In this document: one piece after another, positions 1 through 32,000 of the stretch | Layout of the letters: the number at the start of each line of letters is the position of its first letter | Position numbering within the stretch: position 1 is the stretch's first letter | From: Thermofilum adornatum | GTDB taxonomy: Archaea; Thermoproteota; Thermoprotei; Thermofilales; Thermofilaceae | DNA length: 32,000 bases | Direction of reading: 5' to 3' | Assembly (NCBI RefSeq): GCF_000446015.1 | Contig: NC_022093.1 | Location: forward strand, 1-32,000 | Program-made: the position numbers and the translations under genes | Notes under the pieces: generated by a model | Seen by the model: only the letters and a program-made list of their open reading frames with translations | Told to the model about the DNA's origin: nothing | Database searches by the model: none

Positions 1-2317
<2,317 letters not shown>

Positions 2318-2324
2318 GAAACTC

Positions 2325-2337
2325 AATTTTTTTATTT
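2325..2337 (+). terminator. oligo-T tract after the oxidoreductase operon
   Basis: T7 run (2327-2333) about 10 nt after the beta-subunit stop, in the 14-nt gap before the convergent gene. Archaeal terminators are typically oligo-T runs. Confidence 0.35.
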
Positions 2338-2859
2338 GTATACAAGCCTATTTTCAACTATCTCGGCGCACTTGCTGAGCTGGTGCTCGACTACTTTTTT
2401 GCTTTCAAGTATGTGTAGGACTGTGAAGCCTCTAGCAAGAAAGTAGTCTGCAAGTATTTTCCTGTGGCACCTCCAGGGCATCCTCTCGCTACACAGGAGT
2501 GTTGCCGTCTTGCTTCTTGCTATTGATTCCACTGACTCGAGGTTGCTTTTAACGTCTTCCTTTAGGGTTATGTAGGTGGCGTAGGCCCTAAACCCCTCAG
2601 ACTCGAAGCACCAAGCAACACCGATGTCTTCCACGTCTACACCGAACTTCCTGTAGCCACCGAGAAGTGGAAACCAGTGGTACTCTATGTCCAGCTGTCT
2701 AAGGGCATATTCCAGGTTTTTCCCAGAATATTCGGGTAGCTTTCTAGATGAATTCCACCTCCTGACATCTATTACAGCTTTAATCGAGTATGTTTTAATG
2801 ATTTCAAGGAAGTCATCTAGGGCTCGGCCTCCGTAGCCGATGGTGTATAGGATCGTCAA
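2332..2859 (-). CDS. DUF488 family protein
   Basis: 'TIGYGGR' N-terminus and C-terminal 'LLCSERMPWRCHRKILADYF' (C.E....CHR) match the DUF488 signature as I recall it. Confidence 0.8.
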   Translation of the reverse strand: MTILYTIGYGGRALDDFLEIIKTYSIKAVIDVRRWNSSRKLPEYSGKNLEYALRQLDIEYHWFPLLGGYRKFGVDVEDIGVAWCFESEGFRAYATYITLKEDVKSNLESVESIARSKTATLLCSERMPWRCHRKILADYFLARGFTVLHILESKKVVEHQLSKCAEIVENRLVYK

Positions 2860-2896
2860 ATTGCACCAGTGATTCTAGCAGATGTAAAATATAGGT

Positions 2897-3949
2897 CTAA
2901 CTGTTTCGTCTAAGCCACTCTGCTATCTTTTGGGCAGCAATTTTCCCGCTCCTAATAGCTAAACCGATATTTGAGGGACCGTGCGCTACGTCTCCAGCTG
3001 CGAATAGGCCTCTGAGAGTAGTCATGTAGTTTTCGCTGATTTTTACCGAGCCATCGTGGTTGAGTTCTGCCCCTATTTGTCTTAAGCAAGGTGGTGGAGT
3101 GGGCTCCATTCCTATCGCTATGACGAGAGTATCTAGCTCGAGCTCGAACTCCGTTCCTGGAATTATCTCTGTTTTTTCACTTCTACTTGTGGTTGGCTTT
3201 ACTCTTGCCAGCCTTATTCCCCCTATGCTTGATTCCCCAATTATCTCTATGGGCTCAACATTTTCAATGAAGGTTACACCGAGGCTTTCCAAGTGCTTAA
3301 CCAAATGCCTTGCCGGTGCCAAGGTTTTCGGTCTTCTATATAAGATGACGGGCTCTGCGTTGTATTCTAGCGCCGCGAGTTCGGCTATATCTACAGCTGT
3401 TAAGCCTGCACCTATTATACCGACTTTTCCTCTAAGCTCTGCTGGAGCTCTATTGGAATATCCGAGAAGATAAGACATATAAGTGTGAATCCAACTTAGC
3501 GCATAGAATACGTTCCTCTTATCTTCTCCGCGGATATTAAGCTTTTTATCTCTCCATGTCCCAGTCGATACAAGGACAGCATTATAGTCCTCGAGCAACT
3601 CGGCCAGTCTGAGATTTCTCCCCACCTCTGTCTCAAGAAAGAAACCCACCCCCATTTTTTCCACATCCCTAATACTCTCAAAGACAGATTTCTTCGGCAA
3701 GCGAAACTCGGGAATTGCGAACACAAGCATTCCCCCTGGCTCGGGCATCTTGTCGAATATATCTACCCTGTAACCTACACATCTAAGGTTTGCCGCGGCA
3801 GAGAGACCCGCAGGACCAGCGCCTATCACAGCTACTTTTTTGTCTTCTTCTCCTTTAACAAAACCACACTGAGAGAACTTGATCTTCGAGAAACTTGTCA
3901 TATTTGTTTGTCCTTGCGAATCTATTTTCAAGTTTAAGTCTTTTCTCAT
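2897..3949 (-). CDS. FAD/NAD(P)-binding oxidoreductase, GltD/SudA-like (no N-terminal Fe-S domain)
   Basis: Two Rossmann loops ('VAVIGAGPAGLSAA', 'VGIIGAGLTAVD') and C-terminal 'LFAAGDVAHGPSN'. Met17 (nt 3901) is an equally plausible start. Confidence 0.75.
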   Translation of the reverse strand: MRKDLNLKIDSQGQTNMTSFSKIKFSQCGFVKGEEDKKVAVIGAGPAGLSAAANLRCVGYRVDIFDKMPEPGGMLVFAIPEFRLPKKSVFESIRDVEKMGVGFFLETEVGRNLRLAELLEDYNAVLVSTGTWRDKKLNIRGEDKRNVFYALSWIHTYMSYLLGYSNRAPAELRGKVGIIGAGLTAVDIAELAALEYNAEPVILYRRPKTLAPARHLVKHLESLGVTFIENVEPIEIIGESSIGGIRLARVKPTTSRSEKTEIIPGTEFELELDTLVIAIGMEPTPPPCLRQIGAELNHDGSVKISENYMTTLRGLFAAGDVAHGPSNIGLAIRSGKIAAQKIAEWLRRNS

Positions 3950-4102
3950 TTCGTGGGAACTATGCCATCACTCTACATAAGCATTCTCAATGATAAATTC
4001 AGCAGATATCCCATGAAAATTTGACAAAGCGTCATACATCTTGAACCTCGACCATTTCTACTCGCCACACAAATCTTCCGTTAAATCTGACCGACACCCT
4101 AT

Positions 4103-4522
4103 TTAGTAATCATTGTTTTCGTCAGAAATATATTCATCAATGTATCTTCGCCTCTTATAGAGCATAACAGCCGCTATGTGGGTACATATGTTTTTTCTGC
4201 GTGTCCACCCGAATGGCGCATTGTAGCAACTACACTCGTATTTGTCTCCCACTTGGGTGACAAGATAGTATGCCTTTTTGTCTCCAAGCTCAGGGACACC
4301 CTTGACTAGCCATGTATGTCTTGACTGTTCCTCCACTGTTGCGAGGAGGTAGCGTGTAACCGCTCTCTCCAGCCATTGCTCTTTGGGGAAAACTTGATAT
4401 AGCTGTCTTATTGCCTCACTGAGAGAGTCCGTCTTTGCTGTTTCTAGCGAATCCTTGACTAATTTCTCTGCCTGTCTAAGCGTCTCTCTGACTTCTTGTC
4501 TAGAGGGATCCCTTCTTCTCAT
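4103..4522 (-). CDS. SWIM zinc-finger protein
   Basis: 'YECSCYNAPFGWTRRKNICTHIAAV' fits CxCx13CxH, the SWIM zinc-chelating signature. The gene starts 9 nt after the upstream radical SAM stop. Confidence 0.7.
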   Translation of the reverse strand: MRRRDPSRQEVRETLRQAEKLVKDSLETAKTDSLSEAIRQLYQVFPKEQWLERAVTRYLLATVEEQSRHTWLVKGVPELGDKKAYYLVTQVGDKYECSCYNAPFGWTRRKNICTHIAAVMLYKRRRYIDEYISDENNDY

Positions 4523-4531
4523 GAGGCTCCC

Positions 4532-5383
4532 TCATAGGTATTGGGTAATCTTATTTTGGCGTGGTTTTTCTTCTTTGGGGAAGGCGGCTTCACACTCTAC
4601 AAAGTATTTTCTACACAAATCTCGGATCCTGTCTTCGACTGTGGTTATCCAAGTTGTGCTAGAGGACAACATGTTTGGAAACTTTTCGATGAGTGGCATC
4701 ATGGACTCCCTTATCCCTGGCTTTAGGTGGAGATAGTCATAGTAGACCTTGGAGCTTGTCTCTGCAGCTAGCCTAACTATTTCCTCGAGGTTTGCCCTTG
4801 TATCGTTTAAGCCACGGATAATTGGCCCAATAAATATCCATGTAGGTATTCCTGCTGTGCTGACCTCTCGTAGAGCCCTGGCGCGCTGATGTGGTGGCGG
4901 AGCGTTTGGCTCTATAAGTTTTGCGAGCTGGGGATCCAGCGTCGTTATGGTGAAGCCAACGTCTACATGGGGGATGTGGTTCTTCAATATGTCTATGTCC
5001 CTCGTGACCAATGGGGACTTTGTCTGCACGCTGACCTTGAAGCCGCTCTGCAGTAGGATTTGCAGGCCCCTCCTGGTGAGCCCCTCAGTGGCCTCGATTG
5101 GCTGGTAGGGGTCTGTAAGTGTTGACACGCCGACTGTTCCTCTGGGCTTCTTTTTTACTTCTTCACTGAGTACTTCGAGAATGTTCTCCTTTATGTAGAC
5201 TATTTTGCCCCAGTTCAGAGACACTTCATCGTACCTGGTGTATGCCCTAGCATAACAGTATATACAGCCATGAAGGCAACCCACGTATGGGTTATATGCA
5301 TAGTCGAGGTCGTAGAGTCCTGACCTGGAAAGGGCTGTCTTAACCTTTATCTTCTTATAGGTAACCTTGTCCACGCTGTCCAC
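4532..5383 (-). CDS. radical SAM protein, SplB/'DNA repair photolyase'-like (COG1533-type)
   Basis: 'NPYVGCLHGCIYCYARAY' carries the CxxxCxxC radical SAM cluster in the context typical of spore-photoproduct-lyase-like proteins. The C-terminus is 'QNKITQYL'. The gene starts 4 nt after the nre stop. Confidence 0.85.
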   Translation of the reverse strand: MDSVDKVTYKKIKVKTALSRSGLYDLDYAYNPYVGCLHGCIYCYARAYTRYDEVSLNWGKIVYIKENILEVLSEEVKKKPRGTVGVSTLTDPYQPIEATEGLTRRGLQILLQSGFKVSVQTKSPLVTRDIDILKNHIPHVDVGFTITTLDPQLAKLIEPNAPPPHQRARALREVSTAGIPTWIFIGPIIRGLNDTRANLEEIVRLAAETSSKVYYDYLHLKPGIRESMMPLIEKFPNMLSSSTTWITTVEDRIRDLCRKYFVECEAAFPKEEKPRQNKITQYL

Positions 5384-5387
5384 TTTT

Positions 5388-6626
5388 TCACCTCCCCTGT
5401 AAGGATCTCGTCAAGTAACTGAGTAGTGTCTCCTGCCTCGTGAGGTCCCTGATAAGCCTGGATTTTTCAAGCCAAACGTGAAGAGGTAGCCTGGTTGCTC
5501 TTCCAAGCCTCTCGAGAACCTCGCTTAACGAGTCGAATCTTTCGGGCGTTGTCCTGTAGAGCTGTCGAACATTCTCCCTTACAAACCAAACCCCTATGGG
5601 CGAGAAGAAGCCCTCATATATCTCCCTTATGAGTATAGCTGTCCCCTGCCTCTTTTCCCTAAGCATGTACTCGGCTGTTGCAAGCCTCGCAGCGTAGTAG
5701 CAACCTCCTAGACTGGCATACGTGGTTCTGCCCCTGTAGCCCTCATGGTCCCCTTCAACCTCTATTATGCTGGAGGGATTCCACATTGTGTGGGGGAACC
5801 AGGCCTCTATCCACTCGTAGCTCCATTCACGGGGCACAATTATCGCGATGAAGTTGTTGTCCTCGTGTCTCCACTGGAAAAACAAATAGCTCGAAAAGGT
5901 ATCATACTCCTTTATCTTCTCGATAAGCCTCTGAGAAATAGTCGAGTCGACGGCCGTTATAGACCACCTAGTTGGGACAAGCCTCCTCTGGAAGCCATAC
6001 CCAAGCGAGCCAGTGGAAAGCATTCTCTGGATCTGGCTAACAGGGACGCCCGACTCGTAGAGATACATGATTGCATCTGACGCCTTTATGTCGAGAGAGT
6101 AATACATCTTCTCGACTGGCCTGGGAAGCTTTGGCTCGCCGCTAACCCGTATCCTCTCCACGGGGCTTGCTGGGCCGAGGGGTGGAGAGAAAAGGTCCAA
6201 CAATGCTTTTAGGCTTGGCTTCCTGGAGAGATTCAGCTCTACCTCTACTGGTTCCCTAGAGATAGATGCAAGTCTAACCTCTTCTGGGACGTCTGCCCGT
6301 CGCACATCTACGCTCGTCTCTCCCCGTATCAATGAAAGCCTCATCCTAAGTATCTCTGAGAGAGGCTTCTCGAGCCATTTCTCCTGGGCCTCATAGAAAG
6401 ATGGGTCTCCGCCCGTAGCTGGGACACCGATGCTAAATCTTACCTTTGGATAGCCCTGCCTCCCAACAAACACTGTTGGCGGGGTCGGACCCTCAAGCTC
6501 GGTTGTTTCTGGAAGCCTGACGTCATTTAGCGCTTTCCAGTAGCTCATTAGGGGGCAGAAAGCCTTCCCGCACAGGTTTTTCGCCCCCCTACATTTGAGG
6601 CACAGAGCCGCGGCCCTCGAGGACAT
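5388..6626 (-). CDS. Nre family protein (archaeal DUF650/DUF651, putative DNA repair factor)
   Basis: N-terminal 'LCLKCRGAKNLCGKAFCPL' followed by 'VFVGRQGYPKV' matches the Nre N-terminal domain signature as I recall it. 'QETLLSYL' lies 7 residues from the C-terminus. Confidence 0.75.
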   Translation of the reverse strand: MSSRAAALCLKCRGAKNLCGKAFCPLMSYWKALNDVRLPETTELEGPTPPTVFVGRQGYPKVRFSIGVPATGGDPSFYEAQEKWLEKPLSEILRMRLSLIRGETSVDVRRADVPEEVRLASISREPVEVELNLSRKPSLKALLDLFSPPLGPASPVERIRVSGEPKLPRPVEKMYYSLDIKASDAIMYLYESGVPVSQIQRMLSTGSLGYGFQRRLVPTRWSITAVDSTISQRLIEKIKEYDTFSSYLFFQWRHEDNNFIAIIVPREWSYEWIEAWFPHTMWNPSSIIEVEGDHEGYRGRTTYASLGGCYYAARLATAEYMLREKRQGTAILIREIYEGFFSPIGVWFVRENVRQLYRTTPERFDSLSEVLERLGRATRLPLHVWLEKSRLIRDLTRQETLLSYLTRSLQGR

Positions 6627-6727
6627 CTACTTCTAACCTTATGTTTATTGTTGGGTGTTTTAAATAAATCTACAAGTAGACTGAAAGTAAACAAATATTT
6701 GACTAAAAAGTAAAACATACATTAGAG

Positions 6728-7870
6728 ATGCCCTACAGCAAACTTTGGACAGCAGAGAAAACATGTAAACTATGCGGGAAAAAATCCAAGCTGATATCTG
6801 AAGCCATAGGAGTATGCGTGGACTGCCTGAGAAGCAACCCCGAAGCCCTAAAGATAGCAATGGAGACACATTACTCTGAGAGAAAAAAGTGGGGCTTGCC
6901 ACCTGAGCCTCCAAGGGCACCTGGAGGCATAAAATGTGGGCTATGCGACCTCGACTGTGTAATCCCAGACGGCGGTCTTGGCTACTGCGGGCTCGTAAAG
7001 AACGTTGGGGGCAGACTTGTCCACCTTTCTGGACAGCCATACACAGCCCTGCTAGAGTACTACTACGACCCCCACCCAACAAACTGTGTAGCCTACTGGT
7101 TCTGCCCTGGGGCAACTGGTACAGGTTATCCCAAGTACGCCTTGAGAAGAAGCGGGGAACACGGATACATGAACCTTGCAGTTTTCTACGGCGCCTGCAA
7201 CCATAACTGTCTCTTCTGCCAGAACTGGTTCTACAGGGAACTCTTAGCCAAGAAGGAGCCAAAGATAGGCACCGAGCAACTCCTCAAGGCCGCCTTAAAC
7301 CCCAGGGTAACATGTGTCTGCTTTTTCGGCGGAGACCCTGGGCCACAAGTTCTTCACGCCATTTATTTCTCTAGGAAGTTGCTAGAGGAGTCTAAAAACA
7401 CGATAATGAGGATATGTTGGGAATCCAACGGGCACTTCTCACCAAGAATTCTACCCACAGTTGCCAGGCTTTCCCTCGAGACAGGGGGCATAGTCAAGTT
7501 CGACCTGAAGGCATGGAGCCCACAAGTATACAAGGCGTTAACCGGGGTAGACGTTGGAAACCTCTACAGGAACACGGAATACGTGGCAAAGCTTTCAGGG
7601 CAGAGGCCCGAGATCCCCCTGTTCACTGCCAGCGTCCTACTAGTGCCAGGCTACATAGACGAGACCGAGATAAGAGGCATAACGAGCTTCCTCGCAAAGC
7701 TTTCGCCAGAGATACCGCTGAGCCTCCTCGCATTCTACCCTAGATACCTAATGGACGACCTGCCACCCACTAGCAAAAGACATGCATACGAGGCTCTAAG
7801 AATCGCAAAGGAAGAGGGGCTAGAAAAGGTGTGGATAGGCAACTCGTGGCTCCTTGGAAACCATTATTAA
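6728..7870 (+). CDS. radical SAM protein, pyruvate-formate-lyase-activase-like, with an N-terminal Cys4 ribbon
   Basis: 'YGACNHNCLFCQNW' CxxxCxxC motif, preceded by 'CKLCGK...CVDCLR' and 'CGLCDLDCVIPDGGLGYCG' cysteine clusters. Confidence 0.8.
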   Translation: MPYSKLWTAEKTCKLCGKKSKLISEAIGVCVDCLRSNPEALKIAMETHYSERKKWGLPPEPPRAPGGIKCGLCDLDCVIPDGGLGYCGLVKNVGGRLVHLSGQPYTALLEYYYDPHPTNCVAYWFCPGATGTGYPKYALRRSGEHGYMNLAVFYGACNHNCLFCQNWFYRELLAKKEPKIGTEQLLKAALNPRVTCVCFFGGDPGPQVLHAIYFSRKLLEESKNTIMRICWESNGHFSPRILPTVARLSLETGGIVKFDLKAWSPQVYKALTGVDVGNLYRNTEYVAKLSGQRPEIPLFTASVLLVPGYIDETEIRGITSFLAKLSPEIPLSLLAFYPRYLMDDLPPTSKRHAYEALRIAKEEGLEKVWIGNSWLLGNHY

Positions 7871-7880
7871 TATGTAAGCG

Positions 7881-8114
7881 TTAAGTGAACGCGAGCTCCT
7901 TATATAGAGACTCCTTAAGCTTATGGGTATCAGTAAAGTCGTCCACGTCTACTTCTATCGAGTCGAATAGCTCAGTTAGCTTAATAGTCTCGATGGGAAT
8001 AAGCCTAATCTCGTTGCCGGTAGCTTCCACGAAAAACACTCTTGAATTAAATTTCTCTCTGATGTCTGCCGGAACCACTATTCGACCATGCTTGTCCATT
8101 TTCACGATTTCCAT
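7881..8114 (-). CDS. AbrB/SpoVT-type antitoxin-like DNA-binding protein (no adjacent toxin)
   Basis: 'MDKHGRIVVPADIREKF' is the swapped-hairpin AbrB/MazE motif. No PIN or other toxin ORF lies downstream. Confidence 0.75.
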   Translation of the reverse strand: MEIVKMDKHGRIVVPADIREKFNSRVFFVEATGNEIRLIPIETIKLTELFDSIEVDVDDFTDTHKLKESLYKELAFT

Positions 8115-8323
8115 GTGACTCTACACATTATTTCCTAAATCTACAATTAATATTTTAAACTCACTTTCTTGGGCTCAGCCCAGGATGCATTCTCACAGAA
8201 AGGCTACTGGAAAAATTTTTCCTTAAGCTTAACATACTGTTTCGTTCTCCTACATCTGTAAACAAGAGACTAAGGACAGTCCCAATAAATACGTCATTAA
8301 TCTCACGCATAGGGTTTAGCATC

Positions 8324-8788
8324 TTAGAATTGCTGGCAGATCTCTTCCCAAAAAGCTACACCAAGTTTCCTCAGCTCGTTCTCGTATGGTGCCATCTCTG
8401 TTTCTCTCTTCAAGAATAGAGGAGTTGCCTGTCTATGCATGCCAACAGCGATGACATAAATGTCAGAGAGAGCCATCTTAAACTTTTTCCTAAGCTCTCC
8501 AGCCAACACGGCTACTTCTCTGCCTATTGTTTCTAGCTCCACGCCCGGCAAAGCGAGCAACCACCTAACTAGCTCTAGAGCTTCCCTATTTGCGTCCTGA
8601 ACACCAGCCTCACTATACATTCTGGAAGCCACATATATGACCTCGCTTATAGTGACAGGAGACACGTATGCCCTTACCGCGCCTGCCCGCAAGAAATCAA
8701 AAAGCTTGTCTACTTGGAATGGCGAAGCCTCATCGACATACTCAGCAATCACACTAGTATCCAGAACGAAGACCCTCCTCGAGTTCAA
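8324..8788 (-). CDS. vapC: PIN-domain ribonuclease (VapC toxin)
   Basis: 'VFVLDTSVI', 'SEVIYV' and 'LSDIYVIA' supply PIN acidic residues. The listed ORF reaches 8845, but that would overlap vapB by 92 nt. A TTG at 8788 (MNSRRVFVLDTS) is a more plausible start; the exact start is uncertain. Confidence 0.8.
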   Translation of the reverse strand: MNSRRVFVLDTSVIAEYVDEASPFQVDKLFDFLRAGAVRAYVSPVTISEVIYVASRMYSEAGVQDANREALELVRWLLALPGVELETIGREVAVLAGELRKKFKMALSDIYVIAVGMHRQATPLFLKRETEMAPYENELRKLGVAFWEEICQQF

Positions 8789-8996
8789 GTTCCTCCCTCT
8801 TAGCTTCCCTGACAATTTCCTGCGCCTTACCGCCAAGCTTGACACGTAGAGGCCTCAAAGGCTTAATAACCATCGTGTCATCGATTAGCTCGAGCGTAAG
8901 CAGATCCCCTTCTTTAATGCCTAAAACCTCCCTCACCTCTACTGGTATAACAATAACCCCCTTCTTACTAACACGTATAATCCTACCACTCATCAT
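8754..8996 (-). CDS. vapB: AbrB/SpoVT-type antitoxin (VapB)
   Basis: 'RVSKKGVIVIPVEVREVLGIKEGDLLTLE' AbrB-fold motif, directly upstream of and overlapping the PIN gene. Confidence 0.8.
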   Translation of the reverse strand: MMSGRIIRVSKKGVIVIPVEVREVLGIKEGDLLTLELIDDTMVIKPLRPLRVKLGGKAQEIVREAKREELELEEGLRSGY

Positions 8997-9155
8997 TGTC
9001 TGATCATTATTTATAGTTTAACGTTATAAAGGTTTTCAACCATTTACATCCCGTGACAACACTAAATATCCTCATCTACAAGTCTCGAAGAAAACTTCCT
9101 CAAATGTTTGGGATTTTTCTATAATCTTTTCTAGCCTCTACCACTGGGCTCCACT

Positions 9156-11138
9156 TTAATGTGAAGCAGGTATATTGACGTTTACAAGCGAGGAGATCAC
9201 TGTCTCGTAGGCCCTTACAAGTAGCTTTTCATAGGCGTCGTAGTCTGGGAGAATAGTCCCAGTGCCCGGCACCCTTACGCGGAGGTGGGGGCTCGACTTT
9301 GGATGTTTTGCTAACACAAAACATACCTTTGACCCCTTCCCGGACACGCCTGCCTGCTGGGCTGCAACAACGTGCATGGCCTTGACCTTGTACTTTTCCC
9401 TTCTAAGAGTCTTCTCTATCAAGAGCTCCTCCACCGGGACCAGCCCGCTACGTAGCCTCTCGACCTCCCTCTTCAGAAGCTCCTCGGCCGCTGACAAGGC
9501 CCCGTCTACGCCGGACTTCTCGAGCGTGCTGAAGACTGTCTCCACGAGCCTTGCCTGGAAGCTCCTGACGAATGGCGGGTAGTCGCTCCTAGCCGCCTCG
9601 ACGCCCTTAAACACGTATTCGCCCTCAGCCGTGACGCCGAAGTACCTCTTTACGGGTGACGCACGCGTGGTCTTCGCCTCTGGGAAAGCTATAAACCTGA
9701 ACAGCTTGTCGACCTTTATCGGCATACCGTACTTCTCGGCTATCTCTCCTGCAAGCTCCTCGTAGTCGCTCCGCGAGGCGCCGTCCCTATAGACAAAGAC
9801 GCTGTCCGTGTCGCCGTAGATGACCGTGTAGCCCTTCTCCCTCAGGAGCCCGTAGACCCCCAGCATGACTCTCCTGGCGAGCCTGTTTATCCACTCGAAC
9901 GTCAACGGGTTCCCGAGCCTGTTATAATTGTTACCACTGTACCCATAGCTAGAGACCAGTATCATCTTGAGCTCCTTCTGCCTCTGGTCTGCAAACCTCT
10001 TTGCGTCTCCAGAGAGCTCCCGGGCCATATGCTTAAACCTGAGCCTACGCTCAAGCAACGGCTCAACAACGTCCACGAGTATCCCCCTAGGCTCCCTGGC
10101 GACCCCGCCGAGCGAGACAGTCTCATAGCTGATATTGTACCTAACAATCAAGTTGGGAAACATAGACTCAAAGTCTAGCTCCGCGACGTTCCCATATATC
10201 CCCGTTACCGGCTGGTATATGAGCCCTCCCCTGTCGCCCCTGTGGAGCTCAAGCATTGTCCTCACGTGGACGTTCCTATGCCTAGCCCTGGGCACAGCGT
10301 AGCCCCTCCTAAGCAACAGGTAGACCTGCCTAGCGTCAATCAGCCTGCCATAGCTTGTCATACCCGCCAGGGTCGGAGACAGCCCCGTAGCCCTACACCT
10401 CTCCTCGAGGCCAGCGAGCCCTATGCCGTCCAGCAGACCCCTCTCGACGAATATCCTCCCCTCGAGGACGCCGTCTCCCCTCCCAAGCCTAAACCAGCCG
10501 TGGCGCCTCCTAACCCCAATAGCTAGCTTGCGAAGCTCCTTCACAGGCATATTCACAGCTACAACGTCGGGGTCAAGCTCCTTGAGCACGGCGTCGAGGC
10601 CTTCAAGGATCCTAGACTCAGACCCCTCAAAGACTTTTTCGCCCCCGTTACTCCTAATGACAGCCTTAGAGAGAAAGCCCCCGCGCACGTGTAGGTCGAG
10701 ACTCACCGTCACGAGTGGGAGCGGCTCGACCCTGTCCTCGCCCTCCACGAAGAGCCAGCCGCTACGCCTATACGACCTGAGAGCCACGATTCCCACTTCA
10801 GCGAATAGCTTCTGGACGACGTTCACGTCTGAGTCGTAGCTAGTAAAACCGGCGCCCTCTACGACCTTCAGAGCCTTTTGCAGGAGCCTGCGGGACCCGT
10901 GGGAGACCCTTAGAAATGCCCCAGTCTTCCCGCCTACAAGCCTCCTCTCAACCTCCTCGACACTGAAGCCCTGATCCCACAGGGAGGCGAGGAAGCCAAG
11001 AGCGCTACTCTCTACCAGGAAGTAGTCCTCGAAGCCCCTGCGGAGAGCCTCTACGCCGCCGTCAAGCCCCCTGAGCCACAGCCTGGCCTCTCCACGCGAG
11101 ACAGAGGCGTCAACCACTACTGATTCGCTCGACCTCAT
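9156..11138 (-). CDS. family B DNA polymerase, short form with degenerate exonuclease motifs (PolB2/Dpo2-like)
   Basis: Polymerase motifs: A 'LDFESMFPNLI', B 'KMILVSSYGYSG', C 'VIYGDTDSVFV', plus 'VKRYFG'. At the Exo I position the sequence reads 'VSLDLHV' instead of FDIE-type, and no clear Exo II/III motif is seen. The 660-aa length is shorter than replicative PolB enzymes. Confidence 0.85.
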   Translation of the reverse strand: MRSSESVVVDASVSRGEARLWLRGLDGGVEALRRGFEDYFLVESSALGFLASLWDQGFSVEEVERRLVGGKTGAFLRVSHGSRRLLQKALKVVEGAGFTSYDSDVNVVQKLFAEVGIVALRSYRRSGWLFVEGEDRVEPLPLVTVSLDLHVRGGFLSKAVIRSNGGEKVFEGSESRILEGLDAVLKELDPDVVAVNMPVKELRKLAIGVRRRHGWFRLGRGDGVLEGRIFVERGLLDGIGLAGLEERCRATGLSPTLAGMTSYGRLIDARQVYLLLRRGYAVPRARHRNVHVRTMLELHRGDRGGLIYQPVTGIYGNVAELDFESMFPNLIVRYNISYETVSLGGVAREPRGILVDVVEPLLERRLRFKHMARELSGDAKRFADQRQKELKMILVSSYGYSGNNYNRLGNPLTFEWINRLARRVMLGVYGLLREKGYTVIYGDTDSVFVYRDGASRSDYEELAGEIAEKYGMPIKVDKLFRFIAFPEAKTTRASPVKRYFGVTAEGEYVFKGVEAARSDYPPFVRSFQARLVETVFSTLEKSGVDGALSAAEELLKREVERLRSGLVPVEELLIEKTLRREKYKVKAMHVVAAQQAGVSGKGSKVCFVLAKHPKSSPHLRVRVPGTGTILPDYDAYEKLLVRAYETVISSLVNVNIPASH

Positions 11139-11400
11139 CCTCTAGGTCCCTCAGCCTGCGCTCTAGCTCCCTGAGCCTCCATTCGAGGTCAAGCACAGAA
11201 ACGAGGAGGAGCGAGCCGAGGAGGTACGGGTTAGGATAGTTTGTCACGGCGCCCAGCTCCTCGCCCCAGGCCTTCTTGACGTAGATGTATGCCTCCCTCC
11301 TCTCCCTCCTCAAGAGCTCGACAAACTCGGCCTCGAGCTCGTTGAGCAACTGCAGGTACTTCTCCCTGACGCTCGGGGTAGCCCTGCCCACTAGAACCAC
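11110..11400 (-). CDS. hypothetical coiled-coil protein
   Basis: GTG start overlaps the upstream stop (GTGGTTCTAG), and the 3' end overlaps the polymerase start by 29 nt. Heptad-like E/R/L-rich segments ('LEWRLRELERRLRDLEDEVERI'). No recognised domain. Confidence 0.5.
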   Translation of the reverse strand: MVLVGRATPSVREKYLQLLNELEAEFVELLRRERREAYIYVKKAWGEELGAVTNYPNPYLLGSLLLVSVLDLEWRLRELERRLRDLEDEVERISSG

Positions 11401-12086
11401 CCCTCCACGTCCCTCAGTCCCCAGCCAGTCCTCTCAGCGTAGACAACCATGGGGGTAGCCAGAGGGCCCTTCTCGACAGTTATCCTAGTATACCTCTTTC
11501 CAACGTCCTCGAGCCTAGCTATAACGCTGGAAACATGCCTAGCATACACGGGGACCTCTGGAAGAGGCCTCCTAGAAAACCTAGACCTCCCCGCAAATAG
11601 CACGACTACCGCGCCCCTCTCCAGCAGCCTCTGGAGCCTCCCCAGAAACATCACGAGCCTGTCGTAGCTCTTCGGGCTAAACAGCTCGGATAAATGGGTA
11701 ACAGCTATGAGCCCCACGCCCCTCTTCAGTGCCTCTTCCACAATCAAGTCAACAGAGCCCACCTGTCCAACGCCGTAGACATTGGCTACGTGTATCCTCG
11801 AGAGCCCCTCCTCCGGATCCACGCCCCGCCACATCAGGGCCTCCGACAAAGCGTACGTGTCTATAGACCTCCCCTCATGGTAGTCCCTCATGTTGACGAC
11901 GAGCGGCGGCAAGCCCCCGGAGAGGGCTGAGGCAAGAAGGGTGTAGAGCATCTTTCCCCTAGAATCCTCGTCACCATAAAACGTGGCCACAGAGCCGGGC
12001 ACAAGCCCGCCCACAAGCCTGTCTAGTCCCGAGAGGCCCGTGGACAGCCTGGGAAGCTCTAGGAGGCTCCTCGCATTCATCAACAT
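11391..12086 (-). CDS. RecA/RadA-paralog (KaiC/aRadC-like) protein with degenerate Walker motifs
   Basis: 'STGLSGLDRLVGGLVPGSVATFYG' matches the RadA/KaiC N-terminal core. The P-loop position reads 'GDEDSRGKM' (one extra residue, T/S replaced by M). The Walker B position reads 'GLIAVTHLS' (no Asp). The start is taken at Met30 (12086) because a TATA-like box sits about 35 nt upstream; the listed ORF starts at 12173. Confidence 0.7.
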   Translation of the reverse strand: MLMNARSLLELPRLSTGLSGLDRLVGGLVPGSVATFYGDEDSRGKMLYTLLASALSGGLPPLVVNMRDYHEGRSIDTYALSEALMWRGVDPEEGLSRIHVANVYGVGQVGSVDLIVEEALKRGVGLIAVTHLSELFSPKSYDRLVMFLGRLQRLLERGAVVVLFAGRSRFSRRPLPEVPVYARHVSSVIARLEDVGKRYTRITVEKGPLATPMVVYAERTGWGLRDVEGWF

Positions 12087-12114
12087 GGATACCACAGGCA
12101 GTTGTGCGAGAAAA

Positions 12115-12128
12115 CCCCTTATAAACAC
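12115..12128 (-). promoter_or_regulatory. TATA-like box for the RecA-like/PolB operon
   Basis: The minus strand reads 'GTGTTTATAAGGGG', centred about 35 nt upstream of the ATG at 12086. This spacing fits an archaeal TATA-to-TSS distance plus a short leader. Confidence 0.4.
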
Positions 12129-12283
12129 TGGAGACACTCCTGCATAGGGGGGATAACGCCGAAAGTAAAACATTTAAACACACGCCACGGCGCGTAGCCC
12201 AGCAAAAAGACGTTAAAAAAGAGATGCGGGTCATATATGAAAAGAGATAAAGCATTCTCACGTATCAGTGTCCAATTATTTCT

Positions 12284-12607
12284 TTGATTCACAGAATGAA
12301 TATAAGTGTTTGTGGGTGTTTGTTTGCCGTGTTTAGTGAGCTGGGTGTGGCAAGGAACAGGCTTAGGCTTGCTTGGATGCTTAGGGAGAGGGGTGTCTAT
12401 GTCAGGCTTCATGCCTACGAGTATCTGCTTGGCTACAGGGGCAGGATTCTTGGGGTCTTGTTGCTTGAGCCTTCGAGGGGCTCTGCTTCTCTCTTTCTGC
12501 GTGGGGAGGGAGAGGATGCTGAGAGGCTTGCCGAGATTGTTGGGGATGTTTTGGGTAGGCTGGACCCGGGTCTGAGGCTCAGTGTTGTGCGGGTGGGGTC
12601 GGGCTAG
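12284..12607 (+). CDS. hypothetical protein (uncertain)
   Basis: 107-aa ORF divergent from the polymerase operon. The C-terminal half looks protein-like ('GEDAERLAEIVGDVLGRLDPGLRLSVVRV'). The region is so G/T-rich that a second frame (12306-12575) is also open, so ORF length alone is weak evidence. Confidence 0.35.
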   Translation: MIHRMNISVCGCLFAVFSELGVARNRLRLAWMLRERGVYVRLHAYEYLLGYRGRILGVLLLEPSRGSASLFLRGEGEDAERLAEIVGDVLGRLDPGLRLSVVRVGSG

Positions 12608-13392
12608 GCTTGTAGCCTTAGTTGTATTGGGCCCGTTATCTCGTTGTTTTTTGCTGTATACTTGTGGGCTGTGAGGTTGTCTAGCACGGTGCAGTTGAGT
12701 AGGTTTGTGGGGGTGTAGTAGTCGATTAGGGTCGAGGAGGCGTAGATGTGGAGGTTTTGGGCTGTGCAGTGGTAGAGCTTGGCGTAGTCTTTTTTCTGGG
12801 AGGGGTACTTGGTCGACACGATTAGTGTCGTTTCTTGTGGTGCTAGGAGGGCTAGGGCTATGTTGGCCATTTTTGCCGTGGATTGTAGTTTCGCTAAGTG
12901 TGACTGGTCTATTTCATTTAGTGTCTTGCTTGCGAGCCAAAGGTTTGCAAGGTAGGTGTCGTTGAATTCTTGGAGTAGCCTTGGGTTGCCGAGTAGTTGG
13001 CTTATTTCTTGCATGAAAGGGTCTAGGGTGAATTCTCCGTTGTGTATCATGTATAGCTCGTAGCCCAGCCTAGTGGTAGCCATGACCGGGTGTGTAGAGT
13101 GAATGTTTAGGGGTGTGCCTGGGCTCTTTTTCCTCGCGTGGAACATGAGGATTTTGCGTCCAGGCTTTATTCCTCGCAGGACTTCCTCTTCCTCGTAGAT
13201 GGGCCTGATGCTCCTATAGCGGACTGTTTTTCCAACGTTTCCTTCGAGGCTTATTTCTAGGTATCCCCACCCGTCTCCGTGAGAATCATTGTCGTTGTAT
13301 GGGTCTCTACGAGCAGAGTCAACAAGCGCCCTTGTGAGGAGTTTTAGTGTTTCTCCTTGTATTTCTCCTACGAGGACAAGTATCCTGCACAC
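12604..13392 (-). CDS. class II (Ntn-type) glutamine amidotransferase-like protein
   Basis: The protein starts 'MCRILVLVG' (catalytic Cys2 after Met removal), followed by 'HGDGWGY' and 'HARKKSPG...HP' segments typical of YafJ/EgtC-like GATase-2 domains. Confidence 0.7.
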   Translation of the reverse strand: MCRILVLVGEIQGETLKLLTRALVDSARRDPYNDNDSHGDGWGYLEISLEGNVGKTVRYRSIRPIYEEEEVLRGIKPGRKILMFHARKKSPGTPLNIHSTHPVMATTRLGYELYMIHNGEFTLDPFMQEISQLLGNPRLLQEFNDTYLANLWLASKTLNEIDQSHLAKLQSTAKMANIALALLAPQETTLIVSTKYPSQKKDYAKLYHCTAQNLHIYASSTLIDYYTPTNLLNCTVLDNLTAHKYTAKNNEITGPIQLRLQA

Positions 13393-13484
13393 ATGTAAAT
13401 AGGCGCACCGAGGTTAAAAAATTTTTAATGTTGCGGTGAAGGCGCCGGCGTTAAACTGATATCCATGTCTGCCCAAATAAAAGT

Positions 13485-14186
13485 ATGCGTCTATGGGCTT
13501 TACTGATACTCTTGGCTCTGCTTTGCATTGCTAATGTCCCAGGAATAGCTCAGCCTACACTGAAGATCGTTGCCTATGACGGCTCCCAGCTTAGGGGCGC
13601 ACAGATACGTGTCTCGACACTGGACGGCAGAGTATTTGAGTTTACGCTTGACCCCAGAAACCCGTTTGTTGTGCGGGACGTCGTCAAGGGCGTGCTGTTT
13701 GTCGAGGTGGTTTCCTGGAAGAGTGTGCCCATAGGCTATAGGCAAAACATGACCGTATACAGCAACCAGACCCTTGTGGTCCCAAGCATTGGGAAGCTGA
13801 CCCTGAAGGTTTCAGGCTCCCGTGGCCAAGCCCTAGAGGGGGTCTCTATCAAAATTACTTATGGTGGTCAGACTATCGAAGAGGGCTCCACGGACGCGGG
13901 GGGCGTGTATACAACTCTCCTCCCAGCGGCGTCTTACGGGATTATTGTGGACTATGGTGGAAGGAGGGTAGAGAAGACCATTGCTGTGGAGCCTTCCCGC
14001 GAAAACGTTGTCAACGTTCAGCTAGACGTTTTCTTGAGCATAGGCGGCATGGATTTGTCTGTGACAGAGTTCCTCGGGCTAGCACTGCTTGTCATCGTGA
14101 TAGTCATTGCTTTGATCGTTGTGGCTGTCGAGTACTCAAACTGGAGAGCGAAGAGGGCGAGAAGGGTCCTAGCCACGCCAGAGTAG
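13485..14186 (+). CDS. secreted, C-terminally membrane-anchored protein with two carboxypeptidase-regulatory-like beta-sandwich domains
   Basis: N-terminal signal peptide 'MRLWALLILLALLCIANVPGIA'. The second domain, 'LKVSGSRGQALEGVSIKITYGG...STDAGGVYTTLLPAASYGIIV', fits the CarboxypepD_reg pattern. C-terminal TM helix 'LALLVIVIVIALIVVAV' followed by a basic tail. Confidence 0.65.
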   Translation: MRLWALLILLALLCIANVPGIAQPTLKIVAYDGSQLRGAQIRVSTLDGRVFEFTLDPRNPFVVRDVVKGVLFVEVVSWKSVPIGYRQNMTVYSNQTLVVPSIGKLTLKVSGSRGQALEGVSIKITYGGQTIEEGSTDAGGVYTTLLPAASYGIIVDYGGRRVEKTIAVEPSRENVVNVQLDVFLSIGGMDLSVTEFLGLALLVIVIVIALIVVAVEYSNWRAKRARRVLATPE

Positions 14187-14214
14187 AACAAAATTTGCCT
14201 GGTGCGCGGATTCT

Positions 14215-15012
14215 ATGAATAAGAGCAGAGAAGACCTTGCTAGTGAGGACAACCTATCAGAAGTCACAAAAATTGTGAGCAACCTAGGCACCAGGATAAG
14301 GTACCAGGTCTATTACCTTGAGAAGTGCGGCTCGACCCAGGACGTCGCTAGGGAGCTGGCAGAGAAAGGTGCCCCAGAGGGCGTAGTTGTCGTTGCTGAG
14401 GAGCAGGAGAATGGCAGGGGTAGGCTTGGCAGACGCTGGTTCTCCGGCAGGGGCGGCCTATGGTTCACGGTGGTTCTAAGGCCAAAACCCGATGCTCTGG
14501 GCCTGCTTAGTCTAGGCGTTGGGGTCGCAGTGGGACGCGTGTTGAGGGGGCTTGGGCTTAGCGTCGGCCTAAAGTGGCCGAACGATGTGCTAGTCGATGG
14601 CAGGAAGGCTGGGGGCATACTTGTAGAGGGCTTTACTGTCCCAGGGGACGGCATAGTGGCGCTTGTTGGCGTGGGGCTTAATGTTAACAACGAGCTTCCA
14701 CCTGGTCTTGCCGAGGTTTCTGTTGCCCTCAGAGAAGTTGTTGGCGCGAGGCTTTCGAGGCTCCAGCTTTTCCTGAAACTGTTAAGGGAGATTGACAATG
14801 TATATCTGCAGCTCATAGAGGGCCGAGGCGAGGTGATTCTTGAAGAATGGAGGAGGCTCTCTGTGACGCTTGGCAAGACAGTGAAGATAATTACTGCCGA
14901 TGGTGAATACATCGGCGTGGCTGTCGATGTTGGTCCCTTGGGCGAGCTGTACATCGATATTGGCGACGGGATTAGGGCTTTCTATGCTGGGGACGTTGTG
15001 CACGTTAGGTAG
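14215..15012 (+). CDS. birA: biotin--[acetyl-CoA-carboxylase] ligase
   Basis: 'GRGRLGRRWFS' (GRGRxGRxW) and 'KWPNDVLVDGRKAGGILVE' are hallmark BirA motifs. Confidence 0.85.
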   Translation: MNKSREDLASEDNLSEVTKIVSNLGTRIRYQVYYLEKCGSTQDVARELAEKGAPEGVVVVAEEQENGRGRLGRRWFSGRGGLWFTVVLRPKPDALGLLSLGVGVAVGRVLRGLGLSVGLKWPNDVLVDGRKAGGILVEGFTVPGDGIVALVGVGLNVNNELPPGLAEVSVALREVVGARLSRLQLFLKLLREIDNVYLQLIEGRGEVILEEWRRLSVTLGKTVKIITADGEYIGVAVDVGPLGELYIDIGDGIRAFYAGDVVHVR

Positions 15013-15064
15013 CTTCCCCTCTGATAATAAGTGAAGTTTTTAAGGCTTGTTGGAAAAAATGTTT

Positions 15065-15125
15065 GCGGATGATGATCCTTTGGCGGACTCCGATTCTCTG
15101 TGAAGAAAAGGGTTTCACCTGACCC
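15065..15125 (+). ncRNA. candidate C/D box sRNA
   Basis: C box ATGATGA (15069-15075); 14-nt spacer; D'-like CCGA (15090-15093); C'-like TGAAGA (15101-15106); exactly 12-nt spacer AAAGGGTTTCAC; D box CTGA (15119-15122). It lies between birA and speE, with an A/T-rich 'AGTTTTTAAGG' about 25 nt upstream. Confidence 0.5.
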
Positions 15126-15156
15126 CTCTGGTTATGGGCAAAAATATATGTAATTT

Positions 15157-16029
15157 ATGGTTGTTCTTTTACTTATGTCTAGCTCGGATGGCCTCGTGAT
15201 TATTGAGCCTGTAAGCGAATATACTAGGCAGATACTTAAGCTGAAAAAGATATACGCTGTCGAAAAGACCCCCTACCAGGAGATCGTATTCGCGGAGCTG
15301 GAGGGCTTCGGCAAGGCTCTACTCATAGACGAATTTGTCCAGAGCACCGAGAAGGACGAGTTTATCTACCACGAGTTGCTCGTGCATCCGGCCATGGCCC
15401 TACACCCGGAGCCCAAAAGGGTCCTGATTATAGGTGGTGGCGAGGGGGCCTCGCTTAGAGAAGTCTTGAAGCATGGAACAGTAGAGGATGCGGTCATGGT
15501 TGACATTGACGAGAAGGTCGTGGAGTTCTCTAAAAGGTTCCTAGAGGTCATGCACCGTGGAAGCTTCTTTGACCCAAGGGCAAGGGTCGTCATAATGGAC
15601 GGGCTAGAATACGTTAAGAAGACCGCCGACGGCACCTTCGACGTGGTGGTAATGGACCTGACAGACCCCTATGCTGGCCCCACAGCTCTGCCGCTTTACA
15701 GCTACGAGGCATTCAGGGAGATAAAAAGGATACTCAAGCCAGAAGGTGTAATGGCGACGCAGGCAGGCTCGAGCTATTTCTACCCAAAAGAGTACAGACA
15801 GGTAAAAGAAAACATAGAGAAAAACTTTAAGCACGTAGCCGAATACTGGGCGTGGATACCTAGCTTCGCTACAAACGTGAACTTTATCGTTGCATCAGAT
15901 GCTTACGACCTTTATGGCCTCAGTGCGGAGATGTTCGACACAAGGCTGAAGTCAAGAAATGTTAACACAAAGTATCTAGTTGGTAGAAGGCTTACAGCCC
16001 ACTTGAGTATGGGCGTCCTTTATGGCTAG
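15157..16029 (+). CDS. speE: spermidine synthase / polyamine aminopropyltransferase
   Basis: 'VLIIGGGEGASLREVLKH' SAM-binding loop and the 'DVVVMDLTDP' motif. The ATG at 15175 (MSSSDG) may be the true start, because a TATA-like AAAAATATAT sits at 15140-15149. Confidence 0.85.
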   Translation: MVVLLLMSSSDGLVIIEPVSEYTRQILKLKKIYAVEKTPYQEIVFAELEGFGKALLIDEFVQSTEKDEFIYHELLVHPAMALHPEPKRVLIIGGGEGASLREVLKHGTVEDAVMVDIDEKVVEFSKRFLEVMHRGSFFDPRARVVIMDGLEYVKKTADGTFDVVVMDLTDPYAGPTALPLYSYEAFREIKRILKPEGVMATQAGSSYFYPKEYRQVKENIEKNFKHVAEYWAWIPSFATNVNFIVASDAYDLYGLSAEMFDTRLKSRNVNTKYLVGRRLTAHLSMGVLYG

Positions 16030-16103
16030 GAGCCAGTTCTTCTAGCTTAAGTTAATGCGGTGGAGCGAAAAGAGTGCTCAAAGAGATTAGGACTAATCAT
16101 CAG

Positions 16104-16124
16104 TGTTTTTTCCTTCATTTTTTA
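16104..16124 (+). terminator. paired oligo-T tracts downstream of speE
   Basis: Two T6 runs (16106-16111, 16118-16123), 77-94 nt after the speE stop. Confidence 0.35.
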
Positions 16125-16234
16125 GTTACCTTTGATAGGTTCAGAAAGCTTAAGGACCCCTCTATCGTTTTGTATGGATGAGTTTTGCAGTGCGTCCTCG
16201 AGTTACTGTTTGGATAAGGGGTTATGTCGCGCTG

Positions 16235-17359
16235 TTATTTCTCCCTATCCAGCCTACTTAGATGTTGAATTGACCTGGATAAATAGATGACTGCTGTGAG
16301 CGATGCGTGTGCAATGCTCAGGAATAGTCCATTCATTGGATTCCCAAGCACTGCAGAGACGAGGAAATAGATTAAGTAGAAATTTCTTCTGCCATCTATA
16401 ACTGCAAATTTCCTGTCGAAGTCGGAGTATGTCTTGAGACTCCTCCCCGTGATAAGTGCGAACTGGTTGAAGACATGCCTAGTGAAGCTGTCTATCACGA
16501 GGAAAATTATTCCCGTAACAAGTGCCTGTACTCCGTAGCCGTGAGTTCCCAGTCCTATGACAAGCGATGCGTAGACTGATTGCTCCCATAACGCATCTAG
16601 TGAATGCTCGAGGTGGCCAAGCTTCGTGAAACGGCCTCGGACTCTTGCCAGCTTTCCATCTACTCCGTCGAATATCCCTGCAATGTAGGCTACAACGCTT
16701 CCTAAGAAAAAGTAACCATTTAGGAAAAGGTAAATCACGGCCAGGGCTAATAGATTGACAAGCATAGTAATTCTATTTGGAGTGATCCACTTGATCTCTC
16801 CTATACTTTTCACGATAAAGTTCTCGAGGGGTGCATTCAGCATAGAAGTTAAATGGATGCCCTTCTGAGACCACATAACTATTGTTGCCTTAGATGTTTT
16901 TAGGTCTCCAGCATACACGCAGGCAGGTCTATGCCTTGGTTCAACAAAAGAATCAAGGTCTACGGCTTTATGTTCGGAACTAACAACTCTTTGGAGGACG
17001 GTTGTCTGTTTACATGTACCCACCGTATAATTGCTTTGAATGAATGTTCTAGTTGCGTCGGGGTGAACCAGGTAATCTGCCGAAATTATAATTGCTCCCT
17101 CGGTTGTTTTGAATCGTAGTTCGTCTATGCTACTTACATCTACATTTGTTTCTCCTATTTTCTCTAAGTAATCCCTGATTTGTGCAACTGTTTCTTTAGG
17201 GGCGAAGACTTGAATTTCTCTTATGCCCTGCGCCCTTATAGTTTGGATCCATCTTTCGATTGTTGTGGTGCCAAAGTGTGAAAGGAGAGCTACAGGTGTC
17301 TTTACGCCTTCTTTTTCTATAATTTCCCGGAAAACTAACAGTATCTTACCGAGACTCAT
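16235..17359 (-). CDS. CDP-alcohol phosphatidyltransferase-family membrane protein with a degenerate nucleotidyltransferase-like N-domain (DIPPS-like)
   Basis: 'ITPNRITMLVNLL' followed by 'FDGVDGKLARVRGRFTKLGHLEHSLD' (D-G-x-D-G-x2-A-R-x8-G-x2-E-x3-D). The start is taken at Met28 (17359), which gives a 14-nt overlap with the upstream gene. The N-terminal roughly 190 aa lack a G-rich NTP loop. Confidence 0.75.
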   Translation of the reverse strand: MSLGKILLVFREIIEKEGVKTPVALLSHFGTTTIERWIQTIRAQGIREIQVFAPKETVAQIRDYLEKIGETNVDVSSIDELRFKTTEGAIIISADYLVHPDATRTFIQSNYTVGTCKQTTVLQRVVSSEHKAVDLDSFVEPRHRPACVYAGDLKTSKATIVMWSQKGIHLTSMLNAPLENFIVKSIGEIKWITPNRITMLVNLLALAVIYLFLNGYFFLGSVVAYIAGIFDGVDGKLARVRGRFTKLGHLEHSLDALWEQSVYASLVIGLGTHGYGVQALVTGIIFLVIDSFTRHVFNQFALITGRSLKTYSDFDRKFAVIDGRRNFYLIYFLVSAVLGNPMNGLFLSIAHASLTAVIYLSRSIQHLSRLDREK

Positions 17360-19208
17360 ATTCAAGGGCACCCTCGATTCTTTTAATGATTTCAGAAAAA
17401 ACTTCCCCGAAAGCCTTATAGATAATTCTCGAGAGGTCATACAAAAAGAACAATAGGAAAAATAGCAGGACGAGTGAGGTAATCAACTCCAACAGTTGTC
17501 CTACTTTGGGTATTGTCCTCAACAAGGATGGGACGTAGAGAAGGGCAATTAGGGTTACTCCAAGGTATAAGAGATCGAGCCCGATGTGTTCAGCGACGCT
17601 TTCCGTTATGCCGAGGACACTTGTCATCTTTACCGCTAACGCGTCTACTAGCACCCTTACCCCGTCCAGGACATAGTAGCCATAGTATACGATTGCTAGT
17701 AGCGTGATAGCTGATACAGCTGTGCTCACGTCGATGCTTAGCAACCCAGTTTGTAGCAACGTATATCCGCCGAAGTAAGAATTAACATAGGACAGCACAA
17801 TCAAGACTAAAATTAGCTTGAACCCCTTGCTTCCAGCTCTCTCAAGTTTCCGCGCGATCATTCCCCTTCTCTCAGCGATTTTTGGGAACTCTTCTGCTAA
17901 ACGCAGAGGCTTAGCGGTGCCGATACGAGTACCACTAGAAAGCATGATAACTATGCCTGAGGCAATCCAATATGCCAGTGCTAGGATTTGCTGGTTTATC
18001 ATCACGAGTAACATTGCTAAGAAGAGCTTTACAGCAGGATCAGCAAGGAAAGTTAACGCGGGAGGCCTTATTTCTTCATGCTCAAAAATAACCGAAAGTA
18101 TAGAACTAGTTGCTCCCAAAACTGCGGCAAGGTAAAAGACGTTTGCGTTTATTTCCCCTAGACTGGCAACTAGGAAGTACAGCATACTCATCTCAGCGAG
18201 TGCCTGGCCAATTAAAGCAACATTGCCATAGGCTGGGAAAAGACCATGAAAAGAGACAATGACGTCGATGAAGTCTGTAAGAAAGATTAGGACATAGACA
18301 TATACAGCTAGATACATATATGATGTCTTGAGGGCATCCAAGAATAGAGAAGGGACAAGAGAAAACATTACAAGTAAAAACAAAGACAAAAGTATTGCTC
18401 CAGATGCGTTGTTTCTCTTTAGCTTGCCGGCAAGGTAGCCTGTTAAAGGCCTAACGAGTATTTTCGTTGCCAGACTAGAAGTCTTTCTACCATAGTCACG
18501 TAGGTTTATTTGCTTGTAAATTTTCCTGGCATAGAGCAAGTCGCTAGGCGTATCGATGTCTTTCCACAGAAATCCCGTGACATCTACGTAATCAACTTCT
18601 CCATCCTTTGCGGCCTTGTCGAGGGCATCACCTATAGATGCGTTTATGCCTTTTTCATTGATCACCTCCTCAATGTATCGGCGCGCATTTTCTCGAATGA
18701 TAATCAAGCCGGTATCTATCCCATACCTCGACTCAATGTTTTTGCCAACCTCTACGACTCTTCCTCCCTGCAACTTCACCTTTAGGCCCTCTTTTACCTC
18801 TGAAAGTGAGGGTTTCCTGTCAAGACATATAGTAAAAGCCTTGTTAGAGGAGTGAGTAAGCAACTTTTTCAGCATCTCGAACTCGAAAATGTGGTCGGAC
18901 ATCGCTACAAGAAAAGGAGGATCAACGTTTTTTAACGCCGTGTAAACTGTGTAGAGATTTCCAAACTCTTCAGCATCAATGCTCAAAATTATTGCTTTGT
19001 TTCCAAGCTTCTCCTTAAAGGGAGCAATATTTTCTTTCCTTGTAACCAAGTATATTGGGCTCAGGTTTGCCCTTGTAAACCTCTTAAGAATAAAGTCGAG
19101 GATCGTCACTCCAGGCTCAAGCTCCATTAGAGATTTGGGCCTCTCAAGAGAGTAGGGCTGGAGCCTGCTTGCAATGCCACCTGCGACGATAACCACGGGA
19201 AAAGTCAT
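17346..19208 (-). CDS. nucleotidyltransferase (inositol/sugar-phosphate cytidylyltransferase-like) fused to a polytopic membrane domain
   Basis: 'VVIVAGGIASRLQPYSLERPKSL' NTP-transferase loop, 'VAMSDHIF' and 'LWKDIDTPSDL', followed by about 10 hydrophobic helices. Where the CDP-alcohol motif would sit, the sequence reads 'LTDFIDVIVSF'. Confidence 0.75.
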   Translation of the reverse strand: MTFPVVIVAGGIASRLQPYSLERPKSLMELEPGVTILDFILKRFTRANLSPIYLVTRKENIAPFKEKLGNKAIILSIDAEEFGNLYTVYTALKNVDPPFLVAMSDHIFEFEMLKKLLTHSSNKAFTICLDRKPSLSEVKEGLKVKLQGGRVVEVGKNIESRYGIDTGLIIIRENARRYIEEVINEKGINASIGDALDKAAKDGEVDYVDVTGFLWKDIDTPSDLLYARKIYKQINLRDYGRKTSSLATKILVRPLTGYLAGKLKRNNASGAILLSLFLLVMFSLVPSLFLDALKTSYMYLAVYVYVLIFLTDFIDVIVSFHGLFPAYGNVALIGQALAEMSMLYFLVASLGEINANVFYLAAVLGATSSILSVIFEHEEIRPPALTFLADPAVKLFLAMLLVMINQQILALAYWIASGIVIMLSSGTRIGTAKPLRLAEEFPKIAERRGMIARKLERAGSKGFKLILVLIVLSYVNSYFGGYTLLQTGLLSIDVSTAVSAITLLAIVYYGYYVLDGVRVLVDALAVKMTSVLGITESVAEHIGLDLLYLGVTLIALLYVPSLLRTIPKVGQLLELITSLVLLFFLLFFLYDLSRIIYKAFGEVFSEIIKRIEGALEYESR

Positions 19209-19281
19209 TTTTTCACAAACATGAAACAGGCAAAAAACGTTAAAATAGGTATCGTGGTGAAGGTGTTAAGCCGGCAAGTTG

Positions 19282-19291
19282 ATATTTAAAT
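19282..19291 (+). promoter_or_regulatory. TATA box of the PadR-like gene (leaderless transcript implied)
   Basis: 'ATATTTAAAT', centred about 30 nt upstream of the ATG at 19317. Confidence 0.45.
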
Positions 19292-19316
19292 GTAGGAACT
19301 TATTGAAGCACACGGT

Positions 19317-19652
19317 ATGATTGTAAGCAGGAGCGTTAAGCCACTTGAGAGACTTAAGAGGAAAACAGGCGTAGAGAATCTATGGCTGTACGTCTTGGCT
19401 GAACTATCAAGAGGTGAGGATTACCCGTATTCGCTTATCAAGAGGATAAGGGAAGACTTTGGGGTAACGGCTGGGAAAGTCATCTTCTACGTTGTGACGC
19501 AGAAGCTTGAGGAAGAGGGCTTGATAAGGAGCCACTACGTCGAGAGGAGAAAGTACTTCGCGATAACTGAACAGGGCAGAGAGGTGCTAAGACAGGGGAT
19601 TAGCTATTTGAAGGAGCTTTCCGAGAGACTCCACATTGTCTCTGGTATATGA
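19317..19652 (+). CDS. PadR-family winged-helix transcriptional regulator
   Basis: 'ENLWLYVLAELSRGEDYPYSLIKRIREDFG...VIFYVVTQKLEEEGLI' fits the PadR wHTH pattern. Confidence 0.8.
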   Translation: MIVSRSVKPLERLKRKTGVENLWLYVLAELSRGEDYPYSLIKRIREDFGVTAGKVIFYVVTQKLEEEGLIRSHYVERRKYFAITEQGREVLRQGISYLKELSERLHIVSGI

Positions 19653-19749
19653 TTTTGCCTTTAGCAAATATCTTCCCGCCATATTGCTTTGGACTTCGCT
19701 AGAAAAATTCTTGAGCCTGTAAGCCTAGTTAACACCTTAGGTGAACTAA

Positions 19750-20124
19750 TTGATCCTTGTAATTCGTGGAGTTGACAATAAAAAGCTTCGGGAATTTAAG
19801 GCGGAGGCTAAAAGGCGTGGTTTAAGTCTTTCACAGGCACTCGAGGAGGCTATAGAGCTGTGGCTAAAGAAGGTAGAAGCAGACGAGAATAACGCTGCCT
19901 ACGAGCGGGAGAAAAACAGGCTCAAAGAATATTACGGAAAATACGCTGTATTTGCCTACGGGAAGCTCTTAGGGGTTTACGAGACGCTGGAAGATGTCAC
20001 AGAGACCCTGAAGAAACTTTCGCAAAGACCTAGACATTCAATAGTTGTAAGGATAGGCATAGATGATGCAGCGAGGGCGGAAATGGAATGGTGGGGAGGA
20101 TCTTTATCCAAATCAAAACTTTAA
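19750..20124 (+). CDS. ribbon-helix-helix (antitoxin-like) protein with a DUF5678-like C-terminal domain
   Basis: TTG start. 'ILVIRGVDNKKLREFKAEAKRRGLSLSQALEEAIELWL' has the RHH beta-strand/helix/helix layout. 'YYGKYAVFAYGKLLGVYETLEDV' resembles DUF5678. Domain names are from memory. Confidence 0.55.
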   Translation: MILVIRGVDNKKLREFKAEAKRRGLSLSQALEEAIELWLKKVEADENNAAYEREKNRLKEYYGKYAVFAYGKLLGVYETLEDVTETLKKLSQRPRHSIVVRIGIDDAARAEMEWWGGSLSKSKL

Positions 20125-20237
20125 GTCCTCCCATTGGTTCTTTCGGGAAGAATCTGTATCGGAGCTAGACCCACCCGTACATGTTGAAAAACCTTTCTGT
20201 AAAATAGCGATCAACTGAGGGACCACGGCTCGTAGAT

Positions 20238-20891
20238 TTATTGGGACATGGCTCTATGCAGTTTTTGTACGTAGAGCTCTCGTTCAAGTGTTTCGGCTTC
20301 TCGGGGCAACGGGTGGACCCCGCCTATAAGCATAGAGTATACTGCCACCTTTGCCGCCCGCTCCACGTAGCCCAAAACGGCTAGAGCCTCTTCGAGGCTT
20401 GAGCCACACGCGACTACGCCGTGGTTGGCAAGTATGACTGCCTTCTTGTCTCCGAGCGCCTCCACAGCGTTCCTAGCCAACTCCTCTGTACCCGACGGCG
20501 CGTAGCTTGCCACCCTTATCGTCCCACCAACATAGAAGGTCAGCTCCTCGAGGACGGGCTCTATGTCTACACGCTTCGCCGCTATTATCCCGGCATATAT
20601 TGGGTGAGCGTGGACAACGGCTTTTACGTCCCTCCTAGCCCTATAGATAGCAACGTGGGTCTTGAACTCTACAGACGGCTTCCCGTTACCCTCCAGCACT
20701 TTTCCGTCTCCAGTAACGAGGAGAACGTCTTCCGGCTTCATCCTCGCCTTCCAGACACCGCTAGGAGAAAGAAGGAAAAGGTCTTCGCCCACCCTTACGC
20801 TGATGTTCCCGCTGTAGGCCCAGTTCATCCCATGCTCTTCGAGGAAAACAAACGCCTCGACAATCTCCCTCTTGAGATCCTCGTAAGCCAT
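20238..20891 (-). CDS. class II aldolase/adducin-family protein (L-fuculose-phosphate aldolase-like)
   Basis: 'GNISVR', 'KPSVEFKTHVAIY' and 'VVHAHPIYAG' match the class II aldolase metal-site pattern. Confidence 0.85.
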   Translation of the reverse strand: MAYEDLKREIVEAFVFLEEHGMNWAYSGNISVRVGEDLFLLSPSGVWKARMKPEDVLLVTGDGKVLEGNGKPSVEFKTHVAIYRARRDVKAVVHAHPIYAGIIAAKRVDIEPVLEELTFYVGGTIRVASYAPSGTEELARNAVEALGDKKAVILANHGVVACGSSLEEALAVLGYVERAAKVAVYSMLIGGVHPLPREAETLERELYVQKLHRAMSQ

Positions 20892-21358
20892 ATTAGAAGT
20901 AAAGATGTTATCCTATATAGGTTTACCGTTGATCCGCTGAGCAGTACTCCTAAGAGCAATCCAGATTCTCATAGGTAAGTCCAAGAAGAAGATATAATAT
21001 GCTGTGCTCAAATTTATAAGTAGCTATGCGTGAAAAACCCTCGGGATAGACAAGAGTGAAGCGCGCGCTCGTGCTTGTCACTGATTGAAGATATTTAAAA
21101 ATTGCGAAGAAAGCGGAACTTTCCTTTTTACAGGGCTAGCGGTTTAGAGTTTTGGATCTAGCTAGTAGAAAGAAGGACATGCAGGCATGGCTGGAAGGCT
21201 AATTATTTATGAGTACTTAAAAATTATGTTGGTGCTTGAAGGTTGGCCAAGACAGTTGCTAACAATTAGCCCCTAATGAGACCATGTATTTTCAACTAAA
21301 TAATTTTAGCCATAACCAGCCCTAAAAATTCAGATAGGATGAAAGTTAGTCCACATAT

Positions 21359-22219
21359 CTAGCGAGACACGTTTTCCCGGCTTTCCTTTACTCGGCCCTT
21401 GTCCCCCGCTAAACTAGAAACATTTATCACACCGTAGCCAGCGGTCCTGTTACCGCCGACATTGGTGATTTCTCCGAGCCTCAGGAGCCCGGCTATCAGC
21501 TTCTTGGCGCTTGTAGAGGCGTCCTTCTTGAACCTCAGCCTGACCCAGCCCGTGAACCCGTTGGGGGCCGGCTTGGAGGCCTCCATCCTGGGCGTCCTGA
21601 TTTCTAGCCCGCTTATGTAGACCTTCTCAGCTAGCTCGCTGGGCTTGGGAAAGCCCTGGCCCGTCAGGTCGTGGGCAACAGCTACTAGGCTTGCAAAGAG
21701 GTGCTCGGGGTCCGGGTAGAGGACTTTGTAGCTCTGGTCGCCCCTAAGGGGGTTGAAGTACGTCGGCGTGAGAAAACGCACGTCCAGAGACTCCGGCGCG
21801 TCCTCGCCACTAATCACGCTCGATGGGTCGATAATCCTAATAGAGAGGCCGACAAGCCCAAACTCGACCCCGTTCACCTCTAGCCCCAGCGGACTAGTCG
21901 CGAGAATAGACACAAGCCGCCTAGAAGCCTCCTCGTCAAAAACCGCAACCTCCAGGCTACACCTAGCCCCCCTCTCAAAAACAACGCCCCCAAAAGAGGA
22001 CCCAGACTCTACAACACTGTAGCCAGACAAGAAACGCAGAGGCTTAAGAGAAAAAACAGACCTCCCACCCCTCCCCGAATGCAACAACTCAGACAGCCCA
22101 GAGTCAAGCCGTCTAACCATCCCCAGGAAAGCCCCACGGCTCTCTGCCCCAGCAAACACTGGAAGAGAGCCCCCACCCCCAGCAGAAAACTCGAAAACAA
22201 AATACACGATCGAAACCAT
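21359..22219 (-). CDS. cas6: CRISPR-associated endoribonuclease Cas6
   Basis: 'FLTPTYF' and 'PDPEHLFASLV', plus the C-terminal glycine-rich loop 'GEITNVGGNRTAGYGV'. The start is set at Met22 (22219), with the TATA-like 'GTTTAAAGTTTTTA' about 33 nt upstream. The gene lies directly downstream of the array on the same strand. Confidence 0.85.
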   Translation of the reverse strand: MVSIVYFVFEFSAGGGGSLPVFAGAESRGAFLGMVRRLDSGLSELLHSGRGGRSVFSLKPLRFLSGYSVVESGSSFGGVVFERGARCSLEVAVFDEEASRRLVSILATSPLGLEVNGVEFGLVGLSIRIIDPSSVISGEDAPESLDVRFLTPTYFNPLRGDQSYKVLYPDPEHLFASLVAVAHDLTGQGFPKPSELAEKVYISGLEIRTPRMEASKPAPNGFTGWVRLRFKKDASTSAKKLIAGLLRLGEITNVGGNRTAGYGVINVSSLAGDKGRVKESRENVSR

Positions 22220-22300
22220 ATAAAGCAATACACACTCCCACAATAAAAACTTTAAACAAAACTCAATCGACAAAGCTAGCATAATCTAAGACCAAGCCAC

Positions 22301-22456
22301 CTTTCAATTCATTCTTTTCTGATACATGCAAACATAGGAATAGAGGGCTGGAACGAATTATTCGTCTTTCAATTCATTCTTTTCTGATACTTCGACGATA
22401 TGCTTGACGCCGCATTCAGAGCATTCTTTACCTTTCAATTCATTCTTTTCTGATAC
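22301..22456 (-). CRISPR. mini CRISPR array, 3 identical 25-nt repeats and 2 spacers
   Basis: Repeats at 22301-22325, 22366-22390 and 22432-22456 read CTTTCAATTCATTCTTTTCTGATAC on the plus strand, which is GTATCAGAAAAGAATGAATTGAAAG on the minus strand. Spacers are 40 and 41 nt. The ATTGAAAG 3' end sets the transcription direction to the minus strand. Confidence 0.92.
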
Positions 22457-22715
22457 TGTTTCTTTGGGGTTTATTTTGTTTGGGTGTTATTTATTTGTTT
22501 GTGTGTTGTGTGAAAGTGTTTTTATGTCAAAGTTTTCCATGGAATATATTAGCTTTGTTTTAGTTTTCCAATTGTGAGTTATAAATGATATGGATCGGGA
22601 AGAGAGGCCAGGGAAGAATGTATTTTCAGAAATGGCTTCTTCCCGTAGGCTATTAACTTTTCCCGTGGAAATCGTTTCTACAGAGATTTCTAGGGGAAAC
22701 ATTTCCTCCCACCCC
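22457..22715 (-). promoter_or_regulatory. CRISPR leader A, with TATA-like box near the first repeat
   Basis: A/T-rich, non-coding and abutting the leader-proximal repeat. The minus strand reads AAATAAATAA (22487-22496), about 35 nt from the repeat. The whole segment recurs as an inverted copy at 23164-23421. Confidence 0.7.
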
Positions 22716-22869
22716 GTATCACGACAGAAAAACCTCTGTTATTCACTTTCCATTTATTTCTTATTTTTATCTTAGGAGATGATGACTGTCTGGTTAGAGC
22801 GGAGGACAAGGTATACATTTGGGGTTATGGGGCACAGCTATTTGTTGATACTGGTTCAGGGCGGTTTTT

Positions 22870-23148
22870 TCACCATTTGGCTTTGAAGGGTGTGTATGGG
22901 GCTTGGTCCCTAATTGCCCTTGCAAACATCCCGGCCTGCGTCAAGACGAGCTACTGTATTGGCGGTTTCGCCGTCTTCATGTTTTCATTTAGGAGCCTCC
23001 ACACATGCTTCACAGATTCTGACTTCTTTTCACCGTCTTCTGAGAGGAGGTTTGCCAGGCTTGAGGGATTTGTCCTGGCAAGCTTTATCAGGGGCCTGTC
23101 GACGGCTATGGGTCTGAATTCCTCCATGAGGTCTAGTACTAGGCTCAT
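22870..23148 (-). pseudogene. cas1: cas1 relic (C-terminal third only, interrupted by an in-frame TAG)
   Basis: '[17 protein letters not shown]' matches the conserved Cas1 helix/active-site segment. Reading through the TAG at 22951-22953 continues in frame as 'LVLTQAGMFARAIRDQAPYTPFKAKW*', a Cas1-like C-terminus. The N-terminal two thirds or so are absent. Confidence 0.7.
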
Positions 23149-23163
23149 CCTGCCTGGCCTACG

Positions 23164-23421
23164 GGCGTGGAGGAAAGAGTTCCCCTAGAAATCTCTGTAG
23201 AAATGTTTTCTACGGGAAGCCTTAACGTTTTATGGGAAGTAGACTTTTTGTAAAATAAGTTCTTCCCTGGCCTCTCTTCCCGATCCATATCATTTACCAT
23301 GCACAATGAGAAAACTAATGAAAAATTAATACTTCCAATGGGAAACACTTACACAAAAACACTTTCACACAACAGAGAAACAAATAAATAACACCAATAC
23401 AAAATAAACCACTGGGAAACA
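23164..23421 (+). promoter_or_regulatory. CRISPR leader B (inverted copy of leader A)
   Basis: By eye, roughly 75-85% identical to the reverse complement of 22457-22715. This includes the AAATAAATAA box (about 23383-23392) and the GAAACA junction with the repeat. Confidence 0.7.
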
Positions 23422-23446
23422 GTATCAGAAACGAATGAATTGAAAG
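23422..23446 (+). CRISPR. solitary CRISPR repeat following leader B
   Basis: GTATCAGAAACGAATGAATTGAAAG differs from the array repeat at one position (A to C at repeat nt 11). No second repeat is found 60-70 nt downstream. Confidence 0.75.
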
Positions 23447-23681
23447 GGACGGAGAAGCAACTGGTGCGTGGGGTGCTGTTCAGGTGTCTACATGGTGATA
23501 TAAGCGGGCTTAGCTTATATGAAGCACCGGCACATCAGTATGTGTCAATGGAGGAATGATGTATCAGTGCGTTTTCGAGAAAAAATGCCAAAGTAATGGG
23601 ATTGCCTTTGCGTTGAATAGTAGAGAAGTAGAGACTGCTGGTTGTATAGGAAAACAAGCATCTTACTGTGGGGCTTTTGAT

Positions 23682-24077
23682 CTATTTATTGCAGGGTCCA
23701 GCGCGTGCCAAGAGAGCATCGGCTATTAGTCCTAGGCCGAAGCCAAGTATTAGGCCTGCCAACAAGTTGTTGAAAAGGATTCCGAGGCCAAACCCAACGA
23801 TTATAAAGCTGGCCCACAAATTTTCTCTCATACGTGGCGACTTGTTATCCTTCTCGCCGCTTATAGTAAGCACAAGTGCGGGCCCTTCGAGCTTCTCGAC
23901 AACATAGACTAGGAGACCTATGCCTAGGCCCACAAGGATAAAGCCAAGAAGCATTAGCAACTCTGCTTGGCTATATGTGCCGAGTAGCCCTAGACCAAGG
24001 AACAAAAGGACAAAGCCGCCAATTATTGCCGCCGCGTCCCATATAGGGATTTTACGCTTCTCCCCAGTGCTCTGCAC
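23682..24077 (-). CDS. small integral membrane protein (about 4 TM), unknown function
   Basis: Four G/L/I-rich hydrophobic helices separated by short charged loops. No recognised motif. Confidence 0.55.
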   Translation of the reverse strand: MQSTGEKRKIPIWDAAAIIGGFVLLFLGLGLLGTYSQAELLMLLGFILVGLGIGLLVYVVEKLEGPALVLTISGEKDNKSPRMRENLWASFIIVGFGLGILFNNLLAGLILGFGLGLIADALLARAGPCNK

Positions 24078-24158
24078 AATTTTGATTTTCTATGCAGATA
24101 ATATAAATTTTTTCTAAAATGCTTTCTCTTTTGAAAAAATATAGAGCGATGGTGAGTG

Positions 24159-25151
24159 TTAAAAGAGCTTCCAGAGTTCCTCGGCTATGGGTAGCCCTAT
24201 TTCTATTTTTTCTCCGGTCTTTTTTACGAGTAGGCTGTGCCCGTTTTTCTTGAATTCGCCTATGATTGTTGCTTTTACTCCCTCCTTTTGTAGCCTTTCT
24301 ATGAGTATTGGGGCTGATTCTGGCTGGACTGCGATTAGGAGTGTGCCCGAGCTTATGAGCCCCAGTGCGTCTAGGCCGAGGGCTCTGCATATTTGTGCTG
24401 TTTCTCTTCTTAGTGGTATCTTTTCCTCGTATAGGACCACGCTGAGCCTAGAGGCGTATGCTATTTCTAGGGCCGCGGCGAGGATGCCTCCCTCGGTGGC
24501 GTCGTGCATTGCGTGGACCCCGTGGACCTGGGCCGCTGTTAGGGCTTCTTTTACGACGCTTATCTCGTGTATGAAGTTTTTGGCGTTCTCGAGGATTGAC
24601 TTGTCTATTTTGCCTAGCAGCTTGTCGTGGAAGTCTGTGGCTATGATTGATGTGCCTTCTAGTGCCGCGTCTTTTGTCGCTACGAGTAGGTCTCCGTCCC
24701 GTCCCCCGCTAGTCGTGAAGAACTTTTCCTTTTCGCCGACCCCGAAGGCCGTTGTAATGATTATTGGCCTGTCGAGTCCCGGGGTTATCTCGGTGTGTCC
24801 CCCTATAACGGTTGCGTCTATCTCGTCAGCGGCGCTCCTTATCTGGCTGGCCAGCTTTTTTAGTTGTTCCCTGGAAAAGGTTTGGGGCAACAGTAGGGTT
24901 GTGACTAGCCAGCTTGGCTTGACTCCCCTCGTGGCTATGTCGTTTGCGACGACGTGGACGGATAGCCAGCCCGCGAGCTCGGAGGCGCCCGTTATCGGGT
25001 CGCTGTGTGTTACGAGGACCTTGTCTCCTAGGTCTACTATTGCCGCGTCTTCTCCAATGGCTGGGCCTAGGAGGACGCTTGGGTCCCGGCGAGTGAGAAT
25101 TCCCAGCAGCTCTGATAGTTCTTCTTGGGAGAGTTTACCGTAAGGCTTCAT
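24159..25151 (-). CDS. AIR synthase-related (PurM/HypE/SelD-fold) ATP-dependent enzyme
   Basis: 'GEDAAIVDLGDKVLVTHSDPITG', 'GGHTEITPG' and 'MHDATEGGILAAALE' match PurM-superfamily motifs. Confidence 0.8.
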   Translation of the reverse strand: MKPYGKLSQEELSELLGILTRRDPSVLLGPAIGEDAAIVDLGDKVLVTHSDPITGASELAGWLSVHVVANDIATRGVKPSWLVTTLLLPQTFSREQLKKLASQIRSAADEIDATVIGGHTEITPGLDRPIIITTAFGVGEKEKFFTTSGGRDGDLLVATKDAALEGTSIIATDFHDKLLGKIDKSILENAKNFIHEISVVKEALTAAQVHGVHAMHDATEGGILAAALEIAYASRLSVVLYEEKIPLRRETAQICRALGLDALGLISSGTLLIAVQPESAPILIERLQKEGVKATIIGEFKKNGHSLLVKKTGEKIEIGLPIAEELWKLF

Positions 25152-25176
25152 CTAGGACGCCTATCCCTCTTTCGTG

Positions 25177-25668
25177 CTAGAAGGTTTTCAGCCTTCCAGA
25201 GAGAATCTTCCAAGAGATGTTTGCGACAATTATTCCGAACATGGCTTGGAACACGTTGCCCGGGACCTCGATCAGCGCGGCTCCCAGGCCGTATAGTGCA
25301 GTCTCAACGGCAAGGTATCCTAGAACCATTTCTGCTCCTCCAATAACTGTGCCTATTAGGACGAGGTAGGCCCTTTTCCTCCTCGAGAAGACTCCGACTA
25401 TTAGCCCCTCTATGCCCTTAATGAGAAACGTGAATGGGGCCCAGTGTGCGTATCCAGAAATGATGTCTGCAAGTGCAGAGCCGAGGCCGCCCGCGACAAA
25501 ACCTACTACTGGGCCGAACAAAGCGCCTGAGAGCATGACCATCGCGTCTCCTAGGTTGATGTATCCCCTTGTTTCTGGCACAGGGATCTGGACAACTATT
25601 GTGAGTGCGGCTGTGAGAGCTGTCATTAGGCCTGCTATTGATATGACAAGTGATCTTCTAGACGACAC
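25177..25668 (-). CDS. ECF-transporter S-component-like membrane protein (substrate unknown)
   Basis: 163 aa with about 5-6 TM helices. 'INLGDAMVMLSGALFGPVVGFVAGGLGSALADIISGY' resembles the ThiW/RibU-type S-component core. It ends 25 nt upstream of the PurM-like gene. Confidence 0.6.
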   Translation of the reverse strand: MSSRRSLVISIAGLMTALTAALTIVVQIPVPETRGYINLGDAMVMLSGALFGPVVGFVAGGLGSALADIISGYAHWAPFTFLIKGIEGLIVGVFSRRKRAYLVLIGTVIGGAEMVLGYLAVETALYGLGAALIEVPGNVFQAMFGIIVANISWKILSGRLKTF

Positions 25669-25783
25669 ATGTAATGCGTGTATATGGAGAATTTATAATT
25701 TTTTATTGCGTCTCCGGGACGGAATTATTGCTGGGAAAAATTGAACTAAATTACTTTTAAAATCTAAGATCTGCTTGCCTCAT

Positions 25784-26104
25784 ATGAGCGGACCGAGCAA
25801 TCTATTCGTAAATGCCTACATGTATGCTGTCAACAAGGCTGCCTACAAGGTTATGGGGAAAGGTGGAATCACGATATCTCGCCTAGCTACGGACGACTTG
25901 ATCGAGTTTTTAAGGGAGAAGGGTGTGCTGAGTGACAGGCCCTCGGTCGAAGAGATTAAGAGGCTCTTTATCGAGGACTTAGCTATAGCTGACCAGCTAG
26001 AAATAGAGGAGAAAGAATGCGATCTAAGCATTACGCTGAGGGAGCTTAAAATCTCGGACTTTCTCAAGAAGGTTCAGGAAGAAAAATTCGAGCCGGTCGC
26101 GTGA
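25784..26104 (+). CDS. V4R-like small protein, N-terminal part ending at an in-frame TGA
   Basis: ATG at 25784, with TATA-like CTTTTAAAAT (25754-25763) about 25 nt upstream; the listed TTG at 25775 is less likely. The frame stays open for 40 more codons after the TGA (see findings). Confidence 0.6.
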   Translation: MSGPSNLFVNAYMYAVNKAAYKVMGKGGITISRLATDDLIEFLREKGVLSDRPSVEEIKRLFIEDLAIADQLEIEEKECDLSITLRELKISDFLKKVQEEKFEPVA

Positions 26105-26244
26105 CCGCTCTCAGGCGTTATTCTAAGGGTTTGTGAGATGCACGCTGGGTGCAGGCTGGTGTTGCGGGGCTTTGAGGTCGTGGATCCCTACACGGTAACA
26201 TTCAGGTGTGGAAAAGTAAAGCAGTAAAAACTATTTCTATCCTT

Positions 26245-26508
26245 CTATCCTTTTTTTACTGCTACTGAGTCAATGCTTCTAACTGAGCACCCTGTCTCTT
26301 CTAGGTGTCTGAGTACATCGTTGATGTCGAGATTTGTGCCTTCCACGGTTAGTTTTACTGTCTCGGTCTTTACGTCGACCTCTATGACGTCTACTGTTAC
26401 TTGCTGGACGTTTTCTAGCTCGGCTAGAGATGTTGCGAGATGGTATACTGGGATCTCTCGGGGCTTCAATACGTCTAGCACGATTTTTATGTGTCTCACG
26501 GCTTCCAT
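26245..26508 (-). CDS. DUF211 family protein
   Basis: 'IVLDVLKPREIPVYHLATSLAELENVQQVTVDVIEVDVKTETVKLTVEG...RSIDSV' matches the archaeal DUF211 pattern as I recall it. The TAATG overlap with the upstream gene suggests translational coupling. Confidence 0.8.
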   Translation of the reverse strand: MEAVRHIKIVLDVLKPREIPVYHLATSLAELENVQQVTVDVIEVDVKTETVKLTVEGTNLDINDVLRHLEETGCSVRSIDSVAVKKG

Positions 26509-27137
26509 TATACTGCACCCAGCAGGTATGCTATTATAGCTGTTGCTGAGCCGGCTAAAACCATTATGATTCCATATACTATTGGCCTGCTACCAGCGTT
26601 TTTCCCTAGGTAGACGCCTAGCAGGAAAAGGGATAGCATGCTGAGGAATAGTGATAGCTCGAATGCCTGGGTGAATCCGATTATGCCAATGCTTGTCAAG
26701 AGGATCGGAAACAGGACTGCGAGGGCTCCAAGAATCGGTGCAACGGCGTTTACAAGTGCGTTCATTAGTGCTGTGGCCATCTTTGTCCTAGCGATGTGTG
26801 TGCCGTCAAGGTCTCTGAACAGGGCCTTTTCGAGCTCGTTTAGCTCCTTCTGTAGCTCTGAGTACTCGACTAGCATGGCGCTTGTGAGGCCCGAGATAGC
26901 CATACCTATGCTTATGATTAGGCCTGAGGCTAGGAGCACGCTGGGGTTGCGGCCACCAAGAAAGAAATAGTTCACGGTGAAGCCGAGTACTGTCAGTATG
27001 CCGTCGAAGAGGTTCAGTGCAAAGTACCTTCTAGCTATCTCCAAGTCTAGAGCCCTTGTTAGTCTCTGCAGGAACCCTCTAAATAATGAAGCTTTTATAA
27101 GTGACGAGTCTTCGCCTAGCTCTATTTCCATATCCAT
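26508..27137 (-). CDS. VIT1/CCC1-like (TIGR00267-type) integral membrane protein
   Basis: Cytoplasmic N-terminal helix, then 'LFDGILTVLGF' and about 5 TM helices with a central amphipathic 'ELQKELNELEKALFRDL' segment. The family assignment is from memory. Confidence 0.55.
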   Translation of the reverse strand: MDMEIELGEDSSLIKASLFRGFLQRLTRALDLEIARRYFALNLFDGILTVLGFTVNYFFLGGRNPSVLLASGLIISIGMAISGLTSAMLVEYSELQKELNELEKALFRDLDGTHIARTKMATALMNALVNAVAPILGALAVLFPILLTSIGIIGFTQAFELSLFLSMLSLFLLGVYLGKNAGSRPIVYGIIMVLAGSATAIIAYLLGAV

Positions 27138-27250
27138 TAACTAGTATTTTTGAGTGACTTTTAAATCTTTATTAGAAACAGCGAACTCCTTGAGAAACAC
27201 GTTCTGTAGAGGGGTATCTGCTTCCCAATTGTTTCCACACTGCTCGTGAA

Positions 27251-27502
27251 CTAATCTAAGGAAGCTTGCCTTTTCCTTTCCTCCTCCAACTCCCTTATCA
27301 TCTCAAATATAATCTCCTTTGCATCCTTATCTATGCCGAAAAGTTGTTCGAAGGGAATAATGGGTACGATCAAAATGCCCTTCTCTGTCTCTACAAACCT
27401 TACGCGAGAACCTTTCCTCAACTTATACTTTTTTCTAATCTCAGCTGGAATTGTTATCTTTCCTTTCTCGGTAATAGTGCCGGTAAAGTCTTTCGTGACC
27501 AT
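27251..27502 (-). CDS. AbrB/SpoVT-type antitoxin-like protein (orphan)
   Basis: 'EKGKITIPAEIRKKYKLRKGSRVRFVE' AbrB motif. The start is set at Met17 (27502), with the TATA-like 'CTTTTATGTATAATG' about 30 nt upstream. No toxin gene is adjacent. Confidence 0.75.
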   Translation of the reverse strand: MVTKDFTGTITEKGKITIPAEIRKKYKLRKGSRVRFVETEKGILIVPIIPFEQLFGIDKDAKEIIFEMIRELEEERKRQASLD

Positions 27503-27712
27503 ACCTAATTGTTGACAGCGTAGCATTATACATAAAAGATTTTCTGACACATGTCACTTGCTATAATCAAGAGGGTCTTTGAAATCATTTTGCGTGTTAC
27601 ATTTTCAGGGATTGAGCGTTCAGAAATTTTTCTCTTCACAATATACTTGACGTATTCCTATAGCTTTCCTCTATATTTTGTCTAGGAGTGAGAAGGAAAA
27701 GAAAAAAATATT

Positions 27713-28618
27713 TTAGATAGTCAAGCCTAGCTCTCTCGCTAGCCTTGCCATTTTTTCTTCCGTTTCTCTTGGTTCTGGCGTAAGGGGCATCCTCGCATAT
27801 GGCTTTACGGGTGCGTTTAGCACCTTTAGGAGTGTCTTGACGGCGGTTGGAAAGGATGTGGCATAGTCGTATACTTGTACCAGCTTAAGGAGCCTGTGCC
27901 ACTCCCGTAATGCCCTATTTAAGTCTCCGCTCGTGTAGGCGTCGTAGACAGCCCTGTGTATCTGTGGAGCGACGTTTGCCAGGGCCATTATTCCCCCGTC
28001 TCCACCCATCATTAGGACTGGGAGCAAGAAGTCGTCTAGGCCAGTGAGTACGGCGAAATCTCTCCTATCGGCCTTTACGATCTGTACGAGTTGCCTAAAA
28101 TATGTGAAGCTCTCTACTGTGGCTTTTACCCCTGCTAGGTTGCTGTACTCTTTGGCGAGCTCGTGGAGGAGGGCTACTGGTATGTTTATCCCGGTGGTTG
28201 CCGGAATGTTGTAGATGATTATGGGTAGATCTACCTTTTCGAGTATCGCGGAGAAATGCTTCTTTAGGCGCTCCCCCGAAATCTTGAAGAAGAAGGGAGG
28301 AGTCACGACTGCCCCTGTGACCCCCATGTCTCTGAATGTCTTGCCAAGGGCGATAGAGTCCTCCGTATAGTTGGCACTGATCCCTGGGATGACCCAGACC
28401 TTTCCTCCGACCTCTTCGAGAACAACCCTTGTGATCTCTAAAGCCTCTTCCCTGGATAGGTGAACGAATTCCCCAGTGGTGCTGTTTGGGAATATACCGT
28501 GGACGCCCCTCTCGGCCTGGAATCTCGCAAGCCACCTGACTGCTTCGAGGTCTATAGAATAGTCTTCCTTGAAGGGTGTTATGAACGGAGAAATTACGCC
28601 GTAAAATTTACTCTTCAT
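27713..28618 (-). CDS. dihydrodipicolinate synthase/N-acetylneuraminate lyase-family aldolase
   Basis: 'GIFPNSTTGEF' (GTTGE motif), 'IIIYNIPATTG' and the Schiff-base lysine context 'LAGVKATVES'. Confidence 0.85.
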   Translation of the reverse strand: MKSKFYGVISPFITPFKEDYSIDLEAVRWLARFQAERGVHGIFPNSTTGEFVHLSREEALEITRVVLEEVGGKVWVIPGISANYTEDSIALGKTFRDMGVTGAVVTPPFFFKISGERLKKHFSAILEKVDLPIIIYNIPATTGINIPVALLHELAKEYSNLAGVKATVESFTYFRQLVQIVKADRRDFAVLTGLDDFLLPVLMMGGDGGIMALANVAPQIHRAVYDAYTSGDLNRALREWHRLLKLVQVYDYATSFPTAVKTLLKVLNAPVKPYARMPLTPEPRETEEKMARLARELGLTI

Positions 28619-28659
28619 AGGATTACCCTAGCAAATTCTACTACACTGATTTTTTTTGG

Positions 28660-29295
28660 CTACTCGAGGACTGCTAGCGCCCTTACGGGGCTTGCCGAGC
28701 CGTTTGAGATTCTAAGCGGGAATCCGTAGAACGTGAATTCTTTTCCAACGAGCTCTTTTAGGTTTGTCAGGTTCTCGAAGATCACTATGCCCCTTGGCAA
28801 GAGGTTCTTGTGGCCTGGGAAAGGCGGCTGGTCTATGCTGGGCGCATCAATCCCGACCGCGTTTATCTCGAGCTCGGCAAGGTACTTTGCTCCACTTTCA
28901 TCGAGGCCCGGATGGTTGAACCAGTCAGGCGTGCCGGCCTTGGAATCATATCCCGTCATAATAAGGACAACCCAGCCCTTCCCGACGCCCTTGCCCTTTA
29001 GAGCCTTCTCGAGGAATTCTCTTGTAATGGGTGCTTTTGGCCCGAGCCCCGTAGCGTCAACAACGATGCCCTTACCCATGAACCTCTCCAGGGGAACCTT
29101 GTCGATTGTGGGTGCACCCTCTATGAAGTGTGCTGGCGAGTCGACATGTGTTCCTGTGTGCTCGACTAGCTGGAGGAGATTGCTGTAGTAGCCGTGCTCC
29201 TTTATAGTTGTCCAGGTGTGGACAATTGGCGTGGGATAGCCTGGGAAAACTGGGCTTCCAGTTTTAAGCTCCATTGTTAAATCAATTATCTTCAT
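28660..29295 (-). CDS. cyclase-family protein (kynurenine formamidase-like)
   Basis: 'HTGTHVDSPAHF' matches the HxGTHxDxPxH metal-binding signature. Confidence 0.85.
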   Translation of the reverse strand: MKIIDLTMELKTGSPVFPGYPTPIVHTWTTIKEHGYYSNLLQLVEHTGTHVDSPAHFIEGAPTIDKVPLERFMGKGIVVDATGLGPKAPITREFLEKALKGKGVGKGWVVLIMTGYDSKAGTPDWFNHPGLDESGAKYLAELEINAVGIDAPSIDQPPFPGHKNLLPRGIVIFENLTNLKELVGKEFTFYGFPLRISNGSASPVRALAVLE

Positions 29296-29383
29296 GGTTT
29301 TTCAATACGTAGACTCGTTTGGTGGTATTTAAAGTTTTGAAGAAAGAACTTTTCATACATTTAAAAAATGTTTAATTTATCTT

Positions 29384-29827
29384 TTAGGTCGGTGTGAATA
29401 CATAGTACGCCTCTATGCCCTCTGCAGTGACAACCTTTACAGTTGTCCTTTCGCCGATTCTCAGCTTATCTATGGGAACCCATAGCCAGAGAAACTGTGT
29501 GTCCTGGGGGGAGAGAGACCATTCACCTGCAGGATAGCTATGATAAACGTTGCCAGATGGGTCAAGCAAATATACATAGTCGAGGTGTAGGGTTTGGCTT
29601 CCACAGTTCTTGACCCATATTCTATAGGCAACTCCACTAGTATCTCGATCAGCCACTTCAATTCCCTCAATTTTTAGACAAGAGCCTAACGCCTTGGGTG
29701 TGCCTGCTTGCTGTGTGACTTGTCCCTGGAAACTTGTGACCCAAAAATAAATAAGGACGGAAGCTGCTACAGAAATAATCACGAGCAAGAGCGCGGAGAC
29801 AATAGGAGATACTGCATTCATTTCCAT
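29384..29827 (-). CDS. archaeal type IV pilin-like protein (class III signal peptide)
   Basis: 'MEMNAVSPIVSALLLVIISVAASVLIYFWV' matches the archaeal pilin/archaellin-type N-terminal hydrophobic domain. The remainder looks beta-rich. Confidence 0.65.
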   Translation of the reverse strand: MEMNAVSPIVSALLLVIISVAASVLIYFWVTSFQGQVTQQAGTPKALGSCLKIEGIEVADRDTSGVAYRIWVKNCGSQTLHLDYVYLLDPSGNVYHSYPAGEWSLSPQDTQFLWLWVPIDKLRIGERTTVKVVTAEGIEAYYVFTPT

Positions 29828-29976
29828 CTTATGAGTAATTTTTGCCTAAATTTATATAAAAGTATAACGGTTATTAACACAAGAATGCGGGGATTAGGTA
29901 TAACCTTCTACGCATTTCATTAAAATTATTTTATCTAACAATAAATTTTTATAATTTTTGTTGAAAAATTATTGAC

Positions 29977-30651
29977 GTGGCGAGAAAAACTTATCGATCC
30001 GTCGTTGTCAGGGTAAAAGGTTCAGACGCCTGTTTTGACTATCCGCCATATTACTCGTCCGTCATTATCGAGACGCCTAACGAGGAGTATCTACTCGTGG
30101 ACGTGTTTGAGGGTGTTGTTACGCGGATAAGGAGCAAGGAGAAGCTTTTCTCCGCTCTTGCCGATTTCATCCGAGAGGAAGCGGACTCCATAGAAGACTT
30201 GAATCCATATGGAAAACTCTCTGCCGCGGAACATCTATGTTGCGAGGAACTCGGTCGCAAGCTCATGGAAGAATGCATAGCTAGGCGCTGTAAGGGGATG
30301 GACAAGGACAACCCTAGATATCTGGACTGTGAAGACGAGTGTTTTGAAGAAGTTGAGAATAACGAGGAGTATCAGGACTGCATTATGGGTGGGGGTGACC
30401 CGTCCTGTTGTGACGAGATACAGGACGAGGATCTTAGGGAAGAATGCAAATTAGCATGGGAGAGGGCTGAGGGCGTCCTAGAACGGCTGGGAGTAATGGA
30501 GTCGCTTGTAGAAGACCTTGAGAAGGGGCAAGTATCTTTCGAGATCATTGATGCAAGGAGGTATAAGGAGGGGGACTGCTACAGGTATAAGGTCTGTCCC
30601 TTCGAGTGTGCAGATGAACGTGGCGGCTGCGTTTTTCTTTCTATAGGATAG
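29977..30651 (+). CDS. cysteine-rich acidic hypothetical protein
   Basis: GTG start about 25 nt downstream of 'AAATTTTTATAATTTTTG'. 15 Cys in 224 aa, arranged as CC, CxxxxC, CxxxC and CxxxCxxxxxxC pairs. No signal peptide and no recognised domain. Confidence 0.5.
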   Translation: MARKTYRSVVVRVKGSDACFDYPPYYSSVIIETPNEEYLLVDVFEGVVTRIRSKEKLFSALADFIREEADSIEDLNPYGKLSAAEHLCCEELGRKLMEECIARRCKGMDKDNPRYLDCEDECFEEVENNEEYQDCIMGGGDPSCCDEIQDEDLREECKLAWERAEGVLERLGVMESLVEDLEKGQVSFEIIDARRYKEGDCYRYKVCPFECADERGGCVFLSIG

Positions 30652-30719
30652 GCCACTCTCTATTTTTCTTCGTAGGTAGAATGGTAACACTTTTTAGACT
30701 TAAATTGTTTCATTTATTC

Positions 30720-31202
30720 ATGCCCCTAAAACTGATAATTTTAGACCTGGATGGGACGCTCTGGTCCCACAAGGACATCTCTTCAACTCGTCCCCCCTTC
30801 ATTAGGATAGATGATGAGACGCTCGTGGATTCAGCCAACAATTTTGTAAGGCTGGATCCCTGTGCTAGGAGGCTTCTAGAGTCAGCCAAGAAGAAGGGGG
30901 TTCTGCTTGCCATAGCTAGCTGGAACAATCCGGACATAGCGTTGCAGGCTCTTAGAGTTCTGGGGCTAGACGGTTTCTTTGACTTTCCAGTCGTGGAGCC
31001 TCACCCGGGAAAGGACAGGATGGTCGAGAAGATCCTCGCGAGGCTGGGGGTAGCAGAGGAGGACGCGGTTTTTGTTGACGACACAGAATACATGGTGGAC
31101 CTAGTTAGGGCGAGGTTTCCACGGATGAGTGTCTACAGGGTTGGTGGAGACATACGCGACTTGTGCGAGCTCATAGATAGGCTGGGCTTGTCAGATGCGT
31201 GA
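30720..31202 (+). CDS. HAD-superfamily phosphatase (MDP-1-like)
   Basis: 'LIILDLDGTLW' DxDxT motif I, 'IASWN' motif II and 'VFVDD' motif IV. The start is set at the ATG at 30720 (MPLKLIILDLDG); the listed ORF starts at 30681. Confidence 0.75.
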   Translation: MPLKLIILDLDGTLWSHKDISSTRPPFIRIDDETLVDSANNFVRLDPCARRLLESAKKKGVLLAIASWNNPDIALQALRVLGLDGFFDFPVVEPHPGKDRMVEKILARLGVAEEDAVFVDDTEYMVDLVRARFPRMSVYRVGGDIRDLCELIDRLGLSDA

Positions 31203-31243
31203 GCTGGCCTCGTTCTATTCGTAGCTAGAGATTCGATAGGATT

Positions 31244-31657
31244 TTAGCTTATGAGGATGGTTTCTATGCCTAGATTAGTTGCTACTCTTGCCTGAGCAGC
31301 GTCGCTTGTCAATAGTTTGCCGTATTTTTCTGCCTGTGCTATGTACAAGGAGTCATAAACTGTCAGACCGTGTTGTAGGGCGATATGTAGGGCCCTCGGG
31401 AGATATATACGTTCCTCCTCGAGGACTATTACGCGGGTCTCCGCTAGTCTCCCTACAAGGCTGTAGAGCTCGTGGGCGAGGCTCGCCGGCATCATTTTCC
31501 TGAGGTAGGCATGTTTCCAGAGAGCATTAGCGACTTCTTTTAAAACGTGGTCTACAGAGTATAGCGGGGAAACGTGCCTAAGGGTCTCTGAGACTTTTTC
31601 CCAGCCCTCCTCATGCAAAACATACTTAACCAAGAGCGAGGCGTCAATTACTGTCAC
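31244..31657 (-). CDS. vapC: PIN-domain ribonuclease (VapC toxin)
   Basis: 'MTVIDASLL', 'LKEVANAL', 'VYDSLYIAQA' and 'LLTSD' supply the four PIN acidic positions. Confidence 0.8.
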   Translation of the reverse strand: MTVIDASLLVKYVLHEEGWEKVSETLRHVSPLYSVDHVLKEVANALWKHAYLRKMMPASLAHELYSLVGRLAETRVIVLEEERIYLPRALHIALQHGLTVYDSLYIAQAEKYGKLLTSDAAQARVATNLGIETILIS

Positions 31658-31871
31658 GGTCCTCCCTCACATAACTGGCAGCCGTGCCCCTGGGGACGGT
31701 GGGTAGCTGGTTTATGAGCTCCTCAAGCCTTGACAGAGTATTTTCCCTCTCTGCCTCGAGTATCTTGTTTTCGATGAATCTTCTTATCTCCTCGCTCCAG
31801 TTTATCTTGTCTCGGTACTTCTGCATTTTTTCCTTGAGCTCTCTGGGAACCCTTACCGATACAACGCTCAT
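31644..31871 (-). CDS. vapB: VapB-type antitoxin
   Basis: 'MSVVSVRVPRELKEKMQKY...WSEEIRRFIE' is a typical archaeal VapB N-terminus. It overlaps the PIN gene by 14 nt. The start at 31871 is preceded by the TATA-like 'TACTTAAATG' about 27 nt upstream; the listed ORF starts at 31958. Confidence 0.65.
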   Translation of the reverse strand: MSVVSVRVPRELKEKMQKYRDKINWSEEIRRFIENKILEAERENTLSRLEELINQLPTVPRGTAASYVREDRDSN

Positions 31872-32000
31872 TGCCGTCGTGTAATAAATGTTTGTCTTAC
31901 ATTTAAGTATTACGAGCCTGTATGCAAGAGGGGGGCTAATAGTTAAATTGGTTTCCATCTTTTATAGAGGGGTAACCATGCAGGAGCCCGTGCGTGTCGA

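Follow-up and report, generated by a model that had tools for sequence, protein, structure and literature searches.

An archaeal Nre/SplB-like radical SAM operon with PIP-like C-terminal tails and a lineage-specific SWIM gene

Do three closely packed minus-strand genes of Thermofilum adornatum, encoding an Nre-family protein, a radical SAM protein and a small SWIM-type zinc-finger protein, form one PCNA-tethered module for DNA lesions, as a preliminary description made from the sequence had proposed? The question bears on Nre as a whole, a family almost universal in archaea, with a genetic repair phenotype and without known biochemical activity. The genes lie in a stretch of 32,000 nucleotides, hereafter called the window. 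The genes and their putative expression signals are as follows.

5388..6626, minus strand: Nre-family gene (412 aa)
4532..5383, minus strand: radical SAM gene, COG1533 / 'SPL-family' (283 aa, GTG start)
4103..4522, minus strand: stand-alone gene for a small SWIM-type zinc-finger protein (139 aa)
6658..6668, minus strand: TATA-box-like element TTTATTTAAAA, about 37 nt ahead of the Nre ATG, recognised from sequence
5388..5395, minus strand: Shine-Dalgarno-like GGAGGTGA, 4 nt ahead of the radical SAM GTG
4527..4533, minus strand: Shine-Dalgarno-like GAGGGAG, 4 nt ahead of the SWIM ATG

The gaps of 4 nt between the Nre and radical SAM genes (5384-5387) and of 9 nt between the radical SAM and SWIM genes (4523-4531), read earlier as a sign of a single transcript, were borne out by the ORF coordinates. 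The two Shine-Dalgarno-like sites overlap the stop codons of the Nre gene (GGAGGTGA) and of the radical SAM gene (GAGGGAG), respectively. The element TTTATTTAAAA is located inside a 101-nt intergenic region common to the Nre gene and a divergent gene, and its sequence suggests that it may serve as a promoter; the three genes would then be co-transcribed from this divergent intergenic region. No non-coding RNAs were detected in the window by Rfam and tRNA scans. Identity as a defence system was considered and rejected, with the Nre and SWIM proteins lacking a PADLOC match and the radical SAM protein giving a marginal one (2e-4), and phage identity was also rejected for the locus; the radical SAM protein matched phrog_13321 (no known function).

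The protein motifs on which the following account draws are located as follows.

5412..5435, minus strand: PIP box QETLLSYL of the Nre protein, residues 398-405, followed by 7 residues and then the end of the protein
5255..5278, minus strand: cluster motif C36-x3-C40-x2-C43 (GCLHGCIYC) of the radical SAM protein
4535..4558, minus strand: PIP-like QNKITQYL of the radical SAM protein, residues 276-283 at the extreme C-terminus, with the stop codon directly after
4178..4234, minus strand: SWIM motif C97-S-C99-x13-C113-T-H115 of the SWIM protein
4127..4147, minus strand: RYIDEYI, a PIP-like tail at residues 126-132 of the SWIM protein

Both Nre domains were found at full length in the first protein with Pfam scores far over the cutoffs, namely Nre_N (PF04894; 2.7e-96, positions 1-270/270, 323 bits) and Nre_C (PF04895; 7e-37, positions 1-110/110, 126 bits), and the protein is thus a member of the Nre family. 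It is a homologue of haloarchaeal NreA and not that equivalog, as it scored 235 bits on NCBIfam NF041387 against a cutoff of 700. Unlike haloarchaeal NreA, it bears an N-terminal Cys4 metal site (C9, C12, C19 and C24), which was invariant in an alignment of 24 orthologues. The AF2 model of the protein (pLDDT 83.5) gave no significant match in a fold search of the PDB, and no usable match was obtained when the Nre profile was compared with the PDB sequences; as far as the predicted model can be read, it offers no clue to catalysis. The same fold search returned weak and unreliable matches to OB-fold and GyrB-transducer structures.

The second protein was assigned to the radical SAM superfamily according to Pfam (Radical_SAM, PF04055; 1e-13, 52.3 bits against a cutoff of 29.5, starting at residue 30) and to the three cluster cysteines C36, C40 and C43, which were invariant across the alignment. 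Its closest NCBIfam models were PA0069 (1e-46, 159.6 bits against a cutoff of 360) and Rv2578c (1e-37, 129.4 bits against a cutoff of 430), both scored below their cutoffs, and the model of spore photoproduct lyase itself, TIGR04070, was reached with 21.4 bits (1e-4) against a cutoff of 400. No spore photoproduct lyase chain came up at E<=10 when the PDB sequences were searched with a profile, and searches of the PDB sequences with the protein and with its profile yielded no usable match. True spore photoproduct lyase is only remote kin of this enzyme, which belongs to a related archaeal subfamily named 'SPL family radical SAM protein' by NCBI; 7501 homologues were found at E<=1e-20. Among its bacterial relatives, Rv2578c is a member of the LexA regulon (PMC3381160), and SplB-like radical SAM genes have been found in operons linked to the SOS response (PMC3765255).

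The third protein scored 19.4 bits on Pfam SWIM (PF04434; 7.5e-4, residues 86-123) against a gathering score of 19.6, and one of its homologues (P0252) scored 17.8 on the same model. The stand-alone SWIM finger CSCx13CTH of the preliminary description is present, and its ligands C97, C99, C113 and H115 were invariant in an alignment of 33 homologues, in keeping with the CxCxnCxH pattern. The protein is made up of three helices at the N-terminus, a beta-sheet and the CxC...CxH motif. Its AF2 model (pLDDT 89) gave nothing significant in a structural search of the PDB, the best match being ZSWIM8 at E=0.9. Three homologues were returned by a word-indexed search, and an exhaustive search gave 124 at E<=1e-3 and 38 at E<=1e-10. 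In distant homologues a SWIM module of about 100 residues heads XPD/DinG-type helicases (Helicase_C_2, DEAD_2) at the N-terminus; these SF2 helicases share the CxCxnCxH signature with invariant ligands with the window protein, which is by comparison a stand-alone protein of 139 aa with an extra N-terminal helical region and a PIP-like tail.

Whether the proteins could meet on the sliding clamp depends on their C-termini. For the Nre protein, docking is expected by homology: repair of mitomycin C damage by NreA depends on its PIP motif, and PCNA binding and PIP-dependent repair are known for NreA of A. fulgidus and Haloferax volcanii only (PMC4929162). The Nre protein of the window ends in ...RQETLLSYLTRSLQGR, in which the motif QETLLSYL is present as described. 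In the orthologue alignment this position is kept as Q/x-x-x-[IL]-x-x-[YWF]-[LFVI]. The core without the glutamine occurred within the last 15 residues of 80/120 Nre orthologues, as compared with 13% of background genes, and the full Q-containing pattern, Qxx[LIM]xx[FYW][FYWL], in 30/120. The background was formed by the last 15 residues of 734 other genes from related loci, of which 4 (0.5%) showed the canonical Q-type pattern; because of this low rate, two canonical matches in three adjacent genes are not expected by chance.

The second of these matches, QNKITQYL, stands directly before the stop codon of the radical SAM gene, just where it had been noted. Among the tails of 99 radical SAM orthologues, [LIMV]xx[FYW] was present in 93 against 17.8 expected by shuffling and [LIMV]xx[FYW][FYWLIMV] in 64 against 3.3 expected, although the tails are mutually related and the shuffle-based enrichment overstates their independence. 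The composition was L73/I20/V4 at the hydrophobic position and F58/Y35/W4 at the aromatic position, and the linker ahead of the motif is variable and of low complexity. In this relaxed form the motif is conserved at or near the extreme C-terminus across the Thermoproteota orthologues, including those of Sulfolobales and Thermofilaceae, and the tail is absent in 22/121 orthologues, including Archaeoglobi and many Desulfurococcaceae. The full Q-containing pattern is rare (5/120 radical SAM orthologues). On the question raised in the preliminary description, whether the orthologues share Qxx[ILM]xxY[LF] C-termini, the hydrophobic and aromatic core was conserved and the glutamine was not. A comparable PIP at the extreme C-terminus, QTGLDRWF-COOH, is known from Sulfolobus FEN1 (PMC1636371). 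The radical SAM tail is likewise placed at the very end of the protein, and in both motifs polar or acidic residues separate a hydrophobic residue from an aromatic pair farther on; several orthologue tails, such as TLDKYF, GLDEFA and KLDEFI, are closely similar to that of Sso-FEN1, and the glutamine is missing from most radical SAM tails. A PIP on the SplB-like protein is not mentioned in the review of the Nre/SplB-like pair, and the finding that the radical SAM enzyme has a conserved C-terminal tail of its own goes beyond that review (MacNeill 2016, PMC4929162).

Of 46 adjacent pairs that were inspected, 17 had the motif in both proteins, 23 in Nre alone, 5 in the radical SAM protein alone and 1 in neither. 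The Nre proteins of Wolframiiraptor and Infirmifilum have lost the aromatic residue of their tails, and their radical SAM partners keep LLEYF/IIDYF; retention of the aromatic residue by one protein where the other has lost it fits a shared receptor.

A PIP-like tail, RYIDEYISDENNDY, is present at the end of the SWIM protein as well; it was overlooked in the preliminary description and likewise goes beyond the review of the pair. Past the last helix, [LIMV]xx[FYW] was found in 28/60 small SWIM family members against 12.4 expected and the stricter form in 21/60 against 3.6 expected; the full Q-containing pattern was found in 3/73 small SWIM proteins. In the AF2 model this tail extends the last helix (pLDDT 55-81) without a flexible linker, so that it may be structural and not a docking motif.

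The comparison of gene neighbourhoods drew on 73 Nre loci in which the downstream DNA was long enough. In 47 of them the next gene after Nre, on the same strand, encoded a radical SAM protein, with gaps mostly from -4 to +35 nt, and the loci with the pair come from Thermoproteota, Archaeoglobi, Methanoperedens, Thermoplasmatota, Jordarchaeia and Nanoclepta. The pairing of Nre with a COG1533 radical SAM gene, put forward for such a comparison, is thus conserved. Its novelty does not stand, as the adjacency of Nre and SplB-like genes, like the PIP motif of Nre, had already been published (MacNeill 2016, PMC4929162). Nor is the three-gene composition a general one. The SWIM gene accompanies the pair only in the narrow clade of the window, where the order Nre-radical SAM-SWIM is kept at SWIM identities of 96%, 71% and 59% with the genes overlapping or <=9 nt apart, and it was absent from all 80 other genome-derived Nre loci as judged by a broad family HMM and the CxC..CxH pattern. 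Lack of co-localisation, which the preliminary description had named as an outcome speaking against the module, was thus what the SWIM gene showed. SWIM homologues at <=53% identity were all in other neighbourhoods and never adjoined an Nre or radical SAM gene. No conserved third gene was seen past the radical SAM gene across archaea; the next gene varies and is often convergent. The divergent radical SAM gene of the window and its GltD-like, DUF488, PolB and PIN genes were tried as further companions of Nre and rejected, since they accompany it in the window's own clade only.

From these results we favour, with a probability of about 0.6, the reading that the locus is a conserved archaeal Nre/SplB-like radical SAM repair operon acting on PCNA, extended by a lineage-specific SWIM gene in one hot-spring lineage related to Thermofilaceae. 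Directly observed are the identities of the genes, the layout of the operon and the conservation of the pair and of the tail motifs; PCNA binding by the radical SAM and SWIM tails, a physical cooperation of the proteins and the substrate are inferred. According to this reading, the Nre protein would dock on PCNA via its C-terminal PIP box, as shown for NreA elsewhere and expected here by homology, and the radical SAM enzyme would act on a DNA lesion through a [4Fe-4S]/SAM-derived 5'-deoxyadenosyl radical. The lesion may be an intrastrand or interstrand crosslink-type adduct, which is a published guess; radical repair of crosslink-type lesions by the Nre/SplB-like pair is an idea of MacNeill 2016 (PMC4929162). 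The radical SAM enzyme of Thermoproteota would have a putative clamp-docking tail of its own at the C-terminus, so that the two proteins could share one clamp and might bind separate subunits of the PCNA heterotrimer of crenarchaea. The SWIM protein would be an accessory DNA-binding or lesion-binding factor that was recruited to the operon in the clade of the window, and it may also be clamp-tethered.

The SWIM gene may be a functionally unrelated passenger from a family that hops between contexts, mobile or DNA-transfer elements among them; having landed behind the pair in one lineage, it would be merely co-transcribed with a real unit of two genes, a possibility that we doubt and to which we nevertheless give some weight. 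The distant homologues, never beside an Nre or radical SAM gene and in some cases adjoining a HerA/VirB4-like ATPase and T4SS-pilin-like membrane proteins, together with the absence from the 80 other Nre loci, mean that the link could be incidental, and the variable, often convergent gene past the radical SAM gene points the same way. A passenger is less expected to keep its place from 96% down to 59% identity with an overlap or a 9-nt gap and a Shine-Dalgarno-like site, or to end in a tail resembling those of both operon partners. Elsewhere, too, the family is met in DNA-related settings, namely the XPD/DinG fusions and an Ogg-like HhH protein, which follows the SWIM homologue in 8 loci.

The tail of the radical SAM enzyme could also serve something other than the clamp, either by binding another partner (Nre, a single-strand-binding protein or a repair protein) or by folding back on the enzyme. 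Such a role would accord with the canonical glutamine in only 4% of the radical SAM tails, with the occurrence of the relaxed pattern in 13% of unrelated C-termini and with the silence of the review on a PIP in SplB-like proteins (PMC4929162), and we consider it unlikely: the pattern and the terminal position match the validated crenarchaeal FEN1 PIP and the Nre PIP, a variable, low-complexity linker is usual ahead of short docking motifs, and the aromatic residue is retained where the Nre tail loses its own. It is improbable, in our judgement, that radical reversal of a DNA lesion is not the task of the pair, with the radical SAM enzyme instead modifying nucleic acid or protein, or maturing a cofactor or metal site for the Cys4 Nre, and its likeness to spore photoproduct lyase being misleading. 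The closest named families (Rv2578c, PA0069 and SplB-like) are repeatedly tied to repair operons and the SOS response, a DNA-repair phenotype is known for Nre from genetics, and the clamp-type tails point to action on DNA; these stand against the failure of the enzyme to qualify as a true spore photoproduct lyase or to find such a structure by profile search, the Nre protein without a recognisable catalytic fold and with an invariant Cys4 site, and the fact that no spore photoproduct is known in archaea.

The conserved tail of clamp type on the radical SAM protein leads to a concrete, testable model in which Nre and the radical SAM enzyme act together on PCNA, and the small SWIM proteins with similar tails become candidate members of the poorly known non-core PCNA interactome. 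The distribution of the tail shows suitable organisms, with Sulfolobales and Thermofilaceae having it and Archaeoglobi lacking it. If PCNA binding fails, the locus would simply be one more instance of a known operon, to which a single lineage has added a gene. A wider picture, which is speculative and which we think quite unlikely, is that the heterotrimeric PCNA of Thermoproteota acts as a tool-belt on which Nre, the radical SAM enzyme and the SWIM protein of this lineage each sit on a different subunit by their own tails, the radical SAM repair enzyme being brought to lesions by the clamp; the SWIM-tail family would then be a new class of small PCNA clients that also serves DNA-import or conjugation-like systems and glycosylases.

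Compared with known systems, the radical SAM protein of the window shares the CxxxCxxC core with PA0069, Rv2578c and SplB and is shorter (283 aa). Its bacterial COG1533 relatives are found in a repair or SOS context with ImuB-C, DUF4130 or UDG, whereas its partner here is Nre and it bears an archaeal-type putative clamp-docking tail. NreB, the SplB-linked paralogue (MacNeill 2016, PMC4929162), agrees with the window Nre in its adjacency to an SplB-like radical SAM gene; the PIP of NreB is described there as less clear, and the canonical PIP of the window Nre is a misfit in this respect. The nearest system is the archaeal Nre/SplB-like pair, for which a DNA-repair role has been inferred. Nre_N and Nre_C, the N-terminal Cys4 site and the C-terminal PIP are common to both, and Nre lies directly upstream of or overlaps the SplB-like gene in the known pair, with a gap of 4 nt here. 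What the window adds to that pair is the PIP-like tail on the radical SAM protein, which the review does not mention (PMC4929162), and, in its own lineage, a third gene encoding the SWIM protein.

The operon consists of three minus-strand genes with gaps of 4 nt (Nre/radical SAM) and 9 nt (radical SAM/SWIM), and its features, with the expression signals as read from the DNA, are as follows.

About 37 nt 5' of the Nre ATG: TATA-like TTTATTTAAAA
5388..6626, minus strand: Nre gene, 412 aa; Pfam Nre_N 2.7e-96 and Nre_C 7e-37
4 nt 5' of the radical SAM GTG: GGAGGTGA
4532..5383, minus strand: radical SAM gene, 283 aa, GTG start; Pfam Radical_SAM 1e-13
4 nt 5' of the SWIM ATG: GAGGGAG
4103..4522, minus strand: SWIM gene, 139 aa; Pfam SWIM marginal at 7.5e-4, 19.4 bits vs a gathering score of 19.6

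Judged from the DNA, these signals are compatible with a single polycistronic transcript for the three genes. The ORFs, the C-termini quoted in the preliminary description and its CSC-x13-CTH motif were all found in the sequence, while the interpretation placed on them was only partly upheld. The nearest named relatives were Thermofilum and Infirmifilum at 57-63% identity, which points to a Thermofilaceae-related archaeon as the window's source, and near-identical contigs were present in hot-spring metagenomes (locus L090).

Several other genes were recorded around the operon. The region 9156-12173 (minus strand), about 2.5 kb away, holds a short family-B DNA polymerase gene of 660 aa, matched by Pfam DNA_pol_B at 8.6e-30 and by NCBIfam PRK05761.1-2 at 232 bits (under cutoff). 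It lies in a GC-rich stretch (0.59 vs ~0.47 elsewhere), with two overlapping upstream ORFs without Pfam match (11110-11400 and 11391-12173), and its synteny with the operon was seen only in the window's clade (L001, L002, L090, L095). A second radical SAM gene (6728-7870, plus strand), whose 380-aa product has weak AmmeMemoRadiSam-like similarity (1e-18), is divergent from Nre across a 101-nt intergenic region, a layout kept only in close relatives. Downstream on the operon's strand, a DUF488 gene (2332-2859, minus strand) follows a GltD-like oxidoreductase gene (2897-3949); DUF488 stands directly 3' of the SWIM gene in the lineage of protein P0123 (L005, 2623-3111), gives PADLOC hits to two candidate defence modules, PDC-M45B (1e-20) and PDC-M19A, and was not found near Nre outside the window's clade. 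Small toxin-antitoxin-like pairs occur at 7881-8996 and 31244-31958 (both minus strand): the former combines a PIN-domain gene (8324-8845, Pfam 5.6e-12) with an overlapping ORF of 80 aa upstream of it (8754-8996), AbrB/SpoVT-like by eye, to which a 77-aa ORF (7881-8114) is similar; the latter, at the right window end, is a further overlapping and putative pair.

The pairing of Nre with the radical SAM gene was confirmed as genuine and widespread, and it had been described before. In that account, Nre proteins have a PIP motif at the C-terminus and, often, a Cys4 site at the N-terminus, nre adjoins or overlaps a SplB-like gene in many archaea, and this enzyme was proposed as a possible repairer of intrastrand or interstrand crosslinks; in Haloferax, NreA works with UvrABC on mitomycin C damage and depends on its PIP for that repair (MacNeill 2016, PMC4929162). 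The preliminary proposal of a clamp-tethered radical-chemistry repair module was at its core reasonable but not novel. A scan with an Nre alignment, at one genome per species, gave 80 loci, 73 of them with sufficient downstream DNA, and a radical SAM gene was directly downstream on the same strand in 47 of the 73, usually with an overlap of 4 nt. Adjacent pairs were found in Thermofilaceae, Desulfurococcales, Sulfolobales and Vulcanisaeta, and also in Archaeoglobi, Methanoperedens, Methanomethylophilaceae, Thermoplasmataceae, Jordarchaeia and Nanoclepta. The two genes were mostly apart in Bathyarchaeia, Pyrobaculum, Ignisphaera and Thermococci.

The nearest NCBIfam families of the radical SAM protein were the COG1533-type PA0069 (1e-46), Rv2578c (1e-37) and 'mobile pair B' (1e-34), all under cutoffs, vs 1e-4 for true spore photoproduct lyase (SPL). 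Rv2578c is a LexA target (PMC3381160) and SOS-type operons include SplB-like genes (PMC3765255), so that a repair role for the enzyme is supported by its LexA/SOS-linked bacterial relatives. No sequence relatives of Nre or the radical SAM enzyme were found in the PDB. The fairly confident AF2 model of Nre (pLDDT 83.5, pTM 0.85) gave no significant match in a fold search among solved structures and showed local weak likeness to OB-fold ssDNA-binding proteins and GyrB/MutL-type domains; going by this model, the nearly universal archaeal repair protein may possess a fold combination still missing from the PDB. Nothing further on the mechanism of Nre was found in the literature searched, which ran up to 2025.

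The Nre alignment shows conservation of the C-terminal pattern Q/x-x-x-[IL]-x-x-[YWF]-[LFVI]. Within the last 15 residues, the canonical PIP was present in 30/120 orthologues vs 0.5% of background genes, and the core without glutamine in 80/120 vs 13%. The PIP reported on the radical SAM protein is present in the window; the strict form is seldom kept among orthologues (5/120) and the relaxed core is kept. A tail of at least 8 residues after the conserved C...F was found in 99 of 121 orthologues, the 22 tail-less ones including Archaeoglobi and many Desulfurococcaceae. By shuffling each tail, 17.8 occurrences of [LIMV]xx[FYW] were expected vs 93 observed among the 99, and 3.3 of [LIMV]xx[FYW][FYWLIMV] vs 64. 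The motif lies mostly 1-3 residues from the C-terminus behind a variable basic linker, with counts of L73/I20/V4 for the hydrophobic residue and F58/Y35/W4 for the aromatic. Tails such as TLDKYF, GLDEFA, RITDFT and LLEYL are like the structurally validated PIP of Sulfolobus FEN1, QTGLDRWF-COOH (PMC1636371).

Among 46 adjacent pairs (counts approximate, a few cases misparsed), the motif was on both proteins in 17, on Nre only in 23, on the radical SAM protein only in 5 and on neither in 1. Nre tails of Wolframiiraptor and Infirmifilum (QTRLEV...) are without the aromatic, and their partners retain LLEYF or IIDYF. Such a distribution of tails suggests that the two proteins act as a unit, at least one of which would need access to the same receptor. 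The individual loci are L012, L013, L014 and L060, which include one Desulfurococcaceae genome; Nre ends there without PIP aromatics (e.g. QTRLEVRSL) beside LLEYF, IIDYF or SLEEYS, and Archaeoglobi have the opposite pattern.

The three-gene composition put forward in the preliminary description did not hold as a conserved system: a SWIM-family ORF was found in 0/80 genome Nre loci, and the set is therefore a lineage-specific variant. A word-indexed search with the SWIM protein gave just three homologues (96%, 71% and 59% identity), each directly 3' of Nre and radical SAM genes, and an exhaustive HMMER search raised the number of relatives to 124, of which 38 reached E<=1e-10. When metagenomes were scanned with an alignment of these relatives, Nre and radical SAM genes accompanied SWIM in only six of 80 loci, at >=59% identity, and the more distant homologues were all in other neighbourhoods. 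In 23 loci SWIM stands behind a ~290-aa protein without Pfam match. In 8 loci a small SWIM homologue precedes a ~300-aa protein weakly Ogg/HhH-like (8-oxoguanine glycosylase, TIGR00588, 1.5e-6; L102, L103 and six others, e.g. L103 3832-4737); a MoaA/SPASM-like radical SAM gene was near a small SWIM homologue in 9 loci. Forms of ~195 aa occur amid multi-pass membrane proteins, a HerA/VirB4-like ATPase and a T4SS-pilin-like protein (L135-L169, e.g. L138, L142, L161; L127 1362-3794; tails such as RTRRYIVELL), which suggests a DNA-transfer/import apparatus (Ced/Ted-like) or conjugative element of hot-spring Thermoproteota. The long relatives are XPD/DinG-type SF2 helicases (Helicase_C_2, DEAD_2; 640-1100 aa) with the SWIM-containing module at the N-terminus (P0289, P0294, P0302, P0311, P0322, P0339), several with inteins bearing LAGLIDADG endonucleases.

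The SWIM protein itself ends in RYIDEYI, overlooked in the preliminary description, and comparable ends (QRLIEEYL, QKKIKEYV, QRLLAPYL, QRRLSEWI) are common to many small relatives: [LIMV]xx[FYW] was found in 28/60 vs 12.4 expected and a stricter form in 21/60 vs 3.6. A structural role for this tail is possible, as the confident AF2 model (pLDDT 89) draws it as an extension of the last helix (pLDDT 55-81). The best PDB match of the model was ZSWIM8, not significant (E=0.9).

The Nre PIP, the Nre/SplB-like operon and the repair hypothesis were previously known. Compared with the MacNeill review, the conserved, putative clamp-type tail on the Thermoproteota radical SAM partner is apparently new, as is the way paired proteins keep their tails in a complementary manner. 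Apparently new as well is a family of small SWIM proteins that have tails of a similar kind and have contributed one member to the operon in the window's lineage.

Follow-up and report, generated by a model that had tools for sequence, protein, structure and literature searches.

A three-gene locus of Thermofilum adornatum is very probably a Thermofilaceae copy of the archaeal iRadA–PPB2–PolB2 (Dpo2) operon

INTRODUCTION

Three overlapping genes within the first 32,000 nucleotides of Thermofilum adornatum contig NC_022093.1 (this whole stretch is hereafter the window) encode a RadA-like protein, a small helical protein and a short family B DNA polymerase. What kind of system do they constitute, and is it a new one? 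An earlier note had proposed a damage-tolerance polymerase with a pseudo-ATPase and a coiled-coil protein as structural or targeting subunits, and had known of no described complex of this composition. The latter does not hold, since the three-gene association was published in 2013–2014 (PMC4104785) and a heteropentamer model in 2025 (PMC11791011). Makarova et al. 2014 linked the genes for PolB2, arCOG07300 and an inactive RadA (PMC4104785), and Timinskas et al. 2025 modelled in silico a 1:1:3 "mutasome", a heteropentameric PolB2:iRadA:3xPPB2 (PMC11791011). According to a 2026 review, the complex is a prediction awaiting verification, even for Sulfolobus. In other words, the system is not new, but the observation itself was right: the proposed function agrees with the published model of the operon family and the locus carries the sequence-level marks of membership, so that only the implied novelty has to be given up. 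In the listed portion of the published PolB2 supplementary tables (PMC11791011), Thermofilum, Thermofilaceae and Infirmifilum are not among the entries.

RESULTS

Gene layout and gene starts

The three minus-strand genes are co-oriented and overlapping, and their order, iRadA-PPB2-PolB2, is the published type 1a. We consider the locus very probably the Thermofilaceae copy of this operon. The maximal open reading frames, all on the minus strand, occupy 9156-11138 (660 aa), 11110-11400 (96 aa) and 11391-12173 (260 aa) and have overlaps of 29 nt and 10 nt, the values noted before. Two gene starts, those of the small gene and of the RadA-like gene, need correction. For the small gene, the likeliest start is the second GTG (11391), from which the protein reads MGRATPSVR... 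and has 93 aa, while the gene overlaps the upstream stop by 1 nt (TAGTG); this start is preferred because it aligns with residue 1 of homologues and because the orthologue in the related locus L047 is called as 93 aa. The likeliest start of the RadA-like gene is the ATG at 12086 (231 aa), on which P0003 and the L047 gene call agree.

The polymerase belongs to a PolB2 subclade with an intact motif C

The polymerase gene and its features are as follows.

9156..11138, minus strand: 660-aa PolB2 of the DxD-keeping subclade (Dpo2-type family B polymerase); Pfam DNA_pol_B, E=8.6e-30
10146..10175, minus strand: polymerase motif A DFESMFPNLI, residues 322-331 (alignment)
9942..9968, minus strand: polymerase motif B KMILVSSYG, residues 391-399 (alignment)
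9801..9818, minus strand: polymerase motif C YGDTDS, residues 441-446, both Asp intact (alignment)
10689..10703, minus strand: Exo I remnant SLDLH, residues 146-150, aligned with FDIE/IDIE of exonuclease-intact PolBs
10224..10304, minus strand: PolB2-specific loop ending D302-R303-G-G (VPRARHRNVHVRTMLELHRGDRGG); D[KR]GG is common to PolB2 references

Alignment bore out both earlier statements on the active sites. Polymerase motifs A, B and C are present, and the exonuclease is degenerate: the Exo I DxE has become DxH (Asp kept, Glu replaced by His), the Exo II NxxxFD is lost and the segment with the Exo III YxxxD is deleted. PDB structures of PolBs align with the window PolB2 only from about residue 262-300 on. 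A replicative PolB1 or PolB3 was rejected, since Pfam gives PF00136 only and not PF03104 and the exonuclease motifs are degenerate.

When placed phylogenetically, the polymerase groups with published PolB2s. A neighbor-joining tree, built by a distance method from 218 columns with shortened reference sequences and without a labelled PolB1 or PolB3 set, unites the window clade with nine published PolB2 references (bootstrap 97) and separates them from most PolBs that have an exonuclease Pfam domain. In the same tree the window clade is sister to all HxxxD-type references, and a published DxD-type PolB2 finds its best matches within the window clade. The loop points to the same family. D[KR]GG (rarely DSGG, DNGG or DKAG) is found in nearly all published PolB2 references at an identical 19-residue spacing from [VI]P; this spacing in the window PolB2 equals that of the S. 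islandicus ADKGG, whereas canonical PolBs have Y/x-x-G-G at the D-R-G-G position. The loop has been assigned to iRadA binding and its D(K/R) to the PPB2 arm (PMC11791011).

Unlike in the PolB2 majority, the first Asp of the motif C DxD is not substituted in the window PolB2. Some TACK PolB2s are known to keep DxD, and the published tables, as far as their listed entries go, include DTD and DVD members (PMC11791011). The intact YGDTDS therefore places the locus in a published minority subclade and does not exclude PolB2 membership.

The motifs also bear on the original 2014 PolB2 hypothesis, according to which the proteins are catalytically inert and make up a module whose part in controlling replication is structural or regulatory only. 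This historical interpretation (PMC4104785) fits the dead exonuclease and ATPase sites, but all three polymerase motifs are intact here, both motif C aspartates included, and the more degenerate Sulfolobus Dpo2 is still a robust polymerase, which makes inert proteins extremely improbable.

The small gene encodes PPB2

11110..11391, minus strand: PPB2 (arCOG07300), 93 aa, helical PolB2 partner (maximal ORF to 11400, 96 aa); profile, AF2
11365..11391, minus strand: PPB2 N-terminal arm MGRATPSVR (G2, R3, R9), conserved in relatives

That the small protein has no known domain was correct in so far as Pfam and NCBIfam scans give no match, but the family has a name in the literature (arCOG07300 / PPB2), and one PPB2 orthologue has a precomputed Pfam DUF8156 match. 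The profile search matched published PPB2 sequences: the profile of locus orthologues scored 35 bits over the full length of the Bathyarchaeum protein and 24 bits with that of Thermoplasmatota. PPB2 and iRadA of S. islandicus gave no match with the locus-orthologue profiles, being too divergent, and are linked via intermediate published sequences. The AF2 model of PPB2 consists of three helices (8-22, 29-49 and 57-92). Across 12 relatives M1, G2 and R3 do not vary and R9 hardly does, and all 32 of the 32 locus orthologues start with [M/L/V/I]GR. Published PPB2s have an 'MGRT' arm with conserved Arg3 and Arg9 (PMC11791011), whereas position 4 here is Ala (MGRA).

The RadA-like partner is an inactivated RadA

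11391..12086, minus strand: iRadA, RadA/Rad51-core protein of 231 aa, catalytically inactive (maximal ORF to 12173, 260 aa); profile, AF2, Foldseek
11949..11975, minus strand: degenerate Walker A position GDEDSRGKM, aligned with RadA GEFGSGKTQ
11688..11708, minus strand: Walker B strand without acidic residue, IAVTHLS, aligned with RadA lIVVDSvtshF
11394..11417, minus strand: predicted PIP-like C-terminal tail LRDVEGWF, conserved in relatives

The partner had been labelled as RecA/KaiC-like. It is more specifically an inactivated RadA (iRadA) and not a paralogue of the KaiC or aRadC type: a profile built from 24 orthologues matches S. solfataricus RadA 2bke with E=9e-25, over core residues 80-317 only, and the same profile matches KaiC with E=3.7e-5. 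A KaiC-type ATPase, which is the UniRef label of P0003, was rejected on this comparison. The AF2 model (pLDDT 78, pTM 0.81) has only Rad51, RadA and Dmc1 as its best Foldseek matches (E about 4e-12, TM about 0.7), and the protein is devoid of the N-terminal helical domain. The loss of ATPase residues was read correctly. GDEDSRGKM deviates from GxxxxGK[ST], and the GK it contains is not conserved even among relatives at 60% identity; the Walker B Asp is absent, with Thr instead in IAVTHLS. None of the 24 orthologues has the Walker A GKT or the Walker B Asp, the Asp position being T, Q, R, H, W or K. An active RadA/Rad51 recombinase was also rejected, as the Walker residues and the N-terminal HhH domain are missing and there is no Pfam Rad51 match; by comparison, the genuine radA genes in L013 and L020 match Pfam Rad51 with E about 1e-89, together with HHH_5.

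The tail, GL(R/L)(D/E)V(E/K)GWF, is kept in relatives down to 59% identity and reads LEDVDGWF in L002. Located at the very end of the protein, LRDVEGWF conforms to xxx[LIVM]xx[FYW][FYW], lacks the canonical PIP Gln and has low pLDDT in the AF2 model. The C-terminus of PolB2 (..VNVNIPASH) has no clamp-binding motif. In a fraction of operon members, such a motif is found at the C-terminus of either iRadA or PolB2, rarely both (PMC11791011).

Partner genes are linked to PolB2 in related loci

It had been suggested that linkage of the polymerase to its partners should recur elsewhere, and it does. Among the 39 related loci with enough upstream DNA, 31 have both partner genes directly upstream on the same strand and in the gene order of the window, in Thermofilaceae, Bathyarchaeia and Freyarchaeota. 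Six related loci, including Infirmifilum L003, have no partner genes within about 5 kb. iRadA and PPB2 are fused in 18 of the 31 linked loci, with the PPB2 domain at the iRadA C-terminus and often with a start codon and an SD-like sequence at the PPB2 boundary. These natural fusions support contact between the two proteins. In L047 and L050 the three genes remain one unit amid different flanks. The neighbours reported as enriched, orc1/cdc6, DUF72 and SRAP, were not found among the window genes scanned.

Composition of the cassette

The GC and Arg richness pointed out earlier is real: GC is 0.58-0.60, GC3 0.71-0.81 and Arg 10-13%, while GC3 of the other window genes is 0.43-0.64 (all 30 checked). 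Such a block might be a recently acquired mobile element with its own polymerase, of the casposon, plasmid or virus type. Its GC3 relative to the rest of the window, the adjoining toxin-antitoxin-like genes and the mutually dissimilar upstream flanks of L047, L050 and the window would all agree with this. Nonetheless, we found no terminal or flanking repeats around the block, no integrase or Cas1 in Pfam scans of the neighbours and no tRNA with ARAGORN, and the window, too, has the PFOR genes that adjoin PolB2 in L047, at a distance of about 6.8 kb. In L047 and L050 the cassette GC3 (0.69-0.73) departs from the flanks too, in the opposite direction, and therefore the bias travels with the genes. 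Since, in addition, the polymerase clusters with chromosomal PolB2s, recent acquisition with a mobile element is very unlikely.

Upstream region

12119..12125, minus strand: TATA-like box TTTATAA, about 36 nt 5' of the iRadA ATG; putative promoter, read from sequence
12147..12170, minus strand: conserved DDRE-like block TTTTACTTTCGGCGTTATCCCCCC, near-identical upstream of the cassette in L001, L047-49 and L050-51

The TTTATAA box is kept in L047, and its L050 counterpart is ATATAAA. The DDRE-like block is conserved despite the coding DNA of L050 being just 67-70% identical. In the L050 block, 12 contiguous positions match the consensus of the S. islandicus Orc1-2 element (0/200 shuffles match); the window block has 2 mismatches to this consensus, which is not significant alone.

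DISCUSSION

With the gene identities, motifs, partner folds, synteny and fusions observed here, the literature allows assembly, stoichiometry, clamp binding, damage induction and extender activity to be inferred for the locus. On the published in-silico model, the encoded proteins would form a 1:1:3 complex of PolB2, iRadA and PPB2. PolB2, with motifs A, B and C intact and a dead proofreading site, would be the catalytic subunit, and its D302-R303-G-G loop would dock on the ATPase-dead RadA core much as RadA contacts RadA in a filament. A PPB2 trimer would form a coiled-coil pillar, and the iRadA tail, a candidate PIP, would probably tether the complex to PCNA. By analogy with S. islandicus Dpo2, DNA damage would induce the complex, whose task would be to extend primer ends opposite lesions or mismatches, that is, to perform the 'extender' step of translesion synthesis (TLS). 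Dpo2 is an exonuclease-free, active mismatch and lesion extender, and its induction runs through Orc1-2. It is tempting to speculate that the 24-nt block is a functional counterpart of the Orc1-2 DNA-damage element, that an Orc1-2-type regulon, shown only in Sulfolobales so far, also controls the Thermofilaceae PolB2 operon, and that the complex is recruited to PCNA by the iRadA tail and not by the polymerase. We regard this combined proposal as possible but rather doubtful.

The closest known system is the Dpo2 operon of Sulfolobus/Saccharolobus islandicus (Timinskas et al. 2025, PMC11791011; Feng et al. 2020, 2022, PMC7390963, PMC8764526). Both have the same three protein families encoded by co-oriented adjacent genes, a polymerase without a proofreading site but with the D(K/R)GG loop, a PPB2 with the MGR arm, and a RadA core that lacks both the N-terminal domain and the ATPase residues. 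They differ in gene order, which in S. islandicus is PPB2-PolB2-iRadA (type 3a), and in motif C, which is HSIID there, Sulfolobus-type PolB2s having HxI(V/I)D. The exonuclease domain is less reduced here (660 aa), residue 9 of PPB2 is Arg (Thr in S. islandicus), and iRadA here has the PIP-like tail. As motif C of the characterised Sulfolobus enzyme is HSIID and here it is the canonical YGDTDS, kinetics or fidelity may differ. With the DxD TACK operons of Nitrososphaeraceae MPZ08283 (YADTDA) and Culexarchaeota MCS7385765 (YADVDS) the locus shares DxD and type 1a, and their PolB2s and the window clade show best mutual similarity; however, the window locus comes from another archaeal order (Thermofilaceae).

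Alternatively, the same module might have another job: in the DxD subclade PolB2 would not be a mutagenic extender but an accurate polymerase associated with repair or recombination, for example one extending D-loops or gaps that RadA passes on to it. Consistent with such a role are the wholly canonical motif C, the sister position of the window clade and, in 8 loci, a bona fide radA as the cassette's direct upstream neighbour (Pfam Rad51 E about 1e-89 and HHH_5 in the two full-length copies scanned). Moreover, active sister-group polymerases linked to arCOG07300 were already noted by Makarova et al. (PMC4104785), and on undamaged DNA even Sulfolobus Dpo2 is a high-fidelity enzyme. However, the proofreading site is lost, as in TLS enzymes, the DDRE-like upstream block suggests damage induction, and radA adjacency is missing in the window. 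We consider accurate synthesis, as an alternative to the TLS extender, unlikely.

The predicted complex has parallels outside Archaea. The Pol V mutasome of E. coli (UmuD'2C-RecA) likewise joins a TLS polymerase to a RecA-family subunit via an oligomerisation-like motif, has a small subunit that oligomerises and whose N-terminal arm lies close to the active site, and uses the clamp (PMC11791011). However, Pol V belongs to family Y and PolB2 to family B, the RecA of Pol V is the active cellular recombinase whereas iRadA is a dedicated dead paralogue, and UmuD' is unrelated to PPB2; the likeness of the whole systems is analogy, not homology. Eukaryotic Pol zeta (Rev3-Rev7(2)-Pol31-Pol32) is also a multisubunit family B extender with an inactive exonuclease, but its accessory subunits are unrelated and none is of the RecA family. 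In the bacterial ImuA-ImuB-DnaE2 system, a damage-inducible cassette combines the genes of a degenerate RecA-fold protein and an error-prone polymerase. It differs in having a family C polymerase and an inactive family Y adaptor, and has no PPB2-like subunit.

The PolB2 system is the only known prokaryotic multisubunit family B translesion polymerase, its assembly being predicted. The locus itself adds little new to it, but is a clean example of the subclade with a canonical polymerase active site. The literature has no biochemically characterised member of the DxD subclade, which could reveal the role of the accessory subunits before catalytic drift. The corrected starts (231 aa and 93 aa) are relevant to protein expression, since in the published model the functional arm is the N-terminus of PPB2. 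The dead RadA subunit offers a conserved candidate PCNA-binding tail, and the DDRE-like promoter block, if real, would mean that the damage regulon extends beyond Sulfolobales.

Gene layout and composition of the operon

The minus-strand operon at positions 9156-12173 of the window is a new instance of the already described iRadA-PPB2-PolB2 system. It comprises a Dpo2-type polymerase (PolB2), a small protein (PPB2) and a RadA-like protein (iRadA):

9156-11138, minus strand: PolB2 ORF, 660 aa
11110-11400, minus strand: PPB2 maximal ORF, 96 aa
11391-12173, minus strand: iRadA maximal ORF, 260 aa

The three minus-strand ORFs reported in the earlier note were found again by ORF calling, the maximal ORFs overlapping by 29 nt (PolB2/PPB2) and 10 nt (PPB2/iRadA), and two of their starts are revised here. 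Alignments of PPB2 with its homologues begin at codon four, GTG 11391, which shares one base with the TAG of the gene upstream (TAGTG). The protein read from this codon has 93 aa and begins MGRATPSVR; the orthologue in L047, a locus from another genome, is likewise called as 93 aa with the identical 1-nt overlap. Judging from these alignments, the PPB2 start needs revision to GTG 11391. The iRadA start is most likely ATG 12086 (231 aa), matching both the related protein P0003 and the L047 gene call, and a TTTATAA box is located ~36 nt upstream of this codon. A scan for sigma-70 promoters and intrinsic terminators was set aside as uninformative in an archaeon.

The operon had been described as compositionally distinct from the rest of the window, and measurements agree: GC is 0.57-0.61 in 500-nt windows, GC3 is 0.71-0.81 versus 0.43-0.64 in the 30 other window genes measured, with no overlap of ranges, and the Arg content of the three proteins is 10-13%. 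Recent horizontal transfer is a candidate cause of the GC3 excess; bearing on it are PFOR adjacency, shared with L047, and the GC3 of the cassette, which is distinct in each background (window, L047 and a further locus, L050), so that the excess travels with the genes. We also considered the GC-rich block as a mobile element and rejected this reading, having found no bounding repeats, tRNA or integrase/Cas1 among its neighbours.

PolB2 groups with published PolB2 polymerases

The Pfam scan of PolB2 returned the family B polymerase domain only, with no exonuclease domain; the top NCBIfam model was far under its cut-off, and the protein could be aligned to solved PolBs only from approximately residue 262-300 onward. 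Motifs were read from a MAFFT alignment against PolBs with intact exonuclease motifs. Both parts of the earlier motif reading hold in it: polymerase motifs A (DFESMFPNLI), B (KMILVSSYG) and C (YGDTDS) are all intact, and the proofreading motifs are degenerate, Exo I being LDLH where intact PolBs have FDIE, Exo II lost and the Exo III segment deleted. P0008, a close PolB2 relative with 63% identity to that of the window, has ELDVEV at the Exo I position, its DxE intact versus LDLH in the window, so that the Exo I glutamate would have been lost recently within this lineage.

Phylogenetic placement, which the earlier note had proposed, groups the polymerase with published PolB2s. The neighbor-joining tree (218 columns) included 14 window-clade sequences, nine published PolB2 references and PolBs carrying an exonuclease Pfam domain, the references for this and other membership tests being those printed in the supplementary tables of PMC11791011. 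The 14 window-clade sequences group together with bootstrap 99, their sister being a clade with all nine references, and the joint clade (bootstrap 97) stands apart from most PolBs with the exonuclease Pfam domain. A published DxD-type PolB2 (Nitrososphaeraceae, YADTDA, order 1a) finds its best matches in the window clade; canonical PolBs and the other PolB2s rank lower. The window PolB2 shares D[KR]GG, with a spacing of 19 residues before it, with almost every published PolB2, and canonical PolBs lack both.

iRadA is an inactivated RadA core

Neither Pfam nor NCBIfam gave anything useful for iRadA (there was no Pfam match), and a word-index homologue search recovered only six close relatives. 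Since the single-sequence PDB search reached only E ~0.006, a profile was needed. The one built from 24 orthologues matches S. solfataricus RadA with E=9e-25, in the ATPase core only (residues 80-317), and KaiC with 3.7e-5. The disrupted P-loop and the missing Walker B Asp, suspected earlier from a single sequence, proved general, as all 24 orthologues lack both the Walker A GKT and the Walker B Asp. The GK within GDEDSRGKM is off-register and is not retained in 60%-identical relatives. The AF2 model (pLDDT 78, pTM 0.81) has only Rad51, RadA and Dmc1 as top Foldseek matches (E ~4e-12, TM ~0.7).

The C-terminal tail of iRadA, GL(R/L)(D/E)V(E/K)GWF, is kept down to 59% identity, is also present in locus L002, and is poorly ordered in the AF2 model. 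Its hydrophobic/aromatic pattern is that of a C-terminal PCNA-binding (PIP) box, and it might represent a clamp-binding tail. The window PolB2 has no PIP-like C-terminal motif; if the iRadA tail is a PIP box, the pair would conform to the 'one or the other' rule of the published set.

PPB2 matches the published small partner

For PPB2, too, Pfam and NCBIfam gave nothing useful, and a single-sequence PDB search returned only GCN4-type coiled-coil noise. The word-index search found one relative and exhaustive phmmer 18, two of them resembling coiled-coil noise. A free N-terminal arm followed by three helices (8-22, 29-49 and 57-92) is predicted; M1, G2, R3, W42 and P55 do not vary, and R9 hardly varies. 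The profile search on the small protein suggested in the earlier note connects it to published PPB2s, since the locus-derived profile matches those of Bathyarchaeum (35 bits, full length), Thermoplasmatota and a euryarchaeon. The iRadA profile matches the published iRadAs of the same set. The very divergent S. islandicus and Methanothrix partners were not detected by either profile. The L050 PPB2 orthologue (4751-5041) carries a precomputed Pfam match to PF26485 (DUF8156), which was not recovered when this orthologue was scanned against a local Pfam copy; PPB2 may belong to a recent Pfam family.

Conservation of the three-gene arrangement

The genome scan yielded 46 loci with polymerase relatives, in Thermofilaceae, Bathyarchaeia, one Freyarchaeota chromosome and others, and all their ORFs were searched with iterated profiles from the window proteins. 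Synteny was counted in the 39 loci with at least 1.1 kb of upstream DNA. The earlier note had also raised the question of a conserved gene order: iRadA and PPB2 lie directly upstream of PolB2, on the same strand, in 31 of the 39. In 18 of the 31 they form one fused protein (~340 aa) and in the other 13 they are separate genes; in fusions the PPB2 boundary often has a start codon after a GGAGG/GGTG-like sequence. Among closer relatives the three-gene unit is intact, with L047 differing in the upstream flanks and L050 in both.

Six loci are without detectable partner genes, two of them being only partial polymerase matches. One of the six is Infirmifilum sp. L003 (5887-7941, PolB2 relative of 45% identity); in L003, L023 and L029, no iRadA or PPB2 is detectable within ~5 kb on either side, and these polymerases may be orphans or have partners located elsewhere. 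L001 (JAEMPJ010000021.1), a 98% identical contig, is labelled as a Thermogladius sp. MAG; all other close relatives are Thermofilum/Thermofilaceae, and the label may be a binning or labelling error.

Eight loci have a RadA-type gene directly upstream of the iRadA(-PPB2)-PolB2 cassette:

L004, 91-759
L008, 382-1389
L013, 3089-4045
L016, 3498-4463
L020, 3569-4525
L021, 3393-4397
L041, 809-1768
L042, 3659-4603

Three copies were Pfam-scanned (L004, L013 and L020): all match Rad51 with E ~1e-89, and the two full-length ones have an N-terminal HHH_5. radA is not among the enriched neighbours given in PMC11791011.

These bona fide radA genes lend some support to repair- or recombination-linked synthesis of a more conventional kind as the role of the module, and such a role keeps some standing because the window PolB2 retains YGDTDS. 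We nevertheless consider it unlikely. A substituted first motif C Asp is the sole published majority feature of PolB2 operons missing in the window; exceptions to this substitution are documented, DxD being kept by a minority of TACK PolB2s (PMC11791011). The published PolB2 operon model is the best-supported reading of the locus.

Upstream block and flanking genes

Upstream of the operon, the non-coding DNA contains a conserved block, TTTTACTTTCGGCGTTATCCCCCC (window 12147-12170, minus strand; L047 9923-9940; L050 3990-4008). This 24-nt block, ~75 nt upstream of the start, has hardly changed in L047 and L050/51, even though the coding DNA of the L050 cassette is only 67-70% identical. Its sequence is similar to the consensus of the S. 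islandicus Orc1-2 DNA-damage-responsive element, AATAGTTTCRGWDTACTCWS: 12 contiguous positions match in L050 (0/200 shuffles do), and the window block has two mismatches and alone is not significant. Upstream of the cassette in L002, L004, L005, Freyarchaeota and Bathyarchaeia no such block was found, save a too-short ANTTTC.

PFOR genes adjoin PolB2 in L047 (13087-15925) and lie 6.8 kb off in the window (67-2317), so segment 2332-9155 is either an insertion in the window or a deletion in L047. Toxin-antitoxin-like genes occupy window 7881-8996 (minus strand), immediately downstream of PolB2:

8754-8996, minus strand: MazE/AbrB-type antitoxin gene, overlapping the PIN-domain gene
8324-8845, minus strand: PIN-domain gene
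7881-8114, minus strand: 77-aa ORF, no Pfam match, AbrB-like by eye

An archaeal Nre gene (Pfam Nre_N + Nre_C, E=3e-96), followed by a radical SAM gene, lies at 4532-6626 (minus strand), the pair being 2.5 kb from the PolB2 stop. Nre proteins bind PCNA and act in repair, and a functional neighbourhood with the PolB2 operon is possible. The 262-aa ORF at 12604-13392 (minus strand), beginning MCRILVLVGE, has no Pfam match up to E=1 and is not a SRAP match; its N-terminal Cys points to an amidotransferase or hydrolase of the Ntn type. A Cas6-domain gene is found at 21359-22282 (minus strand), and no CRISPR array was detected within 19000-27000.

Relation to the published system and proposed mechanism

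Operons of PolB2, a small helical arCOG07300 protein and inactivated RadA-family ATPases were predicted by Makarova, Krupovic and Koonin in 2014, with a sister group of apparently active polymerases already linked to arCOG07300 (PMC4104785). Timinskas et al. (2025) named PPB2 and iRadA, defined gene-order classes (1a being iRadA-PPB2-PolB2), reported fusions and modelled a heteropentamer PolB2:iRadA:3xPPB2 (PMC11791011). The earlier note's proposal of a damage-tolerance polymerase complex is right in substance; its implied novelty falls away, the system having already been described. In the heteropentamer model, the PolB2 D(K/R) motif contacts the 'MGRT' arm, bearing Arg3 and Arg9, at the N-terminus of PPB2, the PolB2 loop before this motif binds iRadA like the Rad51 oligomerisation motif, and clamp-binding motifs are mostly on iRadA (PMC11791011). 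S. islandicus Dpo2 is active and exonuclease-free and extends termini that are mismatched or lie opposite a lesion (PMC8764526), and its induction is Orc1-2-dependent (PMC6061795). In a 2026 review the complex still figures as predicted, with experimental verification to come.

Our analysis shows the identities and motifs of the proteins, their folds, and the synteny and fusions of the genes; how the complex assembles and in what stoichiometry, its clamp binding, its induction and its activity we infer. The best-supported picture, that of the published model, is of PolB2 as a polymerase with dead proofreading that would be bound to an ATPase-dead RadA core and to a coiled-coil trimer of PPB2, the arm of which would reach the primer-template. 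Such a complex would be induced by damage and would then extend difficult primer ends.

Follow-up and report, generated by a model that had tools for sequence, protein, structure and literature searches.

In Saccharolobus solfataricus and Sulfolobus islandicus, as in other crenarchaeal type I-A CRISPR-Cas modules of this kind, two divergent arrays flank the cas genes, and the locus that we describe here is closest to this plan. A second known case is Infirmifilum (Thermofilum) uzonense 1807-2 (here G005), where two large divergent arrays at 551-574 kb flank a type I-A cassette; two CRISPR stretches, about 13 kb in total, have been reported for this organism (PMC4673724). The same order and direction of cas1, leader and array recur in another genome (G001) and in three further metagenome contigs. 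Orphan or degenerate arrays and cas pseudogenes, left where a cas operon has been lost, are also known; as in the present case, a deletion joined at a microhomology removes cas genes, and arrays and leaders survive. Deletions by microhomology-mediated end joining have been reported in an archaeon, Haloferax (PMC7521656). Chromosomal targeting leads to deletions (PMC3630108), and loss of the cas operon is a known escape from self-targeting. Both the architecture considered here (type I-A with paired divergent arrays) and the process (cassette loss that leaves orphan arrays) are already known.

We analyzed a stretch of 32,000 nucleotides (the window), which is the first 32 kb of the single 1,750,259-bp contig (46.5% G+C) of Thermofilum adornatus 1910b. 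The locus within it resembles that of G005 in its repeat (0-1 mismatch), in the ATTGAAAG handle that ends the repeat, in the order and direction of cas1, leader and array, and in leaders that point outward from the place of the csa3...cas1 cassette. However, the cassette is gone save for 102 codons of cas1, there are 3 + 1 repeats as opposed to roughly 135 + 70, and the G005 locus lies in another genomic neighbourhood with flanks that are not syntenic with those of the window. We consider it highly probable that a single microhomology-mediated deletion, which removed a complete type I-A cassette from between two divergent arrays, left this locus as its scar. It differs from other orphan arrays in that a natural relative reveals precisely what the site looked like before the deletion and where the two breakpoints lie. 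In contrast to cases of escape from self-targeting, no spacer matches the organism's own genome, and there is no sign that self-targeting drove the loss. The features of the locus are collected in Table 1.

Table 1. Features of the T. adornatus locus, with positions in the window
Feature	Position	Strand	Description
cas6	21359..22219	minus	intact, 286-aa gene call; longer ORF reaches 22282
Array A	22301..22456	minus	3 perfect 25-nt repeats and 2 spacers
Spacer s2	22326-22365	minus	distal spacer of array A
Spacer s1	22391-22431	minus	leader-adjacent spacer of array A
Leader A	22457..22869	minus	leader-family part 22457-22749 (~293 nt), then 120 nt to the old cas1 stop
cas1 remnant	22870..23175	minus	last 102 codons
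Deletion junction	23169..23175		7-nt microhomology; plus strand GGAGGAA, coding strand TTCCTCC
Leader B, truncated	23176..23421	plus	distal ~40 nt of the leader family gone, all repeat-proximal blocks kept
Side B	23422..23446	plus	single repeat, A11C variant, no spacer; trailer-side conserved flank follows directly
Conserved 131-aa ORF	23682..24077	minus	no known family; flank marker for synteny
AIR-synthase-like gene	24159-25151		flank marker for synteny with the intact locus

The repeat is matched three times on the minus strand (22301-22325, 22366-22390 and 22432-22456) with 0 mismatches and once on the plus strand, at side B, with 1 mismatch; the chance expectation is 0 in 100 shuffles. 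Array A, with its three identical 25-nt repeats and its spacers of 40 and 41 nt, is a CRISPR array in the usual sense. This is how a first-pass annotation, made from the sequence alone, had described it, and the accompanying description of the two leaders as inverted copies, each ending with GAAACA joined to the repeat, is borne out as well. The inverted arms (22431-22718 and 23160-23447) extend over 288 nt at 81% complementarity with 441 nt between them (BLAST E about 1e-73), and GAAACA lies immediately 5' of the repeat in both leaders. Other details need adjustment. Leader A is real, but its conserved part reaches 22749 and does not stop at 22715. The cas1 fragment between the arms is genuine, but its sequence extends about 16 nt into arm B, where cas1 and leader resemble each other by chance. 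On side B, the single repeat with one substitution was correctly seen. However, A11C is the commonest variant of the family elsewhere in the genome; it occurs in most distal repeats of this repeat family and throughout the array at 571 kb, and so is an old variant as opposed to random decay. That nothing follows this repeat is true of the 1910b assembly, in which side B is strictly not an array, but in each of the other assemblies of the species in which side B is covered (8 records) there are two repeats, with one 41-nt spacer, which we call sB.

Leader A belongs to a set of eight paralogous A/T-rich leaders in this genome and is 80-88% identical to the other 7 over about 293 nt. Across the eight, invariant blocks are found 16-48 nt before the repeat, among them an A-rich block of 18 nt that lies 31-48 nt ahead of the repeat. 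Two inverted repeats are also conserved in the leaders. One consists of TTCCCC-N-GAAATC paired with its complement around CTGTAGAAA, while the other consists of GGGAAGAA paired with TTCTTCCC, about 20 nt apart. A regulator or the integration machinery may act at these inverted repeats and the A-rich block. In a further genome (G004), the distal leader block is 81% conserved and lies 5' of a 35-repeat array beside the cas6 of that genome. An Rfam scan of 21900-23900 found no known RNA family, the one match being sub-threshold and attributable to chance.

The cas1 remnant matches Pfam PF01867 with 44 bits, which is above the cut-off, at model positions 217-253. It carries an in-frame TAG at 22951-22953, a site that is CAG or AAC in relatives, while the ancestral stop, TGA, is still present at 22870-22872. 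The remnant is 67% identical at the amino acid level to residues 250-351 of the Cas1 of G005, which ends at the same place. A plus-strand ORF of 103 aa (22877-23188) was considered as a gene and rejected, as it is antisense to the cas1 remnant and matches no family. Between or beside the two leaders of the window we found none of the type I-A genes csa5/cas8a, cas7 (csa2), cas5a, cas3' and cas3''. From the adaptation set (cas1, cas2, cas4 and csa1), the locus holds nothing but cas1 codons 240-340 with their TAG. It is thus a remnant of a type I-A module and not a member of this type, and it has the properties of an orphan or degenerate CRISPR locus, i.e., an array and leader are kept in the absence of intact cas genes of the matching type.

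The adjacent cas6 is co-oriented with array A and directly 3' of it, starting 81 nt past the last repeat, or 19 nt past it if the longer ORF is used. The gene product matches Pfam PF10040 at 54.6 bits, and NCBIfam TIGR01877 at an E-value of 1e-9 with 39.2 bits, which is below the 58.65-bit cut-off of that model. Orthologues in 4 genomes of the genus are 52-58% identical, with alignments that begin at residue ~25, and a length of 286 aa is also called for cas6 in other T. adornatus assemblies. A TTTAAA box is located 33-39 nt 5' of the ATG, which suggests that cas6 has its own promoter. Near the orthologues of G001, G003 and G005 there is no common flank and no array within 1.5 kb. Only in G004 is there a related array, with 35 repeats and a leader, upstream of cas6, and no cas1 lies within 15 kb of it.

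The first-pass annotation had proposed a comparison with close relatives as a route to the ancestral arrangement, and such a comparison revealed it. A search with the Cas1 of G005 found an intact Cas1 of 340 aa (P0005) on a 12.5-kb contig from a hot-spring metagenome (JGI 3300005860, Ga0080004_1130938), which we refer to as L063. On this contig, the AIR-synthase-like gene and the 131-aa ORF are followed by array B, here with 4 repeats, and by leader B in its full length of 293 nt. Then come csa3, csa5, cas7, cas5a, a 357-aa gene, cas3', cas3'', cas2, cas4, csa1 and cas1, and after these leader A, array A with 2 repeats and the stretch 5' of cas6. The 357-aa gene is taken to be cas8a by its position only. 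L063 thus has the same flanking genes on both sides, both leaders and the same repeat as the window; unlike the window, it keeps 9,146 bp with eleven cas genes, and it has other spacers. The flanks are 93.5% identical to those of the window. As a limit on the deletion history that we draw from it, our intact reference is one metagenome contig only, and of another lineage instead of a strain of the same species. Identity is 86.7% for leader A and 85% for leader B, and the single repeat on side B corresponds in the alignment to the distal-most of the four array B repeats. The cas1 remnant is 92% identical to P0005 in amino acids and 95.4% in nucleotides without indels; among the codon differences, 7 are nonsynonymous and 5 are synonymous.

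A three-way comparison of the breakpoints resolves the window into leader B of L063 up to a heptamer, TTCCTCC, and cas1 of L063 after it. This heptamer occurs in L063 at 1572-1578, in the distal part of leader B, and again at 10718-10724, in cas1 codons 240-242, whereas the window has a single copy. The two copies in L063 form a perfect 7-nt core within an imperfect match of 13/16 positions and are 9,146 bp apart. The deletion starts 40 nt inside leader B and ends at cas1 codon 240. A direct repeat at both breakpoints, with one copy left at the junction, is what defines a microhomology-mediated deletion, and one such event explains the whole structure, including the 40 nt missing from the outer end of leader B. 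Homologous recombination between leaders A and B, which have opposite orientations, should invert the intervening segment and not delete it, which we infer fits a chance microhomology. Less simply, several successive deletions might have ended at the same two sites. The earlier proposal that an adaptation cassette had been deleted from between two arrays is therefore upheld by the intact syntenic locus and by exact breakpoints, and can be widened from the adaptation genes to the complete type I-A module from csa3 to cas1.

We located further copies of the locus by exact look-ups of the aldolase, the 131-aa ORF and the 65-aa ORF of the cas1 stub, in data that included chromosome-sized MAG contigs and assemblies of raw runs (Logan). 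The identical 65-aa stub ORF was found in 16 independent contigs, always between the 131-aa ORF and cas6, and the junction and spacers s1 and s2 match the window at 99.9-100% identity. The cas1 stub therefore appears to be fixed in the species. An arrangement shared in this compact form among related genomes had been put forward as the sign of a stable minimal locus. Formally, the arrangement is indeed shared; however, since these genomes are 99.9-100% identical, the observation is silent on selection.

Over 2.8 kb, the contigs differ from the window at just five sites. A 66-nt unit that consists of spacer sB and a repeat is missing solely in the window, and another 66-nt unit, consisting of spacer s1 and a repeat, is missing solely in one assembly (L040, the chromosome-sized MAG contig of GCA_038871715.1); both s1 and s2 were found in 5 other assemblies. 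A SNP at 22605, which is linked with a 1-nt indel at 22609, divides the strains into two groups. Because sB and s1 are each present in both groups, we regard the absence of sB from the window and of s1 from L040 as losses. Three assemblies (L039, L047 and L045) have an extra T at 21996, which frameshifts cas6 and results in gene calls of 184 aa instead of 286 aa. At A or B, the strains compared show losses only and no new spacers. That sB is absent from the window may reflect either a loss specific to this strain or arrays collapsed locally in the short-read assembly of 2013, and we consider the assembly to be the less likely culprit, though by no means a negligible one. The suggestion that both arrays had collapsed is accordingly right insofar as single units were lost in individual strains; on the other hand, the intact L063 also has 2 and 4 repeats, so the small arrays are a trait of the lineage and not a result of the deletion.

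In the genome as a whole there are 20 CRISPR loci, which belong to two repeat families with the 3' handle alone in common. Family 1, to which the window's locus belongs, comprises eight loci with 1-11 repeats, each behind one of the ~293-nt leaders. Family 2 comprises twelve loci with 1-27 repeats and an unrelated leader. A solitary family-2 repeat is located on the plus strand at 41674-41698, just past the window, and several further loci of both families have one to three repeats. A search of the rest of the genome for the same repeat and for cas genes, as had been advised at the outset, thus found same-family arrays, and it also found a Cmr module and an adaptation set. The sole intact cas1, cas2, cas4 and csa1 lie at 622.9-625.5 kb beside the largest family-2 array, and are followed by cas7 and cas3. 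A type III-B module (RAMPs, Cmr5, an 1101-aa Cas10/Cmr2, Cmr3 and Csx1) is located directly 3' of a family-1 array at 370.5 kb.

The Cmr module and Csx1 (359.3-370.8 kb) are situated between two co-oriented family-1 arrays, whose leaders are 91% identical. Four other strains are without this 11.4-kb segment, and the join is within repeats, at different repeats of the 359-kb array, such that 2, 1 or 0 spacers are left. In strain 1505, a still larger segment is missing at the site, and four unrelated spacers are found there. An exact look-up of the Cmr RAMP protein returned no match, and one of Cmr5 matched one short contig only, which we attribute to the absence of the module from other strains. 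In one genome, GCA_038727395, absence of the Cmr module and the frameshift in cas6 occur together. As at the window's locus, a cas module has been lost from between family-1 arrays, here within the same species. However, the loss of Cmr involved the long homology of directly repeated arrays and leaders, as opposed to a chance 7-nt match at a locus whose leaders are inverted.

Several other readings of the locus deserve consideration. One is that it is a stable and working minimal locus, in which one to three repeats are acceptor sites for spacers that are taken up in trans via the Cas1-Cas2-Cas4 at 623-625 kb. We consider this improbable, although a number of observations agree with it: every repeat-proximal conserved block is kept in both leaders, an intact cas6 adjoins array A, the spacers of a sister array are entirely different in strain 1505, and the missing spacers are leader-adjacent (in array A of L040, and in the 359-kb array of two other strains, L055 and L053), as a polar gain would give. 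However, the SNP grouping indicates that sB and s1 were lost, and a history of gains alone would need the same spacer to have been acquired twice. Moreover, the genome's only intact Cas1 (623.8-624.7 kb) is just 29% identical to the Cas1 of family 1, and the leaders and repeats that go with it have only the 3' handle in common with family 1. In Sulfolobales, leader, repeat and Cas1 vary together, which we count against uptake in trans. In addition, no strain has a new spacer at A or B, and all eight family-1 arrays are short. These points also speak against the first-pass alternative that a leader with one repeat still acquires spacers. A related idea is that leader-plus-repeat stubs such as side B are integration-competent "seed" arrays, which the unrelated family-2 Cas1-Cas2-Cas4 refill in trans, or that the ~293-nt leader-array units are portable recombination sites by which cas cassettes (type I-A and Cmr) move in and out of Thermofilum genomes. 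We hold this, too, to be improbable; if the stubs were seed arrays, the genome's one- to four-repeat loci would be a turning-over reservoir and not fossils.

It is also important to consider that the structure might be an artefact, e.g., collapsed arrays or mis-joined leaders. MiSeq and PGM data went into the 1910b genome, a short-read assembly that was scaffolded and gap-filled using CLC, SSPACE and GapFiller (PMC3772148). The genome has 20 CRISPR loci in two repeat families, and a side B with one repeat is unique to this assembly. However, the identical stub, the same junction and the same s1 and s2 in sixteen independent contigs make an artefactual origin of the locus very improbable, and the 7-nt identity at the junction is too short for a mis-join by an assembler, with leaders that are only 80-88% alike. 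Finally, a leader-repeat unit might recently have been duplicated in inverted orientation into cas1, in which case two ancestral arrays never flanked a cassette. The arms are in fact inverted copies, one of which abuts a truncated cas1. However, A and B are the most divergent pair of leaders in the family (81%): leader A is closest to those at 371 kb and 359 kb (88% and 84%), and leader B to those at 571 kb, 345 kb and 356 kb (88-86%). L063 already has both leaders in the same positions and orientations, and the cas genes upstream of the stub are absent, which fits a deletion and not an insertion. We therefore find a recent duplication scarcely credible.

Under the deletion hypothesis, which we prefer, the ancestral order on the minus strand of the window would have been array B, leader B, csa3 ... 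cas1, leader A, array A and cas6. The direct repeat TTCCTCC would have been a chance match between distal leader B and cas1 codons 240-242, and joining at this match would have removed about 9.1 kb. The product would have been a leader B short of its 40 outermost nt and continuous with the final 102 codons of cas1. This event presumably took place after the split from the lineage with 93.5%-identical flanks and before the sampled T. adornatus strains spread. Later erosion would then account for the change of CAG to TAG in the cas1 stub, the loss of one unit of side B here and of one unit of side A in another strain, and the cas6 frameshift in a third lineage.

The functions of the remaining parts can be predicted with less confidence. 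What leaders, Cas6 and 5' handles do in general has been reviewed (PMC7694759). Given that leader A is complete, that cas6 is intact with a TATA-like box, and that a Cmr module of the same family is present, array A could supply two crRNAs to effectors that are encoded elsewhere. In such a scheme, array A would still be transcribed from leader A, the adjacent Cas6 would cut the RNA into two crRNAs with the ATTGAAAG handle, and these might be used by the Cmr module at 360-370 kb and possibly by a second type I-A system at 622-631 kb. The first-pass suggestion that the locus is served by cas genes elsewhere is therefore plausible as far as the use of crRNAs is concerned: cas6 is adjacent, and the type III-B genes lie beside another array of the same family. 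Side B of 1910b has no spacer and would yield no crRNA. New spacers are not expected at either A or B, because the matching Cas1-Cas2 have been lost, while the adaptation genes that remain go with another leader and repeat family. At the level of the species, any lasting function is doubtful, since Cmr is absent from several sister strains and cas6 is frameshifted in several, and the family-1 system seems to be disappearing.

As to targets, we found no credible protospacer for s1, s2 or sB using 24-mers in IMG/VR, blastn against phage records, the organism's own genome and all of the loci that we fetched; the matches of the blastn comparison with phage records were chance matches centred on the repeat. 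The proposed search of the two spacers of array A against viral sequences thus gave no target in IMG/VR or phage records.

In our view, the contribution of this locus is an exact reconstruction and not a new type of element or a new kind of system. It offers a base-exact natural example of the loss of an archaeal CRISPR-Cas module, with all stages readable from public sequences. Leader-array units outlive cas genes in T. adornatus, where a second cassette (Cmr) is being lost by a different route. The reconstruction should be useful for genome annotation and for the study of CRISPR turnover in Thermofilaceae.

Two further observations concern the surroundings of such loci. In contigs of more distant origin (L065-L067), whose Cas1 is 85% identical, the same type I-A cassette and an array of 13-14 repeats are beside DUF211 and VIT1 genes. 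DUF211 and VIT1 genes are also present near the window's locus, in a different order, which suggests local rearrangement around the type I-A module. The other observation is from L040, which is without the overlapping NTP-transferase and CDP-alcohol phosphatidyltransferase genes of the window (16235-19208), such that the spermine-synthase-like gene directly follows the PadR gene.
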